Below, piece by piece: positions 1 to 63,831 of a stretch of 63,831 bases of DNA. The notes below the pieces were generated by a model that saw only the letters and a program-made list of their open reading frames with translations, made no database searches and was not told the origin of the DNA. Source of the stretch: a virus (taxonomy: Duplodnaviria > Caudoviricetes); IMG/VR virus record IMGVR_UViG_3300035670_007084, positions 1-63,831 of that record. One strand, given 5' to 3'. The position numbers were made by a program, and so were the translations under genes. How positions within the stretch are numbered: the stretch's first letter is position 1; each line of letters begins with the position of its first letter.

Positions 1-2
1 CT

Positions 3-3000
3 TTAAGCGCAGTTGAAGCAAAAATCACAACCTTCTTACAGCCGAGTATACCAACATCTGAAGCAATAGGTGATCTTTGGATAGATACGGACGATGGAAA
101 CAAGTTATATAGAGCTGCCTCTATCGGAGCAGGTGATATAACATCTGGTGAATGGGTAGAAATACAAGACGATGGTATTGTTTCTGCAATGGAAGCAGCA
201 CAGGATGCTCAATCTACAGCCGATGGTAAGATTAAAACTTTCTATCAAGCGGGTATTCCAACTGCCGAGGGTATTGGGGATTTATGGTTAGATACTGATG
301 ATGGCAACAAGCTTTATCGTGCTGCATCTATTGGTGCTAATCAAATTATTTCTGGTGAATGGGTTGTTGTTCAAGATGCCGCAATAGCGTCTGCTATTAG
401 TGCTGCTTCTGATGCTCAATCTACTGCAGACGGTAAAGTAGTTACATTCTATCAAGCTAGTGTTCCTACATCAGAAGGTATTGGTGATTTGTGGATAGAC
501 ACCGATGATGGTAATAAACTATATAGAGCTTCTTCAATAGGTGCTAATCAGATAATATCGGGAGAATGGGTAGCAGTACAAGACCAAGCTATTCAAACAG
601 CGTTGGGTGCTGCTTCTGATGCACAAGAAACCGCAGATGGTAAGATAGTAACTTTTTATACTGACAATCCACCAATAGCAGAAGGTGTTGGAGATTTATG
701 GATTGACACAAATGACGGTAACAAGTTGTACAGGGCTGCATCAATTGGAGCGGATCAAATTGTGTCAGGTGAGTGGGTGGCAGTGCAGGATGCTGCAATC
801 GCATCAGCAATATCAGCTGCGTCAGGGGCGCAAACAACAGCTAATAATAAAATCACCACCTTCTTTCAAGCTGGTATACCAACATCAATTTCTATAGGCG
901 ATCTTTGGGTAGATACCGATGATGAAAATAAATTATACAGAGCAGCTATGGTTGGTGCCAACGAAATTAAAGCAGGGGAATGGGTAATTGTTAGAGATGA
1001 AGGAATTTCACAAGCCTTAGCTGATGCTTCAACGGCACAGGCTACCGCTGACGGAAAGATTCAATCTTTTTATCAGGCAACTGCTCCCTCTAGCGGAGAT
1101 GATTTGGGTGAAGGTGATATTTGGGTAGACACAGATGATGAAAATAAACTATACATATATCAATCTGGTAACTGGGTTTCTGCTCAATTTAGGGGTGTAA
1201 AAACTTTTTATCAAACTACTGCTCCAAGTGCAGGAATGTCAACAGGTGACTTGTGGGTAGATACCGATGACAGTAATAAAATATATAGTTATCAATCAAG
1301 CACTTGGGCATTACTACAATCTGCAAATGCTAGATCAACAACATATTTTCAAACTACTCAACCTAGTACGGGAATGTTTACTGGCGATTTATGGGTAGAT
1401 ACAGATGATGATAATAAATTATATTATTATAATGGGGCTAGTTGGGTTAGTGCGAGAGATGCAACTATTGCTCAAGCTATCAGTGCTGCTGGGAGTGCCC
1501 AAACAACTGCTAACAGTAAAGTAAATACATTTTATCAGGCTGCTGTTCCAACATCCATTGCTATAGGGGATTTTTGGGTAGATTCAGATGATGGTAATAA
1601 ATTATATCGGGCTGCTAGTATTGGAGCGAATGAAATCAAAGCTGGAGAATGGGAAGAAATACAAGATGATGGTATTGCTACGGCAATATCAACTGCAGGT
1701 TCAGCATTATCAACGGCTAATACAAAAGTTATTACATTTTATCAGGCGGGAATTCCTACCGCATTGGCTGCAGGAGATTTGTGGATTGATACTGACGATG
1801 GGAATAAATTGTATAGGGCATCAGCTATTGGAGCAAACGAAATCAAAGCGGGAGAATGGGTACTAGTACAAGATGCAGATATTGCGTCAGCTATTGGTGC
1901 TGCCCAAGATGCTCAAACCACAGCAGATGGAAAAATACAATCGTTTTATCAACCAACCGCACCGAGTAGTGGGGATAATCTTGGTGAGGGTGATTTATGG
2001 GTGGATACAGACGACAGTAATAAACTCTATATTTATAATTCTGATAATTGGGTAGCTGCTCAAACATTTGGTGCTAAAGTTTACTATCAAACATCTGCAC
2101 CTAGTAGTGGAATGCTTGCGGGTGACTTTTGGATTGATACAGATGATAGCAATAAACTCTATACTTATCAGAGTAGCACTTGGGTAGCAGCACAATTTAA
2201 TGGTATAAAAACTTTTTATCAAGATGGTATTCCTACAGCATTGGCGGTTGGAGATTTATGGGTAGATACTAATGACGAAAACAAACTATATAGAGCAGAG
2301 GCAATAGGGGCGAATGAAATAAAAGCAGGCGAGTGGGTATTGATAAGGGATGCAGGAATAACTACAGCGTTAGCTAATGCGTCCACTGCTATAACAAACG
2401 CTTCTAATGCACAAAATACAGCTAACAGTAAAATAACAACATTTTACCAAGCAGGAATTCCGACATCAATATCTGTGGGTGACTTATGGGTTGACACTGA
2501 CGATGGAAATAAACTCTATCGTGCAGAGATGATTGGAGCAAATGAGATTAAGGCAGGGGAGTGGGTTGAGATTCAGGACGATGCTATAGCTAACGCAATA
2601 GGGTTAGCTCAAGATGCACAATCTACTGCAGATGGAAAGATTCAATCCTTCTATCAAGCTACAGCACCAAGCAGTGGTGATGGAATAGCAGAGGGTGACA
2701 TTTGGGTTGATACTGATGATAGTAATAGGTTATATATTCTTCAAAGTGGTGTATGGGTTGATGCTCAATTTCGTGGGATAAAAACATATTATCAAGATAC
2801 CGAACCAGTTTCAGGAATGAGTGATGGTGATCTTTGGGTTGATACTAATGACAACAATACCCTATATGTATATAGCGATACTAGCCCTGTTGGATGGGCA
2901 GAAGTAACTGCTGGCACTGGCGTTGCGGTATTTAGACAAGACGACCAACCTACAGGTGTTGGTGAAAAAGAAGGTGACATTTGGATTGATTCTCTATATG

Positions 3001-6000
3001 ATTATAGTGCACCCGTAGCTCATTATAACTGTGATGAGAATGCTGCAAGCACAACGGTTGATGATGCTATGAATAATTATGAAGGAACTGCGTCTGTAAA
3101 TACATCGGTTATGCACGCTACCGGTAAATTAGGTAGTGGTTCTTTTCAATTACTTGGTGAAGATTCATCAAGTTATAAACACAGTTTAGAATTTCTTAAC
3201 CAAGCTAGACACTCTGTTGCTGATTATAAATTTGGTAATAGTTGCTTGTATTTTGACGGTGGTAATGATTATATTGCTATACCGGATAACGACTGTTTTA
3301 ATTTAGGTAGTGGTTCTTTTACTGTTGATGCTTGGGTATATTTTGTTGCTCTACCAGCTGCAGGTAGTAATATGTTTATAATTGGGCAGTGGTATGTAAC
3401 TGGCGGTTACAGTTGGGGTTGTAATGTTAATAACACTGGTGGAACATATTACTTGAGATTTAGCGGTTCAACAAATGGAACATCTGAAACTCAAACATTA
3501 AACTCAACTGCTATAAGTATTACTACAAGTACATTGTATCATATGACTTGGGTTCGTGATGGTAACACTATGAAATTCTTTTTAAATGGTGTTGCTAAAG
3601 GAACAGGTGATTTGACGGGTGTTACTCTTTATAATTCTACGGCAGATGTAACGATTGGGTGTACTGGTGCTTCAACATCAGATTTTAGCGGTAAGATGGA
3701 TGAGGTTAGAGTATCAAAAGGTGTTGCAAGATGGACAACAGATTTTTCTGTACCAACATCAGCATACACTTCAGACGCTAATACATCACTATTGCTACAT
3801 GGTAATTTACCTAATAGAGTAGAATGTGGAAACATTACGCAAATGACATCCGCCACTAATTTTTCTGTTTCGTGTTGGACAAAGTTTGATGTTATGGCAA
3901 GTGGTACAATATGGGATAAATATTTAGACACATCGAATTTTATGAAACTTTGTTACTCTGTTTACAATGGTAATGTTTTAAGATTTCAATTTAGAAAAAA
4001 CGCAGGAACAGCATTTAGTGGTTCTTTTGTTCCAAACTTTTCAACCGGAGTATTTTATCATATAACTGTTACAGTTGATTTAACTCAATCAACCGATGCT
4101 GAAAGATTAAAGATATATGTTAATAGTGTTTCTCAAACATTAACTTTTAGCGGAACAGCAGATACAACATCAGATGATACTACGACAAGTTTTATTATTG
4201 GTTCAACATATCTCGGTACTATTGAAGGTAAAGTAGATGATGTTAGAGTATATGGTCATACATTAACACAGCAAGCTATTAATGATATATACTATAAAGG
4301 CACTGGCACAATTAAATCAAGACCAGATGAAGTATTTAATACTTATGTTTATACTAGTGGTGTTTGGAAATTAACAAGCAACACAAAGAATATAACAGAA
4401 GATGGAACATTTACAGGTGTAGTAAAGCCAGTTGATAATGTTGGAACCCCAGATGGTTCTGGATTATATTTGGGTGCAGACTATTTGGGGTATTATGATA
4501 GCTCTTCTTGGAGAAGTTATATTGATAATACTGGTAAGTTTAAATTTTATGGTGATGCTAACAACTATGTTGAATGGAACGGATCTACTCTAACAATTAA
4601 AGGTATAGTAGTATTTCAATCAAGTAGTAGCGGGTATGCAAATTTAACTGACAAGCCAACATCGTTAAACAGTATTAATAGCACAGAGTATTCAAACTAT
4701 AATACCGCTTATGGGTGGAGGCATTCTGTTGGTACTACATTTATAGATGGTGCAAAGATTTATACTGGCACCGTTACTGCCACACAGATTGCTGCTAATA
4801 CAATTACTGCTAGTCAAATTGCTGCAGGAACAATTACCGCTACACAAATTGCTAGTGCCACAATAACATCAACACAAATAGCATCAAGTACAATTACAAC
4901 TAGCAACCTCAATTTTACTCCAGTTCAAACAGCAAATGTAATAGCATCTATTAATTCATCTGCTGAAGGAATAAGAATTGATGCTGATAATTTAACCATT
5001 AGCGCAAGCACAACATTTAGTAGTGGTTATGATCCATCAGTAAAGATAAAAACTTTTTCACAAGCAGCTATACCCACATCATTAGTAGCAGGTGACTTAT
5101 GGATAGACACAGATGATAACAATAAGCTATACAGAGCAGCTATAGCCGGAGCAGATGCAATAACGGCAGGCGAATGGGAAGCTGTTCCTGATAACAGCAG
5201 ACTTAGTATTTTGGGTGGTTCATATAATACTGCTGCATCAGGGGCTAGATTACAAATATTTCCTGATGCTAATACTGCTTTACGAGTTTATGATGATGCT
5301 GCCAATGAAGTATTTAAAATACTAGTAGGTGGCACCGATGTTGGTGATGTTATATTTGGTGGGGCATCAAACTATATGAAGTGGGATAAATCAGCTGGAA
5401 CTCTTTTAGCAGCTAATGTTCAAAGCCCCGATTATGTTGCGAGTACAACTGGATTTAAGTTAAGTTCTTCAACAGGATTAGAAATTAATACTGGTGCAGT
5501 TAAAGCAACTTCATTTACTTCTGGTACTGGTGACATTATTTTTGAATTTTTGGGGGTTTCAGTAACCGCTGATGGTGCTGCTGCATATCTTTTTGATACT
5601 GACACTGGTGCTAATACCGTTATTGATACTGGTAGTTACCGTTGGGCTGAAATAACCGATGGAGAAAACTATTTTTTAGAAAATAAAGGAATGGCTTGGC
5701 AGGATGCAACAAACTATAATCCTGGATGGATAAGTGCTATTAGTAAAGAAATAGTTGGGCTATGGTTTACAAAAAGACCAGGTTATAATTATGTTCAATG
5801 GATAGCAAGATCACAAGCTGACGATAATAATGTTGGGGCACAGAGAACTATATATATGAGGTTATCTATTTATGGTCAAAACTTGAGAAGTAATATAGAA
5901 ACCACATTATGTCGTACTCAATATCAAGCGGATTATCAAAAAGACCATATATGGACAATAGATATATCCACACTCACAGATAATGTTGCTTACTTTGTCG

Positions 6001-6089
6001 GTATGACATGTTATCCTTCTGGCACCGTTGGTACTGGAGGAAATGTAGGATTTAATAATTGGGTAATGCTTTTAAAACCAACTTTATAG
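3..6089 (+). CDS. Giant tail/virion fibre protein with GDLWxDTDDxNKLY repeats, two LamG/ConA-like domains and a 10-aa TITAxQIAxx repeat; 5'-truncated by the window
   Basis: The frame is open from position 3 (LSAVEAKITTFLQPSIPTSEAIGDLWIDTDDGNKLY...), upstream of the listed ATG at 189. Many about 70-aa and shorter copies of the repeat; LamG motifs FTVDAWVYF and GKMDEVRVSKGVARW; repeat TITASQIAAG/TITATQIASA/TITSTQIASS. Confidence 0.85.
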   Translation, partial: LSAVEAKITTFLQPSIPTSEAIGDLWIDTDDGNKLYRAASIGAGDITSGEWVEIQDDGIVSAMEAAQDAQSTADGKIKTFYQAGIPTAEGIGDLWLDTDDGNKLYRAASIGANQIISGEWVVVQDAAIASAISAASDAQSTADGKVVTFYQASVPTSEGIGDLWIDTDDGNKLYRASSIGANQIISGEWVAVQDQAIQTALGAASDAQETADGKIVTFYTDNPPIAEGVGDLWIDTNDGNKLYRAASIGADQIVSGEWVAVQDAAIASAISAASGAQTTANNKITTFFQAGIPTSISIGDLWVDTDDENKLYRAAMVGANEIKAGEWVIVRDEGISQALADASTAQATADGKIQSFYQATAPSSGDDLGEGDIWVDTDDENKLYIYQSGNWVSAQFRGVKTFYQTTAPSAGMSTGDLWVDTDDSNKIYSYQSSTWALLQSANARSTTYFQTTQPSTGMFTGDLWVDTDDDNKLYYYNGASWVSARDATIAQAISAAGSAQTTANSKVNTFYQAAVPTSIAIGDFWVDSDDGNKLYRAASIGANEIKAGEWEEIQDDGIATAISTAGSALSTANTKVITFYQAGIPTALAAGDLWIDTDDGNKLYRASAIGANEIKAGEWVLVQDADIASAIGAAQDAQTTADGKIQSFYQPTAPSSGDNLGEGDLWVDTDDSNKLYIYNSDNWVAAQTFGAKVYYQTSAPSSGMLAGDFWIDTDDSNKLYTYQSSTWVAAQFNGIKTFYQDGIPTALAVGDLWVDTNDENKLYRAEAIGANEIKAGEWVLIRDAGITTALANASTAITNASNAQNTANSKITTFYQAGIPTSISVGDLWVDTDDGNKLYRAEMIGANEIKAGEWVEIQDDAIANAIGLAQDAQSTADGKIQSFYQATAPSSGDGIAEGDIWVDTDDSNRLYILQSGVWVDAQFRGIKTYYQDTEPVSGMSDGDLWVDTNDNNTLYVYSDTSPVGWAEVTAGTGVAVFRQDDQPTGVGEKEGDIWIDSLYDYSAPVAHYNCDENAASTTVDDAMNNYEGTASVNTSVMHATGKLGSGSFQLLGEDSSSYKHSLEFLNQARHSVADYKFGNSCLYFDGGNDYIAIPDNDCFNLGSGSFTVDAWVYFVALPAAGSNMFIIGQWYVTGGYSWGCNVNNTGGTYYLRFSGSTNGTSETQTLNSTAISITTSTLYHMTWVRDGNTMKFFLNGVAKGTGDLTGVTLYNSTADVTIGCTGASTSDFSGKMDEVRVSKGVARWTTDFSVPTSAYTSDANTSLLLHGNLPNRVECGNITQMTSATNFSVSCWTKFDVMASGTIWDKYLDTSNFMKLCYSVYNGNVLRFQFRKNAGTAFSGSFVPNFSTGVFYHITVTVDLTQSTDAERLKIYVNSVSQTLTFSGTADTTSDDTTTSFIIGSTYLGTIEGKVDDVRVYGHTLTQQAINDIYYKGTGTIKSRPDEVFNTYVYTSGVWKLTSNTKNITEDGTFTGVVKPVDNVGTPDGSGLYLGADYLGYYDSSSWRSYIDNTGKFKFYGDANNYVEWNGSTLTIKGIVVFQSSSSGYANLTDKPTSLNSINSTEYSNYNTAYGWRHSVGTTFIDGAKIYTGTVTATQIAANTITASQIAAGTITATQIASATITSTQIASSTITTSNLNFTPVQTANVIASINSSAEGIRIDADNLTISASTTFSSGYDPSVKIKTFSQAAIPTSLVAGDLWIDTDDNNKLYRAAIAGADAITAGEWEAVPDNSRLSILGGSYNTAASGARLQIFPDANTALRVYDDAANEVFKILVGGTDVGDVIFGGASNYMKWDKSAGTLLAANVQSPDYVASTTGFKLSSSTGLEINTGAVKATSFTSGTGDIIFEFLGVSVTADGAAAYLFDTDTGANTVIDTGSYRWAEITDGENYFLENKGMAWQDATNYNPGWISAISKEIVGLWFTKRPGYNYVQWIARSQADDNNVGAQRTIYMRLSIYGQNLRSNIETTLCRTQYQADYQKDHIWTIDISTLTDNVAYFVGMTCYPSGTVGTGGNVGFNNWVMLLKPTL

Positions 6090-6097
6090 GGGGAAGT

Positions 6098-6307
6098 ATG
6101 ATTGAAATTAATATTTTAATCCCAGATGAATTACAAGAAACAGCCGAATTTAACTGCGGTAATAATGTTGAAAAGTATTTTAGTGATATGATTTTATCTA
6201 TGTTATATAGATTTAAGGAACAAAATGAGAAAAGTTTTCTAGATACTATACCGAGAGAAGAATTAAAAAATATTGTAAAAATAGTAAAAGAAGGAAAAGG
6301 AGAGTAA
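6098..6307 (+). CDS. Hypothetical small protein
   Basis: GGGGGA RBS before the ATG at 6098, just after the fibre stop; this start is preferred over 6059. Confidence 0.65.
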   Translation: MIEINILIPDELQETAEFNCGNNVEKYFSDMILSMLYRFKEQNEKSFLDTIPREELKNIVKIVKEGKGE

Positions 6308-6310
6308 GTT

Positions 6311-6622
6311 ATGAAAATTTTATTAAGTATGTTAATAGTAGTATTATTTTTATTAAGCGGCATATCCTATTCACAAGCCCCAGATTATTTTGCTCGTAAT
6401 GAAATGTATCGAGCACAGATTAATGGTGAGATTCAAAGAGCACACGAACTTGAAATGGAAATAGCAAAAGCAGAAACTTACGCAAAAGAACTTGAATTAC
6501 AACGAGATGATATTCAAATTAATTCCTATAATAGAGCAGCCAATTACAACAAAATAGATAACGATAATAGTGCATCGAGTTCTATCCGAAACGATAGAAA
6601 ACATAAACGTCACTCAAATTAA
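6311..6622 (+). CDS. Secreted or membrane protein with N-terminal signal peptide and coiled coil
   Basis: MKILLSMLIVVLFLLSGISYSQA looks like a Sec signal; AAGGAG RBS. Confidence 0.7.
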   Translation: MKILLSMLIVVLFLLSGISYSQAPDYFARNEMYRAQINGEIQRAHELEMEIAKAETYAKELELQRDDIQINSYNRAANYNKIDNDNSASSSIRNDRKHKRHSN

Positions 6623-6633
6623 AGGACTAAATT

Positions 6634-7620
6634 ATGTCAGGAGATTTTTATAGAGTAGATCCAAGTTTACCGTTAGGAACTCAGATTAAATATATTAATG
6701 AGATGATCCTAAAACTTGCAGGAAAGTATGAACAAGCTTCTTTCGATGAGAAAGAACTAACAGCGTTGTATAGCGCACTTGGCTCTGGTTATCCTCGATC
6801 CTATTTGAGAAACCAAGCCATTGGTTCTGCAATAGGAACCTATTCTAACTGGGCACATTACAAAGCTGAAGATGCTTATTCAATATGGAAAATTCAACCA
6901 ACAAATTATGCATACAGTGTCAATAATGTTTTACTTATGAATAATAAAGTGGTTGAAAATGTTGGAGAGGCAAACGCATTAACCACACAGTTTGATAATG
7001 TATTTACCTATGACCAAACTAGCGGGGTTGGATATACAGATGTAACATCTGACATTTCAACAGAAGGTTCCAATGAAGTTACCGCTATTGAAGCAATAGG
7101 TGACTACTTATATGTTGGTGATGCTGCAACTTTTAACGGAATAGCATTTGAATTTTTAACGGTTGGAAGTAATTACACATTAGTAGTTGAATATTGGGAT
7201 GGTGATTCGTGGGAAGCATTAGGTGAGGCAGAGTCTTTAGTTGATAACACCAACGACTTTGCATCTAATGGTGCAATTACCTTTACTGCCCCAGGTGATT
7301 GGGCAACTACGGCAGTTAATTCAACCACAAAATATTGGATAAGAATTTCAACTACTACTACTCCAGTAACAGCAGTTGAAATATATTACTGCACATCCGG
7401 TGATTCAGTAGAGGGATTATTATCAATGTCCTCTTCTGAATTACTCAATCAGGAATGGAAGTTCTGCACATACAGCGGATATATTTATGTTACCATACCC
7501 AACGCTGGTGCAACGGCTTATGAAGGTATTGATTTTATTACTTCATCAAGCTCTGCAACAAACAAGCAGAACTTTTTTATATATAACCAACCGTTCCAAA
7601 TGGATTACTTATCCTCGTAA
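6634..7620 (+). CDS. Putative virion structural protein (beta-rich, jelly-roll-like; VEYWDG and YWIRI motifs)
   Basis: T/S/G/D-rich, last gene of the structural operon. Confidence 0.6.
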   Translation: MSGDFYRVDPSLPLGTQIKYINEMILKLAGKYEQASFDEKELTALYSALGSGYPRSYLRNQAIGSAIGTYSNWAHYKAEDAYSIWKIQPTNYAYSVNNVLLMNNKVVENVGEANALTTQFDNVFTYDQTSGVGYTDVTSDISTEGSNEVTAIEAIGDYLYVGDAATFNGIAFEFLTVGSNYTLVVEYWDGDSWEALGEAESLVDNTNDFASNGAITFTAPGDWATTAVNSTTKYWIRISTTTTPVTAVEIYYCTSGDSVEGLLSMSSSELLNQEWKFCTYSGYIYVTIPNAGATAYEGIDFITSSSSATNKQNFFIYNQPFQMDYLSS

Positions 7621-7637
7621 CAAAAACCCCTAGACAC

Positions 7638-7682
7638 AAAAAACCCCCAGTAGTTGCAATGACTATTGGGGGTTATTTTTTT
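7638..7682. terminator. Bidirectional intrinsic terminator between the convergent arms
   Basis: Stem aacccccagtagt / actattgggggtt flanked by an A-run and a T-run. Confidence 0.85.
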
Positions 7683-7986
7683 ATAATCTGTTATAATCTT
7701 TAACTACAGCCTCACACAAATCAACATCTAAAAATATTTTTGCCATTCTTAATATTGCTTGCGATAATTTAACTTTGTCAATTGGTACTGTTTTTTCAAT
7801 TACCTTAACTTCTTTTATTTTTATATCGCTCGTAAAATCTTTTTTGTTCAATTCCCCCTGTAGTAAAACTGATTGCGCTTGATGGGTGAGCAACTCATCT
7901 CTTAGTTTTGCATAATATTCCTCGTTTGATTTTAATAGTTCTTTTAATCTTTTGTTTTCTTTTTTCAATTCAGTTAAAGTCATCAT
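7681..7986 (-). CDS. Hypothetical coiled-coil protein
   Basis: 101-aa ORF with AAGGAG RBS and heptad pattern. Confidence 0.7.
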   Translation of the reverse strand: MMTLTELKKENKRLKELLKSNEEYYAKLRDELLTHQAQSVLLQGELNKKDFTSDIKIKEVKVIEKTVPIDKVKLSQAILRMAKIFLDVDLCEAVVKDYNRL

Positions 7987-8001
7987 ACACTCCTTATGTT
8001 A

Positions 8002-8844
8002 TTAACAGTTTTTACAGAATGATAATTCATCTGTAAAGTCTTTATTTTGCATTTTAGTTCTTAGCAAATTAAACTTATCCGAATTAAACACGGTGTTTAA
8101 ATTATCAGTGTTAATATTGCCAAGGACATAATCAGAATCAAAGCAACGGCAACAAAACACAATATCTCCATTGCATTGAACACCGATTGAATTAAATAAT
8201 TTAGGGCAAGAAAACCTTCTTGGAGTAATTCCATTCGGAGATATATCCTCAACATTACCAGCGAAAGTTGAAAATTCTTTAATACGGAGTTTACCCCATG
8301 TGGTATTATCAAGCCACCCATAAGCAGATTTAAAATTTGGAATCTCATTTACATTGTCCTTTGTAACTATAACTTGCAGTTCGACTTTACAATTACTCTT
8401 GGCTCCAATTATAGTTCTTAATTTCAAACAGTTATCTATATTAGTTTTAACCCTATCAAAATCCCCACCAACTCTTAACTTATTATATACCTTTTTATCT
8501 AAAGAGTCAAGTGCTAATGTTAACTCAGATAAACTAGAATTAAATAAAGCACCCGCTTTCTGTGATGTTAAAAGCATAGCATTAGTTGATATACTTGTTT
8601 TTATAATATACTGTGAAATCATATTTATTCGTTCTACTATCTTAGGATCGCACAGTGGCTCACCAATTTGATGGCAATATACTGACTTAATGTTTAAATA
8701 CTTTACTTGTTTTAAAACATTATTGAATGTGTCATTAGTCATTACTTCTTGTTTGCGTTTCATACTTTTATGTGGACAAAAAGTACACGACAACATACAA
8801 CAATTAGTTGTTTCTAACTCAAGATGAGATATATTATAAATCAT
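8002..8844 (-). CDS. Radical SAM protein with SPASM/twitch domain
   Basis: CMLSCTFC (CxxxCxxC), GEPL, STNA; C-terminal CPKLF...CC...FCKNC. Confidence 0.9.
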   Translation of the reverse strand: MIYNISHLELETTNCCMLSCTFCPHKSMKRKQEVMTNDTFNNVLKQVKYLNIKSVYCHQIGEPLCDPKIVERINMISQYIIKTSISTNAMLLTSQKAGALFNSSLSELTLALDSLDKKVYNKLRVGGDFDRVKTNIDNCLKLRTIIGAKSNCKVELQVIVTKDNVNEIPNFKSAYGWLDNTTWGKLRIKEFSTFAGNVEDISPNGITPRRFSCPKLFNSIGVQCNGDIVFCCRCFDSDYVLGNINTDNLNTVFNSDKFNLLRTKMQNKDFTDELSFCKNC

Positions 8845-9617
8845 ATATATTCCTTTAGTAATTTAGCTATTCTTTTAGTTGCTTGATTATCGGTTACTGA
8901 CCATTCTATGAAGAATGGTTTATTCCAATACTTATAGTTATCATAGTTTCCAAACACTTTACAATCCTTTTTTAAAATCAACGCCCAAATACCGGGTCCA
9001 GTATCAGTAAAATAAATTTGTTTAGAATCTCTTATTATAGATAGAGTATCTACTGTTAGTTTATGATGTAGTTCACCAGGATTAAATCTTGGGTGAACAA
9101 TAGCATTATATTTTGGGTTTTCCACATAAGTTAACAGTTCTTTATTTTTTTCTGGTATTCCAGATAATAGAACAGTTGGTGCATTTTTTGCACAGGTTGG
9201 CATTCCAAACATTTTATCGTGTCTGGGGCATCCTGTAACTATTGCTTTATCGTTATCTAATCCGCAATAATCAACCCACGCTGTTTTGGTTTGTCTACCC
9301 CAAGTAAAAATAACATCAAAGTTAAAAGTTCCTTCTTTATTTGTTTCGGTGTAGTAAGGGCTTTGCTGTAATGCAATAATAGTTTTCTTTGACAGTGTTC
9401 TTATATTAGAAAACATTTGATACCAGTCAGCAGAAAATGGTTCACAGGTAATAAACAAATCAGTTGTTGGTATTAGTTGCAACAAATTTTGGTCGTGGGA
9501 TGTATATATTCTTTTAAAATTAAATTCTGACAATTCTTTGATTACAGGTAATATATTTTCATAAGACCAATCTCTCAATGCAAAAACTAAAACATTAGGT
9601 TTTTTGCTAGTGCCCAA
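8841..9617 (-). CDS. GT-B-fold glycosyltransferase-like protein (capsule/CDP-glycerophosphotransferase-like)
   Basis: FDVIFTWG...IVTGCPRHD, VHPR and C-terminal DNQATKRIA are typical of this group. Confidence 0.6.
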   Translation of the reverse strand: MGTSKKPNVLVFALRDWSYENILPVIKELSEFNFKRIYTSHDQNLLQLIPTTDLFITCEPFSADWYQMFSNIRTLSKKTIIALQQSPYYTETNKEGTFNFDVIFTWGRQTKTAWVDYCGLDNDKAIVTGCPRHDKMFGMPTCAKNAPTVLLSGIPEKNKELLTYVENPKYNAIVHPRFNPGELHHKLTVDTLSIIRDSKQIYFTDTGPGIWALILKKDCKVFGNYDNYKYWNKPFFIEWSVTDNQATKRIAKLLKEYI

Positions 9618-10132
9618 TTGTGTTGTTCCTTTATTATTTCATTAGTTATAGTTTGTTTAAATATATCCCACGATCTCTCCCCATTTTTATTATGTGCTCC
9701 TGGGTGGTCAGTATCGTGGCTACCAATATACTTACAATTTTTGCTCGCCCACAGATATTCTTGTAGTTGATAATCAAACAAATGTTCACCATCGTGCCAA
9801 AACATATCGAATGGTTTTGAGAATGCAAAAGTTGGTAGTATGATATTTGAGTATCCCTTTAATATAATCCAATTTTTCTTTAGTTTTTCTGGCACAATAA
9901 TATCTTCTCTAACAAACGGTTCTATTGAAATAAGTAAACCATCAGAACCCATAGCATCTAGAAACACGGTACTTGAAAATCCACGATATACTCCAGTTTC
10001 AATAATAGTTTTAATATTATTTTCTTTAATAAAATTATATAAATATTCCCTAATATGAGGTTCAATTCCCAATGATTTTGTTAGTCCTAAACTTTTAATA
10101 TATTCTAAACTGTTGGTGTAGTTTCCAAACAT
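9587..10132 (-). CDS. Class I SAM-dependent methyltransferase (Methyltransf_24-like)
   Basis: IETGVYRGFSS, FDMFWHDGEH, HD. Confidence 0.85.
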   Translation of the reverse strand: MFGNYTNSLEYIKSLGLTKSLGIEPHIREYLYNFIKENNIKTIIETGVYRGFSSTVFLDAMGSDGLLISIEPFVREDIIVPEKLKKNWIILKGYSNIILPTFAFSKPFDMFWHDGEHLFDYQLQEYLWASKNCKYIGSHDTDHPGAHNKNGERSWDIFKQTITNEIIKEQHNWALAKNLMF

Positions 10133-10134
10133 AG

Positions 10135-11049
10135 TTATCCTCCCAATTTTTCATACATAGTTGATGTTACATTAATTCTTTTATTAATATCATATCTTGA
10201 GTTGTAAAGCATTATTCCATCTTTACTTGTGTTTCTTTGATCGCAAGTATTACAGAGAATATCTTTATAACATCCTGTATAATGTTGTTGTAGTATTTCT
10301 TTAAACTTTTGAGATTCAAATATTTCAGACAAAGATTGTGTTCCAAGATTACCCACAATTAATTCACCATTTATATCAAAACAACATAATTGAACTGACA
10401 TATCTACATTTATTTGCAATGGTCCAGTAAAAGGTCTACCACATGTAGCTACCTTATTAGATTGCAACTCTCTGAAACATTTAGAGTTAGCCCAATTATG
10501 TGGTTTCCAAACCTCAAGCAAATCAACTTTGTTTTCCCATTGCTTAATCCACTGTTTGTAATCATCATTAATTCCATCCATAACTATATAGTTAAGAATA
10601 AGCTCACAATGCTTGTTAGAAACCGCATTTAATAGGTTACGCCTGACACGCTGATAAGCCCCCAGTGAACGATTGTGGGCGTTGGAGTATGTTTCCTCAT
10701 TGTACCCATAGAAACTCGTTCTAATCGAATCTATAGCGTTTTTTAGTTCGGCATAAACCTCAGGTAATAGGTTGTAACCGTTGGTTAATAATAATGTTTT
10801 TAACCCTAAAGATTTAGCATACTTAATCATCTTAACGCAATCACTATTTAATAGTGGTTCACCAAAACCACTAAAGGTGCAAGTGTTATATTGATAAGAT
10901 TCTTTTAACACCTTATCTAATAATAACTTAAAGCTATCAAAAGACATATCTTGTAGTTCTCTTTTTAATGAACTCCTTGCACACATAACACAATCATAGT
11001 TACATCGTGTTGTTATCTCAAATCTAACTTCACTTGATATTGGAATCAT
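10135..11049 (-). CDS. Radical SAM protein with SPASM/twitch domain
   Basis: CNYDCVMC, GFGEPLL, LTNG; CGRPF...CCFD...CNTC. Confidence 0.9.
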   Translation of the reverse strand: MIPISSEVRFEITTRCNYDCVMCARSSLKRELQDMSFDSFKLLLDKVLKESYQYNTCTFSGFGEPLLNSDCVKMIKYAKSLGLKTLLLTNGYNLLPEVYAELKNAIDSIRTSFYGYNEETYSNAHNRSLGAYQRVRRNLLNAVSNKHCELILNYIVMDGINDDYKQWIKQWENKVDLLEVWKPHNWANSKCFRELQSNKVATCGRPFTGPLQINVDMSVQLCCFDINGELIVGNLGTQSLSEIFESQKFKEILQQHYTGCYKDILCNTCDQRNTSKDGIMLYNSRYDINKRINVTSTMYEKLGG

Positions 11050-11050
11050 T

Positions 11051-11692
11051 TTATTTTCCCTTTAATTTTATTATAAATATCCCAAAGAAAACTTCGGGGG
11101 CAAATGTTGGATACAAATTATCTGCTAGTGCGTGTACCACTTCACCATTTCGATTTAATCCTGCGGGTTCCATAGTAGAAAAGTTACTATAATATTTGAC
11201 CAAATCATACATATCTCTATAAGTAAAAAATCTTTTATGGTCGGGATCATTCTTCATACCTGCTTCGCTTACAGGGGAAGTAACAATAATTCTTTTCTTT
11301 GCTACCCTAAAGAATTCATTTAGAACTTTTCTTGGTTCTTCAACATGTTCCATTATTTCTGCTGCGAGAACAGTATCAAAGGTATGACTCTCAAAAGGTA
11401 TTTCCTCAGCGAAAGCTTTAACTTTTGGTATATGTGGATATAGTTTTTCTGCCTCTTGAAACCCCCAATCAGTTGGTTCTAGTCCTGTAAACTTACATTC
11501 GGGGAATGTTTGCTGTAAAAGGTTTGTTGAAAACCCATTAGCCATACCAACCTCTAGAGTTTTACCAATACAAAAACTACCAACAAATTTAATTCTGTTC
11601 TGATGCCGTTGTTGATGTAGATTGTTATTATATTGCCAATGGTTTTTCATATAATTATTCATATTTACAATATAGTTTGTCGTTGGTTTCAT
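11051..11692 (-). CDS. Class I SAM-dependent methyltransferase (Methyltransf_11-like)
   Basis: LEVGMANG, AEEIPFESHTFDTV, EIMEHV. Confidence 0.85.
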   Translation of the reverse strand: MKPTTNYIVNMNNYMKNHWQYNNNLHQQRHQNRIKFVGSFCIGKTLEVGMANGFSTNLLQQTFPECKFTGLEPTDWGFQEAEKLYPHIPKVKAFAEEIPFESHTFDTVLAAEIMEHVEEPRKVLNEFFRVAKKRIIVTSPVSEAGMKNDPDHKRFFTYRDMYDLVKYYSNFSTMEPAGLNRNGEVVHALADNLYPTFAPEVFFGIFIIKLKGK

Positions 11693-12522
11693 ACACCACC
11701 CCTTACTTTATAATCTAATCTTTTTGCCACTTGCACAGGGTGAGGGTTACTAAAGGTAATTACTTTATCTGTTCTATTACCAACCACACCACAGCAAAAC
11801 AAACCACCAGTTCCATATCTAGGATGAGTAAATTCATTACTGAAAAACGGATGTTTGTTTGTATATTCTTTAATTAACCTTTCATCAATACTACCATCAG
11901 CCCTTCTACAATTTGGATTATCTCTTCTCATATAGTAAGCAATTTTGTTATAAACTTGTTCTTCTGGTTTCATATAACCGTAATGATGTACTCTTAACTT
12001 ATCCCTATAAGCAAAAGCCATATTTTTTATTTGAGCAAATTTAAAATAATTAAGACTATCAATAGAAACAGAGTGGTGTAAGGCATAGTATCCTGTGTTT
12101 TTTAGTTTTTTAAACCCCCGTTGCATAAACTGATCCCATACTTCACCGACTATAATTGTATTATACTTTTTCCAAAAGTTTAAATGTTGAATTGCAATAG
12201 TTAAGTAATCACCTGATGCTATTGTTTGTTCTACAAGTTTTAAATTATCAACAGTAAAAACTTCATCACTATCAGGACATAAAATAAAATCACCTATGTT
12301 AGCTTCATCAACATATACCTGTCTTTGTTTTGCTTTATCTCTTTTAAAATTACCTTGTATTATCTTAACCTTTTTACCAAATGACGCAACAACATCAAGG
12401 GTGCCATCAACAGAACCATCATCAACCACAATTAATTTATCTACCAAGTCAATATATGACTCAATAGATTCTTTTAAAAACCATTCAGCATTTTTCGTTA
12501 TTATCCCACCTACTATTTTCAT
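11689..12522 (-). CDS. Glycosyltransferase family 2
   Basis: IITKN, VVDDGSVDGT, DSDE. Confidence 0.85.
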   Translation of the reverse strand: MKIVGGIITKNAEWFLKESIESYIDLVDKLIVVDDGSVDGTLDVVASFGKKVKIIQGNFKRDKAKQRQVYVDEANIGDFILCPDSDEVFTVDNLKLVEQTIASGDYLTIAIQHLNFWKKYNTIIVGEVWDQFMQRGFKKLKNTGYYALHHSVSIDSLNYFKFAQIKNMAFAYRDKLRVHHYGYMKPEEQVYNKIAYYMRRDNPNCRRADGSIDERLIKEYTNKHPFFSNEFTHPRYGTGGLFCCGVVGNRTDKVITFSNPHPVQVAKRLDYKVRGGV

Positions 12523-12716
12523 TAGTTATATTCTTCACTTTCTCTCTCAAGACTTCTGAGGTGTGATCCTGTGTCAAATTCATCCAAATCATCAATGCGA
12601 CTAAGCTCATAGTAAGGACAAGATTCTGAACATTCTTCTGCGTTTGAAAACAAACACGATCCATAATGCATACAATCCTTTCTACTTTTACTCATTAATC
12701 CCCCTCTGTTATTCAA
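12522..12716 (-). CDS. Small Cys-rich hypothetical protein
   Basis: ORF fills the gap between neighbours; C-x4-C-x7-C-x3-C pattern. Confidence 0.55.
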   Translation of the reverse strand: MNNRGGLMSKSRKDCMHYGSCLFSNAEECSESCPYYELSRIDDLDEFDTGSHLRSLERESEEYN

Positions 12717-13593
12717 TTACTTCTTGACAAAACGATAGTATATCAGATAAACATTCTCTCTCATTAAAGTTTTGGTAATCTTCTTTAGTTCCAACATTGT
12801 AAAAACCTGTTTTAGTTTTCATTGGGTTCTCTTCTGAGGTGAAGCGTTCCTGTTCGTGACCTATGATGTATGATGGAACGCCTTGTTTGAGGGCAATCTT
12901 TGGTGGTGCCGATGTTCCGCCAACGGTAAGATATGATTCCATTATTAAATCTAACATCTTTGATAATGTCATATCTTCTTTAACCATATCTTCAAACTTT
13001 ATATCAGGGAAAACATAATCACTAAATTCGTATGCACCGCTAGGTACACCAACCGTTGTTATAATACAATCGGGGTAATGTGTACCAAGCTGTAATATAA
13101 GTTTGCAATAGAATTTTTTACTAAGATTTCTGAATGCATGCATTTCTTTATTTGAATGAATATGAATACAAGGTTTCCTGTATCGTGGGAATATAAGTAT
13201 TCTATTTTTTATTCTTTGTGCAATAGTAAAAATATATGGTTTAAATATATAGAATGGTTCTAATACTTTTCTGTCCTGATAACCCAAGTTAAACTTCGGT
13301 GCAATTTCCCACTCATCACCCATTAGTTCTTTAGTGCGAACATCAAAATAATTTTTTAATTCACTTGATAACACACCGTGTCTGCCAAAACAATCGGCAG
13401 AATAAGAACCGTATTTCATAAAGAAATCATCTTCAATCCAAAGTGTTTTTATTTCTGGTTGAATTAAATCACCCCATTCTTCCTGAACCCACACTACAAC
13501 ATCGTGCCCATTATTATGTAAATAATTTGCATAGGCAGAAACATATTCAGCCCAACCCAATTCACCACAACAAGCTAACCAATAATTACCCAT
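12709..13593 (-). CDS. GT-B (GT9-like) glycosyltransferase
   Basis: N-terminal GELGW; C-terminal VGGTSAPPKIALKQGVPSYII, resembling the GT9 xSGPxHxAxxxGVP motif. Confidence 0.6.
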   Translation of the reverse strand: MGNYWLACCGELGWAEYVSAYANYLHNNGHDVVVWVQEEWGDLIQPEIKTLWIEDDFFMKYGSYSADCFGRHGVLSSELKNYFDVRTKELMGDEWEIAPKFNLGYQDRKVLEPFYIFKPYIFTIAQRIKNRILIFPRYRKPCIHIHSNKEMHAFRNLSKKFYCKLILQLGTHYPDCIITTVGVPSGAYEFSDYVFPDIKFEDMVKEDMTLSKMLDLIMESYLTVGGTSAPPKIALKQGVPSYIIGHEQERFTSEENPMKTKTGFYNVGTKEDYQNFNERECLSDILSFCQEVIE

Positions 13594-13621
13594 AATTTTC
13601 CTTTTCAGTTAATAGTTTTGT

Positions 13622-13650
13622 ATTATACCATATGAATTAATATATGTCAA
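13622..13650 (-). promoter_or_regulatory. Consensus sigma70 promoter with extended -10
   Basis: Minus strand TTGACA-17 nt-TATAAT with TG at -15/-14. Confidence 0.85.
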
Positions 13651-13659
13651 TATTTATTT

Positions 13660-14343
13660 TTAACTATTTAATCCCCATATTAAACCATTACGCATTCTTT
13701 CTTCTCTGATGATAGTATCTCTTTCCTTATGAATACGACCAAGTTTGTGGGTATCATCTATTTCTGCTAGTTTAAAGGCGGGGTGATAATGATTAACACT
13801 CTGATTTGACATCTTAAAGGCATCTACAGCGTTAGCATACCAATGTAGTTCTTGACAAGCAAACAACCAATACTGTGGATTAAGAAACTGTTTATTATGG
13901 TATCGTTGTAAAAACTTCTGCCCTATTAATGCAACGCCTGTTGGATGAAAGTCGGGTAAGGTTTGTTGAATACCAAGAACACCATCATCGTTGGGGAAAC
14001 ATACATTAAATTCTTCGATTAAACTGTTGATATTAAATTTATCGTTAGGTAGCTCCATATCATCACATAAAAATAACAACCCATCATTAACATCTCTTGC
14101 CATCATATTTCTGCAATAAACAGAACCCATATTGTGATCCGTTAAATATAACTCCATATTGGCTAGTTTATTATTTAGTTCTTTACCTTCTTTTATTATA
14201 TGTTCAAGATGTTTCTTTCCGTTTGAATCATTATCAAAACAAACTCTAACCTTTATATTAGATTGGTTTGGTATAGAGTGTAATAATCTTATTAGTGGAT
14301 AGAACCTATTTCTTGTAGGAATTATTATATCAATATCTTTCAC
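13660..14343 (-). CDS. Glycosyltransferase family 2
   Basis: IIIPTRNR, CRN, LFLCDD. Confidence 0.8.
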   Translation of the reverse strand: MKDIDIIIPTRNRFYPLIRLLHSIPNQSNIKVRVCFDNDSNGKKHLEHIIKEGKELNNKLANMELYLTDHNMGSVYCRNMMARDVNDGLLFLCDDMELPNDKFNINSLIEEFNVCFPNDDGVLGIQQTLPDFHPTGVALIGQKFLQRYHNKQFLNPQYWLFACQELHWYANAVDAFKMSNQSVNHYHPAFKLAEIDDTHKLGRIHKERDTIIREERMRNGLIWGLNS

Positions 14344-14930
14344 TTTAAACCTCGTTTCATTGTTCGTGATGCCTGATAGTGTATTATTACAGGATTAGTA
14401 ATATAGGAAGGAACGACACCTTCTCTGTTTATGATAGCGCAATACTCCGATGGTAATCGAAAGAAGTCAACATTATTACTTCTTATATATTTCTCTAACG
14501 CTTGTTGTTCAAGCGCAAAATTCTTTGCATTCTCTTTCCAATATTCGACTATTGGTAAAGCACCTTTAGTAAGAAAGATGGTGCCACTAAGTATTTCTTT
14601 TGTGTTGCTTTTATTTTTGTAGTGAATATTCCAATCTAATTCGTGAACCGCTATTGCTTTATCAATTTGTTCAAATAATACTGGTTCCTGTACAATTTCG
14701 GAATCACAATCTGTCCATACTATTCTATCATATTTTTGTAGAAAAGTGTGGATTATTTCTGGTTTCATATTAACATTAGCAAACCAACTTCCCTTATTCT
14801 CTGTTGGTAAAACAATATAATTTAAATCAAACTTCTTTAAGGATGGTATTAACCGTTGATGTGCCATCTGTTCATACTGTGTATTCTTTGTATAATAACT
14901 TAGAAACAGAACATTATGCAGGTTGTTCAT
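14340..14930 (-). CDS. GT-A nucleotide-diphospho-sugar transferase
   Basis: SYYT, MKP, WTDCD (DxD), SGTIFL, EQQAL, IIHYQASR. Confidence 0.8.
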   Translation of the reverse strand: MNNLHNVLFLSYYTKNTQYEQMAHQRLIPSLKKFDLNYIVLPTENKGSWFANVNMKPEIIHTFLQKYDRIVWTDCDSEIVQEPVLFEQIDKAIAVHELDWNIHYKNKSNTKEILSGTIFLTKGALPIVEYWKENAKNFALEQQALEKYIRSNNVDFFRLPSEYCAIINREGVVPSYITNPVIIHYQASRTMKRGLK

Positions 14931-15189
14931 TCTTTTCAGCTTTCTGTTTCTGATTAATAGCTCTTCTTAATAATATTAGGTGAGCATAAACTTGGGTGCA
15001 ATATGTGCGTAATCTAGATGATAGTTTACTTTGTTTCGCAATTATTTCATTACATACCTTATCTAAATCAAACGCTTTTACTTCTTCTTCACTTGGTAGT
15101 TCCCCGTTAATTTTAAACAACAAAGCTTTCTTTAAATAAGTTTCTTCTCTAAGATAGGTTTCCTCATCACATACAATTGTTTTAGTCAT
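14914..15189 (-). CDS. Hypothetical protein
   Basis: Probable start MTKTIV at 15189, overlapping the upstream stop. Confidence 0.6.
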   Translation of the reverse strand: MTKTIVCDEETYLREETYLKKALLFKINGELPSEEEVKAFDLDKVCNEIIAKQSKLSSRLRTYCTQVYAHLILLRRAINQKQKAEKNEQPA

Positions 15190-16231
15190 TTGGGTTAATA
15201 CTCCATCGTAATAGATCCGTATTTCTTGGTAAATTGATTGCTGTTGCATTAGGATTAGGATGCCCGACATCAAAACAAGTTAATAATGTTATAGCTGAAT
15301 CGGGTAAATCACCTATAACTCTGTGATACTTAATGTTTAATTCTTTTAATAAACCAAATAGTTCCTCTCTTTCCGGTCTGTTTGTGATAATAATTATATA
15401 CCAATATCCTTTATCATATAATTCGTTTAGTGTTCTAACATTTTTATGTATTGTAACTTCTTCACGATACCATCTGCTATAGTAGTGTTTGTTCTTTTTC
15501 TTTACAAGAACACCATCTAATGAAACAAATAATATCTGAAACTTTCTCATATACTGTTTTAATTTGCTACTCGTTGATATATCATAACAATACTTAACTT
15601 CTAGTTTTTGAAACGGTGATGTAGCAGATAATACATTCACTAATTTTGATAACGAAAAGTCATTAAAGGAAAAAGCTTTTCTATGATGTTCTCTATATTC
15701 ATAGGCATCTTTAAAGAAAAAGGCAAGCACAATATAGTTACCATTGATATTGTTTTCACATAGCGTAGTTGTGTTATTATCAAAGTTTGCAAACCTTTTG
15801 TTAGCTGCCGATAGTTCGGGAAATTTTCTTAGGTCAGCAACAACCATAGTATTATCTGTGGGAATAGTATAATTACCCAAAGTGAATATGTGTTCGCAAT
15901 CAACATAAAGCAACCCACCCGTTAGTTTAAACAGTTTAATACAATTTTTTATTACGGTTGGTAATCTAAAACTAGAACCATATATAGCATAAAAGTCGGG
16001 CTCAATATTAAACTCATCAAATATTTCCTGTTTTATTTCTTCTAATAAGCCAGAGTTATTCATAAACTTTTTATCCACAAGAATAACTATTCTATCAAAC
16101 TCTTGGGCATCAAAAGCTCTGATTATTTCTGTTATAAGAAAGGTTCCTTTCGGATGCTGTAATACAAAAACAGAATAAGCGTGAAAGAAATCAATATATT
16201 TTTTATCAGCATGTAGTATGAGATTGTTCAT
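15182..16231 (-). CDS. Sugar-phosphate nucleotidyltransferase-like domain fused to a HAD-like domain (both look degenerate)
   Basis: LQHPKG and YVDCEH in the N-terminal half; VSLDGVLV and IITNRPE in the C-terminal HAD half. Confidence 0.6.
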   Translation of the reverse strand: MNNLILHADKKYIDFFHAYSVFVLQHPKGTFLITEIIRAFDAQEFDRIVILVDKKFMNNSGLLEEIKQEIFDEFNIEPDFYAIYGSSFRLPTVIKNCIKLFKLTGGLLYVDCEHIFTLGNYTIPTDNTMVVADLRKFPELSAANKRFANFDNNTTTLCENNINGNYIVLAFFFKDAYEYREHHRKAFSFNDFSLSKLVNVLSATSPFQKLEVKYCYDISTSSKLKQYMRKFQILFVSLDGVLVKKKNKHYYSRWYREEVTIHKNVRTLNELYDKGYWYIIIITNRPEREELFGLLKELNIKYHRVIGDLPDSAITLLTCFDVGHPNPNATAINLPRNTDLLRWSINPND

Positions 16232-16649
16232 TGTTTCCTTTTATCTTATATAGTTTAAATTCGCTAATAGGAATATTATAAAAATATTCGCTATCTGTCT
16301 TATCTCTTCTTTTAACTTCTTCAATTTTATATTTTGTTATTGTAGAAGAATGAACCGATAAGAAATAACTCATATCTTTGTTTACAATAAAATAGTATAG
16401 TTTAAACTTAAAGAATTTTGATTTCCTTGCAGGTATATGTATGGTCTTAAATGGGAAAGTGTTACCTTCCCAAATAGTTCTTTGCTCTAACTCAAACATA
16501 TTACAGGATAAGTCTATACCATAAGTGTCGGGGTTTTCATAAACATCATACCCTTCATTACGGAGAAAAGGTATTATTACTTTTTTAACTTCGGTGTCGC
16601 TTGCGGTATATGCGTCCTTATTAAAAGGTCTATCCTTTCCTAATGCCAT
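16206..16649 (-). CDS. PD-(D/E)XK-type nuclease-like protein
   Basis: YGIDL...FELEQR...TIHIPARKSKF. Confidence 0.55.
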   Translation of the reverse strand: MALGKDRPFNKDAYTASDTEVKKVIIPFLRNEGYDVYENPDTYGIDLSCNMFELEQRTIWEGNTFPFKTIHIPARKSKFFKFKLYYFIVNKDMSYFLSVHSSTITKYKIEEVKRRDKTDSEYFYNIPISEFKLYKIKGNNEQSHTTC

Positions 16650-16651
16650 TT

Positions 16652-17083
16652 TTATTTTACCCCCGTAGAACCGTGACCACCTCTGTCGGGGTTATTGAGA
16701 GAATCAACTTGTATTATTTTAATAGGTTCCATAACTTTATTTAATCTAAACTGACATATCCTAGCACCGTTTGGAATATAGGTAGCCATAGTTGCATAGG
16801 CAGGAAAAAACAATTCATCGTTGTCACCGCAATATGAATTATCAATTACCCCAAAATGATTACCTTGTAATATACCAAAGTTTTTAAGAGTAGAGGATCG
16901 AGGAACAATATTCATTTCATATCCTTCGGGAATCTGAACCGCAATACCAAGCGGGATTAATTTAAACTCATCTTTAGCCAAGAAACATTCTTCGGCTGCC
17001 CTCAAATCAATCCAATTACCGATTTCAATAGCTTTTGGTAGGTCAACTTTTCTAAGTTTTTTAACCTTTAACTCTAATGTCAT
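16652..17083 (-). CDS. dut: Trimeric dUTPase
   Basis: IDLRA, PRSS, GVIDNSYCG, RICQ, RGGHGSTG. Confidence 0.95.
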   Translation of the reverse strand: MTLELKVKKLRKVDLPKAIEIGNWIDLRAAEECFLAKDEFKLIPLGIAVQIPEGYEMNIVPRSSTLKNFGILQGNHFGVIDNSYCGDNDELFFPAYATMATYIPNGARICQFRLNKVMEPIKIIQVDSLNNPDRGGHGSTGVK

Positions 17084-17316
17084 TTTATTTCGTCCCTATC
17101 TATAAAAGGTTTTTTTCTGTCTGATGAACCAATGCCTATTACACTACCATTATCATATATTAATTCTGCATCTTCAACCTTTGTTTCTGACCGCATTAGT
17201 ATTTCAACTAAATCCATTCCGGCATAGTATGCTTGTTCAATTGACTTAATCATATTTAAATATTTTTTTAATTTATTTTTTGGAATCCAAAATTTACTTT
17301 TCATTAAATACCTCAA
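17080..17316 (-). CDS. Hypothetical protein
   Basis: ORF tiles between its neighbours. Confidence 0.55.
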   Translation of the reverse strand: MRYLMKSKFWIPKNKLKKYLNMIKSIEQAYYAGMDLVEILMRSETKVEDAELIYDNGSVIGIGSSDRKKPFIDRDEIK

Positions 17317-17863
17317 CCGCTTTAAATGGAAAATCGTCTAGGGTTTCAGATAATAATCCCACTCTAACATCATTCTTTGTTTGAAGCATACCAATTAAAT
17401 TCCACAATAAAGCTGCTGCGTGATCCTCATCTTTACATCCATCTATTTCTTTACACATATGTCTGAAAGCAGAATCATAATATCTACTTACTGGTTGTCC
17501 TTTACGCCAATTATTCTTACTATATTTCTTTGCACCATTTTCATAATGTATAGCAAGTCTATTAAGTGCCCCTGCTATACCTTCACAATCAACTGATATA
17601 ATGTAGTTAAGGGTTAAATCTATAAGATTATAAAGCGGTGTCCAAGATTCTTCTCCTTCGGTGTATAAATGGTTATACTTACATAGATGATAAAACAAGT
17701 CGGTTAACTTTTCGCTTTCAAATCCACGATGTAATACTGACATAGCTAAAGCTTCACCGCCTATAAGATGTGGCATCCCCTTTCCTTCTGCGGTGTCCCT
17801 AACAGAACCTGTGTTAAATTCCTGCCGCTTACCTGAATCAACTACTTTAGTAAACATATTCAT
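17294..17863 (-). CDS. dATP/dGTP diphosphohydrolase-like protein (DUF5664)
   Basis: TGSVRD, GAKKYSKNNWRKG, SAFRH, DEDHAAALLWN. Confidence 0.8.
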   Translation of the reverse strand: MNMFTKVVDSGKRQEFNTGSVRDTAEGKGMPHLIGGEALAMSVLHRGFESEKLTDLFYHLCKYNHLYTEGEESWTPLYNLIDLTLNYIISVDCEGIAGALNRLAIHYENGAKKYSKNNWRKGQPVSRYYDSAFRHMCKEIDGCKDEDHAAALLWNLIGMLQTKNDVRVGLLSETLDDFPFKAVEVFNEK

Positions 17864-17886
17864 TTCTTACACTCCTTATTTGGTTA

Positions 17887-19806
17887 TTATTTTATTGGAC
17901 AAGAATTACCTGTGCATTCTTTGATGTCCATATCACCACCACTAATTTGTAAAGAACTAATGGGTTTTAATACTGATGTTAAAACCTCGTAGGTATCTTT
18001 ATCAATTTCCTCATAGGGTGCTTGTTTAAAACCATGTTCTGAATGTAATAAAAAGCTTACACTCTTAATATTATTTTCATAGTTTTCAGCTAACCAATTC
18101 TTAATTGATTCTAGTTCATTAAGTTTATAATAAACGGTGCAACTAACAGAGTTATCTGCCCATATAGTTTGCAATTTTTTGAGTAATTCTAATTGTTGAA
18201 CTGCCGTCATTTCCTTTGCTGTAACAACCTGTTCACCAACATAGCAAGGAAATTCAACTATAACAGTATTATGATTTATTGTTTCGTCAAAGTTAAGAGC
18301 AAACTCAACTCTATACCCTAAGTTCTTACATACCTCTACTAATGGATCATCGGACATCATACGAACCCTACGGATATAGTATTTGCTAAATGGGGCATGC
18401 ACACCTGGTGAAGAACCTGCGAGTAAAGAAATACTTCCGCTAGGTTTTACTGTAGTAAGCTTTATACTTTCATTTATGTTTTTTAGTTTACTCCATTCTT
18501 TATCAAGCTTTCGTAGCTCCTTATAACATCTGTCTAGCCACTCTAATTTTTCTTCTGATTGACAAATGCCTGAAACACTAATACCAATACGCATATTTTT
18601 AGCAACAACTTCGTTTGTTTTATCGTGTAAGAATGTTATACAGTTTACTGCCTTTTGAGTTTTGTATAACAACTTAGCACAATCAATTAGTTCTTCTTTT
18701 GATTCTATATTATTTAAAAACAATTCACTTAAATTACAACACTCGTAACTTTCAAGATTAATTTCACCACATGGGTTTAGACCAATACACTTATCTTTTA
18801 TCTTATCGTCTTTAAGTCTACCATACTTTTGAGCTAATGGAAGATTAAAGAATCCATATGGTTCCCCATTACCCTCAAAACCCTTCCATATATCATTACT
18901 AATATGGGTATAATTATCGGCATAGATAGTGTTGTTTGACATAGCTCTATAGTTTGGTATGTTTCCTAAGTCCCATCTCTTTGCTCTAACAAATAAATAA
19001 TCGTCAGGATCACCTATTGCTATTTGGGCACTTCTACGAACATTACCACTAACAACTATACCACCAATAATATTACATATGTCTAACACATCAATTGATC
19101 GTAATTTTTTTCCTTCCCTTGATTGAAATATTTTAACTATCTTTTGAATACCATCTATTAGAATAGTAGCTCCCGATGCAACACCACCAAATCCTTTAAT
19201 CAGTTCTCCTTTACCCCTAACAAGAATTGTTGAGTAAGTGAATGATTTACCTTTAATATAAAAAGCTTTCAGAACATTTCGTAAAAGCATTACCCAACCT
19301 TCTCTACTATCTGGAACTATAAAATCAGCATCTTTGGTTGCTTTATGTTCAATAAGCACCCCTTCTTTTACCTTAGGTAATTCGTGTATATCCTCTCTTC
19401 TCACACTAAAACCAACACCACCACCAAGCATAAGGTTTTCAAATAAGAAACAAAAAGCCTCATACTCATTTATTTGAACAAACCAACAATTAAGCATAGC
19501 GTTACCACGATATCTTTCGACACCGTTTGTTCCTAATTGCCATAACATTCTTCCAGCAAATAAACATTTAAGATTAAACATATAATCAAATAATCTTTCG
19601 GCTTCTTCTCTTGTATAGTCGGCTCCTATCTTTTGTGCACCGTTAATACATCTTTCAATGGTATCAACCCACTCTTCGTTTAGTCCATTTTCCATAACTC
19701 TACTGTAGGTTCTTTTAAAAACAATATAACCTAATCCTGAGAATCCCCAATTCGGTTGTTTATTTCTATATTTGTTCAGGAATTTTTGAGTAAGAATTGT
19801 TTCCAT
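17887..19806 (-). CDS. nrdJ: Class II (adenosylcobalamin-dependent) monomeric ribonucleotide reductase
   Basis: RTYSR, NCWF, GGGVGF, GNVRRSA, NPCGEI, TVKPSG, C-terminal CTGNSCPIK. Confidence 0.92.
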   Translation of the reverse strand: METILTQKFLNKYRNKQPNWGFSGLGYIVFKRTYSRVMENGLNEEWVDTIERCINGAQKIGADYTREEAERLFDYMFNLKCLFAGRMLWQLGTNGVERYRGNAMLNCWFVQINEYEAFCFLFENLMLGGGVGFSVRREDIHELPKVKEGVLIEHKATKDADFIVPDSREGWVMLLRNVLKAFYIKGKSFTYSTILVRGKGELIKGFGGVASGATILIDGIQKIVKIFQSREGKKLRSIDVLDICNIIGGIVVSGNVRRSAQIAIGDPDDYLFVRAKRWDLGNIPNYRAMSNNTIYADNYTHISNDIWKGFEGNGEPYGFFNLPLAQKYGRLKDDKIKDKCIGLNPCGEINLESYECCNLSELFLNNIESKEELIDCAKLLYKTQKAVNCITFLHDKTNEVVAKNMRIGISVSGICQSEEKLEWLDRCYKELRKLDKEWSKLKNINESIKLTTVKPSGSISLLAGSSPGVHAPFSKYYIRRVRMMSDDPLVEVCKNLGYRVEFALNFDETINHNTVIVEFPCYVGEQVVTAKEMTAVQQLELLKKLQTIWADNSVSCTVYYKLNELESIKNWLAENYENNIKSVSFLLHSEHGFKQAPYEEIDKDTYEVLTSVLKPISSLQISGGDMDIKECTGNSCPIK

Positions 19807-19816
19807 TATAACTCCT

Positions 19817-20344
19817 TTAATTGTTTAAATCACTTTCGGAATACTCTTGAAATTTCATATTAGATTCTCTCAGTAATACTCTACTATATGAATCGTAATC
19901 ATTACCAGAAAAATAAACTAATCTACTAATACCACTATTGATTATTTCAATCATACAATCTTTACAGGGAATAGGACAATTACAGTATAGTGTTGCCCCT
20001 TTCGTTGATATACCTTCTCTCGCACATTGTATTAATGCATTTCTTTCAGCGTGTCCGGCTTGACAAAGATGTAATCCTTTACCCGATTGATATCCAAAAT
20101 TTCTACGGGGGCAAATTGTTTTATCAAACATCCTATCTGAATAAACACCATCTAATTGAGAATAGAAAACCTCAGTTCTTTCTTCGCAGTGCAACACACC
20201 TCTAGGTGCACCATTATATCCTGCTCCAATAATTGATTTATCTCTTACTACGATTGAACCTATCTGTCTAGACAAGCATTTACTATTCTTTGAAACTTCT
20301 TTTGCTAGTCTGAGAAAATATAAATCCCAATCTTTTTCTGTCAT
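19817..20344 (-). CDS. dCMP deaminase
   Basis: GYNGAP, HAERNA, PCKDC. Confidence 0.92.
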   Translation of the reverse strand: MTEKDWDLYFLRLAKEVSKNSKCLSRQIGSIVVRDKSIIGAGYNGAPRGVLHCEERTEVFYSQLDGVYSDRMFDKTICPRRNFGYQSGKGLHLCQAGHAERNALIQCAREGISTKGATLYCNCPIPCKDCMIEIINSGISRLVYFSGNDYDSYSRVLLRESNMKFQEYSESDLNN

Positions 20345-21090
20345 TTTTTATTCTCCTCAAGTTCTAACATTTTATACATTACTTCATAACTTATTTTTGG
20401 GAAAGCAGTAATATTACTATCAAGACTAACATTAAAAATATTGGGATGTAGTGTAGCATAATGTTCGTAATATGTCAAGTCTTTTTTTAATTTAATTTCT
20501 TGAGCAGATATTGGCTTGGTTTTATTAACTTGAAAATATACGCTTGGCTGCCCTACCCCTGTTGAAAATAACTTCTTACCGTTGTTCCACCAAGTATGCC
20601 TATCAACTTTCTCGTCATTCTTAAACCCATACTGATACCAATGGGTGTCTTTATCATTAACAGACTTCGTTCCAAAATCAAAACCACATAAAAATATTCT
20701 TTCATATCCTTTTATTATAGCAAGACTTATAGCAAATTCACCCGACATACCCATATTAGAAACACATAAAGTATTTGATTGGATCATTTCAGCAACGGAT
20801 AATTTATTACCCACTGATTTAGCATACATTGTACATGGTGATAGTCCTTTTTTTACTTCACAAGAACAATAGGTATATATAGGTATTTGTTTGGCAAGTT
20901 TGTCCATCTCTTCTTTGTTCTTATTATAGAATGCCCCATCAATAAATACCTGTGCTGTTGGAAGATAAGGCATAAACTTATAAGCATAGTTAATACCATA
21001 AATATCTTTCCCCTTTATTTTATCCCATAACCCAGTTTCAATACCTTGTCTTACACTCTTTCCACCACCTATTATAAAACATTCTTTCAT
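20341..21090 (-). CDS. Maf/DUF115/sialyltransferase-like Rossmann-fold protein
   Basis: CFIIGGGKSV, YGIN, SGEFAISLA..GYERIFLCGFD. Confidence 0.6.
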   Translation of the reverse strand: MKECFIIGGGKSVRQGIETGLWDKIKGKDIYGINYAYKFMPYLPTAQVFIDGAFYNKNKEEMDKLAKQIPIYTYCSCEVKKGLSPCTMYAKSVGNKLSVAEMIQSNTLCVSNMGMSGEFAISLAIIKGYERIFLCGFDFGTKSVNDKDTHWYQYGFKNDEKVDRHTWWNNGKKLFSTGVGQPSVYFQVNKTKPISAQEIKLKKDLTYYEHYATLHPNIFNVSLDSNITAFPKISYEVMYKMLELEENKK

Positions 21091-21275
21091 TCGTCTTTAA
21101 CCTCTATGTTTTTATATGTGTTTAGTTTTGATATAAAATTATTCATATCACTTTCTGCTAGTTCTCTAGTATGGAAACACCCCCTTGCCTCAATAAAAGC
21201 CTCGCTATTATATAACATCCAATAGTAACCTGTAAAACCTTTTTTTATATCACACTTAAATTCCATTTATTCACC

Positions 21276-21569
21276 TCATTTTTTCCTTGAATAAAAATCT
21301 CTGATGGTTTTCTTTGCTTTCTTTCTTCGTTCTATTCTTTCATCTTTTGTTGCTTCTTTATAAGTCTTTTTTTTTCCGTAATCATTACAATGAAATCCTT
21401 CTCCTCTGAATATTATATTGTCACCGCCCGTAATCAATCGTTTAATTTGATTACCACATCTAGGGCAAAGAATTTCTGGCTCTGCTTTTATGGATTGAAA
21501 GATTTCAAACAACCCACATTTAGGACATTCATAATCATACGTTGGACACATAACATTATCCTTCCTCAA
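21276..21569 (-). CDS. FmdB-family zinc-ribbon protein
   Basis: PTYDYECPKCG...CPRCG...IIFRGEGFHCNDY. Confidence 0.85.
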   Translation of the reverse strand: MRKDNVMCPTYDYECPKCGLFEIFQSIKAEPEILCPRCGNQIKRLITGGDNIIFRGEGFHCNDYGKKKTYKEATKDERIERRKKAKKTIRDFYSRKK

Positions 21570-22161
21570 TTTCGTAATGTTGTGAAAGAGTTTCTAATAC
21601 ACGACAAGACCACATATCTGCATAATGTAATAACAATGTTAATGGGAATTCTTTCTGAGCAAACTCTTTATTAGCATAAACATATTGACCATCGTGTAAA
21701 GCGATTGCTTGCATTTCTTCTGGTGTTAAATTAACAAACTTTGATACAATTATAACAGATTGATATGCCCCAATTATAGGTAAAATTCTATCGTTCTTTA
21801 CATATGGTTTCTTACTGCTTATTACTAATGGTTCGTCTTTTGTTTTACCCTTAATCATATTAGGTAAATAACAGCTATTACCGAAAGGATCACATACCTT
21901 ATGACAATCGTGAAACAACGCTGTAATAACACAGGATTCCACACTAACATCGGGTGCTATTACTTCCCTTAGTTTAAGTAATGTTTCACATACATTGATA
22001 CTATGCTCAACTAACCCACCCTCTTTATTTAAATGATACACAGAAGATGCGGGTGCTTGCTGTAAACCACATCCATCTAGGTAAGTTAATAACTTAGTAA
22101 CTTGTTTCTTTCTTTTATTACATAACTCTATATACTTACTAAACTTATGAACATTCTCCAT
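21556..22161 (-). CDS. HD-domain phosphohydrolase
   Basis: APAS..YH...GGLVEHS, HD, HDG, HYAD. Confidence 0.88.
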   Translation of the reverse strand: MENVHKFSKYIELCNKRKKQVTKLLTYLDGCGLQQAPASSVYHLNKEGGLVEHSINVCETLLKLREVIAPDVSVESCVITALFHDCHKVCDPFGNSCYLPNMIKGKTKDEPLVISSKKPYVKNDRILPIIGAYQSVIIVSKFVNLTPEEMQAIALHDGQYVYANKEFAQKEFPLTLLLHYADMWSCRVLETLSQHYEIEEG

Positions 22162-22302
22162 ACATTTCCTCCAAATAATCGTTGTAATTAAATTTTTCTC
22201 GTTGTCTTTTATATGCTTTGTTGGATTTTTTTACCTTAGTTTCGGGATTTTTGTCCCAAGTTCTTCTTATTTTTTTGTAAATATCAATTTGTTTTATCAT
22301 GG

Positions 22303-23103
22303 CTACTTAGCATTTAGTATTATGTTTTCTCGTTTCTCTTTTGGTAGTGCTTGGATACGAGTACGACTCCAACCACCACAGTCTTTACAAGTTATTCGCT
22401 TGTAAGCAGTGACATTACAGTAATATATGCCTCTGTATATCCAATTTTTACTACCACATTTGGGACATACAGTATCTTTTGCTTCAGAATACACATTAAA
22501 ATTGGGATGATTAACAATATAGGGTAATATTTTATGATAAACCTTCTCTAAAAGCACAACATCACCCTTATTATAGCATTTCATCTTACGCCAAGCAGAC
22601 GATTTGTTAGCAAGAACATCACGCCATAGTTCAAATCCCCCGGTTTTAACCTTCTGTCCAACATTAAACATTTTACCTAAGTCATTGAGTCTATTAGATG
22701 TAAACTTAAAATGTTTCTTTGCTTCTCTTAAAGTATCAATAACTTTATAGGGTGACGGTGGTGGCATCCCGTGAAACACAAATCGAGCATTTAATCTTCT
22801 GAGATCAAACTTCAATCCGTTATGTGCTATTACTATGTCAGCATCATCTAGTAACTTCCACATATCTTTTAATAGTTCTTTATCATTCTCTTGTTCCTTC
22901 TTATATAAAGGATAGTCACACAACGCTTTACAATAAACCTTATTGTTATTAAGATACTTGGCAGCCCAACTAAGAACATACCAATCATTAATAACAAAGT
23001 CGGTATTAATGCTATCTTGATACAAAGACCATATGTATGAAATCATTGGTGCTGTTTCTATGTCAAGTAATAAAATCTTTGGCTGTTTAAAATTAATCAT
23101 CAT
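22303..23103 (-). CDS. DnaQ/RNase H-like 3'-5' exonuclease with C-terminal zinc ribbon
   Basis: LDIET, HNGLKFD, YNKGDV; CPKCG...CKDCG. Confidence 0.88.
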   Translation of the reverse strand: MMINFKQPKILLLDIETAPMISYIWSLYQDSINTDFVINDWYVLSWAAKYLNNNKVYCKALCDYPLYKKEQENDKELLKDMWKLLDDADIVIAHNGLKFDLRRLNARFVFHGMPPPSPYKVIDTLREAKKHFKFTSNRLNDLGKMFNVGQKVKTGGFELWRDVLANKSSAWRKMKCYNKGDVVLLEKVYHKILPYIVNHPNFNVYSEAKDTVCPKCGSKNWIYRGIYYCNVTAYKRITCKDCGGWSRTRIQALPKEKRENIILNAK

Positions 23104-23371
23104 TAGTTACCTCTTTAGTTACTTTCTTTAGGGAGAGTTTTGCATCAAGTTGGATAGCGGTTGTGTCGTTAAGTGCTATTTCTAACACAAGCACAGGCTC
23201 CTGTTGCATTTGGTTTGCTTTCTTAATAACTCGATGCAAATATTTACTTGAAAGATTGTAGGTTTTTTTGGTGGATTTATTATAAACTGTGTATTTATTC
23301 ATTCTTACCTTCAACCAAATCGGGATTGTTTGGTTTAAAAAATTCCTTTGGCTCTCTGAGTTCAACATCAA
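23093..23371 (-). CDS. Hypothetical protein
   Basis: Tiles with neighbours; the true start is probably the internal MNKYTV. Confidence 0.5.
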   Translation of the reverse strand: MMLNSESQRNFLNQTIPIWLKVRMNKYTVYNKSTKKTYNLSSKYLHRVIKKANQMQQEPVLVLEIALNDTTAIQLDAKLSLKKVTKEVTNDD

Positions 23372-23501
23372 TAAGTTCTGTTGCCAACAGGGTATACTTA
23401 TTATCTAAACACATTAATAAATTTATATACTCAATAAAAGTTTCACATCTTGTTTCGTTTACTTGATCCGTTTCTTCATTTAACAATATAACTTTGTACA
23501 T
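23295..23501 (-). CDS. Hypothetical protein
   Basis: AAGGAG RBS immediately after the polymerase stop. Confidence 0.6.
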   Translation of the reverse strand: MYKVILLNEETDQVNETRCETFIEYINLLMCLDNKYTLLATELIDVELREPKEFFKPNNPDLVEGKNE

Positions 23502-23510
23502 GTTTGCTCC

Positions 23511-25772
23511 TTAATTAAATACTAATTCTTTCTGACCACTAACATCATAATCCCATTTTAATATTTCAAAAATCCTTTCAACTTTGTTGTCAATATTAAG
23601 CTCAATAACCTTATCCCAATCAATAAGACTCCTATCTATCTTATGTTCGTTATTTTTAAATCCTAAATGAGTGGCAGGGTGCCCAGTATTTTCTTCTCCA
23701 AACGGTAGCATATTAATAAGATAAAACCTTTCACCAAATTTTATTTCCTCTATGTTATATTTGGTTGCATTTTCTAATGCCCTCACTTGTGGTGGTGGTG
23801 GCATATTAACCACCTTGTTGTTTTGTAACTTTTCTGTTTTATATTCTTTATCATGTACCTTAACTGGTTTTGAAACTCTATATAAAGGTTCCTTTGTTAT
23901 ATCCTTACGGCATTTTATTACCCAAGCCATAATGTCACTTCTAGATTTACAATCTAGTATTTTATTAAACAAGTTAACTTGAAATTCTTTTGTGTATTCA
24001 CTAGCATCATTCCGTAAAGCTTCAATCCCACACTTATCTTCTTGAATTTCACCGCTTTTCTCTAACCTACCATAGTATCTACACTTAGCTAAGATGAATA
24101 TTGATTTGTATGTACCTTCAAAGTCAAGCTTATCAGTAACATTAATACTATATTTATCCCCCCATTCTTTTAATGATTGATTTAACACCTTAACTATGTT
24201 TGCACTACCTTGAATCATAAGACCATCCGTATCAACATATAAAAGTTTGCATTTGTTTTCTTCTATCTTACTTTTAAGAAAGTAAAGTAAATCTCTAGCA
24301 AGAAATGTAACTGATTCAGCCACCTTTAAGTCAAACAATCTAAAGAACTTATTACCTGTTGATCCATAACCAGAATTTAAAATAGCTTTGCTTGCTGCAT
24401 ACTTAATATTAACTTCATTCCATTCAGGACTATCGGGTTTGCAGTTCTTTTTCTCTTGTTTTATTTCAAGTTTCCAATCGAGTAAGTCTTTCATAACACT
24501 TGGTAAAATAGCATTGGGGTTTTTCTTAACATAATAGGAATATCTAAAGGCACCCGTTTCTCGATCCGATATATTAATGGTTGTACATCCTTCTTCAAAA
24601 GCCGTAAGAAAGTTTGTAGTATCAAGACAAAAATCCACCAGTTTTCTAGGATAATCGCTGTCCAAATCAACCTTATGCACATCAGTAAACACCCCGGTTT
24701 CAAAAGCATTACGTTCAGCACCATCATATTCAATATCAACATCACCTTTTGGCTTATTAGGTAGTATAACTGACATCTCTTTTGCTTTCTTTAATATGAG
24801 AGTATCAATAATACGAGTGTTGTTACTGTTCCACATTGGTTTGTTAAATTTACGAGTTGTTCTGCTAGGTAAATCTTCCCAATCACAGTGAATCTTTCGT
24901 CTAATAACATCAAAGTATTCAACTAAATGATATTTATCTTCAAGCTTTGCCATATCTTGAACATCTGCCATATTACGGAGCTTAACTTCTTCGCTAATCT
25001 TACTGAAATCAACATCATCATACTCTTTACCAACACCAAACTCTTGTGTTAATACAGAATCAAGTGAATAGGATATCCATTTATTAAGAGTATACTTTTT
25101 GAATAACTCCATATAGTCAAGAAAAGATGTACCGACAGGGAGATGTATATACTCACCATTATCTGTTCTATAAGCATACCTTGATTCATTAACTATACTT
25201 GCTTTATTAGCCCAATGCTTATCTCTACCTGTTAAATATGGTAAGTCAAAGTTTGTGCTGTTCCACATTAATATAACATCAAATTTAAGTTCTCTCATCT
25301 TAGCACAGAAACTATCAATAACAATAGATTCTTTTTGTGGCATAGTGCCACTTAAATCACCCACAAACCAACAATGTGTTTTCTTTGTATCATAATCAAA
25401 AAGTGATATAGCAGATATGGGTGCAGTATAAACTCCCGGTAGTGGGATAGTATCGGTCTTGACTTCAATATCAACAAACCCAATTTTAATATGTGTCTTA
25501 GTTAGATTTTTAATTTTATCCAACATATAGTTTTTAGTATATGGAATATCAACACCTAAAGCATACGGAGAAGCTTGTCGTCTAATATCTTTTGGCTCAG
25601 GGGCAAAAACCTTGCGATATGTTCCACTTATATAACCCCTATACCCACCTGTTTCATCAGGTTCAAAGTAATATGGGTAGTAAGAATTATCTACAATAAC
25701 TTTAAGCTCTGCTCCTTCTCTTAAAAATTTGTAGATAGCTCTACCATGATTGTGTAAATTAACTAGTTTCAT
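23511..25772 (-). CDS. Family B DNA polymerase with 3'-5' exonuclease domain
   Basis: ExoI VDIE, ExoII NSTNFDLPYL; motif A DLDSDYP, motif B KAILNSGYG, motif C YVDTDG; KCRY. Confidence 0.95.
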   Translation of the reverse strand: MKLVNLHNHGRAIYKFLREGAELKVIVDNSYYPYYFEPDETGGYRGYISGTYRKVFAPEPKDIRRQASPYALGVDIPYTKNYMLDKIKNLTKTHIKIGFVDIEVKTDTIPLPGVYTAPISAISLFDYDTKKTHCWFVGDLSGTMPQKESIVIDSFCAKMRELKFDVILMWNSTNFDLPYLTGRDKHWANKASIVNESRYAYRTDNGEYIHLPVGTSFLDYMELFKKYTLNKWISYSLDSVLTQEFGVGKEYDDVDFSKISEEVKLRNMADVQDMAKLEDKYHLVEYFDVIRRKIHCDWEDLPSRTTRKFNKPMWNSNNTRIIDTLILKKAKEMSVILPNKPKGDVDIEYDGAERNAFETGVFTDVHKVDLDSDYPRKLVDFCLDTTNFLTAFEEGCTTINISDRETGAFRYSYYVKKNPNAILPSVMKDLLDWKLEIKQEKKNCKPDSPEWNEVNIKYAASKAILNSGYGSTGNKFFRLFDLKVAESVTFLARDLLYFLKSKIEENKCKLLYVDTDGLMIQGSANIVKVLNQSLKEWGDKYSINVTDKLDFEGTYKSIFILAKCRYYGRLEKSGEIQEDKCGIEALRNDASEYTKEFQVNLFNKILDCKSRSDIMAWVIKCRKDITKEPLYRVSKPVKVHDKEYKTEKLQNNKVVNMPPPPQVRALENATKYNIEEIKFGERFYLINMLPFGEENTGHPATHLGFKNNEHKIDRSLIDWDKVIELNIDNKVERIFEILKWDYDVSGQKELVFN

Positions 25773-25782
25773 ATATCCTTTA

Positions 25783-26103
25783 TTAATCCCAATAGGTTGG
25801 TTTGTTTAAGAACATTACATCAGCAAATCGTTCAACATCGTGTCTATACATCAGTGTTATATTTGATTTCTTCTTACAACTAGAGCAAGTTGTTTCAATG
25901 AGAGCGCAAGTATTAACACCAGCAACTTTATAAAATGCTTTCTTTAAATCGGGTATCTTAACTTTACCATTTGCCCTAACAAATAGATAATTACTTATCT
26001 CTTTATCAGTTAATCCTAGTCTAAAATTACCGTAATGATTTATATCGGGAACTCCTGTATTTTTAAAATTAAAATACAGTTTGAGTTCCTCAAGTTTATC
26101 CAT
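25783..26103 (-). CDS. Hypothetical protein with CxxC
   Basis: Probable start MDKLEEL at 26103 with GGGG RBS. Confidence 0.6.
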   Translation of the reverse strand: MDKLEELKLYFNFKNTGVPDINHYGNFRLGLTDKEISNYLFVRANGKVKIPDLKKAFYKVAGVNTCALIETTCSSCKKKSNITLMYRHDVERFADVMFLNKPTYWD

Positions 26104-26104
26104 A

Positions 26105-26530
26105 TTACCCCACTTTCTTGATAGCTTGATATTCTTTTTCAATTGCTTTTAGCATTGATTGAAATGTTCCTATAAATTTTTCAGACATATCAACATATGC
26201 ACCAAACACATTCCTTGTTTTCCTTATTAAATCTGTGGTAACAGTGGCGGTATTTCTAGCTACTGTTATTTTTTCCGATTCACTTGCTATAATAGCCTTA
26301 CCACTAAGAGTTTCAATATGAGCATCGAGTAATACTGTTGGTAGAATTAAATCACCATAGTAACCTGAACAATAATTGAGAGCTTCCCTTATTGTATCAG
26401 CGTGAAAGTAATATCCGAGGCATAAATTATCTTTTATTTTTTCTACTTCATTGAATGTTTCTCTATATGAGAAAATTAAATCCTCATATTTTTCTCCCTC
26501 TAAAAATAATTTAATATCATTGTATCGCAT
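26105..26530 (-). CDS. Helical protein downstream of recA (possible UvsY-like mediator)
   Basis: Position and helical composition only; function is inference. Confidence 0.4.
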   Translation of the reverse strand: MRYNDIKLFLEGEKYEDLIFSYRETFNEVEKIKDNLCLGYYFHADTIREALNYCSGYYGDLILPTVLLDAHIETLSGKAIIASESEKITVARNTATVTTDLIRKTRNVFGAYVDMSEKFIGTFQSMLKAIEKEYQAIKKVG

Positions 26531-26536
26531 TATACA

Positions 26537-27490
26537 TTACTCCGATTCTTCTGTCAAGTTATCTTTTTCAGATGGTTGTGTGAATCCGCTTTCATAATAG
26601 AATAAGGTATGCCATTCTGTTCCTTCTGCTTTACACCCCGTAATCTTATGTTTTTCAATTTTAAATACTATATCAAATCCTATTGGTTTGTCAACTGTTT
26701 TTACTGATTCTTTTCCGTCTTTAATAGTATGCTCTTTAACCTTCTGTATTGGTGCATCTGTAGAAGAACCTTTACGGATATATAGGATGAGCATAGCAAA
26801 GTGTTTAAGCGCATTACCACCTGTTAATACAAGCTTATTGCCATATCCACCGATGTTTGCTCTACCTTGACCTATAAGAAACACAGCAACCTTACTTTTA
26901 AATATGTGATCCTTTGTTCCTCTTATAAACTTACCCATCTTTTTAGCAAGTAAAGCCATCTCATCTTCTTTTATTTCTCGATCCTGTGTCTTTGCTTTGG
27001 TGTTATACTGTTCTGAATGTGGACTCATTGCTTGAACGCTATCAACCACTATTAAATCAACAACATTTTCTTTTGCTAGTGTCTTACTGATTTCCATTGC
27101 CTCTTCTGCAGTTTCACATTCTTCAATAAGAACTAGTTCATCGGTATTGACACCAAATAGCTTTGCTCTTTCAGTATCCCAAGTGTGTTCTAGGTCAATT
27201 AAAGCACATATTTTTCCATTCTTCTGACTGGTAGCTATAAGACTAAGCGCACTAGCTGACTTACCACAACCAACCTCACCATAGATAACACTAAAGTTAC
27301 CCATTAAGATACCGTTGCCTATGTTTGTATCAATCGCTTCTATACCAAAGGATAATCTTTCTTTTACTTCGTGATCAGATGCGAATTTAATTACATTATC
27401 TTTATTGTTCCTATTAAACTCACCAATAATCTTAGAAAGTTTTTCTCTTCTTTTATTATTTTCTGCCTGTTCTTTAGTTTTTCTAGCCAT
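26537..27490 (-). CDS. recA: RecA/UvsX-like recombinase
   Basis: Walker A GEVGCGKS, IDLEH, Walker B VVDSV, TGGNALKH. Confidence 0.92.
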   Translation of the reverse strand: MARKTKEQAENNKRREKLSKIIGEFNRNNKDNVIKFASDHEVKERLSFGIEAIDTNIGNGILMGNFSVIYGEVGCGKSASALSLIATSQKNGKICALIDLEHTWDTERAKLFGVNTDELVLIEECETAEEAMEISKTLAKENVVDLIVVDSVQAMSPHSEQYNTKAKTQDREIKEDEMALLAKKMGKFIRGTKDHIFKSKVAVFLIGQGRANIGGYGNKLVLTGGNALKHFAMLILYIRKGSSTDAPIQKVKEHTIKDGKESVKTVDKPIGFDIVFKIEKHKITGCKAEGTEWHTLFYYESGFTQPSEKDNLTEESE

Positions 27491-27712
27491 TTATTTTCCT
27501 TTCCGGATGTGTGCTATTTCATTTTCATAAAAATAAACTGTTTGAATTTTTGCTTCATCAAAGTATCTTACTTCATATTTAATACCACATTCCGTAATCC
27601 AAATAGAAATAACCCTTCCTCTTCTCTGTAATTCTTCTATAAAAACTTCATCACATATTTTAAACTTAAAACAATTTATAATATTTAAATCTAAATTATT
27701 GTTGGCAGTCAT
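27491..27712 (-). CDS. Small SH3-like hypothetical protein
   Basis: KFKICDEV...GRVISI...YEVRY...FYENEI. Confidence 0.6.
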   Translation of the reverse strand: MTANNNLDLNIINCFKFKICDEVFIEELQRRGRVISIWITECGIKYEVRYFDEAKIQTVYFYENEIAHIRKGK

Positions 27713-28050
27713 TATTTTTCCTCCACATTATTTGCTTTATATACTATTTCAAAAAAATCATCAAGGTTTAATACGGCAAATCTATTACCGCTATTATTTT
27801 CCAATACATATAGAGGAATCTTTAATGAATAGATTGATAATGATGATGCTAATTTATTCCAAATATCTTGCTTAAAGGTTACATCTTTTGTGTTTCGTTT
27901 CTTACATTCAACTTGAAATAGTTTATTAACTACATCACTCTTAACACCCTTCGCACCTGAGGTAGAGCTACGTTTAGCATACTTATCTAATGGTAACAGT
28001 TTACTGACAACATAATCTTCTAATACATTTCCTACTTCTCGTTTGTTCAT
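27712..28050 (-). CDS. Hjc-type PD-(D/E)XK Holliday junction resolvase
   Basis: GNVLE, SGA, SDV, VECKK. Confidence 0.75.
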   Translation of the reverse strand: MNKREVGNVLEDYVVSKLLPLDKYAKRSSTSGAKGVKSDVVNKLFQVECKKRNTKDVTFKQDIWNKLASSLSIYSLKIPLYVLENNSGNRFAVLNLDDFFEIVYKANNVEEK

Positions 28051-28568
28051 TTTAACACCCCTACAATACCTAGAATAACAGCATCAATAACATTGTTATC
28101 GGCAAAATTTATTCCGGTTGTGTTAGAAAATTCTTCTTGAACTTCTTCTTTCTTTGCTTTAGATGGTAGATTTAATTTACATCTAGCTTGTGATGCAAGA
28201 ATAAATTGTGATGGTATATTTAGTTGCCGACATAAGGCATAAACAATCATCCCTATCCTTGTCATAAAGATAAGAGCTTTAACATTACGACCAAAGAATA
28301 CATCCTCAACTACTGCAAAATCAACCTTATTGTTTTTAAGTATCTCACTAAAATAACCGTATGCTATATCAAAGCGTTCCTGTTGGCTTTTAATCTTACT
28401 CATATCAAGCAAGTCGGGTGTAATATGCACATCAGTATCATCTGTTCTAACTAGTGCTATACCACTTATCGTAGCAGTATCCACACCAAAAGCACTACAG
28501 TTCTTTTTTATTCGTATATCGAGTATGTGTTCAAGTTTTTTTATACTAATTTTTATCATGATATACAC
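28047..28568 (-). CDS. ruvC: RuvC-like Holliday junction resolvase
   Basis: GVDTATISGIA, VVEDVF, AKKEEV, NNVIDAV. Confidence 0.8.
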   Translation of the reverse strand: MYIMIKISIKKLEHILDIRIKKNCSAFGVDTATISGIALVRTDDTDVHITPDLLDMSKIKSQQERFDIAYGYFSEILKNNKVDFAVVEDVFFGRNVKALIFMTRIGMIVYALCRQLNIPSQFILASQARCKLNLPSKAKKEEVQEEFSNTTGINFADNNVIDAVILGIVGVLK

Positions 28569-29073
28569 CCATTATAATACTAGCCAATTGCTTTTCTTTT
28601 GTTATGCGATAAGCAGAATCAATACGTCTATTATAGTGTTTATCTACCAACACTATCCTACTATATTCGGGAAACTGATCGCTGTCCTCTATTAATAAAT
28701 AGTTCTTATTTGATTTCAGATGATGATATTTCTCTTCTAAGCTATTAAAGAATTTAATCTTATAACCATCAAAGTGTTTGTCTAACCATCTAACGGTTTG
28801 TTCACGATATGGTTTTCTTTGAAAAGACCAAAACTCTGGCTTACTTAATAGTTCCTTAACTACTTTATAATACTTTGTTGTTGGTGCTATTTCAAAAAGG
28901 TCGGGGGTTTCTGAAAGCATAGCCCAAAAGTCTTTTCCATTATGCTTTTGGTTATAAGACTTACATCTAAAGTGATACTTATCTTCTAACACACGATATA
29001 TATCTCTTATTACACCATCAATATCGAATGCTATCCTGTTTATTTGTGTCATCATATCCATTCCTAATTTCAT
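28546..29073 (-). CDS. HAD-family 5'(3')-deoxyribonucleotidase
   Basis: FDIDGV, LIEDS, YN. Confidence 0.75.
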   Translation of the reverse strand: MKLGMDMMTQINRIAFDIDGVIRDIYRVLEDKYHFRCKSYNQKHNGKDFWAMLSETPDLFEIAPTTKYYKVVKELLSKPEFWSFQRKPYREQTVRWLDKHFDGYKIKFFNSLEEKYHHLKSNKNYLLIEDSDQFPEYSRIVLVDKHYNRRIDSAYRITKEKQLASIIMGVYHDKN

Positions 29074-30928
29074 TTGGTGTTATCTCCACTAACTCTTTTG
29101 TTTCAAAATCATATCTGCATGGAATCTTATATCCGTCTGATACATTTACTTTTCTTTCTCTCATTTTATCAATAACCCAGTAACCAAACTCTCTACTGTT
29201 CTCCTCGTAGAAATATCTAGCTGCTAGAGTTGCAAAGAATTTAACCATCTCTTTACTATACCACCCACCATCATCTTTAAGTTGCATAAATACAATGAGG
29301 AACCCACCCTTATCTAACAATTGTCTATTATAAGCTTTAAATAACTTGTCTGTTTGTGCATAGTCGGTAGGTAATAACCAATCAATAATAGATATTCTAT
29401 CTCTTTCAATAACAACTTCTTCAGGATCGCAGAACTCACCGTATCTAAAGTCCCCTTCTTTAATACCCAAGTTAAGAAGAATCTTAGCAAAGCGACCACC
29501 CGGCTCATTACAGAAATAGTCAACTGATTTACCTTGATCAACAAAATCTCTTATTAAATTAGCTGCAATAGTTGTTTTACCGTGTCCTGTTTTTAAACCG
29601 AGTATAACCATATCACCAAAGTTAAATATGTTAAGTTTACTAAAGAATTTAATTTCAAAATCCAATTGTTTCCCTAGATTAAGTAAGTCTGTTTTCCAAA
29701 CCATCTTAGGAATTAACGCATAGTTTCTACCCCTCTTATAAACACACTCGTTGTTAATAAGATATGCCAATGCCTTTTCAATAAGTTCTTTCTTTTCGTG
29801 TAGTGATTCTGCTAAATCTTTTGAACTACCAAACTCAACTAATCGTAGGTGATTAATAAGTTTAATTGCTAAATCTTTTTCATCATACTTAATATACTTA
29901 TTAAGACTACCTTTAAGAGCTTTCAGTTCTGTTTCATTAAGTGGTGGGGAAAAAAACTTTTGATTAATTAAATCAATTGTAAATTCAATCTGTTTGAATG
30001 ATAGCTCTTTCTTTAATATACCACCAAGATGAACAAGAAAGTTATTACGACCATCACCTTCTTTAAGTGTAGCAATATTGTTTGGGGTATCAACTTCGGT
30101 AGATGGTTGGTTAACTATATCTTGTGTTATTGGTTCGTCTTTTGTTTTTCTATAACACTTGAGTAACCATTCTTTTAACTCTTTTGGTATTTCACTTATG
30201 TTGTTGTCATTAATATGTTTACGAGTAAATCCACCTGTTGCAGAAGGTGCAACAACTACAAACTTCTTGTTAGAAAAAACCTCAATTGGATCACCTGTAG
30301 TGATTCTAAAATCTTTATTAGTTAGTTCTTCATCATACTTAAAAAAGAAATGAAATCCTCTTCTTGTTTCTTCTATAAGTGTAGGTATATTTTTAAATAT
30401 GTCAGGTAATTCTTTGGTATCTAATTCAACAACTGTTAGATTACTTTTTATACCACACTTTACTGCAATATTTAAACCCTTAGTATCAATCCATTCCTTC
30501 CATTCATTAATATCCTTATGAACTATTTCTTGATAACCTGTTTCGATTGGTTTCTTATCGTTCTTAATAAGCGGTATTAAATCAAAGCCGTAGTTTTTAT
30601 AGAGTTCTAAATAATAATCAGCTAAACTTTCAGATACAACATTAACATCGAGAAGATTAGAAAGATAATCTACTATCTGATTGTTTGTATAATCTACCTT
30701 ATCTTTTTCTATCTTCCTTACAAGTTGATATGGTGTGGCATAAGTAGCACAAGCAGGACAAAACATCTTGGCTGCAGAGTTAGGAATAAAATGCGCTGCC
30801 CTACCCTTTAAACACAAAGGGCATTGAAACATAGGTCGTTTAGTTCTGTTGTTTATAAAGATTTCTGGAAGGATTTTTTTAATATACCTTAAAATAACTT
30901 CTTCATTAAATAGCTTGTATAATTCCAT
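29018..30928 (-). CDS. Primase-helicase: Zn finger + AEP Prim-Pol + PriCT + P-loop ATPase
   Basis: CPLC/CPAC; KKP, NIAVKCG..LTVVELD, TRRGFHFFF, VVVAPS; GDGRNN; GHGKTT, IIDW. Confidence 0.85.
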   Translation of the reverse strand: MELYKLFNEEVILRYIKKILPEIFINNRTKRPMFQCPLCLKGRAAHFIPNSAAKMFCPACATYATPYQLVRKIEKDKVDYTNNQIVDYLSNLLDVNVVSESLADYYLELYKNYGFDLIPLIKNDKKPIETGYQEIVHKDINEWKEWIDTKGLNIAVKCGIKSNLTVVELDTKELPDIFKNIPTLIEETRRGFHFFFKYDEELTNKDFRITTGDPIEVFSNKKFVVVAPSATGGFTRKHINDNNISEIPKELKEWLLKCYRKTKDEPITQDIVNQPSTEVDTPNNIATLKEGDGRNNFLVHLGGILKKELSFKQIEFTIDLINQKFFSPPLNETELKALKGSLNKYIKYDEKDLAIKLINHLRLVEFGSSKDLAESLHEKKELIEKALAYLINNECVYKRGRNYALIPKMVWKTDLLNLGKQLDFEIKFFSKLNIFNFGDMVILGLKTGHGKTTIAANLIRDFVDQGKSVDYFCNEPGGRFAKILLNLGIKEGDFRYGEFCDPEEVVIERDRISIIDWLLPTDYAQTDKLFKAYNRQLLDKGGFLIVFMQLKDDGGWYSKEMVKFFATLAARYFYEENSREFGYWVIDKMRERKVNVSDGYKIPCRYDFETKELVEITPNEIRNGYDDTNKQDSIRY

Positions 30929-30945
30929 TGTTGTCCTTTGTTTAA

Positions 30946-31029
30946 TGGGAGCTAGGGTAGGACTTTAACCTACATCTCTACCATATAGTGAGGGGATATG
31001 GTAGTATTTTGTCTTTAAACTACCTAGCA
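30946..31029 (-). ncRNA. tRNA-like RNA with enlarged anticodon arm and encoded CCA
   Basis: Minus strand: GCTAGG TA GTTT-AAAGAC-AAAAT A CTACCATAT-CCCCTCACT-ATATGGTAG AGAT GTAGG-TTAAAGT-CCTAC CCTAGC TC CCA. Confidence 0.65.
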
Positions 31030-31037
31030 AGGCACGA

Positions 31038-31496
31038 TTATTTTACTGTAATTATTTTACTAGCAACAACATCAAACACTTCACAGAACAATGTTCCAAT
31101 TTCAGCCGGGGTAACTTGTCCTTGTAACGCTTTAAGTATCTCTGCTGATATATATCCTGTAGTTTGTCTTTCAATTGATGCTATTTCATCTGCTGTTTTA
31201 GTATTGTAAGTTCTACCTGCCACCTTCGGTTGTTGTTGCTGTGCAGTTGGCTCAGCATTAGCTACCTTAGTAATACTAGATAATACATTTGCGGTATACT
31301 TTCCTTTAGTAATCTTTTCAAATTTAAAATCAACTTCATCACCAACATTAATAGTAGCTAATTGTGCGGTAACTTTTTGTGTTTCATAAAATTCTGAATG
31401 ATCGTTATCTTCTCCTATCCTACATATTTGTCCTGATGCTTTTGGGTTCTTTGGTTTCCAATCGGGTGTGGGTTTCCATGTTAGTTTTGGTGCCAT
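31038..31496 (-). CDS. Putative ssDNA-binding (OB-fold-like) protein
   Basis: Lies between exonuclease and primase; INVGDEVDFKFE strand pattern; function is inference. Confidence 0.45.
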   Translation of the reverse strand: MAPKLTWKPTPDWKPKNPKASGQICRIGEDNDHSEFYETQKVTAQLATINVGDEVDFKFEKITKGKYTANVLSSITKVANAEPTAQQQQPKVAGRTYNTKTADEIASIERQTTGYISAEILKALQGQVTPAEIGTLFCEVFDVVASKIITVK

Positions 31497-31505
31497 ACAT
31501 TCTCC

Positions 31506-32375
31506 TTACAATTTAAGTTGTAGTTGTTTACGCTTTTGTTTTTGCTTTTTCTTTCGTTGTTCTTTTTTTTCAATTATACTTAGACTTTTTTCATAGGTGA
31601 TAATGTCCTCCTCACTGTAGTCGTTATTCAAAATTGTTTCAAGTTTGTGTAACATATTTCTGTATGGAAAAGAAGCAATATTATAGCATTTATTTTGTAT
31701 GGTGTCAAGATAAATCTTGATTGTTTCTTCAATTTGTTCGGGTAACTCTATTAAAGAAACCGCCATCTTTCTTAACTCATAATCAACTTCTGTGTTAACT
31801 ACTTCTTTTAGATTATCGCTAACCTCTTTACCTATAATCTTTTTCGATAATATTTCCAATGGATTAGTAACATTAATATATCTTTTCATATAAGGATTAT
31901 ATATTTTAACATTGGGGAAATGATATAATTGTTGTAGATCAGAATCCCTAGATATAATAACTATTTCGTGTTCACTATAATACCTACATACAACACTTAT
32001 TATATCATCTGCCTCTAGAGCAACGGTTTGATTATTAAAATCTGACCGTAAACTTATAAAATAAAATGGGGTTGATTCATCTAGTTGTTCTCGTAACCTA
32101 TTCATATTAGAATATTCTGTTTCAAAATCAATACCGGATTTTAATCTTAGTTCTGCTCTATTAGCTTTATAGTGCGGTGATATTGTCTTACGCCAATTTG
32201 TTGCAGTATGGTTATCTACACATACATATATTATATCGTTAAGACTTGCACCTATATTCTTTAAATCAGACAATAACATATTACAACATAACCAAGCAGA
32301 ACTAATACTAGATTTAGCATAGATAGCTGTATGTATATAGTAACCCCAATCAACACATATTATTCTTTCTTTCAT
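31506..32375 (-). CDS. 5'-3' exonuclease (T4 RNase H/FEN-like)
   Basis: VD, WRK...YKANR, EADDII, SRDSDLQQL, SDN. Confidence 0.9.
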   Translation of the reverse strand: MKERIICVDWGYYIHTAIYAKSSISSAWLCCNMLLSDLKNIGASLNDIIYVCVDNHTATNWRKTISPHYKANRAELRLKSGIDFETEYSNMNRLREQLDESTPFYFISLRSDFNNQTVALEADDIISVVCRYYSEHEIVIISRDSDLQQLYHFPNVKIYNPYMKRYINVTNPLEILSKKIIGKEVSDNLKEVVNTEVDYELRKMAVSLIELPEQIEETIKIYLDTIQNKCYNIASFPYRNMLHKLETILNNDYSEEDIITYEKSLSIIEKKEQRKKKQKQKRKQLQLKL

Positions 32376-33900
32376 ATCTGATCCGTTTCATCCAACGAAA
32401 ATACAAATATTAAAACAACGCCAAGTAAAATACCTAATAATATTAAAAAAATAATTTCAATCATCTTGTTGCTCCGATAGTAATTTAATATCACTATTTA
32501 GTTCTTGTATTTCTTTTTCTAAATTTTCAATTATTTCTTTTAATTCACAACACGGACAATCTCTTAAATCAAATACAATATTACACTCATCACATATTTT
32601 CATAACATTTTATTCCTTTCATTACCATCGGTCATAGTAATCTTTTTTATCTATACCATAAAAATATCCGTTGTCTGGTTTATTAATAACACACATAACA
32701 AAACCAATAAAAATAAAGACTGTAGTAATTATTCCAATAATTGAAAACATAAACAGTATGATATTCATTCTTTATATTCCTCTTTATTTCTTAATAATAT
32801 TAGTACTAGTTGTAGTGATACTAGTCCAATTGTTATACCGTTTAATAAACCAAGTAAATATATTGTTGTCATTTCTTCCCTTCCGTTCTTAATATTTCCA
32901 TAGATAAATAAATGCAAATATAATAAAAACTTGTCCAAGTAACAAAAGATTAGACAATGCTATTTTAAGCAAAATTTCCATATCTATTTATCTCCTTCCG
33001 TTAGGATTTTCTTTAAGCCAAATATATTTGATTCTTCAGTTTCATTATCATTTAGTAAAATATTATCAATATACTCCACCGCCCTGTCGATACGGGATTG
33101 TTTCTCAGATAGCTGTTGTTCGTAATAGGTGGAGAGTTCGTTAAGCATATCAGCAATAGAACATTTAAAATGCTCCCAACCTCTATTACTTTCCCATTGT
33201 TTGTATATTGTATCCTCATATTTATTCTTTATTTCCTCAACATTATCGCTCATCGTCCACCCACTTTCGCTTCTCTAATCTTAATAAGTTTCTCAAGATT
33301 TTTCGCTGTTTGGTCGCTGTATACTGATGCACTGCTAACAATATCAAGTAAAACATCTAGCAGTAATGCCCAACTCTTTTCATCACGCACCTCGTTACAT
33401 TTTTTTACAAATCTGTCGCTCATCGTGGCTCTCCTTTATCTTGCCGCACTTTTCACATTTATAGTATGAGAACCTCCCAGAAAAGGCTTGTTCTACGGAA
33501 TGAAATATTTTAACCCATTTATGCTTACACCGTTTCACCTTACGCTTGGTCATGGGTTCTCCTTAACGTCTGGGAATACTTCCACAAATTGTTCACATTC
33601 TTCCATATCGCCCAACTTATACTCGCAACAGTATGCTTTAAAATGTTCGCACCATTGAGTCATAGTGTTTGTTCTATGCTTACATATCAGTATCATGTCC
33701 CCATCTCCTTTTCTATACGCTCCTTGATGTAAGTCATACGCTACTCCTTTAATTATTTATAAAGTCTAAAACAAAATTCCCATAACAACAAAAGTAACCA
33801 ACTAACCAAGGGAGTGATAGTAAAATTATAACCACAGCTACAAACGCAATTAATCCACCTAACCAATCATCTCTATTCATATTCCAATCCTTTATTGTAA
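32376..33900 (-). other. Run of tiny hypothetical ORFs, several hydrophobic or Cys-rich (includes 32984..33253)
   Basis: Overlapping start/stop codons and AGGAG-type RBSs on the minus strand; most are below the 60-aa cut-off. Confidence 0.55.
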
Positions 33901-34021
33901 GAGCCAAGCATAACTAATTCGCCACCCTCTTATCACTATAACCACTTCGATTACAATGTAGGTGTTAATGACTTAGCTATTGTCAATACAGGTGTTACCC
34001 GAAGGCGTTATGCTACACCGA

Positions 34022-34555
34022 TTATAATTTGTCGCCCGTGTTAATTCTCCAAATATAACCACCAGATGATTTTCTTTTACCCATCAAACAATTTGATATA
34101 TTAGATATATCAGCACCACTACAAACCGATGCTGTTGAAATGCTTTCAAATGAATCTATATATTTACCATCAAGAGAAAATCTTTTTACTGATTTTTTCA
34201 AAAATCCACATTTCTTACCATGTTTTAAATTATGTAATTGATTTTCATAGCTAGAACACCACTCTAAATTTTTAATATTATTATTTGTTTTATTAAAATC
34301 AATGTGATTTACTTCTTTTTTATTTGATTTATTTTCTAAAAAGTGTTCTGCAACTAACCTATGAACATAAAATTGATGTCTTTTCCCAGATTTCATCAAA
34401 GTAACTTTGTGATAACCTTTTTTGTTAATATAACCAGTCATAAATCTTATACCGTATCTACAATTATGTTCTGTTATTACCTTCTTGATTCTTCCAAAGT
34501 TGCTAATTAAATATATCCCATTAAAATTATTTATGTTTTTCCAAATTTCGTTCAT
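34022..34555 (-). CDS. NUMOD4-HNH-NUMOD1 homing endonuclease
   Basis: EIWKNI...YLISNFGRI, HRLVA, VNHID.NKTNN...NLEW, FESISTA...GGYIW. Confidence 0.92.
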   Translation of the reverse strand: MNEIWKNINNFNGIYLISNFGRIKKVITEHNCRYGIRFMTGYINKKGYHKVTLMKSGKRHQFYVHRLVAEHFLENKSNKKEVNHIDFNKTNNNIKNLEWCSSYENQLHNLKHGKKCGFLKKSVKRFSLDGKYIDSFESISTASVCSGADISNISNCLMGKRKSSGGYIWRINTGDKL

Positions 34556-34821
34556 TATTTACTCCTTGACTTCCTACGTATAAATCCTTGAGAACCTTTT
34601 ATAAATAAATATATATCCATCTTAAAGCCCAACCCCTCTAACGATGAATCTCCTTCTATAATTTCATTACCGTCAAGATAAACATATTCCTTCAACCCGT
34701 CATTGCCTTCAAATAAAAATGTGGACAGACCTTTATAATCGTTGGTCGCCAAGGTCTTATAAAACTTCCCCTTGTCATTCTCAAAAATAAGTTTTTTATG
34801 CGCGTTAATATCAAATGCCAT
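34555..34821 (-). CDS. Hypothetical protein
   Basis: 88-aa ORF abutting the HNH gene. Confidence 0.6.
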   Translation of the reverse strand: MAFDINAHKKLIFENDKGKFYKTLATNDYKGLSTFLFEGNDGLKEYVYLDGNEIIEGDSSLEGLGFKMDIYLFIKGSQGFIRRKSRSK

Positions 34822-35105
34822 AAGTACTTTCCCTAACTTGCCTCAATGCGTTTACAGTAGAACGCCACTACCACTTGCTATCATTTAACAATAAAAATAT
34901 AAGCCAAAGATATTATGAAACCTAAAGTCATAGCTAATGTAATTGCATCGGGTAATTTCATATATAATTTTAACCTTTTTAATATAAGTGGTGGATAAGT
35001 ATCCTTGGACATAAACTCCGACTACCTTATCTAGACTTTTACAAATCTATCCTCTTGGGATTTTTCAATAAAGTAGAACCTTTTCAACTTACCCACCACT
35101 TAATT

Positions 35106-35300
35106 TTATTTATTTCTTAGTGCTGTTAATTCATAAATAACTTGATCTAAAAATGAAACATCAAACGCAACTCCTTTCTTTGTTGGCAACCAAGTATTGC
35201 TTTCGGACAAATAGTATTCCCGGATGTGTACATAATCTTTTCCTTTATAATTAGATACTGAAACTTGAATCTGCGCTTTGTCATTCTTTTGAATTACCAT
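35106..35300 (-). CDS. PC4/Sub1-like ssDNA-binding protein
   Basis: VSVSNYKGKDYVHIREYY...WLPTKKGVAF. Confidence 0.88.
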   Translation of the reverse strand: MVIQKNDKAQIQVSVSNYKGKDYVHIREYYLSESNTWLPTKKGVAFDVSFLDQVIYELTALRNK

Positions 35301-35313
35301 ACATTCTCCTTTG

Positions 35314-35928
35314 TTATTTATTTTTAGTTAAACACATACAATTTACTACATCAAATACTTCTTGACATAATTGTTCTGGAATTACTGATCTAAATTTTGC
35401 ACCATTAATACCTTGTGTTCCTGTTCTACTCCCTCGTGGTGCTGATTCGTGACAACTATCACCGTTGTAACAAGCAGGTTTTGGATTCCAAGCATTACAG
35501 TTAGTCCATATATCAGTTGGTTTCATTCTAATATCACCATACTGACAATATGTTACTGTCTTTTTTGGTAACGATTTCATTATCGGTAGCGTTCTCATCA
35601 TTCCTCGTGGATTTTCTATGAACCAATATGTTGGTCTAACCAAGTTTATTATCTCTAGTGTCTTACCTAATATTTTGTTGCCAACAACCGCCTCTTTAGA
35701 TGGGTTCCCTTCTTTCCAATGTTTACCTACACTTGCAACACTAAATGTTGTGCAAGGTGGTGATGCCCATACGACATCAAAGAACTCAGTAAAATCCAAC
35801 AGTAATATATCAGCGCATATATCGGGGTTAAATTGTTTATCAAAGTCAACTGTAACTACATCCCAACCATTTGCTTTAAAAATTTTCGATACTGATTTTG
35901 TCCCACAAAATAATTCTAATAGTTTCAA
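35314..35928 (-). CDS. Short C5-cytosine methyltransferase-like protein
   Basis: ELFCG, ASPPCTTFS, IENP, MKPTDIW. Confidence 0.82.
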   Translation of the reverse strand: MKLLELFCGTKSVSKIFKANGWDVVTVDFDKQFNPDICADILLLDFTEFFDVVWASPPCTTFSVASVGKHWKEGNPSKEAVVGNKILGKTLEIINLVRPTYWFIENPRGMMRTLPIMKSLPKKTVTYCQYGDIRMKPTDIWTNCNAWNPKPACYNGDSCHESAPRGSRTGTQGINGAKFRSVIPEQLCQEVFDVVNCMCLTKNK

Positions 35929-35943
35929 AGTTCCCTCACTTTG

Positions 35944-36375
35944 TTATGCTGCATAATAAAATTGTTTATCAATAAACTTTTTGTATCTAATATTGTGACT
36001 TGCTTTTTTTCTTATACTTGTAATGTTTAAATAATTTTCATATAATAATCTGTTTCTCCTTCCTGTAAATCTTTCTTTACCAAGCATTCGTTTTACTTTT
36101 AATAGCTCTAACTTTAATTCTAGTATCGCATTCTTTAATTCAGAATCAATAACCCTAATATTTAAACTATCACAATATGTTAACATTAAACCTAAACTTA
36201 TTTTGCTTTCTGTTCTTATAAAATAAGTTAATTCTTTTCCAATCTCAGATATGACTAGCTTTTCATACTGCGGATTATATTCTTGTTTAAGTTTTTCTTT
36301 ATAGTCAAATTCTTTATAAGTTGTTGTAATACTTGATGATATGAATACTGCTAAACAAAAATAAACTAATCTCAT
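35944..36375 (-). CDS. Hypothetical protein with hydrophobic N-terminus
   Basis: 143-aa ORF. Confidence 0.55.
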   Translation of the reverse strand: MRLVYFCLAVFISSSITTTYKEFDYKEKLKQEYNPQYEKLVISEIGKELTYFIRTESKISLGLMLTYCDSLNIRVIDSELKNAILELKLELLKVKRMLGKERFTGRRNRLLYENYLNITSIRKKASHNIRYKKFIDKQFYYAA

Positions 36376-36382
36376 ATTATAA

Positions 36383-36868
36383 TCATACCATATTTTTTAG
36401 TTTTAATAATGCTTGCCTATAATGATAGAACACATTTTGTTTAGAACAGGCAAGACCATCTGCTATTTCTTCAAAAGTATTATTGTCAAATACTTTATTA
36501 ATAACTATAAAGGCTTGTCTGAATGTAAGATTATCCATAAGAAAATCTTTCAAAGAGTTAAGAGAATCTATTCCACTTTTCCAAAAGTTTTCAATACTTG
36601 TAGCATTTAAATCATCCTTATTAATTTCTTTCTTTTTTATTTTATCTAATATTGTTTTCATCTTGGAATAGATACACAATAAAAGAAAACCCTGTGAATA
36701 TAAATCTTCATCAATATTAATGGGTAATAGTTTTAAATAAACTTCTTGTTGAAAATCTTCATACTCATATCCTTCATTATGAAAGATGTATCTATGCTTT
36801 CTATAAAACTTATTAGTATAAATATTTATTTTTTTTAAAAGAGATTCGTCTGCTAAATTAAACTTCAT
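36383..36868 (-). CDS. Sigma70/ECF-like sigma factor
   Basis: Region 2-like EDFQQEVYLKL; region 4 LTFRQ...TFEEIADGLACSKQNV...ALLKLK; ATG at 36868 follows the recombinase stop. Confidence 0.78.
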   Translation of the reverse strand: MKFNLADESLLKKINIYTNKFYRKHRYIFHNEGYEYEDFQQEVYLKLLPINIDEDLYSQGFLLLCIYSKMKTILDKIKKKEINKDDLNATSIENFWKSGIDSLNSLKDFLMDNLTFRQAFIVINKVFDNNTFEEIADGLACSKQNVFYHYRQALLKLKNMV

Positions 36869-36869
36869 A

Positions 36870-37766
36870 TTAATCCTTCGGCTTTCTTCTCCTTGTAGGT
36901 TTAATCGAAATAGCTCCTTCAACTTTCTTGTCGTACTCTGCAAAGGATGCTTCTTGGTCAGGATCGACATATAACATTGTTGTTGCTAAACTTCGATGTC
37001 CTAATAGTTTTTGAATATGTCTTATGCTAACTCCTTGTCTATGTAAGTTATTAGCATATGAATATCGGAGTAGGTGGGGGTTAAATTTGTTGAGTGGAGA
37101 ACCTTCCTTTAAGCTTTTAAAGAAATGATTCATTTCTCCTATTGTCATATTGAAAGCATTCTCTTTTTCGATGGGATCTTTTTCAAAATATTCTTTTAAT
37201 AAATCAGCAACTGTCTTAGGAAACTTAAAGAACTTTGTTTCTTTAACTCGTCTAACTGCCTTGGGTTCTAGAATAGTTACAACTCTGTTAGTTAAATCAA
37301 TTTCCTTTCTTTTAAGGTTTAGAAATTCATCTTTTCGTATTCCGGTATAGAACATAAACCATACAATAGCTTTAGATTTTTCGGGTATTATCCAATCAAA
37401 GCAAATAGTTGCTGTATCAACTATTCGGGACAACTCTTCAATTGAATAATACCCAGGGTGTTTTCTGTTTACCTTCAATAAACTAAATGACTTAACCATA
37501 TTTAAAGTTGATTCGGGAATTTTATTTAGTTTAAATAGGAAATTTGCTAGATGTTTTATAGCTTTGATATAGTTATTAACTGTTCCTGTTTGATGTGTTT
37601 GCTTCAAGCTGTTTAAATATTCCATAAGAATGTTGTATGTAATGTCAGTGTATGATAGTTCTTTTTGTTCTAAAAACAGTAGGAAATTTTTGGTACGGAC
37701 ATAATAGTTCTTATCATACCCCGTAAATTCTAACTCAATCTGATATAGTTTTAAAATATCTTCCAT
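36870..37766 (-). CDS. XerC/D-like tyrosine recombinase
   Basis: TGIRKDE, PHLLRYS, LLGHRS, TMLY. Confidence 0.92.
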   Translation of the reverse strand: MEDILKLYQIELEFTGYDKNYYVRTKNFLLFLEQKELSYTDITYNILMEYLNSLKQTHQTGTVNNYIKAIKHLANFLFKLNKIPESTLNMVKSFSLLKVNRKHPGYYSIEELSRIVDTATICFDWIIPEKSKAIVWFMFYTGIRKDEFLNLKRKEIDLTNRVVTILEPKAVRRVKETKFFKFPKTVADLLKEYFEKDPIEKENAFNMTIGEMNHFFKSLKEGSPLNKFNPHLLRYSYANNLHRQGVSIRHIQKLLGHRSLATTMLYVDPDQEASFAEYDKKVEGAISIKPTRRRKPKD

Positions 37767-37777
37767 AATAAACCCCC

Positions 37778-37806
37778 ATTATACCACAGTTAATTTGAAA
37801 TGTCAA
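37778..37806 (-). promoter_or_regulatory. Consensus sigma70 promoter (extended -10) for the recombinase/sigma genes
   Basis: Minus strand TTGACA-17 nt-TATAAT with TG; the -10 box ends 11 nt before the ATG. Confidence 0.85.
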
Positions 37807-38845
37807 TCGGAATTTTCTCTTTGAGTTTATTAAGCATTGCCCTGCCCTCATCAGTTAATGTTCTTCCTCTTGGTGTTCTTGATATTAATCCATTCTTAAA
37901 TAAGAATGCTTCCTTGTTTAGATAGTTCTTGTTTGATGTTCCTAAGAAAGAACAGATAGCTTGTATACCAACAATATTTGATTTACTAATACACTCCAAT
38001 ATTTTTAAATCATCTTTGGTATATCCATTGTCTAATACATTCTGATTATATAACGCTGATTGCACATTACCATCAAGATAATATGTTGATCTTAAATAAG
38101 ATATAGCAGTTCTTGGAGTGTTTCGTGCATTCCTAGAAATGATTTTATAAATAGATTCACAATCACCTGTCAAGTCATTAAATTCGTGGGCTTTAAGCTG
38201 CCTTAAAATCTTTATTATATCATCTTCTGTATAACCATCTAGCTGAACTTGTAATGGAAACCTTTGAACAAAGGGTTCACATTTCTCAATCATTTCTCCA
38301 TACTCAGTAGTGCATCCTATTAATGTGAACGGTGTTAAAGCCTGCCCATTAAAACTAAAGTCTGTTAATATTGTATACATTTTTTCAACAACCATTCTTT
38401 CTAATGCGTGGCATTCATCTAACACAAATATACCACCGTCTAACTGACGAATAGCATTAACAAAGAACTCAATCGTTGGAATGGTAGTAGCAATACACTC
38501 ATAGTAGTGTGTGTTTACTCTTCTAGCATTAGCAAACTCTTTAGCAAATATTCTTGCTAAAGTTGTTTTGCCACATCCTGGCAACCCCGATATTAATAAA
38601 TGTGGTGGTTGTTTTTTTCTTGCTATCACTCCTTTAATATAGCTCTGTAATAAAGTCTTTGCTTTATGTTGACCTATATATTCATCAAAAGATTGTGGAG
38701 TATAGTGAGTTGATTTTTTATCAACATCATTATATTCTATAGAAGGAAAACAATCATCAGATAAATTAAAAATATCAGTTGGTTGTTTTTTTAACCATTT
38801 GCCAACCAACCAAGCAAAAAATATAACAAATAATACAACTTCCAT
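37790..38845 (-). CDS. ruvB: RuvB-like AAA+ ATPase with N-terminal hydrophobic helix
   Basis: PQSFDEYIGQ, GLPGCGKTT, LDECH, PFTLIGCTT, RNTPR, RTPRGR. Confidence 0.88.
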   Translation of the reverse strand: MEVVLFVIFFAWLVGKWLKKQPTDIFNLSDDCFPSIEYNDVDKKSTHYTPQSFDEYIGQHKAKTLLQSYIKGVIARKKQPPHLLISGLPGCGKTTLARIFAKEFANARRVNTHYYECIATTIPTIEFFVNAIRQLDGGIFVLDECHALERMVVEKMYTILTDFSFNGQALTPFTLIGCTTEYGEMIEKCEPFVQRFPLQVQLDGYTEDDIIKILRQLKAHEFNDLTGDCESIYKIISRNARNTPRTAISYLRSTYYLDGNVQSALYNQNVLDNGYTKDDLKILECISKSNIVGIQAICSFLGTSNKNYLNKEAFLFKNGLISRTPRGRTLTDEGRAMLNKLKEKIPIDISN

Positions 38846-38854
38846 AGTAACTCC

Positions 38855-39121
38855 TTATAAACTAAAGGGTTCTAAATCTCCACTAGATAATGGTCGTTCC
38901 ATATTTGGTAGTTCAACTACCAAATCTGTTGCTAACGAATCCTTAATTAGAGTATCAAAATCTTTGATAGAACAATTATCATCGTTAATTACTGCATTAG
39001 TAATCTTATCGAGAACATATTCTATCCCATATGTTTTTAATGCTAACTTAATTATTGAAAAAAATTTATGTGGATTTATTTTGTTTGGATATTGAAACGG
39101 CATATTATTTTTTCCTTTCAT
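38855..39121 (-). CDS. Hypothetical protein
   Basis: ORF tiles between ruvB and the methyltransferase. Confidence 0.55.
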   Translation of the reverse strand: MKGKNNMPFQYPNKINPHKFFSIIKLALKTYGIEYVLDKITNAVINDDNCSIKDFDTLIKDSLATDLVVELPNMERPLSSGDLEPFSL

Positions 39122-40221
39122 TTAAAAAGTACATTATACATCCTTCTTATTAAATAGTCAATAACATTTACAGTAACCGCATTACCAAGACACTTGTATC
39201 TCTGTGTATCACTTACCTTCCCATTAATTCCATAAGCTGTCCAACCATCAGGAAAACCTTGTAGTCTTTCGCATTCGGTTGGTGTTAATCTTCTTACTCT
39301 AAAGTCCAGTTGTCCTTCGCTTTTTGTTGCAACACCGTGAATATCTTGCCCCGTTAATGTAAACATATCATCACCATCTTCTTTGAACCTTCTACCATTC
39401 TGCCGTTTTTCTAATCTATCGGGTGTAATACAAGGGATAGCATAAAGCCCTGTCTTTGCTCCGTGTCCACCACCCAAACCTTTAAGAGTAGATGAACACC
39501 CATCAGTTGTTCTTACTCTTTGGGCATCTGCAAGTCTTTGTGACTCTTCAATAAATCGTTGGCTCCCATCCCCCCAACCTTTAGCGCACTCATTGTTTCC
39601 GTTGGTTCGTGGAACTTCGCTTGGAATCCGTTGCCCTTCTCCTTGTTCCTCTGTGTGTATTCCATCAACCGTTTCACATTCTGTTCCGATAGGAAATACC
39701 GTTCTTCCACAGAACTCTCCAAGATATCCGACAATGAACACTCTTTCCCTATTTTGTGGAACCCCGAAATTTTTGCTGTTAAGCACTTGCCACTCCACGC
39801 AATACCCCAATTCTGTAAGCGTAGTGATGATTGTTTTGAAAGTGTTTCCACTGTCGTGAGATAACAATCCTTTAACATTTTCAAGTAGAAAATATCTTGG
39901 TCGCTTTTCTTTAAGACACCGAGCGATTTCAAAGAAGAGTGTGCCTCTTGTGTCGTCAAATCCACCTCGTTTACCTGCGATACTAAATGCTTGACAGGGG
40001 AATCCACCGACAAGCAGGTCAAATTCGGCAACATTTCCCCATTCGATTTTTGAACAATTTCCATAACTTTTATGCCCCCCAAAATGTTTTTGGTAGATTT
40101 GGATTGCATACTTATCAATCTCAGAAAATCCCACACATTCCATATCTACATTTGATTTTTTTATCCCTAGTTCAAACCCACCTATCCCACTAAACATTGA
40201 AAAGTATTTCATAACCATCAC
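39118..40221 (-). CDS. dcm: DNA (cytosine-5)-methyltransferase
   Basis: FSGIGG, GFPCQAFS, ENVKG, PQNRERVF, LTPTECERLQGFPD, YKCLGNAV. Confidence 0.95.
   Translation of the reverse strand: MMVMKYFSMFSGIGGFELGIKKSNVDMECVGFSEIDKYAIQIYQKHFGGHKSYGNCSKIEWGNVAEFDLLVGGFPCQAFSIAGKRGGFDDTRGTLFFEIARCLKEKRPRYFLLENVKGLLSHDSGNTFKTIITTLTELGYCVEWQVLNSKNFGVPQNRERVFIVGYLGEFCGRTVFPIGTECETVDGIHTEEQGEGQRIPSEVPRTNGNNECAKGWGDGSQRFIEESQRLADAQRVRTTDGCSSTLKGLGGGHGAKTGLYAIPCITPDRLEKRQNGRRFKEDGDDMFTLTGQDIHGVATKSEGQLDFRVRRLTPTECERLQGFPDGWTAYGINGKVSDTQRYKCLGNAVTVNVIDYLIRRMYNVLFK
39513..40136 (-). CDS. Overprinted ORF inside dcm (EcoHK31I beta-subunit-like)
   Basis: 207 codons open in an alternative frame; NWGIAWSGKCLT...ECSLSDILE...YFLS. 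Confidence 0.6.
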   Translation of the reverse strand: MWDFLRLISMQSKSTKNILGGIKVMEIVQKSNGEMLPNLTCLSVDSPVKHLVSQVNEVDLTTQEAHSSLKSLGVLKKSDQDIFYLKMLKDCYLTTVETLSKQSSLRLQNWGIAWSGKCLTAKISGFHKIGKECSLSDILESSVEERYFLSEQNVKRLMEYTQRNKEKGNGFQAKFHEPTETMSALKVGGMGANDLLKSHKDLQMPKE

Positions 40222-40909
40222 TTTCTACTGATACCAAAACATTATAAGCTCAATCAGTTTGCGTTTTGTTTTTGGTTTATAACAGTTGCTCCCACCTTGT
40301 TTGTTGTAATAGATTGCATACAGTTGATCCTTACCCATCTTTGAAAAATTTCTCCTATGCTGTTGAGTTGATATAATAGCTTCAATACTCATATTATTTT
40401 CTCTTTTTTAATTTTAATGATGATAAATTTTTCGTTCTGCGATTATATGCGGTTCTACATATGCAACATCTGCAATACCTTTCAGCATATCCTTGGCGAT
40501 TGCAAGTGCTTTCTCTTCGGTTAATGCCTTGACCACAATCGGGTGAGTTATGACGAGATAAGAATTTTCTTTAGGCTCTAAACTTTTTAGTATTTCTTCA
40601 AGTGCTACTATCACTACAGTTAATCTACTTTTTAAATCATCCATTACATTCTCCTTTTAAGTTCCTATTAGTTTAGCTATTCCACAATTTATTTCTTCAA
40701 TGTTACCACCATAATATTCAAACCGTTCTTTAAAACTGTAGCCATCTTGCTTTGGAGTACGACCTTCATTATAACTTTTATATGTTTCTATATAACAACC
40801 CATAACAAGATTGTATGCTCTACTTTTTGTACTATCGTAGGCAACAATACCATATCCAAAAACTTCGGGTAACTCACACTTATATAGTTTGCCCATATTT
40901 TCTCCTAGT

Positions 40910-41092
40910 TTATTTTAAAGTTACTCCAACAGATGGATGTTCTATTACTTTATTCTTTATATAGTTTCCTATATGTAATTCTAAATTATCTAAAAAATCT
41001 TTTGATACCCTTGTGAATCTCATATTGCGTTGGGCTTTTGATATTTCAAGGGCATAAGTTTTACAGTTCTTTTTATTTATTAACATACTCAT
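40910..41092 (-). CDS. Putative histone-fold protein
   Basis: LINKKNCK...RVSKDFLDNLE..I...I...V......GVTLK resembles alpha1-L1-alpha2-L2 of prokaryotic histones. Confidence 0.55.
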   Translation of the reverse strand: MSMLINKKNCKTYALEISKAQRNMRFTRVSKDFLDNLELHIGNYIKNKVIEHPSVGVTLK

Positions 41093-41305
41093 CCCCTAAT
41101 CAATTAGTATAAAACTGTTTGATAAGTTTATTTCATCGTTGTTACAACCATCTTGAAAATCTTCTAACGAATAAACAGTGTCAAGTCTTTTAGCCTCTTC
41201 TTTTATTTCTCTATATTTACCTAGATGTTCTAATATTCTAAAATCAATATCAGATGCTGAGCAATTAATAATATAAACCTTTGTTTCTTTTTTCATATAC
41301 CCCCC

Positions 41306-41704
41306 TTAGTTTCCACGAAAAGCAACATTAATTGCATCGGGTTTAAAACAAAACAACGCATTATCAACTATGTGTCTTGCTAGAACAGGAAACTTTTTCT
41401 TTCGTGGTTTTAATCCCGTAAGAATATACCTCCGACCACCAAAACTAAATTCTTTATCGAGATATTCTTTCTTGAGATTATATAAGTCACACAAATCTAA
41501 ATAGTTTCTTCGTTCATTTGTTTCTACAATACCGCTCTCGTTGATAACATTAATTGAAATCTTAGGCTTGTAATAACTAACATCAAAACTTCCACCATTA
41601 AAATTTACTTTAACACCATACTCTGACTCTAACGGTTTTAAAAGTTCTTCCACACGATTCATTAATTTGTTAGCGATAGCACGATTAACACTTGTTATTT
41701 TCAT
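41306..41704 (-). CDS. Hypothetical phage protein
   Basis: Start MKITSV with AAGGA RBS; GLKPRKKKFPV motif. Confidence 0.65.
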   Translation of the reverse strand: MKITSVNRAIANKLMNRVEELLKPLESEYGVKVNFNGGSFDVSYYKPKISINVINESGIVETNERRNYLDLCDLYNLKKEYLDKEFSFGGRRYILTGLKPRKKKFPVLARHIVDNALFCFKPDAINVAFRGN

Positions 41705-42054
41705 CTTGTTTCCTTTCTTTTGGTTTATGATATTAAAAAGCAATATATACTACAAATAAACAAACTAGTAACGAAATTATAATAGCTAATCTATTAAATT
41801 CGTTTTCATATTCTCTACTGTGTTTTATTTTACCCATCAATCCTCACTTTCTATTCTGTTTCTGTGATAAATTATTTCTATTCCGGCACACTCAAGTAAA
41901 GATTCAAATGTCATATCGTAAGGTAATGCACAATCATCATCTTCTAAAAGATAATCAACTGCTGCCTCAATACACTTTTCTTTTGTTGGTGAATTTCTAC
42001 CTGTGTTTAAATATCTGTTGCATTGCTTGTCATATGCACTATACATTTTTCCTC

Positions 42055-42594
42055 CTACCAACTTGATTGATAATATAACGAATAACTTTCGGGTAAAGTT
42101 AAACAGTATTCACATATTTCTATGGTTTTATTTACTGCCTCTAAATAATATTCATCATAGTCACCACACCCAAAAAAGAATCCTGTTGTTGTGGGTAATA
42201 ATTCCTCTGCTACTGACGAATTTTTTATTACTTTCCCATCTACTAAGTTTGGTATTTGTTTACCTTTACTAATGGTATAAGATGAAAGAACCTGCCCTTT
42301 AACAAGTTTACAATTTCTTGCTACAGACTTACACACATTTAAAAGATTTTCAATATCTTTTTTACTAACATAATATTCCTCACAATCATCTTTACCGTTT
42401 TGAACATTATCAACAAACCACTTATGAATGTGGTTTGCTTTGCGCCAATACCCAACCTCAAATTTTACTTCAACACTCGACAAAGAATCGGTTTGTCTTA
42501 GTTCGGGAAATAAAATTCTAACCTGCTTAACTAATTCGGGATTGCTAAATGATCCACAATATCTTGAAGCTTTTAAATACATATCTAAACCCAT
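42055..42594 (-). CDS. Conserved phage hypothetical protein
   Basis: MGLDMYL, YWRKANHIHKWF, LPTTTGFFFG, YYQSSW. Confidence 0.75.
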   Translation of the reverse strand: MGLDMYLKASRYCGSFSNPELVKQVRILFPELRQTDSLSSVEVKFEVGYWRKANHIHKWFVDNVQNGKDDCEEYYVSKKDIENLLNVCKSVARNCKLVKGQVLSSYTISKGKQIPNLVDGKVIKNSSVAEELLPTTTGFFFGCGDYDEYYLEAVNKTIEICEYCLTLPESYSLYYQSSW

Positions 42595-42606
42595 ACTAAC
42601 TCCTTT

Positions 42607-42903
42607 CTATTTATTTTTTTCTTTCTCTAGCATATTACAACAAGCACCACAATGTTCATTCACACTATCATTATCACAAGTGTGTATTGCATAGTTATCT
42701 TCTTTGTAACCGCAGTGTTTACAGGTTAATACATTTGTCATTTTATCCCTATGTTTTTTGCACATAGAATCACCGTTAATAATATCGGGGCATCCACAAT
42801 CAATACAGATATGAACACCACATCTAGTGCATACATCAAACTCAGGGTGCTTATCAAAATATAATACTTTGTTACAATATTTGCAGTGTATTTTCTTACC
42901 CAT
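42607..42903 (-). CDS. Multi-CxxC zinc-finger protein
   Basis: At least five CxxC-like motifs in 98 aa. Confidence 0.6.
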   Translation of the reverse strand: MGKKIHCKYCNKVLYFDKHPEFDVCTRCGVHICIDCGCPDIINGDSMCKKHRDKMTNVLTCKHCGYKEDNYAIHTCDNDSVNEHCGACCNMLEKEKNK

Positions 42904-43291
42904 ATATCACATACCCTGCTCTTCTAATCTCTATACCACTATCCAATAGTTTTCTTGCTTCGGGTGTTACATCAAAGACACCCACAACATCAAAGAATAC
43001 CCCTTCAACATCATCATACCTATCCCCCTCTTCAGAATCGTGATACATTATTTCTAATTCTAACTTTGTTTTTTCTTCAAAGTCATCACGCATTCTATTA
43101 TAGAGAATAAGTGTTTGTTCTGTTTTATCTGATTGCATAAAATCAATATCATAAACCATAAATTTTGCAAAGTTTTCTAATTCATCTTCGGTAAGAGAAT
43201 TAAAAAAATCTTCTGCTGTTTTTCCTACAACCTTGATAATATCTTCTTTAGAAATTACATCTGCCCAACAAGCATTCGCACCATACCCCAT
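42896..43291 (-). CDS. Hypothetical acidic protein
   Basis: AAGGGG RBS; 131 aa. Confidence 0.7.
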   Translation of the reverse strand: MGYGANACWADVISKEDIIKVVGKTAEDFFNSLTEDELENFAKFMVYDIDFMQSDKTEQTLILYNRMRDDFEEKTKLELEIMYHDSEEGDRYDDVEGVFFDVVGVFDVTPEARKLLDSGIEIRRAGYVIYG

Positions 43292-44004
43292 TTTAATTTA
43301 CCCCCTTATTCATCATTAGTTAATACTACTTCGGCTATTTCATCAGACGGTGCGACATCTTCTACAAGATAGAAAGCATCTGATAAATCATCTTCTTCTA
43401 AGTTGTAGATTCTGTCGTCTTTTAAAGTAACTCTAATCTTCCACATTTTTCTCTCCTTTGTTTTGGTTGTTGTTTGAAAACTCTTTCTTAATAAATTCCC
43501 AAAATTCTTTTCTAACAAAATTAGCAAACTCTTCTTCTTCAACTACTAAAAAATCTTTAACTAATTTTTCTCTGTGAGTTTTAGAAAATAAATCTAACAT
43601 CTCATTATAATTTTTTCTATTCATTGTTAAGCATCACCCCCATTGTTTATATGTTCGTGATATATTTTTTGTAGATGAGATATTACTACAGGAATATCTC
43701 GATATTTTAAATAAAACTTTTGGTCGGTTGGTATTATGGTTTTAATGATAGCAAAGATGTCTGTAGTTTCAATGCAACATTGATTATAATTACCAAACTC
43801 GTATTGATACTTTGGTTTATAATTTTTACATTCATTACAATTCATTTTTTGTTTTCCTCCTCTTTAGATAAACAATTTTCACATACTAGCATTTTTATTT
43901 TATCTCCGTTTAGTTTGTTAATTACATATTTTCCGTTGCAGAATAATTCTCCCCATATACTAAAATCTTTTCCACAAGAATCACATTTCATAACTACCTT
44001 TCAT

Positions 44005-44856
44005 TTAAACAGTTAATAATTGGTATGCTTTTTCCCTAAGAACTGCACCACTACCCAACAATGATGCATACTCTCTATTAGATTCTTCACCTTTAGTTGA
44101 ACGATAATGATCCACATATTCAGTAACAGCATTAAATATTTTCCATCTAGTATCTTTTAATTCTCTATGACCAATACCATCACTCACTAATCTTGCTATA
44201 GATTCCTTTGCGTTTAGAGTTCGTGTTGTTGTTTCCTCAATATCAACCACATTCAATAAGCTATTTAAAAAACTATCAAGCTCTAAACTGTTAAACTGTT
44301 TAGATGCCATATACTCAAAGGCTTCTTTTTGCGCTTGAAATACTGCTCTATAGTGAGCAAAAACTTGTTTTGCCTCATCAATTTTAATGCGATAATTTTT
44401 AGTATGTTTAAACTTACACCAAATATTTTTCTTACTGTTAAGCACATTCTGACATAACACCCTTTGATTTGTTCCAATGATAAAGGTGCTATGAGTTCCA
44501 TTGTGTGATGTTAATACATGTAGATGTGTAGAAATTTCTTCACCTGCAATTCTATAATCCATAGGAACATCAGCTAATATCTGCACAATAGCACCATTCT
44601 TATATGACCTTGCACCCGAATATTTCGCCATACCACTACCAACAATCTCATCAAGCAATGATAAACTCTCGTGGTTTTGCACAATCTCATAACCTTTTTT
44701 TGCTACTTGAAAAACATTCCTGTTATCCTGTCGTAAGATTGCCTTATAATCTTTTAATTCAGCACCCTCATTGTCATAGATTGGCTCACCTATAACAGTA
44801 AAGTTTAGTCCGTGCTTTAACAGCACCTCACTCGCAGTTAATAATTCAGTTGTCAT
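44005..44856 (-). CDS. DUF932/DUF945-family protein
   Basis: YEIVQN, TSHNGT, RVLCQN, FKHT, NAVTEYVDH. Confidence 0.85.
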   Translation of the reverse strand: MTTELLTASEVLLKHGLNFTVIGEPIYDNEGAELKDYKAILRQDNRNVFQVAKKGYEIVQNHESLSLLDEIVGSGMAKYSGARSYKNGAIVQILADVPMDYRIAGEEISTHLHVLTSHNGTHSTFIIGTNQRVLCQNVLNSKKNIWCKFKHTKNYRIKIDEAKQVFAHYRAVFQAQKEAFEYMASKQFNSLELDSFLNSLLNVVDIEETTTRTLNAKESIARLVSDGIGHRELKDTRWKIFNAVTEYVDHYRSTKGEESNREYASLLGSGAVLREKAYQLLTV

Positions 44857-45420
44857 TTTTTTCTCCTTTCTTAAAAGTTTTTACATAACATTTGTTTGAA
44901 TTTGTTCGCATTAAATTTTGGTAAGTGCCTTAAAAATTTTTCGTTAACCCATTCCTTGTTTGAAAGTGTTCCAACATTAGTATTGTATCCGATAAAAGGT
45001 TTTAAATCTTCATCTTTTAATCTTTCATCACTAATATTTAAGAGTCTTTCCCTTGCAATTATAATTGGAATTGATTCTTCGGTAATTGCTTGAACACCAC
45101 AACTCATTAATATAAAGGGAATAAAATTGTAAGCAACTTTTTTTTCTTCTGCTGATAAATTTTTACATCTTGAAAAATCATAATGTAAAGCCATTTGTTC
45201 TCCTTTCTAAATTTTAGGTATATAACCACACCCCTCATATTGACGGGCATCATTTAACTTTGCTTTTATACTATCTTCTATTCTCGAACAATCCATACAT
45301 ATGGTTTCATTTGTAAACCAACTCATAGTTCTAATGTATAAATCTTTTCCACATCTATCACATTTAGTTTGTGTAAAAAATGTATCAGGTTTCATTGCTT
45401 TTTATCCCTTTGTTTAAGAA

Positions 45421-45696
45421 TCATATAACATCATACTCCGTTTTGTCAACAACAATTTTCGTTAGAGTATTAAGGTTAATCATCTTGTAAGATTTGCTTG
45501 ACATTTCAAATACACCAAGCAACATTTTGTCAAGTGGTTTGTATTTTAATTCACCACCTTTTAAATATTTCTTTACCCCCAATCTACAATTCATTTTTCG
45601 TAATGAGTTGTCTTTCTTAAAGAAAAAAGCAGTAAAGATTTTTCCTTTAGTCTTAATTAGTTTTACATAAGCTTCTAGTCTGTTAATTGTTTTCAT
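45421..45696 (-). CDS. SH3 beta-barrel (WYL-like) phage protein
   Basis: FFFKKDNSLRKMNCRLGV. Confidence 0.65.
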   Translation of the reverse strand: MKTINRLEAYVKLIKTKGKIFTAFFFKKDNSLRKMNCRLGVKKYLKGGELKYKPLDKMLLGVFEMSSKSYKMINLNTLTKIVVDKTEYDVI

Positions 45697-46600
45697 TTCT
45701 TCTCCTCTTTTATATTTAGTTCTTCGTTTTTATACATAAACATTAGCTCATTACTATTAAGATATTCCTCACAAAATATATTTCTTGCTTCTGCTGCAGA
45801 TTCTGCCTCGATATGCACACATTCATATACTCTTGTTTCGGAGTATTGTAAAATATAATTTTTCATAAGACACCTATACCATAATACTGCTTACACTCAT
45901 ATCACATTTAACTGTGATGTCGTGTGCTACTTTATTTTTTGATAGTGGTTGACCTTTAACTGTATAAACAACTGTTTTGTTTTCAACCATTCTCCCACAT
46001 TCTTTTGTTTTAATATGGGATAAAACATTAGATAAAATTTTGTTCATCATTTTCATCTCCTTTTTTTTCATCATCATCTATGAACGGTTCAGTTAATTCA
46101 ATATACTTTAATTCTTCAGGATAATGTTCGCACTCTAAACAATTAGATGGATCACACATCTCACCCGTAAACGGACACTTAACTAATGCCATAGTTTTTT
46201 CTCCCCCTTCTTTTAGATACTATTTTCTAAGTTTTCTTGTGCTAAATAAATACATTCAGCTAAATTATCAACAGAGTTTTCTATATCGTTTTCCCACCAA
46301 GAACAATATATAAAGTTTCTATTATAAAGATAACCTTTATTAACTAAATTTTTTGTAAGATCATCTCTTATAGTTAATGCAACTATTTCTCTAACCTCTT
46401 CTCTCGTTAGCATAAGTTACCCCCTTAATTATCTATATGTTCTTTCCAATTAAAGTAAAATCTTGGCATATGAGTAAACTCAAAGCTACCTTTTTGTCCA
46501 TCTGATTTCCTTCTTACTACTACAAACGGAGCTTGAAATCCCAACACATAATAATCCCTCGTTAATTCTTCTGTTGTTAATTTTTCTTTTTCCATAGTAA

Positions 46601-47188
46601 CTATCCTTTTAGTGTTTGTATTGTTATTGGTTTAGTTCTTTTTATTTTACATAAGCTACATATCCTACAGTTTTTCTTACAGTATGGTTTTGATTTATCA
46701 ATCTTCTTAACTACTTTAAAAGCACTCATACCTTTTCTTTTAAAATTACTTGTTAGTATGTTAAGATTTTTTGGTGTGCTTTTTAAGTTTAAATCTTTGC
46801 GGTGTGTGTATGTATAAAAGCTTATTGATGGATTTTTTCGTGCAATATCTTTTACTTTACTAACACACTCTCTACTGTGAAAATCACCCGACTCATTAAA
46901 CCTAAAAAACTTTATAGGTTTCCTTAATCTTTTTAGAATAGCTTTTAACTTATCTGAAAATTCATTAGCACTAATATTGATCCAAAGTTTTTCTTGTGTT
47001 GTTCTATAATTTATACATATATCTTTATACTGTAGTTCAGGTTGTCTAGCATAACAAGCTTCATTCAATTTACATAATCCTAATTTTCTACTAGGACAGT
47101 TAGTATAGCTACCCATATTAAATATGAAAGTATCTTTACCAATTTTTTTATTGCCCCTTTTGAGTAAACTCTTAAAGCTTCTCTCCAT
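46601..47188 (-). CDS. GP88-like protein
   Basis: GNKKIG, CP....C....CYA, FRFNESGDF, YTYT, C-terminal C...C..C..C. Confidence 0.7.
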   Translation of the reverse strand: MERSFKSLLKRGNKKIGKDTFIFNMGSYTNCPSRKLGLCKLNEACYARQPELQYKDICINYRTTQEKLWINISANEFSDKLKAILKRLRKPIKFFRFNESGDFHSRECVSKVKDIARKNPSISFYTYTHRKDLNLKSTPKNLNILTSNFKRKGMSAFKVVKKIDKSKPYCKKNCRICSLCKIKRTKPITIQTLKG

Positions 47189-47206
47189 ATTTTTACCCCC
47201 CAATTA

Positions 47207-47677
47207 TTACATTTCTTTGTATACAACTACCGCTTGTCTAACTGAAACTGCGTTATTATTCACAACAATTACACCCCCATCATTTCTATCTTCCCCATAC
47301 CATTCTACTCTACCATTAACTATATATCCTCTAGGCTTTAAAATTCTGTTGATTATATATTTAATCCACTCTACATAGTTGTAGAATTTTTCACCACCAT
47401 CCCACTCTATTGTTTGTTTATCTTTTTGTATTAACCATTGACACCATAATCCCGGCTGAGTAGATGGTGGTGTATTATAATCAATAATATCGGGAGTATG
47501 TTTCTGTCCAAAATCCTCCAAATCTTCTACATAAAATTCTCCATCAACTCCATACTTACTATCTACTCTTCGTTTCATTCGTCTTGTTGTTGCTAATCCT
47601 CTTAATAGTTTATATGTTTCATCATCAACAGGTTTATCAATAGTAAATTTTCCCTCAAAATCTGTAGAGTATCCCAT
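47207..47677 (-). CDS. Conserved phage hypothetical protein
   Basis: MGYSTDFEG, QPGLWCQW, WDGGEKFYNYVEWIKYII. Confidence 0.75.
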   Translation of the reverse strand: MGYSTDFEGKFTIDKPVDDETYKLLRGLATTRRMKRRVDSKYGVDGEFYVEDLEDFGQKHTPDIIDYNTPPSTQPGLWCQWLIQKDKQTIEWDGGEKFYNYVEWIKYIINRILKPRGYIVNGRVEWYGEDRNDGGVIVVNNNAVSVRQAVVVYKEM

Positions 47678-49779
47678 TACTTTTTCCCCTTTCCAATTCT
47701 TTTAATTCTTAAATTATCTTCTATGAATGTTGCCTCATCTTGTTGCGTATCATATACATGTTCAGCAAAAAATTTATCTACAATATTTTCATCATCATCT
47801 ACATCTATTGTTGCCTCATAGTTTAAAATAACATTATACTTCATATCAATTCTCCAACTGTGGTGTTGATAAATAATAACCAACGATTAAATTTTTTCCC
47901 ATTTTTATTGATGCTTTATATAAATCCTCAAATCCTTTTCCAAAAAACTCATCTGTTAATTGTTGTTTATCTAATTCCTCTGCATATATAGGACAAGCAG
48001 AGATTTGAAGCTCCCTATTTCGCATAAAAATTCACCCCCTTTTGTTCACTATTACATCCCTCATCACAATAATGTATATCAGCAATACCGTGATAAAAAT
48101 TACCGTGTTGGTCAGTAAATGTTACTGCTATTTCAATAGTATCTTCAACTACTGCATTTAATTCCCAATGTTCAAGGTTTAATTGTATGCTCATTTCCCC
48201 CCCTATTTAATTTTTCTAATGCTTTATAAAAACATTGATAACATAAAGCCACATATTTACTGTCTTTTGAAACTATTAAATAATCCTCTAATGTAAGGAA
48301 TTGAGTTTCAAATTCTAGCCAATGTAATTCCCAAGTCAAATCAATTATTCCGCACTCGTCACAGCAATTAAGTTCAGCATTTCCTAGTTGATTAATTACA
48401 TCATCAGAAAGTTCGCTAATATTTTTTCCAATTAGATTATGCAGTTCATGTTTTTCCATATTATAATTCCCCCTCAAATTCACAATCGCCTGTTTGTCTA
48501 ATACATTTTCTTATTTTATTTCCTAACTCTAATCTAGCACATAATTTAAATAATATCTTGCCTTTCTCTTGTAACGGCAAGGGAATATTTCCCGATTTAA
48601 TAATCTCTTTATAGTTACCGCCTAATCTTTTTAAATCTTGCCAAGTATCTGTTATGGTTGCATTTATATCCACCAAATCACTCCCATCAAAATACCAATT
48701 AACTTTTGATTGATTTTCTCTGCCGCCAAAAGATGTAACATCCATACTATTTTGAACAGCAAACCAATATTTTCCCTCATCGCCATTACTTAAATAATAA
48801 TATCTACCCATTTTTATTACCTCTTTTTTTATTTAAGAATTTTAAAATATTTTGATAAACACATTCGCTACAATTTGAACCATAAAAATATACTTCGGTT
48901 TCAGATAAATTTCTACTACATCTACAACAAATATTAACGGTTTTTTTACATGTATGCATAATAATTATACACTCCTTTTTATTTTAAAAAACTTATTAAA
49001 TACTCTAACCCCACAGGTTTCATAATACTCCAAACCTAAATAAATTTTATAGTATTTTTTCCCATCATTTAATATTTTTTTAAATATATATTCGTCACCT
49101 CTTTGGTATCCTTCTAACCCATTAGAGCAACGAGGTTCATATACACATTCACAAATTCCCGCATCCAATAGTGTTCTCATATTTTTAAAACCTTATTTCG
49201 TTGTATAATTTATCTAGTAATCTTTGCCCATCACAATCAGAACGCAGATATTCCTCACCATTTTTAAATCTTTCTGCCCACTCTAAAGCATACCCACTTT
49301 TACATTGCGTTGTTTCTCCAATTTCTCCTCCCCATCTTGCTCTCATATAAGCAACATATAAGTTAAACAATCTACCTCTTAATCCCGCTTGATATGCAAC
49401 ATCTTCATACATAATTTTTCTCCTATTGGTTTAGTTTTTCTAATTTATCTAATGCCTCTTTCAAATCTTCAAGAATAATTTTTCCTTCGGGTAATTCAAA
49501 CCAATAGCCACTACCCTCATACTCATATAGTTTGTCCTCAAGAAAATCATCATCTTTTAAAATCTTAAATGAAACCCCACACGAACTATCAACTATCATA
49601 AACAGTTTAAATTTTTCCATGTTCTCTTACCCTTTCATAATAACCATCATTAGTAATTTCTATTCCAAACTGTTCAAAGTCTGCGCTATCCATATAGTAT
49701 AGCATTTCAATTAACAAATCTTTTTCAACAATACTTAAATCCATCCACCAATTAACTACTTTGTCCTCAAGATTTTTGT

Positions 49780-50124
49780 TTATAGACATAATGTTTCACC
49801 CCAATTCTGTGCCTCACAAATTTTATCTACATTCATTGCCGATATTGGTTTCCAAAATTTATCTCGTTCAACTTCAAAACATTTAATCCTTAATTTTTCT
49901 AACTCATCAAAGCTTATATATCCCCACTCTGCCATAGCATAATCGCCATTTAATATAGCAAATCCAAAGAACAATTTTTCTTCGGGAGAATATTCACACA
50001 CATACCAATCGCAACCCATAAGAAAGAAATGCATATGTATTATTTTATTTTTTGGATCGATCTTTTCCGTTTCATATAGCTTAGGAATTTTTGCTAATTG
50101 TTTTTCAGTTGGTTTCCCCCACAT
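49780..50124 (-). CDS. DUF2958-family protein
   Basis: PKLYETE, WYVCEY, FFG, EWGYISFDEL, ERD. Confidence 0.8.
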   Translation of the reverse strand: MWGKPTEKQLAKIPKLYETEKIDPKNKIIHMHFFLMGCDWYVCEYSPEEKLFFGFAILNGDYAMAEWGYISFDELEKLRIKCFEVERDKFWKPISAMNVDKICEAQNWGETLCL

Positions 50125-50335
50125 ATTCAACTCCCTTTGTTTTATATCCATATTTTTTTGCATCTTGTTTGATTAGTTTATAGCAATAATCACAGAGCAA
50201 TAACTTTTCATACTCAAACTTGTTGTATTTAATTGTTAATTCATAGCTAATTTCCCCATTATAACAACCACCATTAGCCAATCTTCCATTATTATTTTCA
50301 CACTTATTCTTATTGTTGTAACGCATACATACCCC

Positions 50336-50710
50336 TTACATATTAGTTAAGTAATGGATTAACTCTTGCTTTTTATCTTCCATATAAAGCTCATATATTT
50401 TTTCTTTGTTTGCGTGTAATTTATCTAACACATAAAACTCTTCTTTGGCAGATTTTCTATTCAATTTTTTCACCAATATTTTAAATGTCTTATCGCCAAA
50501 CAATGAGTAGCTTTCCATAACATACCCACCTCTATCTTGTTTTTCTACGATAGCAAAGTGAATATAAATTCCCCTACCTTCTGCGCCACCTGTAAAATAA
50601 TTAATTCCACCCTTATGATAACACACTTTAATCTTTGCATATTTACCATCAGAATTTTTTACATAGTATCCATCTTTAAACAATTCAATTTCTAACTCTG
50701 TTGTTTGCAT
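50336..50710 (-). CDS. Hypothetical phage protein
   Basis: GGINYFTG...RGIY motif; AAGGAG RBS. Confidence 0.65.
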   Translation of the reverse strand: MQTTELEIELFKDGYYVKNSDGKYAKIKVCYHKGGINYFTGGAEGRGIYIHFAIVEKQDRGGYVMESYSLFGDKTFKILVKKLNRKSAKEEFYVLDKLHANKEKIYELYMEDKKQELIHYLTNM

Positions 50711-50969
50711 AGTATTCTCCTTATTAAGTTGTTGGATATACTGTTGGGAAATTTTCCTTGAATTTTTTTCGACACTTTAAACACATCTGTCTAGTAAAAA
50801 ACTTACAAGCTTTTTTAATTGGTTTAAATGTAGCATTACATATGCAGCATTTTTTTTCCATATACTTTCTCCCTTAATAGATAGGGTTGAGTGATGTAGT
50901 GTTTATTGCAAGGTTTAATACTCAAATGTATTTTTTAACCCAAACTACACCACTCAACTATTTTCTATA

Positions 50970-51515
50970 TCAATCAAGCCTTGAGCTTGAGTAGCATTTA
51001 ATGTTATATTTTCCCAACACTTTCGCAAAGGCAGAAGCCCAAGCTTCTTTTCTAGTTATGCTTTGATTAAATAAACTGCACCATATAGAATATCCACCGC
51101 CATAACTTTTTCCCTCAACAATGCCATTCTTTTTTAACCATCTTGCAAATGGTTGTGTTGCAGGGGAAACTACAACCCACGCAAACCCACAAGCACCTTC
51201 GTCTACATACCATTGTTTTCCCCCAACAATTCCCTCGCTAACTATCATTGGTGTTGGTATAGCATTTTTTCCTGCCTCAATTCCTGCATTCATAGCCTCA
51301 TCATATATCGCTTTATAATCAACGGTTTCAGTTTTAACTTTTTTCACCTGCCTAATTCCCTCATATAATTTAGGATCAAATTCTTTTCCTGCTTTTAAAT
51401 CCCCAATTAATTTTGATGCATCATCACACGATAGATTACAATTTCTCACATCCCAACCTGTCATACAGAATATTGCCCAAGTCTGTCTTGATGTTGCCTT
51501 ATTTAATGTTAACAT
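50970..51515 (-). CDS. Hypothetical phage protein
   Basis: CGFAWV, QSITRKEAWASAFAKVL, SRLD. Confidence 0.7.
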   Translation of the reverse strand: MLTLNKATSRQTWAIFCMTGWDVRNCNLSCDDASKLIGDLKAGKEFDPKLYEGIRQVKKVKTETVDYKAIYDEAMNAGIEAGKNAIPTPMIVSEGIVGGKQWYVDEGACGFAWVVVSPATQPFARWLKKNGIVEGKSYGGGYSIWCSLFNQSITRKEAWASAFAKVLGKYNIKCYSSSRLD

Positions 51516-51701
51516 TTTTTTCCCCTTCCTTTGTGGTTATTAGTTTTTCTTTCTTAACTAATCCGGAACCTTTACACATATTACATACAGAATTTTTCTC
51601 ATATAAACTAGAACCATACCCATTACAATTAGGACATTCCACATACCCATACTTTTCAGGATTACACATTACTTCAAAGTCCAACATTTTTCCCCCTTCT
51701 T

Positions 51702-52082
51702 TTAATTGTTAATAATGGTAACACTCATATATTTTTTTCCCCACTTTAAAGCTTCATTATGACTTGGCATATATATATCAATATGCTTTATATGATTATT
51801 TTTGTCGCCAAATAAACTTTTCGCACCTCTATCCTCAACGGTATAAATTTTTCCCCCAATCAAAAGCTTTGTTTTAAATGGCAACCAATTACAAGCAACC
51901 GCACCATCATACACTTTTTTTCCACTTGCCATCAATCCATATGCAGGATTATTAGGTTTTTTCCCACAGCATTTTTCACAAGCACAATATGCAGTTAAAA
52001 GCCACTTTTCGTTCAATTTTTCTGCAAAACAATTCCCACTAATAAAAACAAACAACAGCATCCCTGCAATAATTTTTCTCAT
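51702..52082 (-). CDS. 3D-domain protein (peptidoglycan lytic transglycosylase-like) with signal peptide
   Basis: TAYCACEKCCGK, MASG, VEDRG, IDIYM..HNEALKWG. Confidence 0.85.
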   Translation of the reverse strand: MRKIIAGMLLFVFISGNCFAEKLNEKWLLTAYCACEKCCGKKPNNPAYGLMASGKKVYDGAVACNWLPFKTKLLIGGKIYTVEDRGAKSLFGDKNNHIKHIDIYMPSHNEALKWGKKYMSVTIINN

Positions 52083-52601
52083 AACAAACTCCTTTAAAAT
52101 GAGAATGTTATTAATTTTTCTAGTATTTCTTGTTTTTTATATTCTTTGTTTTTTTTCTTATCAAAAATTCCCTCATATTTAGGATCGATCATATGATGTT
52201 TTTTTCCACAACCCATTTTTGAGTAAATATAGCAACAAAACAGAAAAGGAATAGCAAATAATGCGCCCATTTTTTCCCCCTTAATTTACTGCTTAATTGT
52301 TCTATTGATGCAGGTTAAATAAAAAGCTATATCTGCAAATTTTCCCTCAATAATATGAACTAATAAACAAATCGCATACATATACAATTTTTTATATTTA
52401 CTCATTTTTTTTCCCCTCACTTCTGCCTTATAATTAAGGCAAATTTTTTTCCCCACAAAAAGTCCCACTAATAGCTTTTCTCACACCCCCGCCCACCCGC
52501 ACACGATAGTAAATATATAATAGCTAGTATAGACTATACATAGTAGTTAATAGATAGTATTTATTTAAGTAAATAATATTTATGATATTATTATGAATTG
52601 A

Positions 52602-52630
52602 ACGCACACACGCACACACGCACACGCACG
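52602..52630. repeat. Alternating purine-pyrimidine tract
   Basis: acgcacacacgcacacacgcacacgcacg. Confidence 0.85.
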
Positions 52631-52688
52631 AATATATACTATAAATATATTATAATATAATATAGGTATACTATACACTTATTATAGA

Positions 52689-52705
52689 CGCAAAAGCAAT
52701 GCCAA
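52689..52705 (-). promoter_or_regulatory. sigma54-type -24/-12 element
   Basis: TTGGCATTGCTTTTGCG (GG-N10-GC). Confidence 0.65.
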
Positions 52706-52738
52706 ACCTTGCAATATGTAAAAAAATCATATTGAAAA

Positions 52739-52755
52739 GTGGCATTGTTATTGCT
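52739..52755 (+). promoter_or_regulatory. sigma54-type -24/-12 element
   Basis: GTGGCATTGTTATTGCT (GG-N10-GC). Confidence 0.6.
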
Positions 52756-53369
52756 TAGTCTTTTGCCTTTTCAATTAACTTGAATGCCTCTAAACTCGCA
52801 TTTATATCGTCAATCTCTGTCATCTCTATTGAGTGAGCAATCGCTTTTGAAAGCGCCTCTCTGTAGACTTTATAGCACCCTCTAACCACTTGATATGACA
52901 GCGAGTCATTCTCTCGCTTGGTTATACCCTCGCAGAGTGCGAGATACACTTCACTCACAAAATCGTCAAGTGTTAATGCGTTAGCGAGTGTATACCCTCG
53001 TTTATTCGTGAAGGTTTCCTCTCTCTGCGCCTCTATATACTTTCGTATTGACGGCTTTTCATTCTCTCTTGCGAGTGTTACTCTTGCACTCTTGCCCCCA
53101 CGATTACAAAGCTTGAAATACATACCTGTTGCAATACTCTTGAAGGTTGCGAGATGTTCATTTGTCAATCGAATTTTAACCTCTTGCACCTCTTGCACCT
53201 CTTGCAATGTTCTTTTGCTTTTCGATACGGCATCATTGACAAGCTGAAAAAAAAGCTCTCTGCCTTTCGTTAATCTTTTCATTCTCGCAAGGTGCAATAG
53301 TTCTTTTAAATTGCATTGACTCATTAACTCGCTAAACTCTCTTGCCTCTCGCTCTCTTGTGTTATTCAT
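52755..53369 (-). CDS. Hypothetical protein with a sigma region 2-like segment
   Basis: GGGAG RBS; TLDDFVSEVYLALCE. Confidence 0.6.
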   Translation of the reverse strand: MNNTREREAREFSELMSQCNLKELLHLARMKRLTKGRELFFQLVNDAVSKSKRTLQEVQEVQEVKIRLTNEHLATFKSIATGMYFKLCNRGGKSARVTLARENEKPSIRKYIEAQREETFTNKRGYTLANALTLDDFVSEVYLALCEGITKRENDSLSYQVVRGCYKVYREALSKAIAHSIEMTEIDDINASLEAFKLIEKAKD

Positions 53370-53418
53370 TGCCTGCTCCCTTCATTTTAAAAAACCGTTA
53401 TTGTAAAAGAACAACGGC

Positions 53419-53447
53419 ATTTTATAAAAAAACCTTTAGCGAGTCAA
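53419..53447 (-). promoter_or_regulatory. sigma70-type promoter
   Basis: Minus strand TTGACT-17 nt-TAAAAT upstream of the ATG at 53369. Confidence 0.65.
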
Positions 53448-53448
53448 T

Positions 53449-53483
53449 AAAAAAAGCGAGAGAGTAAAAAACACTCTCTCGCT
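53449..53483 (-). terminator. Intrinsic terminator
   Basis: 11-bp stem agcgagagagt/actctctcgct followed by a U-run on the minus strand. Confidence 0.85.
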
Positions 53484-53498
53484 CTCTCTATTGTGAGC

Positions 53499-53786
53499 TT
53501 AAAAAACAAAATCATTCAAAGTTATTTCATCAAGAACAAGCTGTTCTTTTACACTCTTAACTCGCAACGCAACCTCAAATGTTTTACCATTGATTTCAAC
53601 ATAGCTTTTACTGCCACCACTCAACCATTGAATGCCACAAGCATCTATGAATGACTGACTCGGTTGCATCTCTGCAATTAACTTGCCGTTAACCACTTTC
53701 GCATTGATAGTGTTGATGTCATTCAATGCTTTGATTGCCTGATTGCGCTCTTGTTTTTCTCTCTCTGTCATTTCAGTTCTTTTCAT
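53499..53786 (-). CDS. Hypothetical protein, first gene of the leftward arm
   Basis: Probable start MKRTEM at 53786 with GAAAGG RBS; followed by a terminator. Confidence 0.7.
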   Translation of the reverse strand: MKRTEMTEREKQERNQAIKALNDINTINAKVVNGKLIAEMQPSQSFIDACGIQWLSGGSKSYVEINGKTFEVALRVKSVKEQLVLDEITLNDFVF

Positions 53787-54027
53787 TGTCTTTTGCCTTT
53801 CGTAAAGGTTGTTATTGTGAAGTGCTTTTGCACCTCTCACAATAGAACTGAACGCAGCTATCACCCACAAGCTCGAAAGGTGCTATAAAGTGTTGAGAAT
53901 AAAAGAGTTATAACAATATGCAGAAAATTTAAAATAATCAAAAAAGAGCTTAACTCATTGTAAATAAAAGAGTTATGAAAAGAGCAACATCTAAACTCAA
54001 TGGAAATTATTATAGCTTTTAATAAAA

Positions 54028-54044
54028 TGCAAATGGTATGCCAA
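54028..54044 (-). promoter_or_regulatory. sigma54-type -24/-12 element
   Basis: TTGGCATACCATTTGCA (GG-N10-GC). Confidence 0.7.
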
Positions 54045-54051
54045 AAAAAGG

Positions 54052-54068
54052 TTGGCATAGAAATTGCA
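54052..54068 (+). promoter_or_regulatory. sigma54-type -24/-12 element
   Basis: TTGGCATAGAAATTGCA (GG-N10-GC). Confidence 0.7.
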
Positions 54069-54515
54069 GTATCTTTACAATATGATATTTTACTCTATGG
54101 TATGATAGTCTACCTTAGACTATAATATCATATCACTAGTAATACCATACACTTACAATATAATATCATATGGTATGGTATTATTACGCATACTTGTATA
54201 TTATATAGATCACACTACCACACTAAAGACCTAACAACATACATATCAATCACTTACAACAACACAAACAATACTAGTAAGCTACTAGTAGTTGAATCTC
54301 ACTAGTAAACTTTCCGCTACTAATCAACTTAATTGATACATTAGAACTGTTGGCTAGTAAGCTAGGTTCACTCAGGAGCTATTATAATATAATAAGTGGG
54401 GCTTGGGTAGTTTTTAGCACGATAGTTAATCCTAGGGCATTATATGCTTAATAAATGGGTGGGTGGAATTTATCGGATAACTATTAATCTTTTTAAATAT
54501 AATTAAAAATAATGC

Positions 54516-54543
54516 TTGACAATTGTTAAAAAATAAGTATAAT
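54516..54543 (+). promoter_or_regulatory. Consensus sigma70 promoter of the rightward operon
   Basis: TTGACA-16 nt-TATAAT. Confidence 0.8.
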
Positions 54544-54585
54544 ACATACTAATGATATTTAATAAATATTTTATGGAGTTAATGT

Positions 54586-55422
54586 GTGGGCGAAAAATTA
54601 ATAAGTGTATTATGTATTGTTAAGAATGGTGATACTTTTTTAGAGCAGGCTTTGGGTAGTGTTCGTCCTTATGTAGATCAGGTGGTTGTTGTGGATAATA
54701 ATTCAACGGATACTACTGCAAGTATTGCTCGTAAGTTTGCTGATGTTTTTATTTGTAAGGACTATACCTCTCTGTTTTATGAGAATAAGAAAGAAAAGAC
54801 TACTGAAGATAAAGTGCGTGTTAATCAGAAGAATGATGGTCTTAAGCAAGCAGTGGGTAAGTGGGTTTTAGTTTTAGATGATGATGAGGTTTATTCGGAA
54901 GAGGATATGCTTAGATTTAAATATCATGCTAAACATTATGATGGGGTTCAGCAGCGGATTTCTTTTATGCATTTTTGGAAAACCCCTTATCAACATATTA
55001 CCGGGTTTGTGTGGAAAAATTGTCCAGAAAGATTCTATCATAGAATTGATGGTATGTTCTATGATAAGAAAGAAGATGCTGTTCAGCGTAGTTGTGGTAA
55101 GTTTGATTGGGAGTTTGGTATTGATCAATTTCCTAAAGTTAAATGCTTACATTACTCTTATTTAAAACCATCTGAATTTATATTTAATAAAATTAAATCG
55201 TATATGATTAAAGGTAGCCCCTATACAACAGAAGAACAAATTGTTAGAGCAATTTTACGACACCCTTACTTTTCTAATAACTTTAATCATAATATGGAGG
55301 GTAAGGATGGGGTGTTTTTTGCCGGAAGTAAAAAGGGTTATAGAGATAAATTAGTTAATTGTGATTTAAGTGTTCATCCAGATTTTATGATTAAAAGATT
55401 TAAAGAACTTAAACTATTATGA
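54586..55422 (+). CDS. Glycosyltransferase family 2
   Basis: CIVKNG, VVDNNSTDTT, LVLDDDE. Confidence 0.87.
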   Translation: MGEKLISVLCIVKNGDTFLEQALGSVRPYVDQVVVVDNNSTDTTASIARKFADVFICKDYTSLFYENKKEKTTEDKVRVNQKNDGLKQAVGKWVLVLDDDEVYSEEDMLRFKYHAKHYDGVQQRISFMHFWKTPYQHITGFVWKNCPERFYHRIDGMFYDKKEDAVQRSCGKFDWEFGIDQFPKVKCLHYSYLKPSEFIFNKIKSYMIKGSPYTTEEQIVRAILRHPYFSNNFNHNMEGKDGVFFAGSKKGYRDKLVNCDLSVHPDFMIKRFKELKLL

Positions 55423-55988
55423 AAACTATAGTTATAGATATTGATGATGTTCAGGATAAGTATATAGAGCAAATTGATAAGTTAGTTAAGTTAAATAAGT
55501 TAATTCATAATATTAAGTTTACTTTGTTTTATGTTCCTAATCTATTATCTCAAGAATCTAGAACTTATATAAACTTGTATAAAAACTTTTTAGAATTGGT
55601 TCCTCATGGGCTTAATCATACTCTTTATGAGTGTAAAGATTTAAATTATGACGATAGTTTTTATTTATTGGGGTTAGTTAAAAATAAAACTAATGGGTTT
55701 AAAGCACCTAACTGGTTGGTATCACAAGAGTTATTAGAATGTATTAAAGATTTAGATATGTGGATTGCTGTTCATCCTAAGCAAGAACAATTAGCTAAAG
55801 AAATTGGTTGTAAGTATTATTGTTATAATAGTTTAATTACGGCTCCTTTTGATAAAGAACTTACTAAAGCCACTGGGCATATTCATATTGATTGCTATCA
55901 CGATGATATTGATTCTGCATGGTATAATTTAATTAAGCTAGTTGATATGAAAAATGTTGAGTATAAGTTTGTTAGTGATTTTTTTTAA
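55419..55988 (+). CDS. Polysaccharide deacetylase (NodB-like)
   Basis: IDIDD, PHGLNH, GFKAPNW. Confidence 0.78.
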   Translation: MKTIVIDIDDVQDKYIEQIDKLVKLNKLIHNIKFTLFYVPNLLSQESRTYINLYKNFLELVPHGLNHTLYECKDLNYDDSFYLLGLVKNKTNGFKAPNWLVSQELLECIKDLDMWIAVHPKQEQLAKEIGCKYYCYNSLITAPFDKELTKATGHIHIDCYHDDIDSAWYNLIKLVDMKNVEYKFVSDFF

Positions 55989-56044
55989 GCGTATTAAGTA
56001 TATATAGTTATAAACAAGTATAAACAAAATGTACGGGAGAAATT

Positions 56045-56422
56045 ATGGGATGTGGATGTAAAGGTAATAAGAAAAATAGTAGGTTTGGTTATAATGTTTT
56101 AAAGGTTGCTTTAGTTTTATGTATTGTATGTTCTGTTGTCTTATGGTATAGGGCTACTAAAGAAATCAATCAAATCAATATTACTAATATTAAAAGAATA
56201 GTTGACCTTAATAATAATATAATTGAGGTAAACAATAGGTTAACTAAGTTATATGCTTACTTAGATGTTACTTATATTCCGGAACATAGTATTACTATTG
56301 ATCCAACTATTGTAGCTAAAAATAGTAGGTGGTTAATTAAAAGTGAGGGCGGTGATTTTTTTACTGAAGAAACAGTTAATGAAACAATAGACGCAATCAA
56401 CGCAATCGAGTGGGAGAAATAA
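56045..56422 (+). CDS. Single-pass membrane protein with coiled coil
   Basis: TM segment VLKVALVLCIVCSVVLW. Confidence 0.6.
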   Translation: MGCGCKGNKKNSRFGYNVLKVALVLCIVCSVVLWYRATKEINQINITNIKRIVDLNNNIIEVNNRLTKLYAYLDVTYIPEHSITIDPTIVAKNSRWLIKSEGGDFFTEETVNETIDAINAIEWEK

Positions 56423-56424
56423 CA

Positions 56425-56652
56425 ATGATAAAGGGTGTTACTAAAAAAATATTTGCTGCTTTTGGAAAAGCTATATCAAATGTAACTAAACAAAAAGATG
56501 TGGTAGCTGTTTATTGCTTTGCTTGTGAATTAACCGATGATGAGAATGAAATTGTTGTTTCTATGCGTTCTTGTGTCAATCCTAGCTTTAAGTACCATTG
56601 CCACAATGCTTTACAAGAATATTTAAAGATAAGAGCTCCTGAGGATTTTTAG
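56425..56652 (+). CDS. Hypothetical protein
   Basis: GGGAG RBS before the ATG at 56425. Confidence 0.6.
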   Translation: MIKGVTKKIFAAFGKAISNVTKQKDVVAVYCFACELTDDENEIVVSMRSCVNPSFKYHCHNALQEYLKIRAPEDF

Positions 56653-56798
56653 TAAAAATATTTTATTCTATAACTTATTTATTATCAATATGTTATAGAA
56701 ATCTTTAAAATTATTTTAAATTATTTTTAATATTCTCTTTGACAAACTTAATATTTATGATGTATCCACGTAAGTGGATAATAAGAAGGAAAATAAAA

Positions 56799-57320
56799 AT
56801 GAATATTTACTTTGGTGAAAATGTAGCTATTTCAGATAATATAATAAAAACAAATAAAATTAAAATAAAACAAACTCTTGTCGAAAAACCATATTATTTA
56901 TTATTTAAATATAGAAAAAAACTACTTGCAAGAAAAACAAAATATGAAACTTTACTTGAAGAAGAGTTAATATATAATAAAATATTATATTTACCACAAA
57001 CTATAATACACCCATATATTGTAGATTTCTTATTACCAGATAAAAAAACAATAATTGAATTAGATGGGGAATATCATTCTAGTCAAGAAGCCGTTGCATA
57101 TGATAACAGAAGAACAAATTATCTAGAACAATATGGATTTTCATTATTAAGATATAAAAACGACTTGACAATTTCTAATATGAATGATATAATAACAGAC
57201 ATTATTAATATAAAAAGTGATTATAATAATTTTAATTATACTACTCGTATTCTTAATTTAATAGAGTGTGGAAAAAAAACAAAAGCATTAGAGCTTGCTA
57301 ATAGATTTATTACATTATAA
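56799..57320 (+). CDS. DUF559/Vsr-like PD-(D/E)XK endonuclease
   Basis: TKYE, Q, YIVDF, IIELDGEYH, YDNRRTNYLEQYGFSLLRYKN; AAGGA RBS before the ATG at 56799. Confidence 0.87.
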   Translation: MNIYFGENVAISDNIIKTNKIKIKQTLVEKPYYLLFKYRKKLLARKTKYETLLEEELIYNKILYLPQTIIHPYIVDFLLPDKKTIIELDGEYHSSQEAVAYDNRRTNYLEQYGFSLLRYKNDLTISNMNDIITDIINIKSDYNNFNYTTRILNLIECGKKTKALELANRFITL

Positions 57321-57354
57321 TTTGTTCTTTATCAATTATATATAAAGGTCGTTA

Positions 57355-57775
57355 AGCAATGATGGAATTAGTTCTATGTTTGGGGCTAGTTCCATATCTT
57401 GACATGATATGGTAAAGTTGACCGCTTTACTGTCAGGAATGATGTTATACTGTAACTCCCTAACCCGGAGAAGGTCCTACTACAAACATAGAGGTTATCA
57501 TCAACCTCGTCTGCGATACGGACGCAAATGGGTATCAAAGAGGTTCTTACTAATGATAATGTTCTTATCTTAGTAACGGCTGATTAATGATGACTAGTAT
57601 TATAAATGATTAAAATCCCATATAAGTATATGGATGATGGGTTCGGTGTCTTTAAAGTGTTCGCTACACGAACACAAATCGTTTTTAGATTGTTAAGTTA
57701 GTAATTGTTTTGATGTCAGTAAAATAAAACAATTAGTAAGTTAACAATCGCTGATAAGTAAAACTTATCAGCATT
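57355..57775 (+). ncRNA. Candidate large structured non-coding RNA
   Basis: About ten adjacent hairpins, many G-U pairs that only work on the + strand, a 10-bp long-range pairing, and no ORF of 60 aa or more. Confidence 0.6.
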
Positions 57776-58078
57776 CAGTTCTTTAGTATTTTTTAAAAAT
57801 CTCTATTTTTAAAGCTGCCTAGAAGTGTGTATGTATAGGAATTGATGTAAGAAATAAAAGAAAAGGATAAAAACCCTTGCCAGCAAGAAGCAAAAGAGAT
57901 AATTCATTCAAGAGAAAATATTGGCATCACAGAAAAAGAAAACCTATCTATGTATCATTTGATTCTAAAGAAATCATTGATAAATGGGAAGAGTTGACTA
58001 AACTACTAAAAGAACGAACAATTGATTATAAGATGATGGTGTTGTGGTTTGATAACTTTCTTTATAAGGAATTGAGGA

Positions 58079-58921
58079 ATGATGAACGAGTACGATCTAC
58101 AAGTGCAGAAGCTGGTATCGCAATACAAAAAAGTTCCGAATATGGCGAGCAAGACAGATGCGGAACTAATGGTAATTGCGGAAAAAGCAATATCTAAGAG
58201 AAAAGCTAAAGAGTCTGCTCCTGACTTTGATTTTAAAGCAGTATTCAAAGACAAAGAGTATATTGATTTAGCTAACTCATTATTAAATAAATACTTAAGT
58301 GATTTTAATATAGAAACACAAGCTGACAGAAGTACGCTGATGCAGTTAATTCAGCTAGAAGTAATTCATAAAATGCTTTTTGAGAAGCTTGTAAGAACTG
58401 TAGATGGCACCTCTAAGGTGCAAAGTCAGAACCTTAAGTTGGTTCACGATAATATGGAGCAGCAACGCAAGCTCAAAACCGATTTAGGTGTTAGTGGATC
58501 ACAAGAAGGTTCTGTCTATAATTATATTCAACAGTTGATTAAGCGGGGAACTGTTTGGGCTGAAACCCTGAACAAAGCTGATAGGACATTTTTCTGTCAA
58601 CACTGTTCTCAGCCTAATCTTCTGTTGTTTAAAATAGATCAATACTTTCCAATTAAACACCCTTTCTTTCAGGGAAGATATATTACCAACCATAAACTTA
58701 TCGAATTATATCTTGAGAAAAAATTAACAGAAAAAGATATTGCTGAAATATTTGATGTAGCTAAAATTGATTATATGAAGTGGATTATATCTAAGTTCTA
58801 TACTAAAGAGCATTTAGATAAAATAAAAGAAACTCAAAGTAAGCATTATAATAGAAAGTTTTCTGATGGTAAAGAAGAGAATCCCGAAGAAGAAACTACT
58901 GAACCTAGTACGGAAGTATAA
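58079..58921 (+). CDS. Putative terminase small subunit
   Basis: Helical, KLKTDLGV motif, CQHC; lies upstream of TerL. Confidence 0.55.
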   Translation: MMNEYDLQVQKLVSQYKKVPNMASKTDAELMVIAEKAISKRKAKESAPDFDFKAVFKDKEYIDLANSLLNKYLSDFNIETQADRSTLMQLIQLEVIHKMLFEKLVRTVDGTSKVQSQNLKLVHDNMEQQRKLKTDLGVSGSQEGSVYNYIQQLIKRGTVWAETLNKADRTFFCQHCSQPNLLLFKIDQYFPIKHPFFQGRYITNHKLIELYLEKKLTEKDIAEIFDVAKIDYMKWIISKFYTKEHLDKIKETQSKHYNRKFSDGKEENPEEETTEPSTEV

Positions 58922-59225
58922 GAAAAAACTAAAGCTCGATAATTACGAGATTGATATAATTTTTTCGGATTCCCCTAGGCATATAGTAACTAATAAAATT
59001 GTAGCTGATAACTCAGCTAGGGCAGATGTTGTTAGGTCTGATAGTGATGAAAATGAGTTTACGATAGTTTTCTATGATTTTTCAAATATTGAATCAGATG
59101 TAATTCACGAACTGCTACATATTAGATTTTGGGATGTGTGTAAAAAATATAAATATAAGAAACTAAACAACTTAGAGCACGATTTCATAGAGGCGTTAAT
59201 TCCTATTTGGTGTAATGTATGCTAA
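58866..59225 (+). CDS. HExxH zincin-like metallopeptidase
   Basis: VIHELLH with a downstream Glu. Confidence 0.65.
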   Translation: MVKKRIPKKKLLNLVRKYKKKLKLDNYEIDIIFSDSPRHIVTNKIVADNSARADVVRSDSDENEFTIVFYDFSNIESDVIHELLHIRFWDVCKKYKYKKLNNLEHDFIEALIPIWCNVC

Positions 59226-60823
59226 AAAAATTGAGTGAAGAAGAACAAATATTGTTTGAATGTCTTTGTATGTCTAGAAGTTTTGTTGAGATTATGTTTA
59301 GTAATCTTGATAATCTACTTGAGTTTGAAGATGAAAAATTTGCGTTCATTAGACCATATCAGGAAACGATGTTATCATATGAATACTCAGTTGCTACCGA
59401 TCCAGAACTTTCAGATAAAGAAAACTTTTTAAGAAAGAAAGGTGCTGGTGATAGTTATGCTATTGCTAGTCGAAGAATTGGTAAATCATTAGTATTTCTA
59501 ATATGTGATATGTTGCAATCAATTATGTTACTTGCTGGATGTGAAACAGCGTTTGGTTCATACGATGCAAACCATGTTAGAAAAATATTTTCAAGTATTA
59601 TTCCGGTTGTTGAATATCATCCTTGTTATAAAGGTATAAAGAAAGTTTATAATCAAACCCCACAATACTTATATATAGGTAAGAATGGAATGAAAATTAG
59701 TGGGGTTAATGAGAATGCTATAAACCAAAGAAAAGCTGGTGAAAACTGGATTGGGCTTCATCCTATGAAAACATGGTATGAAGAAATCAGCAGATGGTGT
59801 TCTGTTGCACAAGAGAAGCAAACAGAAGCTGTATCAGAGCTTGGTGTTATTTTTAGAGGAAGTGGTATGGCTGATTGCACAAAGAATTCCCCGGCTGGTG
59901 AAATAGTTTCCGATAGAAGAAATAAAAACATTATTATTAATTATAGTCAGTTTGTTAATCCAACCTGGGATGAGTATACACGCAAAGAATCTTTAAAGAA
60001 ATATAAAAGCGAGGCATCGTTTGGTTGGAAAGTATATGTTCTTGGTGAGTTAGTTGAAGATGGTTACTCGGCTTTAGATATGAAGCTTGTTAGTGAATGT
60101 TACAACGACACCACAGAAATAAAAAACATAGAAATAAACAAAACAACTTTTTCATATTATCAGGATTTGTTGATTGTTGATAAGCCAAAAGATGCAGAAT
60201 GTACTTATATAGCTACCGATATATCAGATATTGGAACGACAGAAACCGTTATAATATTTGATACATTGTCTGGTTTAAAGTATAGGTATAACATAACTAT
60301 GCTAGGGCTCACGGATGAGCAAATTTATTTAGTGTTAAAATTTCTTGGAGAGAAGCTTGGTGCCAATGTATTAGCATTGGATTGTGGTGAGGCAGCTGGG
60401 CGTGGAGTATCAAGGCGGTTATTAAAAGATTTCTCCGCTGAAAATATTTTTGAATATGCTGGTAATAAAAAAATAGTTGTTGAATTTGAAAGAACAAAAG
60501 ATAACTATTTAAAATATGATACCGCTGGCAAAGCAATTGTTAAAGAAGAGTTTATGTCAGAATGGGCAGTTCAAATAATAAAAGAAATTTTTTATAATAA
60601 AAGAATAGACATACCAATTGATCATAAATTAGATGAGCAACTAAGCAAGCTTGTTTCTACTAAGTCGGGTAACAGAGTATTGTATGCTATAAGTGGTGAA
60701 GATCATTTATTTGATGCCTTTAAAGTTTTTTGTTGTGCGTGGTGGCAGAATCACTTATCAATAATATCACCGATTAAAAAGAAAAAGTTTTGCAAAACCG
60801 GAGTTACTACTGTAAATAGATAG
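59219..60823 (+). CDS. Terminase large subunit
   Basis: RPYQ, Walker A SRRIGKS, Walker B WYEE; nuclease IATD, LALD, DHLFDAF. Confidence 0.88.
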   Translation: MLKKLSEEEQILFECLCMSRSFVEIMFSNLDNLLEFEDEKFAFIRPYQETMLSYEYSVATDPELSDKENFLRKKGAGDSYAIASRRIGKSLVFLICDMLQSIMLLAGCETAFGSYDANHVRKIFSSIIPVVEYHPCYKGIKKVYNQTPQYLYIGKNGMKISGVNENAINQRKAGENWIGLHPMKTWYEEISRWCSVAQEKQTEAVSELGVIFRGSGMADCTKNSPAGEIVSDRRNKNIIINYSQFVNPTWDEYTRKESLKKYKSEASFGWKVYVLGELVEDGYSALDMKLVSECYNDTTEIKNIEINKTTFSYYQDLLIVDKPKDAECTYIATDISDIGTTETVIIFDTLSGLKYRYNITMLGLTDEQIYLVLKFLGEKLGANVLALDCGEAAGRGVSRRLLKDFSAENIFEYAGNKKIVVEFERTKDNYLKYDTAGKAIVKEEFMSEWAVQIIKEIFYNKRIDIPIDHKLDEQLSKLVSTKSGNRVLYAISGEDHLFDAFKVFCCAWWQNHLSIISPIKKKKFCKTGVTTVNR

Positions 60824-60834
60824 ATGGAGAATAT

Positions 60835-62640
60835 ATGACAGATCCACAAGCAAGAGGTTCCGCACTAAGCAGTCAATACTATAAGATGTTGATTGACCTT
60901 ATGACATTTTCTGGTAAGGGTGCAATAAAAGTACCAACATCGTATCATCAACGAGTAAAAGAAGTTAAGAAACTTATCGAAGTTGATAATACAGGATTGG
61001 CTACCACTCTGACTAGTTTCCAAATAAATGCAGCTACAGTACCAATTAATATTGAAACCCAAAACAAACAACTAACAAAGATTCTTGATGCTTGGAGTCA
61101 AACTGTAAACTTTAAAATGAAGATGGTTGAAACTGGATTACAGGGTTTGATGGGGCAATATTATAAAGAAAGATGGCAGGGTTCTAGCTTTATAGTATTA
61201 AAGACAGTTTGGGAAAATGTTGGTGGATTTAATTTACCTGTTCAGATGTATCTATTAGACGGTGGTAGTATTTATAGTGTAAAAGAAAAGGGTGAACCAA
61301 TTATTGTTGGTAATCCAAAATACGAAATAAGATATGGTTCAAAAGAAACAGATAAAGAACCAATAGTTGATAACAAAAATATAAAATATTTCTTTCAAAA
61401 TCCTTTTGGAACATGGGGTGAGATATATCCATCACCTTATATTATTAATCGTGGTATTTATTATAATCAGCAGTTCTTAAATGAAATCAAAGAGAAGGGC
61501 GCAAGCGTAATTAAACGAGCGATTGAACATATCTTTGCTCTCAAAAAAGGTTTTAAAGAAGCCGTCCTTCAAGATAAAGATGCTAACATATATGATAAGA
61601 CAGACTTAGAAAGAACCGATAAAGATTTAAGAGATGTTTTAGATTCTAGAAAATATACTGAAGATATGACAACATATACTTCCAATTTTGATACTGAAAT
61701 GGAACACATTATTCCAGAGTATAAAAGGATATTGAATGCGGAAGTAATAGTTCCTGCTGAAAAAGGTTTATTATCTTCTCTTGGTTTTGTTGAAATGTAT
61801 AGTATGCAAACGAGGAAAGAAGAAGTATTTAATCCAAAACCTTTTATGGCGGAAGCACAAGATGGTATTAATGATTTTGTTTCTTTAATAGGTGATGTTG
61901 TTTATACTATTATAGAAGAAAACAGAGCAACGCATCCAAAATATAGCAATGTTGAACCAATTAAAATAAATACTGGACCAATGACCACATTTATTGACAG
62001 CGAGGCTAAAAAGATTCTTAGAAGTATTTATGATCGAGGTGGTATTTCTAAAAGAACGCTTACTGAAATTGGTGCAGGTTGTGATTTTGATATTGAACTT
62101 AATCGTATCACACAAGAGAAAAAAGATGGCGTTGATAAGGTTATGTCACCTAATCCAATTCAGGTATCTGATACCCTTCTTCTTAGTGATAGGACAAGCA
62201 CTACGGTTCAGAAAAAACAAAACGAGGAAGAAGATATTCCCGATGATAAACAAAGTATTGAAACCCGTAACTTTGAAGTTTCACAAAAAGAGAATGGTAA
62301 AATAAAAGAAGATTTAGTTACCGCACCATATGATGATATATCTGAGTTACCCGATACAGTAAAGGTTCTTCCTGATAAAGCAAAAAAAATGTGGATGGAA
62401 GTATTTAACTCTGTATATAAAAATAAAAAAGATGAAACTATAGCTATTAAGTCTGCTTGGTCTACAGTTAAGAAATATTTTAAGAAAAATAAAGATGGTT
62501 CTTGGGTTCAAAAAGAAAAAGCAAACTTAGATACAGTTGATTTTAATGAGCTATTAGATGTTCAAAAACTCACTATGCTTTCTAAACAAAACAAACTTTT
62601 AGATAAGATTTTGAAAGAGAACGAAAATGAAACTATTTAG
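60835..62640 (+). CDS. Portal protein with C-terminal ChaB domain
   Basis: Directly follows TerL, portal size, GISKRT; ChaB signature PYDDISELPDTVKVLPDKAKKMWMEVFNS...AWSTVKKYF. Confidence 0.75.
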   Translation: MTDPQARGSALSSQYYKMLIDLMTFSGKGAIKVPTSYHQRVKEVKKLIEVDNTGLATTLTSFQINAATVPINIETQNKQLTKILDAWSQTVNFKMKMVETGLQGLMGQYYKERWQGSSFIVLKTVWENVGGFNLPVQMYLLDGGSIYSVKEKGEPIIVGNPKYEIRYGSKETDKEPIVDNKNIKYFFQNPFGTWGEIYPSPYIINRGIYYNQQFLNEIKEKGASVIKRAIEHIFALKKGFKEAVLQDKDANIYDKTDLERTDKDLRDVLDSRKYTEDMTTYTSNFDTEMEHIIPEYKRILNAEVIVPAEKGLLSSLGFVEMYSMQTRKEEVFNPKPFMAEAQDGINDFVSLIGDVVYTIIEENRATHPKYSNVEPIKINTGPMTTFIDSEAKKILRSIYDRGGISKRTLTEIGAGCDFDIELNRITQEKKDGVDKVMSPNPIQVSDTLLLSDRTSTTVQKKQNEEEDIPDDKQSIETRNFEVSQKENGKIKEDLVTAPYDDISELPDTVKVLPDKAKKMWMEVFNSVYKNKKDETIAIKSAWSTVKKYFKKNKDGSWVQKEKANLDTVDFNELLDVQKLTMLSKQNKLLDKILKENENETI

Positions 62641-62920
62641 TGATGTAGGTCTTAAAAAAGAAATTACCATTCTTGATTTTGGTATAGTTGATGCCGGAGA
62701 AAGTAAAACAGTATCATATTATTTATATAACGATACTGGAACTAAGATAGTTGATCTTAATTTAAAAGTTAATAATGGGGAAGTTTACATTGCTGATTAT
62801 CCTAAAGATTTAGAGAAGAACGCTGTTGCTGAAATTAAACTAACATGGAAATCTTCTTTAAATATTAAAGCCGGGTTAAAAGCAACTCTAGATATAAAAG
62901 CTGCTGAACTGTGGAGTTAA
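62627..62920 (+). CDS. Small Ig-like virion protein
   Basis: LDFGIVDAGESKTVSYYLYNDTG beta-sandwich pattern. Confidence 0.55.
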   Translation: MKLFSDVGLKKEITILDFGIVDAGESKTVSYYLYNDTGTKIVDLNLKVNNGEVYIADYPKDLEKNAVAEIKLTWKSSLNIKAGLKATLDIKAAELWS

Positions 62921-62926
62921 TAGCAT

Positions 62927-63322
62927 ATGAGTAAGTTAGTTAACGAAGGTGAGAATAGAATATCAAATATTTTATTTGGTGCTCAAGCTGTTGATGATGT
63001 GTTATATCTTGGTTTATTTTTAGATAATGAGGAGCCTGGTGAAACAGCGGGGCTTGCTGGCTTAACCGAACCAACAGGTAATGGTTATGAACGAGTTACC
63101 CTCAATCGTGGTTCTTGGGTAGTTACCGGAGATACAAGTGTTTATGCTGAACAAACTTTTACAGCATCTGGTGGTAATTGGGGAAATGTATATGGATATT
63201 TTATAGGAACATCCGAGGATAATTCGGGTAAATTATTATTTGTAGAATTATTTTCAGATGGACCATATAATGTTTTTAGTGGTGACAGTATTAAAATAAC
63301 TCCAACAATTATACTAGCATGA
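62927..63322 (+). CDS. Virion structural (fibre-associated) protein
   Basis: LYLGLF, EPTGNGYERV, FTASGGNWGNVYGYFI. Confidence 0.7.
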   Translation: MSKLVNEGENRISNILFGAQAVDDVLYLGLFLDNEEPGETAGLAGLTEPTGNGYERVTLNRGSWVVTGDTSVYAEQTFTASGGNWGNVYGYFIGTSEDNSGKLLFVELFSDGPYNVFSGDSIKITPTIILA

Positions 63323-63337
63323 CGGTAAATATAATAT

Positions 63338-63831
63338 ATGAAAAAACTTTTACTTATACTTGGTTTACTAACTTCTATAGCTACTTGTGTATTTGCTGAT
63401 GATTGGAAAGAAGATCCCAACTCCCCCTCTTATACAGAAAATACATATACAACTAATGCTAATTTGTTTATCGCTCCATACGCATCACCTCGTTATGATT
63501 TGACACTTAATAGAAACCTTGTGATTCTTGATTCGATATTAGGCGATGTTGAGTATAACGCTGATTTGACGGACGATGTTACAAAATGGGTTGATGTTAC
63601 ATATCCGAATCTTGATACTGATGGGACGGACGATTTACTAAACAATGCAGACGATACAACGAGTGGTTCTTTATGGGCGGTGAATTATTACGCATCGGGT
63701 GATGTGGTTGTAACGGATGATATTTTCGCTGACCAAATAACTGCACAAGCAGGGAATGGTAGTATTATTGCTCTACCAGCCGCAGGGGCAATAATTGTTA
63801 AAGATGATGTCGGAACTGGTGGGTATATAAG
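63338..63831 (+). CDS. Fibre-like virion protein with N-terminal signal peptide, 3'-truncated (absent from the ORF track)
   Basis: Open to the window end: MKKLLLILGLLTSIATCVFA-DDWKEDP...YTTNANLFIAP...LNRNLVILDS. Confidence 0.7.
   Translation, partial: MKKLLLILGLLTSIATCVFADDWKEDPNSPSYTENTYTTNANLFIAPYASPRYDLTLNRNLVILDSILGDVEYNADLTDDVTKWVDVTYPNLDTDGTDDLLNNADDTTSGSLWAVNYYASGDVVVTDDIFADQITAQAGNGSIIALPAAGAIIVKDDVGTGGYI

Follow-up and report, generated by a model that had tools for sequence, protein, structure and literature searches.

Paired sigma-54-type -24/-12 elements flank an orphan-gene module at the strand switch of an uncultured tailed phage and recur in other viral contigs

Introduction

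Among bacterial sigma factors, only sigma-54 depends strictly on an ATP-driven activator to initiate transcription; its holoenzyme rests at the promoter as a stable closed complex that has to be remodelled by an AAA+ enhancer-binding protein. To our knowledge, phages are not thought to depend on this sigma factor. Repeated regulatory sites of another kind are the stoperators of the mycobacteriophages L5 and Bxb1, short asymmetric repressor sites that occur in many copies and whose orientation matters. Each set of stoperators is restricted to a single immunity group, where the phage's own repressor recognises it, and operators of phage-specific repressors normally differ from phage to phage.

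The sigma-54 consensus is quoted as TGGCAC-N5-7-TTGCT (PMC12316311). Among the ChIP-confirmed Escherichia coli sites of PMC4591121 (Table 1), sense sites lie 18-254 nt from the start codon when outliers are excluded, and that paper describes many sites that are bound yet never fire. The only printed case of phage reliance on sigma-54 that we found is YuA, which according to PMC10914365, citing Ceyssens et al. 2008, relies on sigma-70 together with sigma-54. Three promoter-trap-active fragments are annotated '-24/-12 consensus' in its GenBank record (NC_010116), but when we scanned these fragments, allowing up to 2 mismatches to the consensus, the plus strand had no match. Full-text literature searches, confined to papers available without subscription, turned up no account of sigma-54 sites in clusters or pairs in a phage genome.

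Results

Four sites in two divergent pairs

The window analysed is an entire IMG/VR record of 63.8 kb, placed by CheckV at ~46% of its genome. The record comes from a subsurface metagenome and carries no tRNA. The pattern TGGCATNNNNNTTGC (TGGCAT-N5-TTGC) has four matches in it, sites A to D, all inside 1.4 kb (Table 1) and with the coordinates and strands of the original prediction. In 100 dinucleotide-preserving shuffles the mean count was 0.12 and the maximum 3, with four or more matches in 0/100, which bears out the clustering that had been proposed. A relaxed scan of the window, requiring GG-N10-GC and allowing up to 2 mismatches to TGGCAY-N5-TTGCW, returned 21 matches; only sites B, C and D have no mismatch, site A has one (G at the W position), and the remaining 1-mismatch matches, at 2912 (+) and 60921 (-), are both intragenic. 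TGGCAY and TTGC are found together five times in the window with an N5 spacer and never with N2-N4 or N6-N9, and the GG and GC doublets are exactly 10 bp apart in all four sites, the spacing of a sigma-54 -24/-12 promoter.

The second pair had been described as only 7 bp apart, which is true of the C and D 17-mers; their 15-nt cores are separated by 9 bp, and those of A and B by 35 bp. Each pair can also be written as an imperfect inverted repeat, with arms of 24 nt at 75% complementarity in one case (I5) and of 15 nt at 87% in the other (I18). The two halves of site C resemble each other (TTGGCAT / TTTGCAT) and lie one helical turn apart. We also considered whether the pairs might be the terminal inverted repeats of a mobile cassette, and dropped this since the left and right pairs match at motif positions only.

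Table 1. Coordinates of the sites and neighbouring features in the 63.8-kb window
Feature	Coordinates	Strand	Remarks
Site A	52689..52705	-	TTGGCATTGCTTTTGCG; 15-nt core 52690-52704
Site B	52739..52755	+	GTGGCATTGTTATTGCT; 15-nt core 52740-52754
Site C	54028..54044	-	TTGGCATACCATTTGCA; 15-nt core 54029-54043
Site D	54052..54068	+	TTGGCATAGAAATTGCA; 15-nt core 54053-54067
AT-rich gene-free leader	52470..52688	.	downstream of site A; short repeats, (CACACG)n at 52602-52629
P0001, orphan 204-aa gene	52755..53369	-	between the site pairs; no Pfam, PHROG or PDB match even with loose thresholds
Sigma-70-like promoter	53419..53447	-	TTGACT-17-TAAAAT, 10/12; ahead of P0001
GC-rich palindromic hairpin	53455..53483	.	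T/A runs on either side; between P0002 and P0001; terminator-like
P0002, orphan gene, ~95 aa	53499..53786	-	ATG 53786; mechanical ORF from TTG 53870; no family match (Pfam, PHROG at loose thresholds); Atlas structure search empty
AT-rich gene-free stretch	54069..54515	.	downstream of site D; TTAYAATATRATA repeats, ACTAGT palindrome cluster
Perfect sigma-70 consensus	54516..54543	+	TTGACA-16-TATAAT; 43 nt ahead of first plus-arm gene
Terminase-like gene	59219-60823		5 kb from the sites

The strand-switch neighbourhood

The two pairs flank a module of two orphan genes, at the place where a minus-strand replication arm and a plus-strand structural arm diverge. Sites A and B are bounded by a 60-aa ORF (52286-52468) on one side and by the stop of the 204-aa ORF on the other; sites C and D are in the gap that runs from 53787 (or 53871) to 54585. 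All four had been placed outside coding sequence, which is essentially right, with the qualification that the last base of B (52755) touches the stop of the 204-aa ORF and that C and D are overlapped by two ORFs, of 65 and 41 aa, that are only mechanical.

The orientations are as follows: (i) Site A points to the minus-strand (replication/early) arm, with 222 nt from its 3' end to the start of the first minus-arm ORF at 52468; were it a sigma-54 promoter, transcription would be predicted to start near 52678. (ii) Site C points to the two-gene module; the ATG of P0002 is 243 nt away, or its alternative TTG 159 nt. (iii) Site D points to the plus-strand (structural) arm, whose first gene, at 54586, is 519 nt away. 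(iv) Site B is antisense, pointing into the 3' end of the 204-aa gene; the other three are co-oriented with their downstream genes.

An exhaustive profile search with P0001 over 1.84 billion representatives found no relative. Its single-sequence fold was uninformative (pLDDT 38.6), and the Atlas rows for it were weak sigma-70 region-2-like structures (TM 0.31-0.42), a weak and unconfirmed hint of such a fold. A search of 51500-55500 with Rfam gave nothing near any gathering score, and NrdR-box-like matches numbered three in the window against 3.0 expected, with none in the site region.

No close relative of this phage was found. The record has no DNA match in the phage collection, the terminase-like protein and P0001 have no close loci in viral contigs, tblastn of the terminase-like protein against cultured phages gave no match, and all PolB matches fall below 25% identity. 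The only findable relatives are distant, namely 80 loci totalling 0.9 Mb that were reached by a terminase profile (32-44% identity). Related phages had been proposed as a place to look for the same paired sites; the sites are not conserved in these 80, which hold four scattered motif matches. A search of sequencing runs recovered DNA runs with this phage and no RNA run. Contigs from three DNA runs of one study represent the same strain with no base differences, so that this comparison is silent on constraint.

Sigma-70 promoters, IHF and activators

Six perfect sigma-70 promoters are found in the window, on both arms and all co-oriented with genes, so sigma-54 is not the sole or main route of transcription here, and the version of the original prediction that tied early and late transcription to host sigma-54 signalling is weakened. 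Given these promoters, one of them immediately before the first plus gene, the sigma-54 sites would be dispensable for basal expression; they would be an additional control layer over the sigma-70 promoters. Site D overlaps a sigma-70-like TTGGCA-18-TACAAT (10/12); sites A, B and C overlap none.

The IHF-consensus match reported near the sites is present at 54244-54256, but such matches are no more abundant than chance would have it: the pattern WATCAANNNNTTR occurs 13 times in the window where 10.6 occurrences are expected, and 31/100 shuffles reach 13. This match moreover lies downstream of site D, not upstream as in an IHF-assisted architecture.

No GAFTGA-type motif occurs in any of the six frames of the window, and the Sigma54_activat profile has no match in this record, in agreement with the original prediction for what is ~46% of a genome. 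Over the 51 motif-bearing records (this one and 50 others, described below) that profile gave weak AAA+ matches in 3/51, one of them barely above the cut-off, and we found neither an enhancer-binding ATPase nor a sigma-54 gene in the set. Activator sites were likewise not identified upstream of the predicted sigma-54 promoters in the window. The T7-type RNA polymerase family scored zero in the 51 records, in a search whose control was also zero everywhere.

The motif in other viral contigs

The divergent-pair pattern was found in 97 stretches of other viral contigs against none for the reversed control; for tandem pairs the number of stretches is at least 120, and for convergent pairs 83. In all, clusters of the motif are present in hundreds of viral contigs unrelated to this phage; many of the contigs counted here and below are mutually related, and the counts overstate the number of independent events. 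In 50 of the pair-bearing records TGGCAY-N5-TTGC has ~286 matches, 100 of them present by selection, compared with 8 for the reversed pattern, and they are tightly clustered. When spacers were compared over 80 loci, N5 gave 377 matches and N2-N4 and N6-N9 gave 0-5.

Positions that played no part in the selection were scored in 356 distinct sites: T precedes TGG in 53%, R follows TGGCAY in 92%, the next base is R in 75%, and the base after TTGC is W in 86% and G in 2%. These preferences fit the consensus of PMC12316311, and the ChIP-confirmed E. coli sites in Table 1 of PMC4591121 show the same ones as judged by eye. The strict N5 spacer and the sigma-54-like unselected positions strengthen the -24/-12 assignment that was first made from the window.

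The motif-bearing contigs span 28-67% GC and share no neighbouring protein, except for a terminase cluster in ~20/80 loci, where a DUF5681 (terS-like) gene and TerL follow directly downstream of the pair. Such a spread without a common neighbour speaks for a factor conserved among hosts and against one specific to a phage. A pac/cos site read by TerS was considered and set aside, given the distance to the terminase-like gene in the window and the small share of loci with the DUF5681/TerL neighbour. Neither large proteins nor a DNA search with an array region led to cultured, host-labelled relatives of these contigs. Triple-site arrays are rare in bacterial genomes, with 10 matches in the genome collection, and 8/10 of the genomes concerned encode a Sigma54_DBD protein.

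Placement differs with base composition. In AT-rich loci 17/32 scorable pairs lie at a (-,+) divergent gene junction, compared with 16% of 377 adjacent ORF pairs. The window has this layout too. In these loci a terS-like gene, TerL or portal is often on one side and small early genes including GP88 on the other; a GP88 gene is also present in the minus arm of the window. GC-rich loci show no junction enrichment (10/35 against a 23% baseline). As for isolated sites, 4/4 of those on the plus strand of one record (G010) are 67-267 nt upstream of plus-strand ORFs. Over 85 loci, using crude ORF calls that are unreliable in GC-rich loci, 72/107 isolated sites run opposite to the locally dominant gene strand, and an ORF starts on the same strand within 350 nt of only 48/107, compared with 27/107 in a flipped control.

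Dense arrays also occur, with 21 sites in 6.5 kb (L120), nine tandem sites (L117) or eight sites in 240 bp (L187). In other phages sites lie 20-26 bp apart in all three relative orientations, and a convergent gap of 5 bp is seen in 17/73 cases, so not all of them can be working promoters. The gaps are far from uniform: among 83 divergent pairs they peak at 6-8, 10-11, 16-18 and 20-22 bp, with none at 12-15 bp (0/83), and among 133 tandem pairs at 9-15 and 21 bp, with 16-19 bp in only one. Site spacings in the arrays recur about every 10 bp. This suggests joint occupancy of adjacent sites that keep a fixed rotational setting.

Discussion

Comparison with described sites

The phage sites share with bacterial RpoN promoters the TGGCAY-N5-TTGCW core, the GG-N10-GC spacing, the purine after TGGCAY and the W after TTGC. 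They differ in having no linked activator gene, long distances to genes and one antisense member. The nearest bacterial counterparts in PMC4591121 are the E. coli pairs at hycA/hypA and zraP/zraS, divergent sigma-54 sites between two operons; there the distance between motif centres is ~128 and 154 bp, which leaves space for activator sites, whereas the phage cores are separated by 9 and 35 bp. The non-productive intragenic and antisense sites of E. coli (PMC4591121), consensus sites occupied by holoenzyme that are not obvious promoters, recall site B and the dense phage arrays, but they are scattered singly through the chromosome rather than phased in clusters within phage control regions.

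YuA is, like this phage, a tailed phage without an annotated activator of its own, and sigma-54-type promoters have been reported in it beside sigma-70 ones (PMC10914365). Its annotated fragments are single and lie within the late structural region, unpaired and away from a strand switch, unlike the sites described here. From the stoperators the present motif differs in being common to unrelated phages and in fitting the consensus of a host sigma factor.

A working model and its rivals

Our observations concern the motif, with its statistics, its position and its presence in other phages; sigma-54 binding, promoter activity and the source of the activator are what we infer. The four elements would be docking sites for the host sigma-54 (RpoN) RNA polymerase holoenzyme, acting as activator-dependent divergent promoters, a reading that we hold tentatively and put just short of an even chance. 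Two back-to-back pairs would then enclose a small regulatory module at the divergence of the arms. Transcription of the replication arm would start from site A, that of the structural arm from D and that of the two orphan genes from C, while B may give an antisense or insulating transcript, or may simply be the partner of A. Because the closed complex waits for an AAA+ enhancer-binding protein, such promoters would add a conditional, host-signal-dependent input above the constitutive sigma-70 promoters, with an activator supplied by the host or by a gene in the missing half of the phage genome. Against a promoter role, the distances of A, C and D to their genes exceed most of those for the E. 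coli sites in Table 1 of PMC4591121. With C and D so close, two holoenzymes may not fit together on that pair, for which the original prediction had raised the idea of a switch by mutually exclusive binding.

Alternatively, sigma-54, free or as holoenzyme, may bind these sites without making RNA, in a structural use or as a sink, which we consider unlikely though not negligibly so. Bound complexes could insulate the module from the arms, or act as a mark or a protection at a junction or end of the genome; they could also sequester sigma-54 or RNA polymerase so that sigma-54-dependent host responses are blunted. Such silent docking would suit the lack of an activator gene in 51 records, the very dense arrays elsewhere with their close spacing and mixed orientations, the joint occupancy suggested by phased gaps, and the sigma-70 promoters that already serve both arms of the window; bound, never-firing sites are also on record for E. 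coli (PMC4591121). The junction placement and the co-oriented isolated sites of G010 are, however, promoter-like. Titration, which the original prediction had entertained, would need a genome at high copy number for as few as four sites to matter, and for a roadblock, also suggested there, a divergent junction receives no transcription that could be stopped except from P0001 toward the minus arm.

A rather improbable reading makes the motif an operator that only looks like a sigma-54 site and is bound by some other protein, either the phage's own (P0001 or P0002, for example) or a host factor. The motif can indeed be read as a direct repeat of TKGCA with an 11-bp pitch, as bound by tandem winged-helix dimers, and the similar halves of site C follow that scheme; two orphan proteins are encoded between the pairs, helically phased arrays in all orientations are typical of transcription-factor or iteron arrays, and the position upstream of DUF5681/TerL in the terminase cluster is the usual one for pac/cos recognition sites. 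That cluster is nevertheless the only shared neighbour family of a 15-nt motif found across so wide a GC range, and 5 kb separate the window's terminase-like gene from the sites. The unselected positions also follow the sigma-54 consensus, sigma-54 is encoded by most of the array-bearing bacterial genomes, and P0001 cannot be the common reader of the motif since it has no relative among the representatives searched. That the matches arise by chance, or as by-products of a sigma-70 -35 hexamer (TTGGCA) or of hairpin or terminator arms, is very unlikely on the statistics, no shuffle having reached four matches. The sigma-70-like overlap at site D, the inverted-repeat character of each pair and the location of the A/B pair directly after the P0001 stop would fit such an origin; a -35 role, though, leaves the conserved TTGC half unexplained, and the real sigma-70 promoters of this phage use TTGACA. 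The N5 spacers are not kept complementary within pairs, so it is the bipartite motif, rather than a stem, that is under selection.

Implications

The position of the sites where the arms diverge, and their recurrence without an activator gene, suggest a previously unrecognised coupling of phages to a host regulatory machine, or its hijack. As promoters, the sites would let host activators, and through them stress or nutrient signals of the host, gate the development of the phage; as silent docking sites, they would give closed polymerase complexes a function as structural elements or decoys. In a bolder and, we think, doubtful generalization of silent docking, phages of many bacterial phyla would exploit the stable closed complex as a back-to-back plug, insulator or sink and not as a promoter, the pairs in the window being a minimal version. 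Helically phased clusters of sigma-54 docking sites at arm junctions or ends, in phages that encode no activator, would then, on this same improbable footing, organise or protect the control region or disable host responses. Perhaps the motif could also mark rpoN-positive hosts for uncultured phages.

Four sigma-54-like sites at the junction of two gene arms

This linear 63.8-kb fragment (about 32% GC) is a complete IMG/VR record, estimated to represent 46% of the phage genome. Its minus-strand arm (about 7.7 to 52.5 kb) carries replication and nucleotide functions: PolB, primase-polymerase, RecA, RuvB-like and RuvC-like proteins, class II ribonucleotide reductase, dUTPase, dCMP deaminase, two C5 methylases, a tyrosine recombinase, GP88 and DUF932. 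The plus-strand arm runs from 54.6 kb onward, and two orphan minus-strand genes, P0001 and P0002, separate the arms.

The original prediction placed four sigma-54 elements, in two divergent pairs, around this strand switch, and both motif and arrangement were borne out. The record contains TGGCAT-N5-TTGC four times, always at the junction (sites A–D); the mean expected by chance is 0.12, and none of 100 dinucleotide-preserving shuffles reached four. The same sites rank highest in a relaxed GG-N10-GC scan of the window, which holds no match with a spacer other than N5. The motif and its clustering are real. Sites A and B, with cores 35 bp apart, lie just beyond the P0001 stop; C and D, with cores 9 bp apart, lie upstream of P0002. 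Of the four, A and D are outermost and each faces one gene arm, while C faces the orphan module and B runs antisense into P0001. Complementarity of the N5 spacers is not kept within either pair, so conservation applies to the bipartite motif rather than to a hairpin. The IHF-like match also noted nearby is at chance level in the window. As had been stated, the window lacks a GAFTGA motif; a search for the Sigma54_activat domain also found nothing in it.

Features of the phage record
Feature	Position	Strand	Remark
Site A	52689-52705	-	
Site B	52739-52755	+	
Site C	54028-54044	-	
Site D	54052-54068	+	
P0001	52755-53369	-	204 aa, orphan
P0002	ATG at 53786	-	about 95 aa, orphan
Terminase-like protein	59219-60823	+	plus arm
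ChaB-bearing protein		+	601 aa, plus arm
Perfect sigma-70 promoter	13622-13650	-	
Perfect sigma-70 promoter	26529-26557	-	
Perfect sigma-70 promoter	31680-31708	-	
Perfect sigma-70 promoter	37778-37806	-	
Perfect sigma-70 promoter	54516-54543	+	43 nt before first plus-arm gene
Perfect sigma-70 promoter	57165-57193	+	
(CACACG)n/(ACGCACAC)3 microsatellite	52602-52629		in leader after site A
19-nt inverted repeat	52721-52739 and 54073-54091		89% complementary, contains CAATATGAT
Terminator-like hairpin, then T-run	53394-53418	-	between sigma-70-like promoter and start codon of P0001
ACTAGT palindrome cluster	includes 54272-54307		AT-rich stretch after site D
Possible modification cassette	8002-14343	-	
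RecA-, RuvC-, RuvB-like proteins and tyrosine recombinase	26537-27490, 28047-28568, 36870-37766, 37790-38845	-	

The six perfect TTGACA-N16/17-TATAAT promoters are each co-oriented with the local genes, and a further seven match at 11/12. Together with Shine-Dalgarno-like tetramers ahead of 42 of 73 genes (10% at random positions), they suggest that the host uses canonical sigma-70 and Shine-Dalgarno signals and is not of Bacteroidota type; given these promoters, basal expression of the phage does not depend on sigma-54. A sigma-70-like promoter of its own serves P0001, with a terminator-like hairpin ahead of it; a second hairpin, at 53394-53418 between this promoter and the start codon, could be a leader attenuator.

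Recurrence of the motif in viral contigs and bacterial genomes

The divergent-pair pattern (gap 5-35) was found in 97 viral-contig stretches, against none for a control that reversed the pattern and kept its composition; tandem pairs occur in at least 120 and convergent pairs in 83. In 50 of these records, TGGCAY-N5-TTGC has about 286 matches (8 for the reversed pattern), tightly clustered, with 21 sites in 6.5 kb at the densest. The N5 spacer accounts for 377 matches in 80 loci, other spacers for 0-5. At positions left out of motif selection, 356 distinct sites show a preference for T ahead of TGG, for a purine following TGGCAY (92%) and for A or T following TTGC (86%). These match known sigma-54 preferences, on comparison with Table 1 of PMC4591121 (E. 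coli ChIP sites) and with the consensus that PMC12316311 quotes.

The motif-bearing contigs range from 28 to 67% GC and share no protein family within 4 kb of the pair except a DUF5681/TerL cluster, seen in about 20 of 80 loci. Bacterial genomes rarely carry triple-site arrays (10 matches, five in Bacteroidota MAGs), and 8 of the 10 genomes encode the sigma-54 DNA-binding domain. Neither this domain nor a convincing enhancer-binding ATPase was found in 51 viral records. A 419-aa AAA_5 (MoxR/dynein-type) ATPase in the complete 41-kb record G024 (L115:1606-2865), third gene downstream of a plus-facing site, has a weak Sigma54_activat match (E 4e-4, below cut-off) and is a candidate non-canonical activator. 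In a Chitinophagales MAG (L187:2949-3187, 383-kb contig), 240 bp hold eight consensus sites, of which seven are tandem and share a strand. A 208-aa ORF, one among many small ORFs, follows directly; the stretch probably serves as a prophage control region.

Searches of phage and viral-contig collections found no close relatives of the phage, and P0001 has no homologues among 1.84 billion representatives. With a terminase profile, 80 distant loci were recovered (32-44% identity, 0.9 Mb total); their four motif matches are scattered rather than clustered, and the reversed sequence gave 0. On the original prediction's own criterion, conservation is negative here, in relatives too distant to decide the matter.

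Possible functions of the sites

The motif's sequence, its rigid spacer, its recurrence across phyla and its link with rpoN-positive genomes support assigning it to the host sigma-54 holoenzyme, as putative sites. Reading by an unrelated DNA-binding protein is improbable, and a chance or sigma-70 by-product origin very unlikely. The foremost candidate function, held tentatively, is that of activator-dependent divergent promoters adding conditional input at the arm junction; the activator would be supplied by the host or encoded in the missing half of the genome. In AT-rich loci, whose long ORFs can be relied on, placement could be scored for 32 pairs, and 17 of them lie at a divergent (-,+) gene junction, against 16% of adjacent ORF pairs. 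One side of the junction is often terS-like, TerL or portal, the other small early genes including GP88 and DUF7249, which is the window's own layout. Four isolated plus-strand sites in record G010 are each followed, 67-267 nt downstream, by an ORF on the same strand. In phage YuA, which uses sigma-70 and sigma-54 according to PMC10914365, three promoter-trap-active fragments are annotated '-24/-12 consensus'; our scan found no close sigma-54 consensus match in the three. Full-text literature searches turned up no account of sigma-54 sites occurring as pairs or clusters in phages.

Other observations go against a simple promoter reading. By ORF calls that are crude, and worst in GC-rich DNA, 72 of 107 isolated sites (85 loci) oppose the locally dominant gene strand. 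Pairs in GC-rich loci are not enriched at divergent gene junctions. In many arrays neighbouring sites are spaced at 20-26 bp, or converge across a gap of 5 bp; not all of them can be working promoters. Among viral loci L085-L181 and L201-L400, in counts that include related lineages, spacings depart strongly from uniformity, recurring at intervals of roughly 10 bp: divergent gaps peak at 6-8, 10-11, 16-18 and 20-22 bp (0/83 at 12-15), tandem gaps at 9-15 and 21 bp (1/133 at 16-19), and convergent gaps at 5 bp (17/73). This recurrence suggests that neighbouring sites are bound at the same time with a set rotational phase, i.e. stereospecific co-occupancy. Non-productive docking, an insulator or a decoy would better fit such phased spacing and the activator-free dense arrays; we consider this unlikely overall, if slightly less so than an unrelated reader, and retain conditional divergent promoters as the leading reading.

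Other features of the phage

The arms of the 19-nt inverted repeat lie directly upstream of B and directly downstream of D, and related TTAYAATATRATA copies are present at 52650, 54075, 54153 and 54382; these repeats could be a second regulatory motif. CTAGTA has 7 of its 37 window matches within 54136-54359. The CACACG microsatellite and the ACTAGT cluster could be iterons or operators.

A full RuvB homologue, with RuvB_N plus RuvB_C as here, is unusual in a phage. The 8002-14343 cluster (two radical-SAM/SPASM proteins, 2-3 methyltransferases, two GT2 glycosyltransferases) may be a phage-carried cassette modifying peptide, glycan or DNA. Three of 16 homologues of the terminase-like protein (P0007, P0011, P0018) are longer, at 698-933 aa, and bear intein/Hint domains (PF14890 with PF14528, PF05203 or PF01079), indicating that inteins invade this gene family.

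Follow-up and report, generated by a model that had tools for sequence, protein, structure and literature searches.

The locus and its genes

The window analysed here is a 63,831-nt segment of DNA from an uncultured phage. Just 5´ of its DNA-packaging genes lies a 556-base gene-free stretch (57321-57876). An earlier note on this DNA had described the region as devoid of ORFs, and this is borne out: the longest ORF within it has 54 aa, whether table 11, table 4 or TAG=Q is applied, and table 4 and TAG=Q, tried as alternative codes, open no ORF within 57321-57876. The 54-aa ORF looks non-coding, as judged from its codon score of -0.25 per codon, lower than in all in-frame 54-codon windows of 29 long genes. 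It found no match among 1.84 billion representative proteins. As a small-protein gene it was rejected for its lack of a homologue, its poor codon score and the missing ribosome-binding site before its ATG at 57409. As a side observation, an AGGA does stand ahead of its internal ATG at 57439. The description of the surrounding genome as nearly gap-free did not hold, since the window contains 18 stretches of at least 150 nt without an ORF of at least 75 aa.

The gene preceding the stretch (56799-57320, + strand) encodes a DUF559/Vsr-type endonuclease of 173 aa. Its residues 44-137 match PF04480 (E 2.5e-18; 66.4 bits versus a cut-off of 20.6), and DUF559 and a related restriction-fold model are the only Pfam families that respond; outside these residues there are only short stretches with no family match. 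The codon score of the gene (0.335) is typical for genes of this phage. The closest homologue shares 37% identity over 57% of the length, none was found in IMG/VR, and a DUF559 gene is absent from all 160 TerL-related loci. In composition, the gene (GC 0.18-0.25) differs sharply from the structured stretch, which reaches 0.395 in a window of 0.32. An excerpt of PMC3424549 describes the DUF559 family as repair or homing nucleases. By its sequence, the protein is probably a free-standing homing-type endonuclease. It resembles the free-standing Vsr-like and DUF559 homing endonucleases of phages, as far as the excerpts of PMC2677866 and PMC3424549 describe them, in being a small Vsr-fold orphan inserted between phage genes. 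It differs from those excerpted from PMC2677866 in that the structured DNA lies here downstream of the ORF and there, as hairpins, upstream, and that homing is here only predicted.

On the other side, a doubtful 106-aa ORF with a TTG start (57877-58197, + strand) overlaps the following TerS ORF by 119 nt. It has no Pfam or PHROG family, its sole match is the record of the window itself, and its codon score of 0.10-0.15 compares with a gene mean of 0.33. Should it not be a gene, the non-coding leader would extend to 58078. The neighbouring ORFs of 80, 125 and 106 aa gave no sequence family, and Protein Atlas returned only scores below 0.9 for the 80-aa and 106-aa ones.

The packaging block proper begins with a TerS-like protein of 280 aa (58079-58921, + strand), which has a weak PHROG small-terminase match (E 0.0015). 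Its gene is the first conserved one of the block; 118 of 160 related loci have it ahead of TerL. A protein of 534 aa encoded further on (59219-60823, + strand) had no match in sequence-only searches of Pfam, PHROG and PDB sequences. With its AlphaFold model (pLDDT 73.4), the top 38 Foldseek matches are large terminases, with E down to 7e-11, and the terminases of D6E, T4, Sf6, HK97 and T7 score between 7e-11 and 1e-7. According to this predicted model, the protein is a large terminase, recognisable by fold and not by sequence. It is followed by a conserved 601-aa protein (60835-62640, + strand) with a C-terminal ChaB domain (Pfam E 4e-14) and tblastn matches in 137 of 160 related loci, which by position only we presume to be the portal. 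Inteins were noticed in three of 17 TerL homologues; the packaging module of the relatives is a target of mobile elements.

Hairpins and inverted repeats

All ten hairpins that had been proposed for the stretch fold as claimed and where claimed. Hairpin 1 (57362-57395, + strand) indeed has 15 pairs including four G-U pairs, closed by a loop of 4, and reaches -17.9 kcal/mol on the + strand and -5.4 on the - strand. Of all 40-nt segments of the window, only one folds more stably on the + strand, and on the - strand the top 15 do not include this position. Only one base (57396) separates it from hairpin 2 (57397-57438, + strand), which consists of two stacked stems (-12.6 kcal/mol on +, -6.9 on -) and has two G-U pairs in the minimum-energy fold where three had been counted. 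The 3´ arm of hairpin 2 contains the AGGA that stands ahead of ATG 57439. A 10-nt string at this hairpin, AGGAATGATG, is identical to the TerS start region (58075-58084), and hairpin 2 also has a word that may be boxA-like.

The top of hairpin 1 had further been proposed to form a pseudoknot or switch. The 10-nt complement between 57373-57382 and 57483-57492 is exact; yet 22% of dinucleotide-shuffled versions of the stretch contain one of this length, so that the pseudoknot is not significant on its own. It also requires bases that are paired in the stem of hairpin 1, itself very stable.

Five small hairpins follow on the + strand (57456-57470, 57491-57508, 57508-57524, 57547-57576 and 57618-57633). 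Their energies range from -2.9 to -6.9 kcal/mol, neither strand is preferred, and they coincide with the GC peak of 0.395. Beyond them, three terminator-like or long hairpins stand in tandem within at most 140 nt, directly before the packaging operon. The first (57657-57685, + strand; -7.6 kcal/mol), found by a consensus scan, has seven pairs, four of them G-C, and a U-rich tail; it is weak by the usual rule because the U run starts 5 nt past the stem. The second is an AT-rich inverted repeat (57688-57749) with 24-nt arms around a 14-nt spacer, whose stem of about 23-24 pairs is broken by two 1x1 mismatches (-21.7 kcal/mol on +, -14.8 on -). It is the longest inverted repeat in the 63.8-kb window, its arm sequence is unique there, and it has no flanking T run, in contrast to the clear terminators of the phage at 7631-7685 and 53445-53493. 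The third (57750-57795, + strand) has a perfect stem of 10 pairs (57750-57772; -11.7 kcal/mol on both strands), after which an interrupted U-rich tract can be read from the sequence up to 57795. The candidates for intrinsic terminators in the leader are thus 57657-57685, with a displaced U run, and 57750-57795, with an interrupted U tract. Both appear weak by consensus and lack a clean U run, unlike the clear terminators of this phage.

Folding statistics and strand preference

A comparison with shuffled controls had been suggested for the fold, and the region passes it. As a whole it has a z-score of -6.40 on the + strand, and none of 100 shuffles folds as well. The - strand is nearly equal (z -5.97), and the whole-region value is largely owed to the two near-perfect palindromes at 57688-57772. 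When these are left out, the 341-nt core (57345-57685) gives -2.64 on the + strand and -2.48 on the - strand; it folds only modestly better than shuffles, and about equally on both strands. Z-scores of single hairpins are biased, because the segments were picked for folding.

The local picture is more specific. Among the 18 ORF-poor gaps of the window the stretch ranks best by fold. In a GC-corrected sliding scan of 80-nt blocks, the one starting at 57321 is ranked 6 of 6329 on the + strand, behind its own overlapping neighbours only, and 373 of 6329 on the - strand. The stretch is therefore the most locally structured + strand block of the 64-kb window and is unremarkable on the - strand. Each of the three largest hairpins prefers the + strand by 6-12 kcal/mol. 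The proposal of a + strand RNA stands as the best reading, given the G-U-dependent hairpins, the high rank in the local scan on the + strand only, and a perfect + strand promoter upstream.

These values also bear on the possibility that the stretch has no dedicated function and represents a long 3´ untranslated tail and terminator region belonging to the upstream operon, or a scar that arrived with the mobile nuclease gene, its hairpins merely shielding the upstream mRNA or insulating the flanks. The modest z-score of the core would agree with this, as would the fact that stretch and nuclease are both unique to this genome; an excerpt of PMC2677866 moreover reports that free-standing homing nuclease genes of phages import control elements and hairpins. 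However, a neutral scar would not rank top in 64 kb or show strand-specific G-U stems, the composition is sharply unlike that of the nuclease gene, and the hairpins excerpted from PMC2677866 precede the nuclease ORF, whereas here they follow it. We consider lack of function rather unlikely.

Search for RNA families

The statement that the RNA belongs to no named family is confirmed by Rfam 15, which has no match at gathering score in the whole window. At E up to 10, the region 57200-58100 yields five matches at chance level, with models of miRNA, snoRNA or sRNA only (13-20 bits versus cut-offs of 56-90). Rfam includes the families of phi29 pRNA, GOLLD, ROOL and IscB/HEARO. No tRNA or tmRNA gene was found in the window by ARAGORN or the Rfam tRNA model, and ARAGORN under relaxed settings gives for 57150-57950 either no gene or two artefacts with 300-nt "introns".

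Two roles considered in the earlier note received no positive evidence. A phi29-type packaging RNA is without an Rfam match. The same is true for an origin or primer RNA, and no replication genes were seen among the ORFs examined from 54586 to 63829. The broader idea of a packaging-associated RNA survives in a weaker sense only, as a leader of the packaging operon.

Another conceivable structured RNA is a group I intron or its remnant, in which the P1 loop would contain the nuclease ORF and the core would be the structured part of 400 nt. Vsr-like homing nucleases do occur in phage introns with the ORF in the P1 loop, according to excerpts of PMC2677866 and PMC3239194, so that the ORF precedes the ribozyme core; a table excerpted from PMC3424549 groups DUF559 and Vsr with such an intron nuclease, and the size of the structured part would fit. 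Nevertheless, neither RF00028 nor the scan with all families finds a group I core at E up to 10; RF00028 alone, run over the whole window at this threshold, was silent while control genomes did respond. A split gene would show in homologues of the flanking ORFs, but these have none. Since the downstream ORF has an open frame only from 57871 on, an intron joined in that frame would have to end within 57870-57878; these bases include no G, and a canonical 3´ terminal G with in-frame joining is impossible there. The intron reading is thus largely refuted, and we regard it as extremely improbable.

A consensus promoter inside the nuclease gene

Within the 3´ part of the DUF559 gene, 130-160 nt upstream of the stretch and pointing into it, lies an extended promoter of sigma-70 type (57165-57193, + strand): TTGACA, 17 nt, TG-n-TATAAT, matching at 12 of 12 positions and with the TG. 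Transcription would start at about 57200, as we infer from its sequence. Six such perfect promoters occur in the window, all co-directional with the local genes; 200 shuffled versions have 0.20 on average and never as many as six, and the phage therefore really uses this promoter type. A host-type promoter upstream of a late operon, as in lambda, is predicted here by the consensus match only.

The position of the promoter would suit a ribonucleoprotein, in which the DUF559 nuclease would bind the RNA as guide or scaffold, as the earlier note had envisaged. The RNA of TnpB-type loci begins within the 3´-terminal part of the nuclease ORF and extends past it, and the layout found here would be similar by analogy. 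The protein, however, is an orphan of DUF559/Vsr type and a minimal 173-aa domain of a family known for repair and homing, and the composition of its gene is unlike that of the RNA. We know of no RNA-guided members of the DUF559 family, and the nuclease does not belong to the RuvC/TnpB/IscB lineage that characterizes RNA-guided loci. Because it has no close homologue and none of the 160 loci carries it, co-occurrence of nuclease and RNA cannot be shown. The proposed ribonucleoprotein is not supported, and we judge it highly improbable.

Near-consensus promoters of the same form lie at most 150 nt from TerS in 27 of 86 distinct TerS-upstream regions of relatives. The promoter at 57165-57193 is 886 nt away from TerS, compared with this limit of 150 nt, and may therefore serve another purpose. 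The region 57773-57876 may hold an unrecognised late promoter. A decayed copy of the relatives´ promoter was sought there by eye; at most seven of 12 positions match, and we do not claim it. In the relative L059, such a promoter precedes a hairpin-bearing leader of about 330 nt, after which come a small ORF and TerS.

Comparison with related loci

No credible homologue of the stretch was found in the 160 TerL-related loci by blastn, nhmmer or tblastx. The best DNA match is an AT-rich one of 38 nt (E 0.004), situated at 13162-13199 of L015, far from the gap upstream of TerS. An all-against-all comparison of 86 upstream regions, five whole related records and the phage collection likewise gave no homologue, and an exact search of IMG/VR with a 20-nt core word found no other copy, so that neither conservation nor covariation speaks for the stretch. 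TerL, used as a single protein against the phage collection and IMG/VR, had no match; its closest relatives are P0002 (84% identical, on a contig of 2999 nt) and P0003 (52%, on one of 17 kb). Three sequencing runs contain the phage, all of them DNA and from one subsurface study. Their sequence is identical, and the contigs have no variants that might reveal covariation in the population. Cover of 57627-57848 is low in runs X2 and X3 and not interpretable.

The relatives do show what else may occupy this place. Arrays of tRNA genes stand just 5´ of TerS in L015 (24 genes), L067 (23), L115 (25), L006 (16) and L157 (4), L100 has a tmRNA plus a tRNA, and tRNAs lie between TerS and TerL in L083, L138 and L093. 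The clade keeps RNA-gene islands next to TerS. Separately, some relatives were seen to have non-coding regions of 1.5-3 kb next to TerS with a conserved hairpin.

The stretch might accordingly encode one or more free-standing, stable non-coding RNAs acting in trans, made from the promoter at 57165, ending at the hairpin cluster and placed in the slot that relatives fill with tRNA or tmRNA genes. A strong promoter of its own, a hairpin cluster at a fitting distance and a GC content of 0.395 in a genome of 0.32 would suit such RNAs. The stretch nevertheless has no likeness to tRNA, tmRNA or any Rfam family, even with relaxed ARAGORN; it lies downstream of the promoter, whereas the arrays of L157 and L115 lie upstream of the TerS promoter; and with no homologue there is no sign of selection beyond one genome. 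We hold a trans-acting RNA to be unlikely. It is rather doubtful that it would be an independent phage RNA of an undescribed kind, about 0.5 kb long and with its own strong promoter, functionally replacing the tRNA and tmRNA islands of relatives. Roles in host translation, in defence or as a partner of the adjacent orphan nuclease are examples of what such an RNA might do, and they seem similarly doubtful to us.

A site acting at the level of DNA is a further alternative. The long AT-rich inverted repeat and its surroundings would then be bound or cleaved by a protein, for example as a packaging start (cos or pac) with the nuclease as helper, or would be the recognition region of the homing nuclease. 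The order of nuclease, non-coding stretch, TerS, TerL and portal mirrors HNH-terminase modules in an excerpt of PMC12967558, including the gene order of HNH-cos-terS modules of the HK97 gp74 type; the nuclease here is DUF559 and not HNH, and it is not conserved beside terS of relatives. The inverted repeat at 57688-57749, the longest in the window and unique, has two-fold symmetry around its 14-nt spacer. Furthermore, 20 of 27 relatives´ contigs of at least 26 kb end 2-12 kb upstream of TerL, and the ends of four records rated 81-100% complete by CheckV, including one that has terminal repeats, fall 0.9-3.8 kb 5´ of TerS. Symmetry of DNA, however, does not explain why the largest hairpins ahead of the repeat, which depend on G-U pairs, are so much less stable on the - strand. 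None of the 160 loci has DUF559, and none of 16 upstream neighbour proteins is DUF559 or HNH. Direct repeats typical for small-terminase binding were not found, the contig of run X1 and the window both continue straight through the stretch, and the record with terminal repeats ends 3.2 kb from TerS, beyond three genes and outside the adjacent gap. We consider a DNA site quite improbable.

A proposed leader of the packaging operon

Most likely, the stretch is a folded non-coding leader transcribed from a host-type promoter and not a guide RNA of the nuclease. More specifically, we tentatively propose, at somewhat less than even confidence, a + strand leader or short RNA of about 0.5-0.7 kb that would gate entry into the TerS-TerL operon. 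The model starts from the hairpins, their + strand bias, the absent coding signal, the match and orientation of the promoter and the occurrence of its type in relatives as well; we infer the firing of the promoter, the end of the RNA and every regulatory step.

Host RNA polymerase would start near 57200 from the promoter at 57165-57193, inside the end of the nuclease gene. The transcript would first fold the two large G-U-containing hairpins (57362-57438) and then the five small ones, before reaching the tandem cluster (57657-57685, 57688-57749 and 57750-57795) ahead of the first packaging gene. Most transcripts might stop or be cut within this cluster, leaving a short RNA of about 0.46-0.6 kb, and read-through would be limited to a regulated share of the transcripts. 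The stem of the AT-rich repeat could be a processing site for a double-strand-specific enzyme of RNase III type, or a stabilising element. As a whole, this long leader would work in cis as a gate to the TerS-TerL-portal operon, at the level of transcription or of processing.

Several known systems resemble parts of this scheme. In lambdoid phages, the late promoter PR' yields a short 6S RNA ending at the terminator tR', which is read through by Q, with a leader of about 0.2 kb. The arrangement here is alike in its host-type promoter hundreds of bases before the packaging genes, its non-coding transcript and its terminator-like hairpins. It differs in its length of about 0.5-0.7 kb, its weak terminators, the lack of an identified Q-like gene or site and of any sequence relation; no gene for a Q-type antiterminator beside the promoter was identified by sequence families among the neighbouring ORFs. 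The put RNAs of HK022 consist of two stem-loops one base apart and make the polymerase resistant to termination. Hairpins 1 and 2, too, are one base apart and stand between a promoter and terminator-like hairpins, a likeness of layout only: they are larger, begin about 160 nt past the presumed start, and have no demonstrated kinship with put in sequence or structure family. Finally, RNase III processes hairpins of early or late phage transcripts, for example in T7 and lambda. The inverted repeat may be analogous to these, with its stem of some 23-24 pairs, its small internal mismatches and its location between transcription units.

A survey of IMG/VR, as excerpted from PMC10690425, found candidate cis-regulatory structures consistently upstream of a putative large terminase (14 candidates), and likewise upstream of a podovirus encapsidation gene. 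The leader proposed here shares with them its place upstream of packaging genes, and the window is itself an IMG/VR record. Those candidates, in the excerpted part, show covariation among many copies and stand at most 25 bases from the gene, whereas the present stretch is a singleton and far longer. Being a singleton, it adds an example and not a principle. If the model is true, host-type consensus promoters drive even the packaging and head genes of this phage clade, and gates at the level of RNA would therefore be needed for timing; the unusually long, hairpin-dense leader would be one such timing gate. Together with the published candidates, structured leaders before terS and terL may represent a general, barely studied layer of late-gene control.

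Gene neighbourhood and known RNA families

The window spans an entire 63,831-base virus record from IMG/VR; it has 32% GC, and CheckV puts its completeness at 46%. Its genes lie on the minus strand at 7.7-53.9 kb and on the plus strand from 54.6 kb to the end, and the 556-nt ORF-free stretch (57321-57876) belongs to the latter block. There, a glycosyltransferase gene and three small ORFs precede the gene of a 173-aa DUF559 endonuclease (56799-57320, +; Pfam PF04480, E 2.5e-18). Directly after the stretch comes a 106-aa ORF with a TTG start (57877-58197, +), which lacks homologues, scores low in codon usage and so may not be a gene. It overlaps by 119 nt, in a different frame, the ORF of a TerS-like protein with a weak PHROG match (58079-58921, +). 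A 119-aa ORF and the genes of a 534-aa protein and of a ChaB-domain protein of 601 aa follow in the same block. The 534-aa protein has no sequence match in Pfam, PHROGs or a PDB profile search; its AlphaFold model (pLDDT 73.4) matches the large terminases of D6E, T4, Sf6, HK97 and T7 with E-values of 7e-11 to 1e-7. Because of this fold match, the position upstream of terminase genes assigned to the stretch in the earlier note holds, and we call the protein TerL.

The absence of an ORF, also claimed there, is borne out under translation tables 11 and 4 and with TAG read as Q. The longest ORF in the stretch (54 aa) scores lower in codon usage than all windows taken in frame from 29 long genes, and a search of 1.84 billion representative proteins gave zero matches to it. 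No named RNA family had been recognized either, and an Rfam 15 scan of the window agrees, with nothing at gathering score and only chance-level matches at E up to 10. ARAGORN, relaxed settings included, finds no tRNA or tmRNA, and the whole window is devoid of tRNAs.

A group I intron deserved separate attention because Vsr-like nucleases are known to be encoded in the P1 loop of phage group I introns (described in part of PMC2677866), and DUF559 is grouped with Vsr-like intron nucleases (in a section of PMC3424549), and also because the reading frame of the ORF downstream leaves no room for an in-frame junction ending in G. The intron model run alone gave no match at E up to 10, and we consider such an intron very improbable.

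Hairpin structure of the stretch

All ten hairpins listed in the earlier note fold as proposed, although hairpin 2 (57397-57438) contains two G-U pairs and not three. The suggested pseudoknot loses weight, as a 10-nt complement appears in 22% of shuffles, and the genome is not nearly gap-free: the window holds 18 ORF-poor gaps (at least 150 nt without an ORF of at least 75 aa). The stretch is by far the most structured of these (z -7.3/-6.5 with 15 shuffles; next best -4.5). Dense folding beyond that of shuffled sequence is confirmed for the entire stretch (z -6.40 on the plus and -5.97 on the minus strand) but is modest for the 341-nt core without the two palindromes at 57688-57772 (z -2.64 and -2.48 on the two strands).

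The structure is biased to the plus strand. A fold scan of the entire window with sliding 80-nt segments, corrected for GC, places the block 57301-57851 first on the plus strand; on the minus strand it takes only rank 373 of 6329. Only one 40-nt hairpin of the plus strand is more stable than hairpin 1 (57362-57395), which is not in the top 15 of the minus strand, and the three largest hairpins of the stretch are more stable on the plus strand by 6-12 kcal/mol. Second among plus-strand blocks in the same scan is 38451-39001, which covers a gap between two minus-strand genes; this gap also has a near-consensus minus-strand promoter (39161-39133) and a 14-nt inverted repeat (38900-38928).

Three hairpin elements stand in tandem inside 140 nt at the tail of the stretch: a terminator-like hairpin (57657-57685, +), the longest inverted repeat of the entire window (57688-57749), whose arm has no second copy anywhere in it, and a perfect hairpin of 10 pairs, followed by an interrupted U tract. 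Further, the TerS start region AGGAATGATG has an exact second copy at 57435-57444, within hairpin 2.

Promoters

Within the nuclease gene, 886 nt from TerS, the plus strand carries a perfect sigma-70 promoter of the extended type (57165-57193; TTGACA, 17 nt, TG-n-TATAAT). Perfect promoters (TTGACA-N16-18-TATAAT) number six in the window (13650-13622, 26557-26529, 31708-31680 and 37806-37778 on the minus strand, 54516-54543 and 57165-57193 on the plus strand), against a shuffle mean of 0.20, and none of 200 shuffles reached six. All six are co-directional with local genes and two lie, as does 57165-57193, in the 3´ end of the upstream gene. Judging from these sequences, the phage seems to depend throughout on consensus promoters for host sigma-70, also ahead of its structural genes.

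Relatives of the locus

The protein collection contains 16 TerL relatives; the closest two are 84% and 52% identical. Inteins (PF14890 with LAGLIDADG or Hint-type domains) occur in three of 17 TerL homologues (P0005, P0009 and P0016; 698-933 aa); mobile elements thus target the packaging genes of this clade. A search of IMG/VR and metagenomes with an alignment of 14 TerL sequences yielded 160 loci, with identities of 32-44% throughout. Scored by tblastn with the window's proteins, TerL is present in 160/160, the 601-aa protein in 137, the TerS-like protein in 118 and the 119-aa ORF in one; DUF559, the 106-, 80-, 125- and 189-aa ORFs and the glycosyltransferase are each found in none. A single 419,765-nt metagenome contig (L141-L143) has three copies of one TerL locus, about 109 kb apart; we take it for a concatemer-like assembly because the spacing fits the 109,385-nt IMG/VR record of locus L020.

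For the stretch itself, no credible match came up in the 160 loci (blastn, nhmmer, tblastx), none when 86 distinct TerS-upstream regions were compared all against all and none in five whole related records, the phage collection or IMG/VR (exact word); it is a singleton among the sequences searched. The phage is present, with identical sequence, in three runs from a single subsurface study; all are of DNA, and none of the runs listed is of RNA. The DUF559 protein is an orphan as well (best relative 37% identical over 57% of its length; no homologue in IMG/VR). As to the question raised in the earlier note, the stretch is seen to track with neither nuclease nor terminase in the sequences covered. 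A nuclease-RNA particle, as proposed there, is hardly credible. That the stretch is a functionless tail or scar of a mobile nuclease is somewhat easier to imagine, yet still quite unlikely.

Near TerS, relatives have promoters and RNA genes. Near-consensus promoters of the same form lie at most 150 nt from TerS in 27 of the 86 regions, with near-identical sequence in several phages whose regions otherwise do not align. RNA-gene islands adjoin TerS: arrays of 4-25 tRNAs directly upstream (L015, L067, L115, L006, L157), a tmRNA (118 bits) with tRNA-Glu (L100, 289-555), and tRNAs between TerS and TerL (L083, L138, L093). Since relatives have such arrays, tmRNA or scattered tRNAs here, the stretch might encode a stand-alone stable RNA; we find this unlikely, as nothing tRNA-like is present in it and the arrays of L157 and L115 lie upstream of the promoter. 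Elsewhere in the set, one related contig matches the type-P5 twister ribozyme (L038, 635-694, -; 43.9 bits against a cut-off of 37.6).

The layout of L059 is comparable to ours: a promoter, then a leader of about 330 nt with strong hairpins, a small ORF and TerS. One of these hairpins, about 51 nt long and containing G-U pairs, stands in L059 downstream of the near-consensus promoter (1640-1695) and is conserved in L129 (about 2600-2660) and L133. It lies 400-480 nt upstream of TerS and is 90-93% identical between L059 and L129/L133, within flanks that do not align. It has no Rfam match and is a candidate conserved leader element. L059 (200-1743) and L129 (1-3045) further contain 1.5-3 kb upstream of TerS that is very AT-rich, in L059 with repeated words, and in which no ORF of either strand exceeds 62-65 aa and neither tRNA nor Rfam match occurs.

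By our own count, 20 of 27 relatives' IMG/VR contigs of at least 26 kb terminate 2-12 kb upstream of TerL. In four related 82-90-kb records rated 81-100% complete (G006-G009), one of which has terminal repeats, the end lies 0.9-3.8 kb upstream of TerS. These positions suggest that the clade has genome ends fixed close to its packaging genes. A DNA-level site such as cos or pac would fit the contigs stopping a few kb upstream of TerS, the symmetric and unique repeat 57688-57749, and the nuclease-gap-terS order, which is that of HNH modules (in part of PMC12967558). But the stems rely on G-U pairs, relatives keep no nuclease at this place and contigs continue through the stretch, and we regard such a site as rather improbable.

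A possible model

The lambdoid PR'-6S-tR' arrangement and the HK022 put RNAs are known phage transcription elements. The layout of the stretch resembles the former and that of the adjoining hairpins 1-2 the latter, likenesses that amount to no family assignment. Candidate structured elements before phage packaging genes have been described, 14 of them upstream of a putative large terminase (PMC10690425); the stretch is longer than the candidates described there, and the promoter ahead of it lies inside a nuclease gene.

Our preferred explanation, offered tentatively, is that the stretch may be the template of a plus-strand non-coding leader or short RNA. The structure, its strand bias, the missing coding signal and the promoter match with the validation of its class are shown, while where the RNA starts and ends and what it regulates are inferred. 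Transcription would begin near 57200; the RNA would form hairpins 1-2 and then five smaller hairpins, and end or be processed at the hairpin cluster 57657-57795. Through such ending or processing, the RNA could gate transcription into the packaging operon of this phage.
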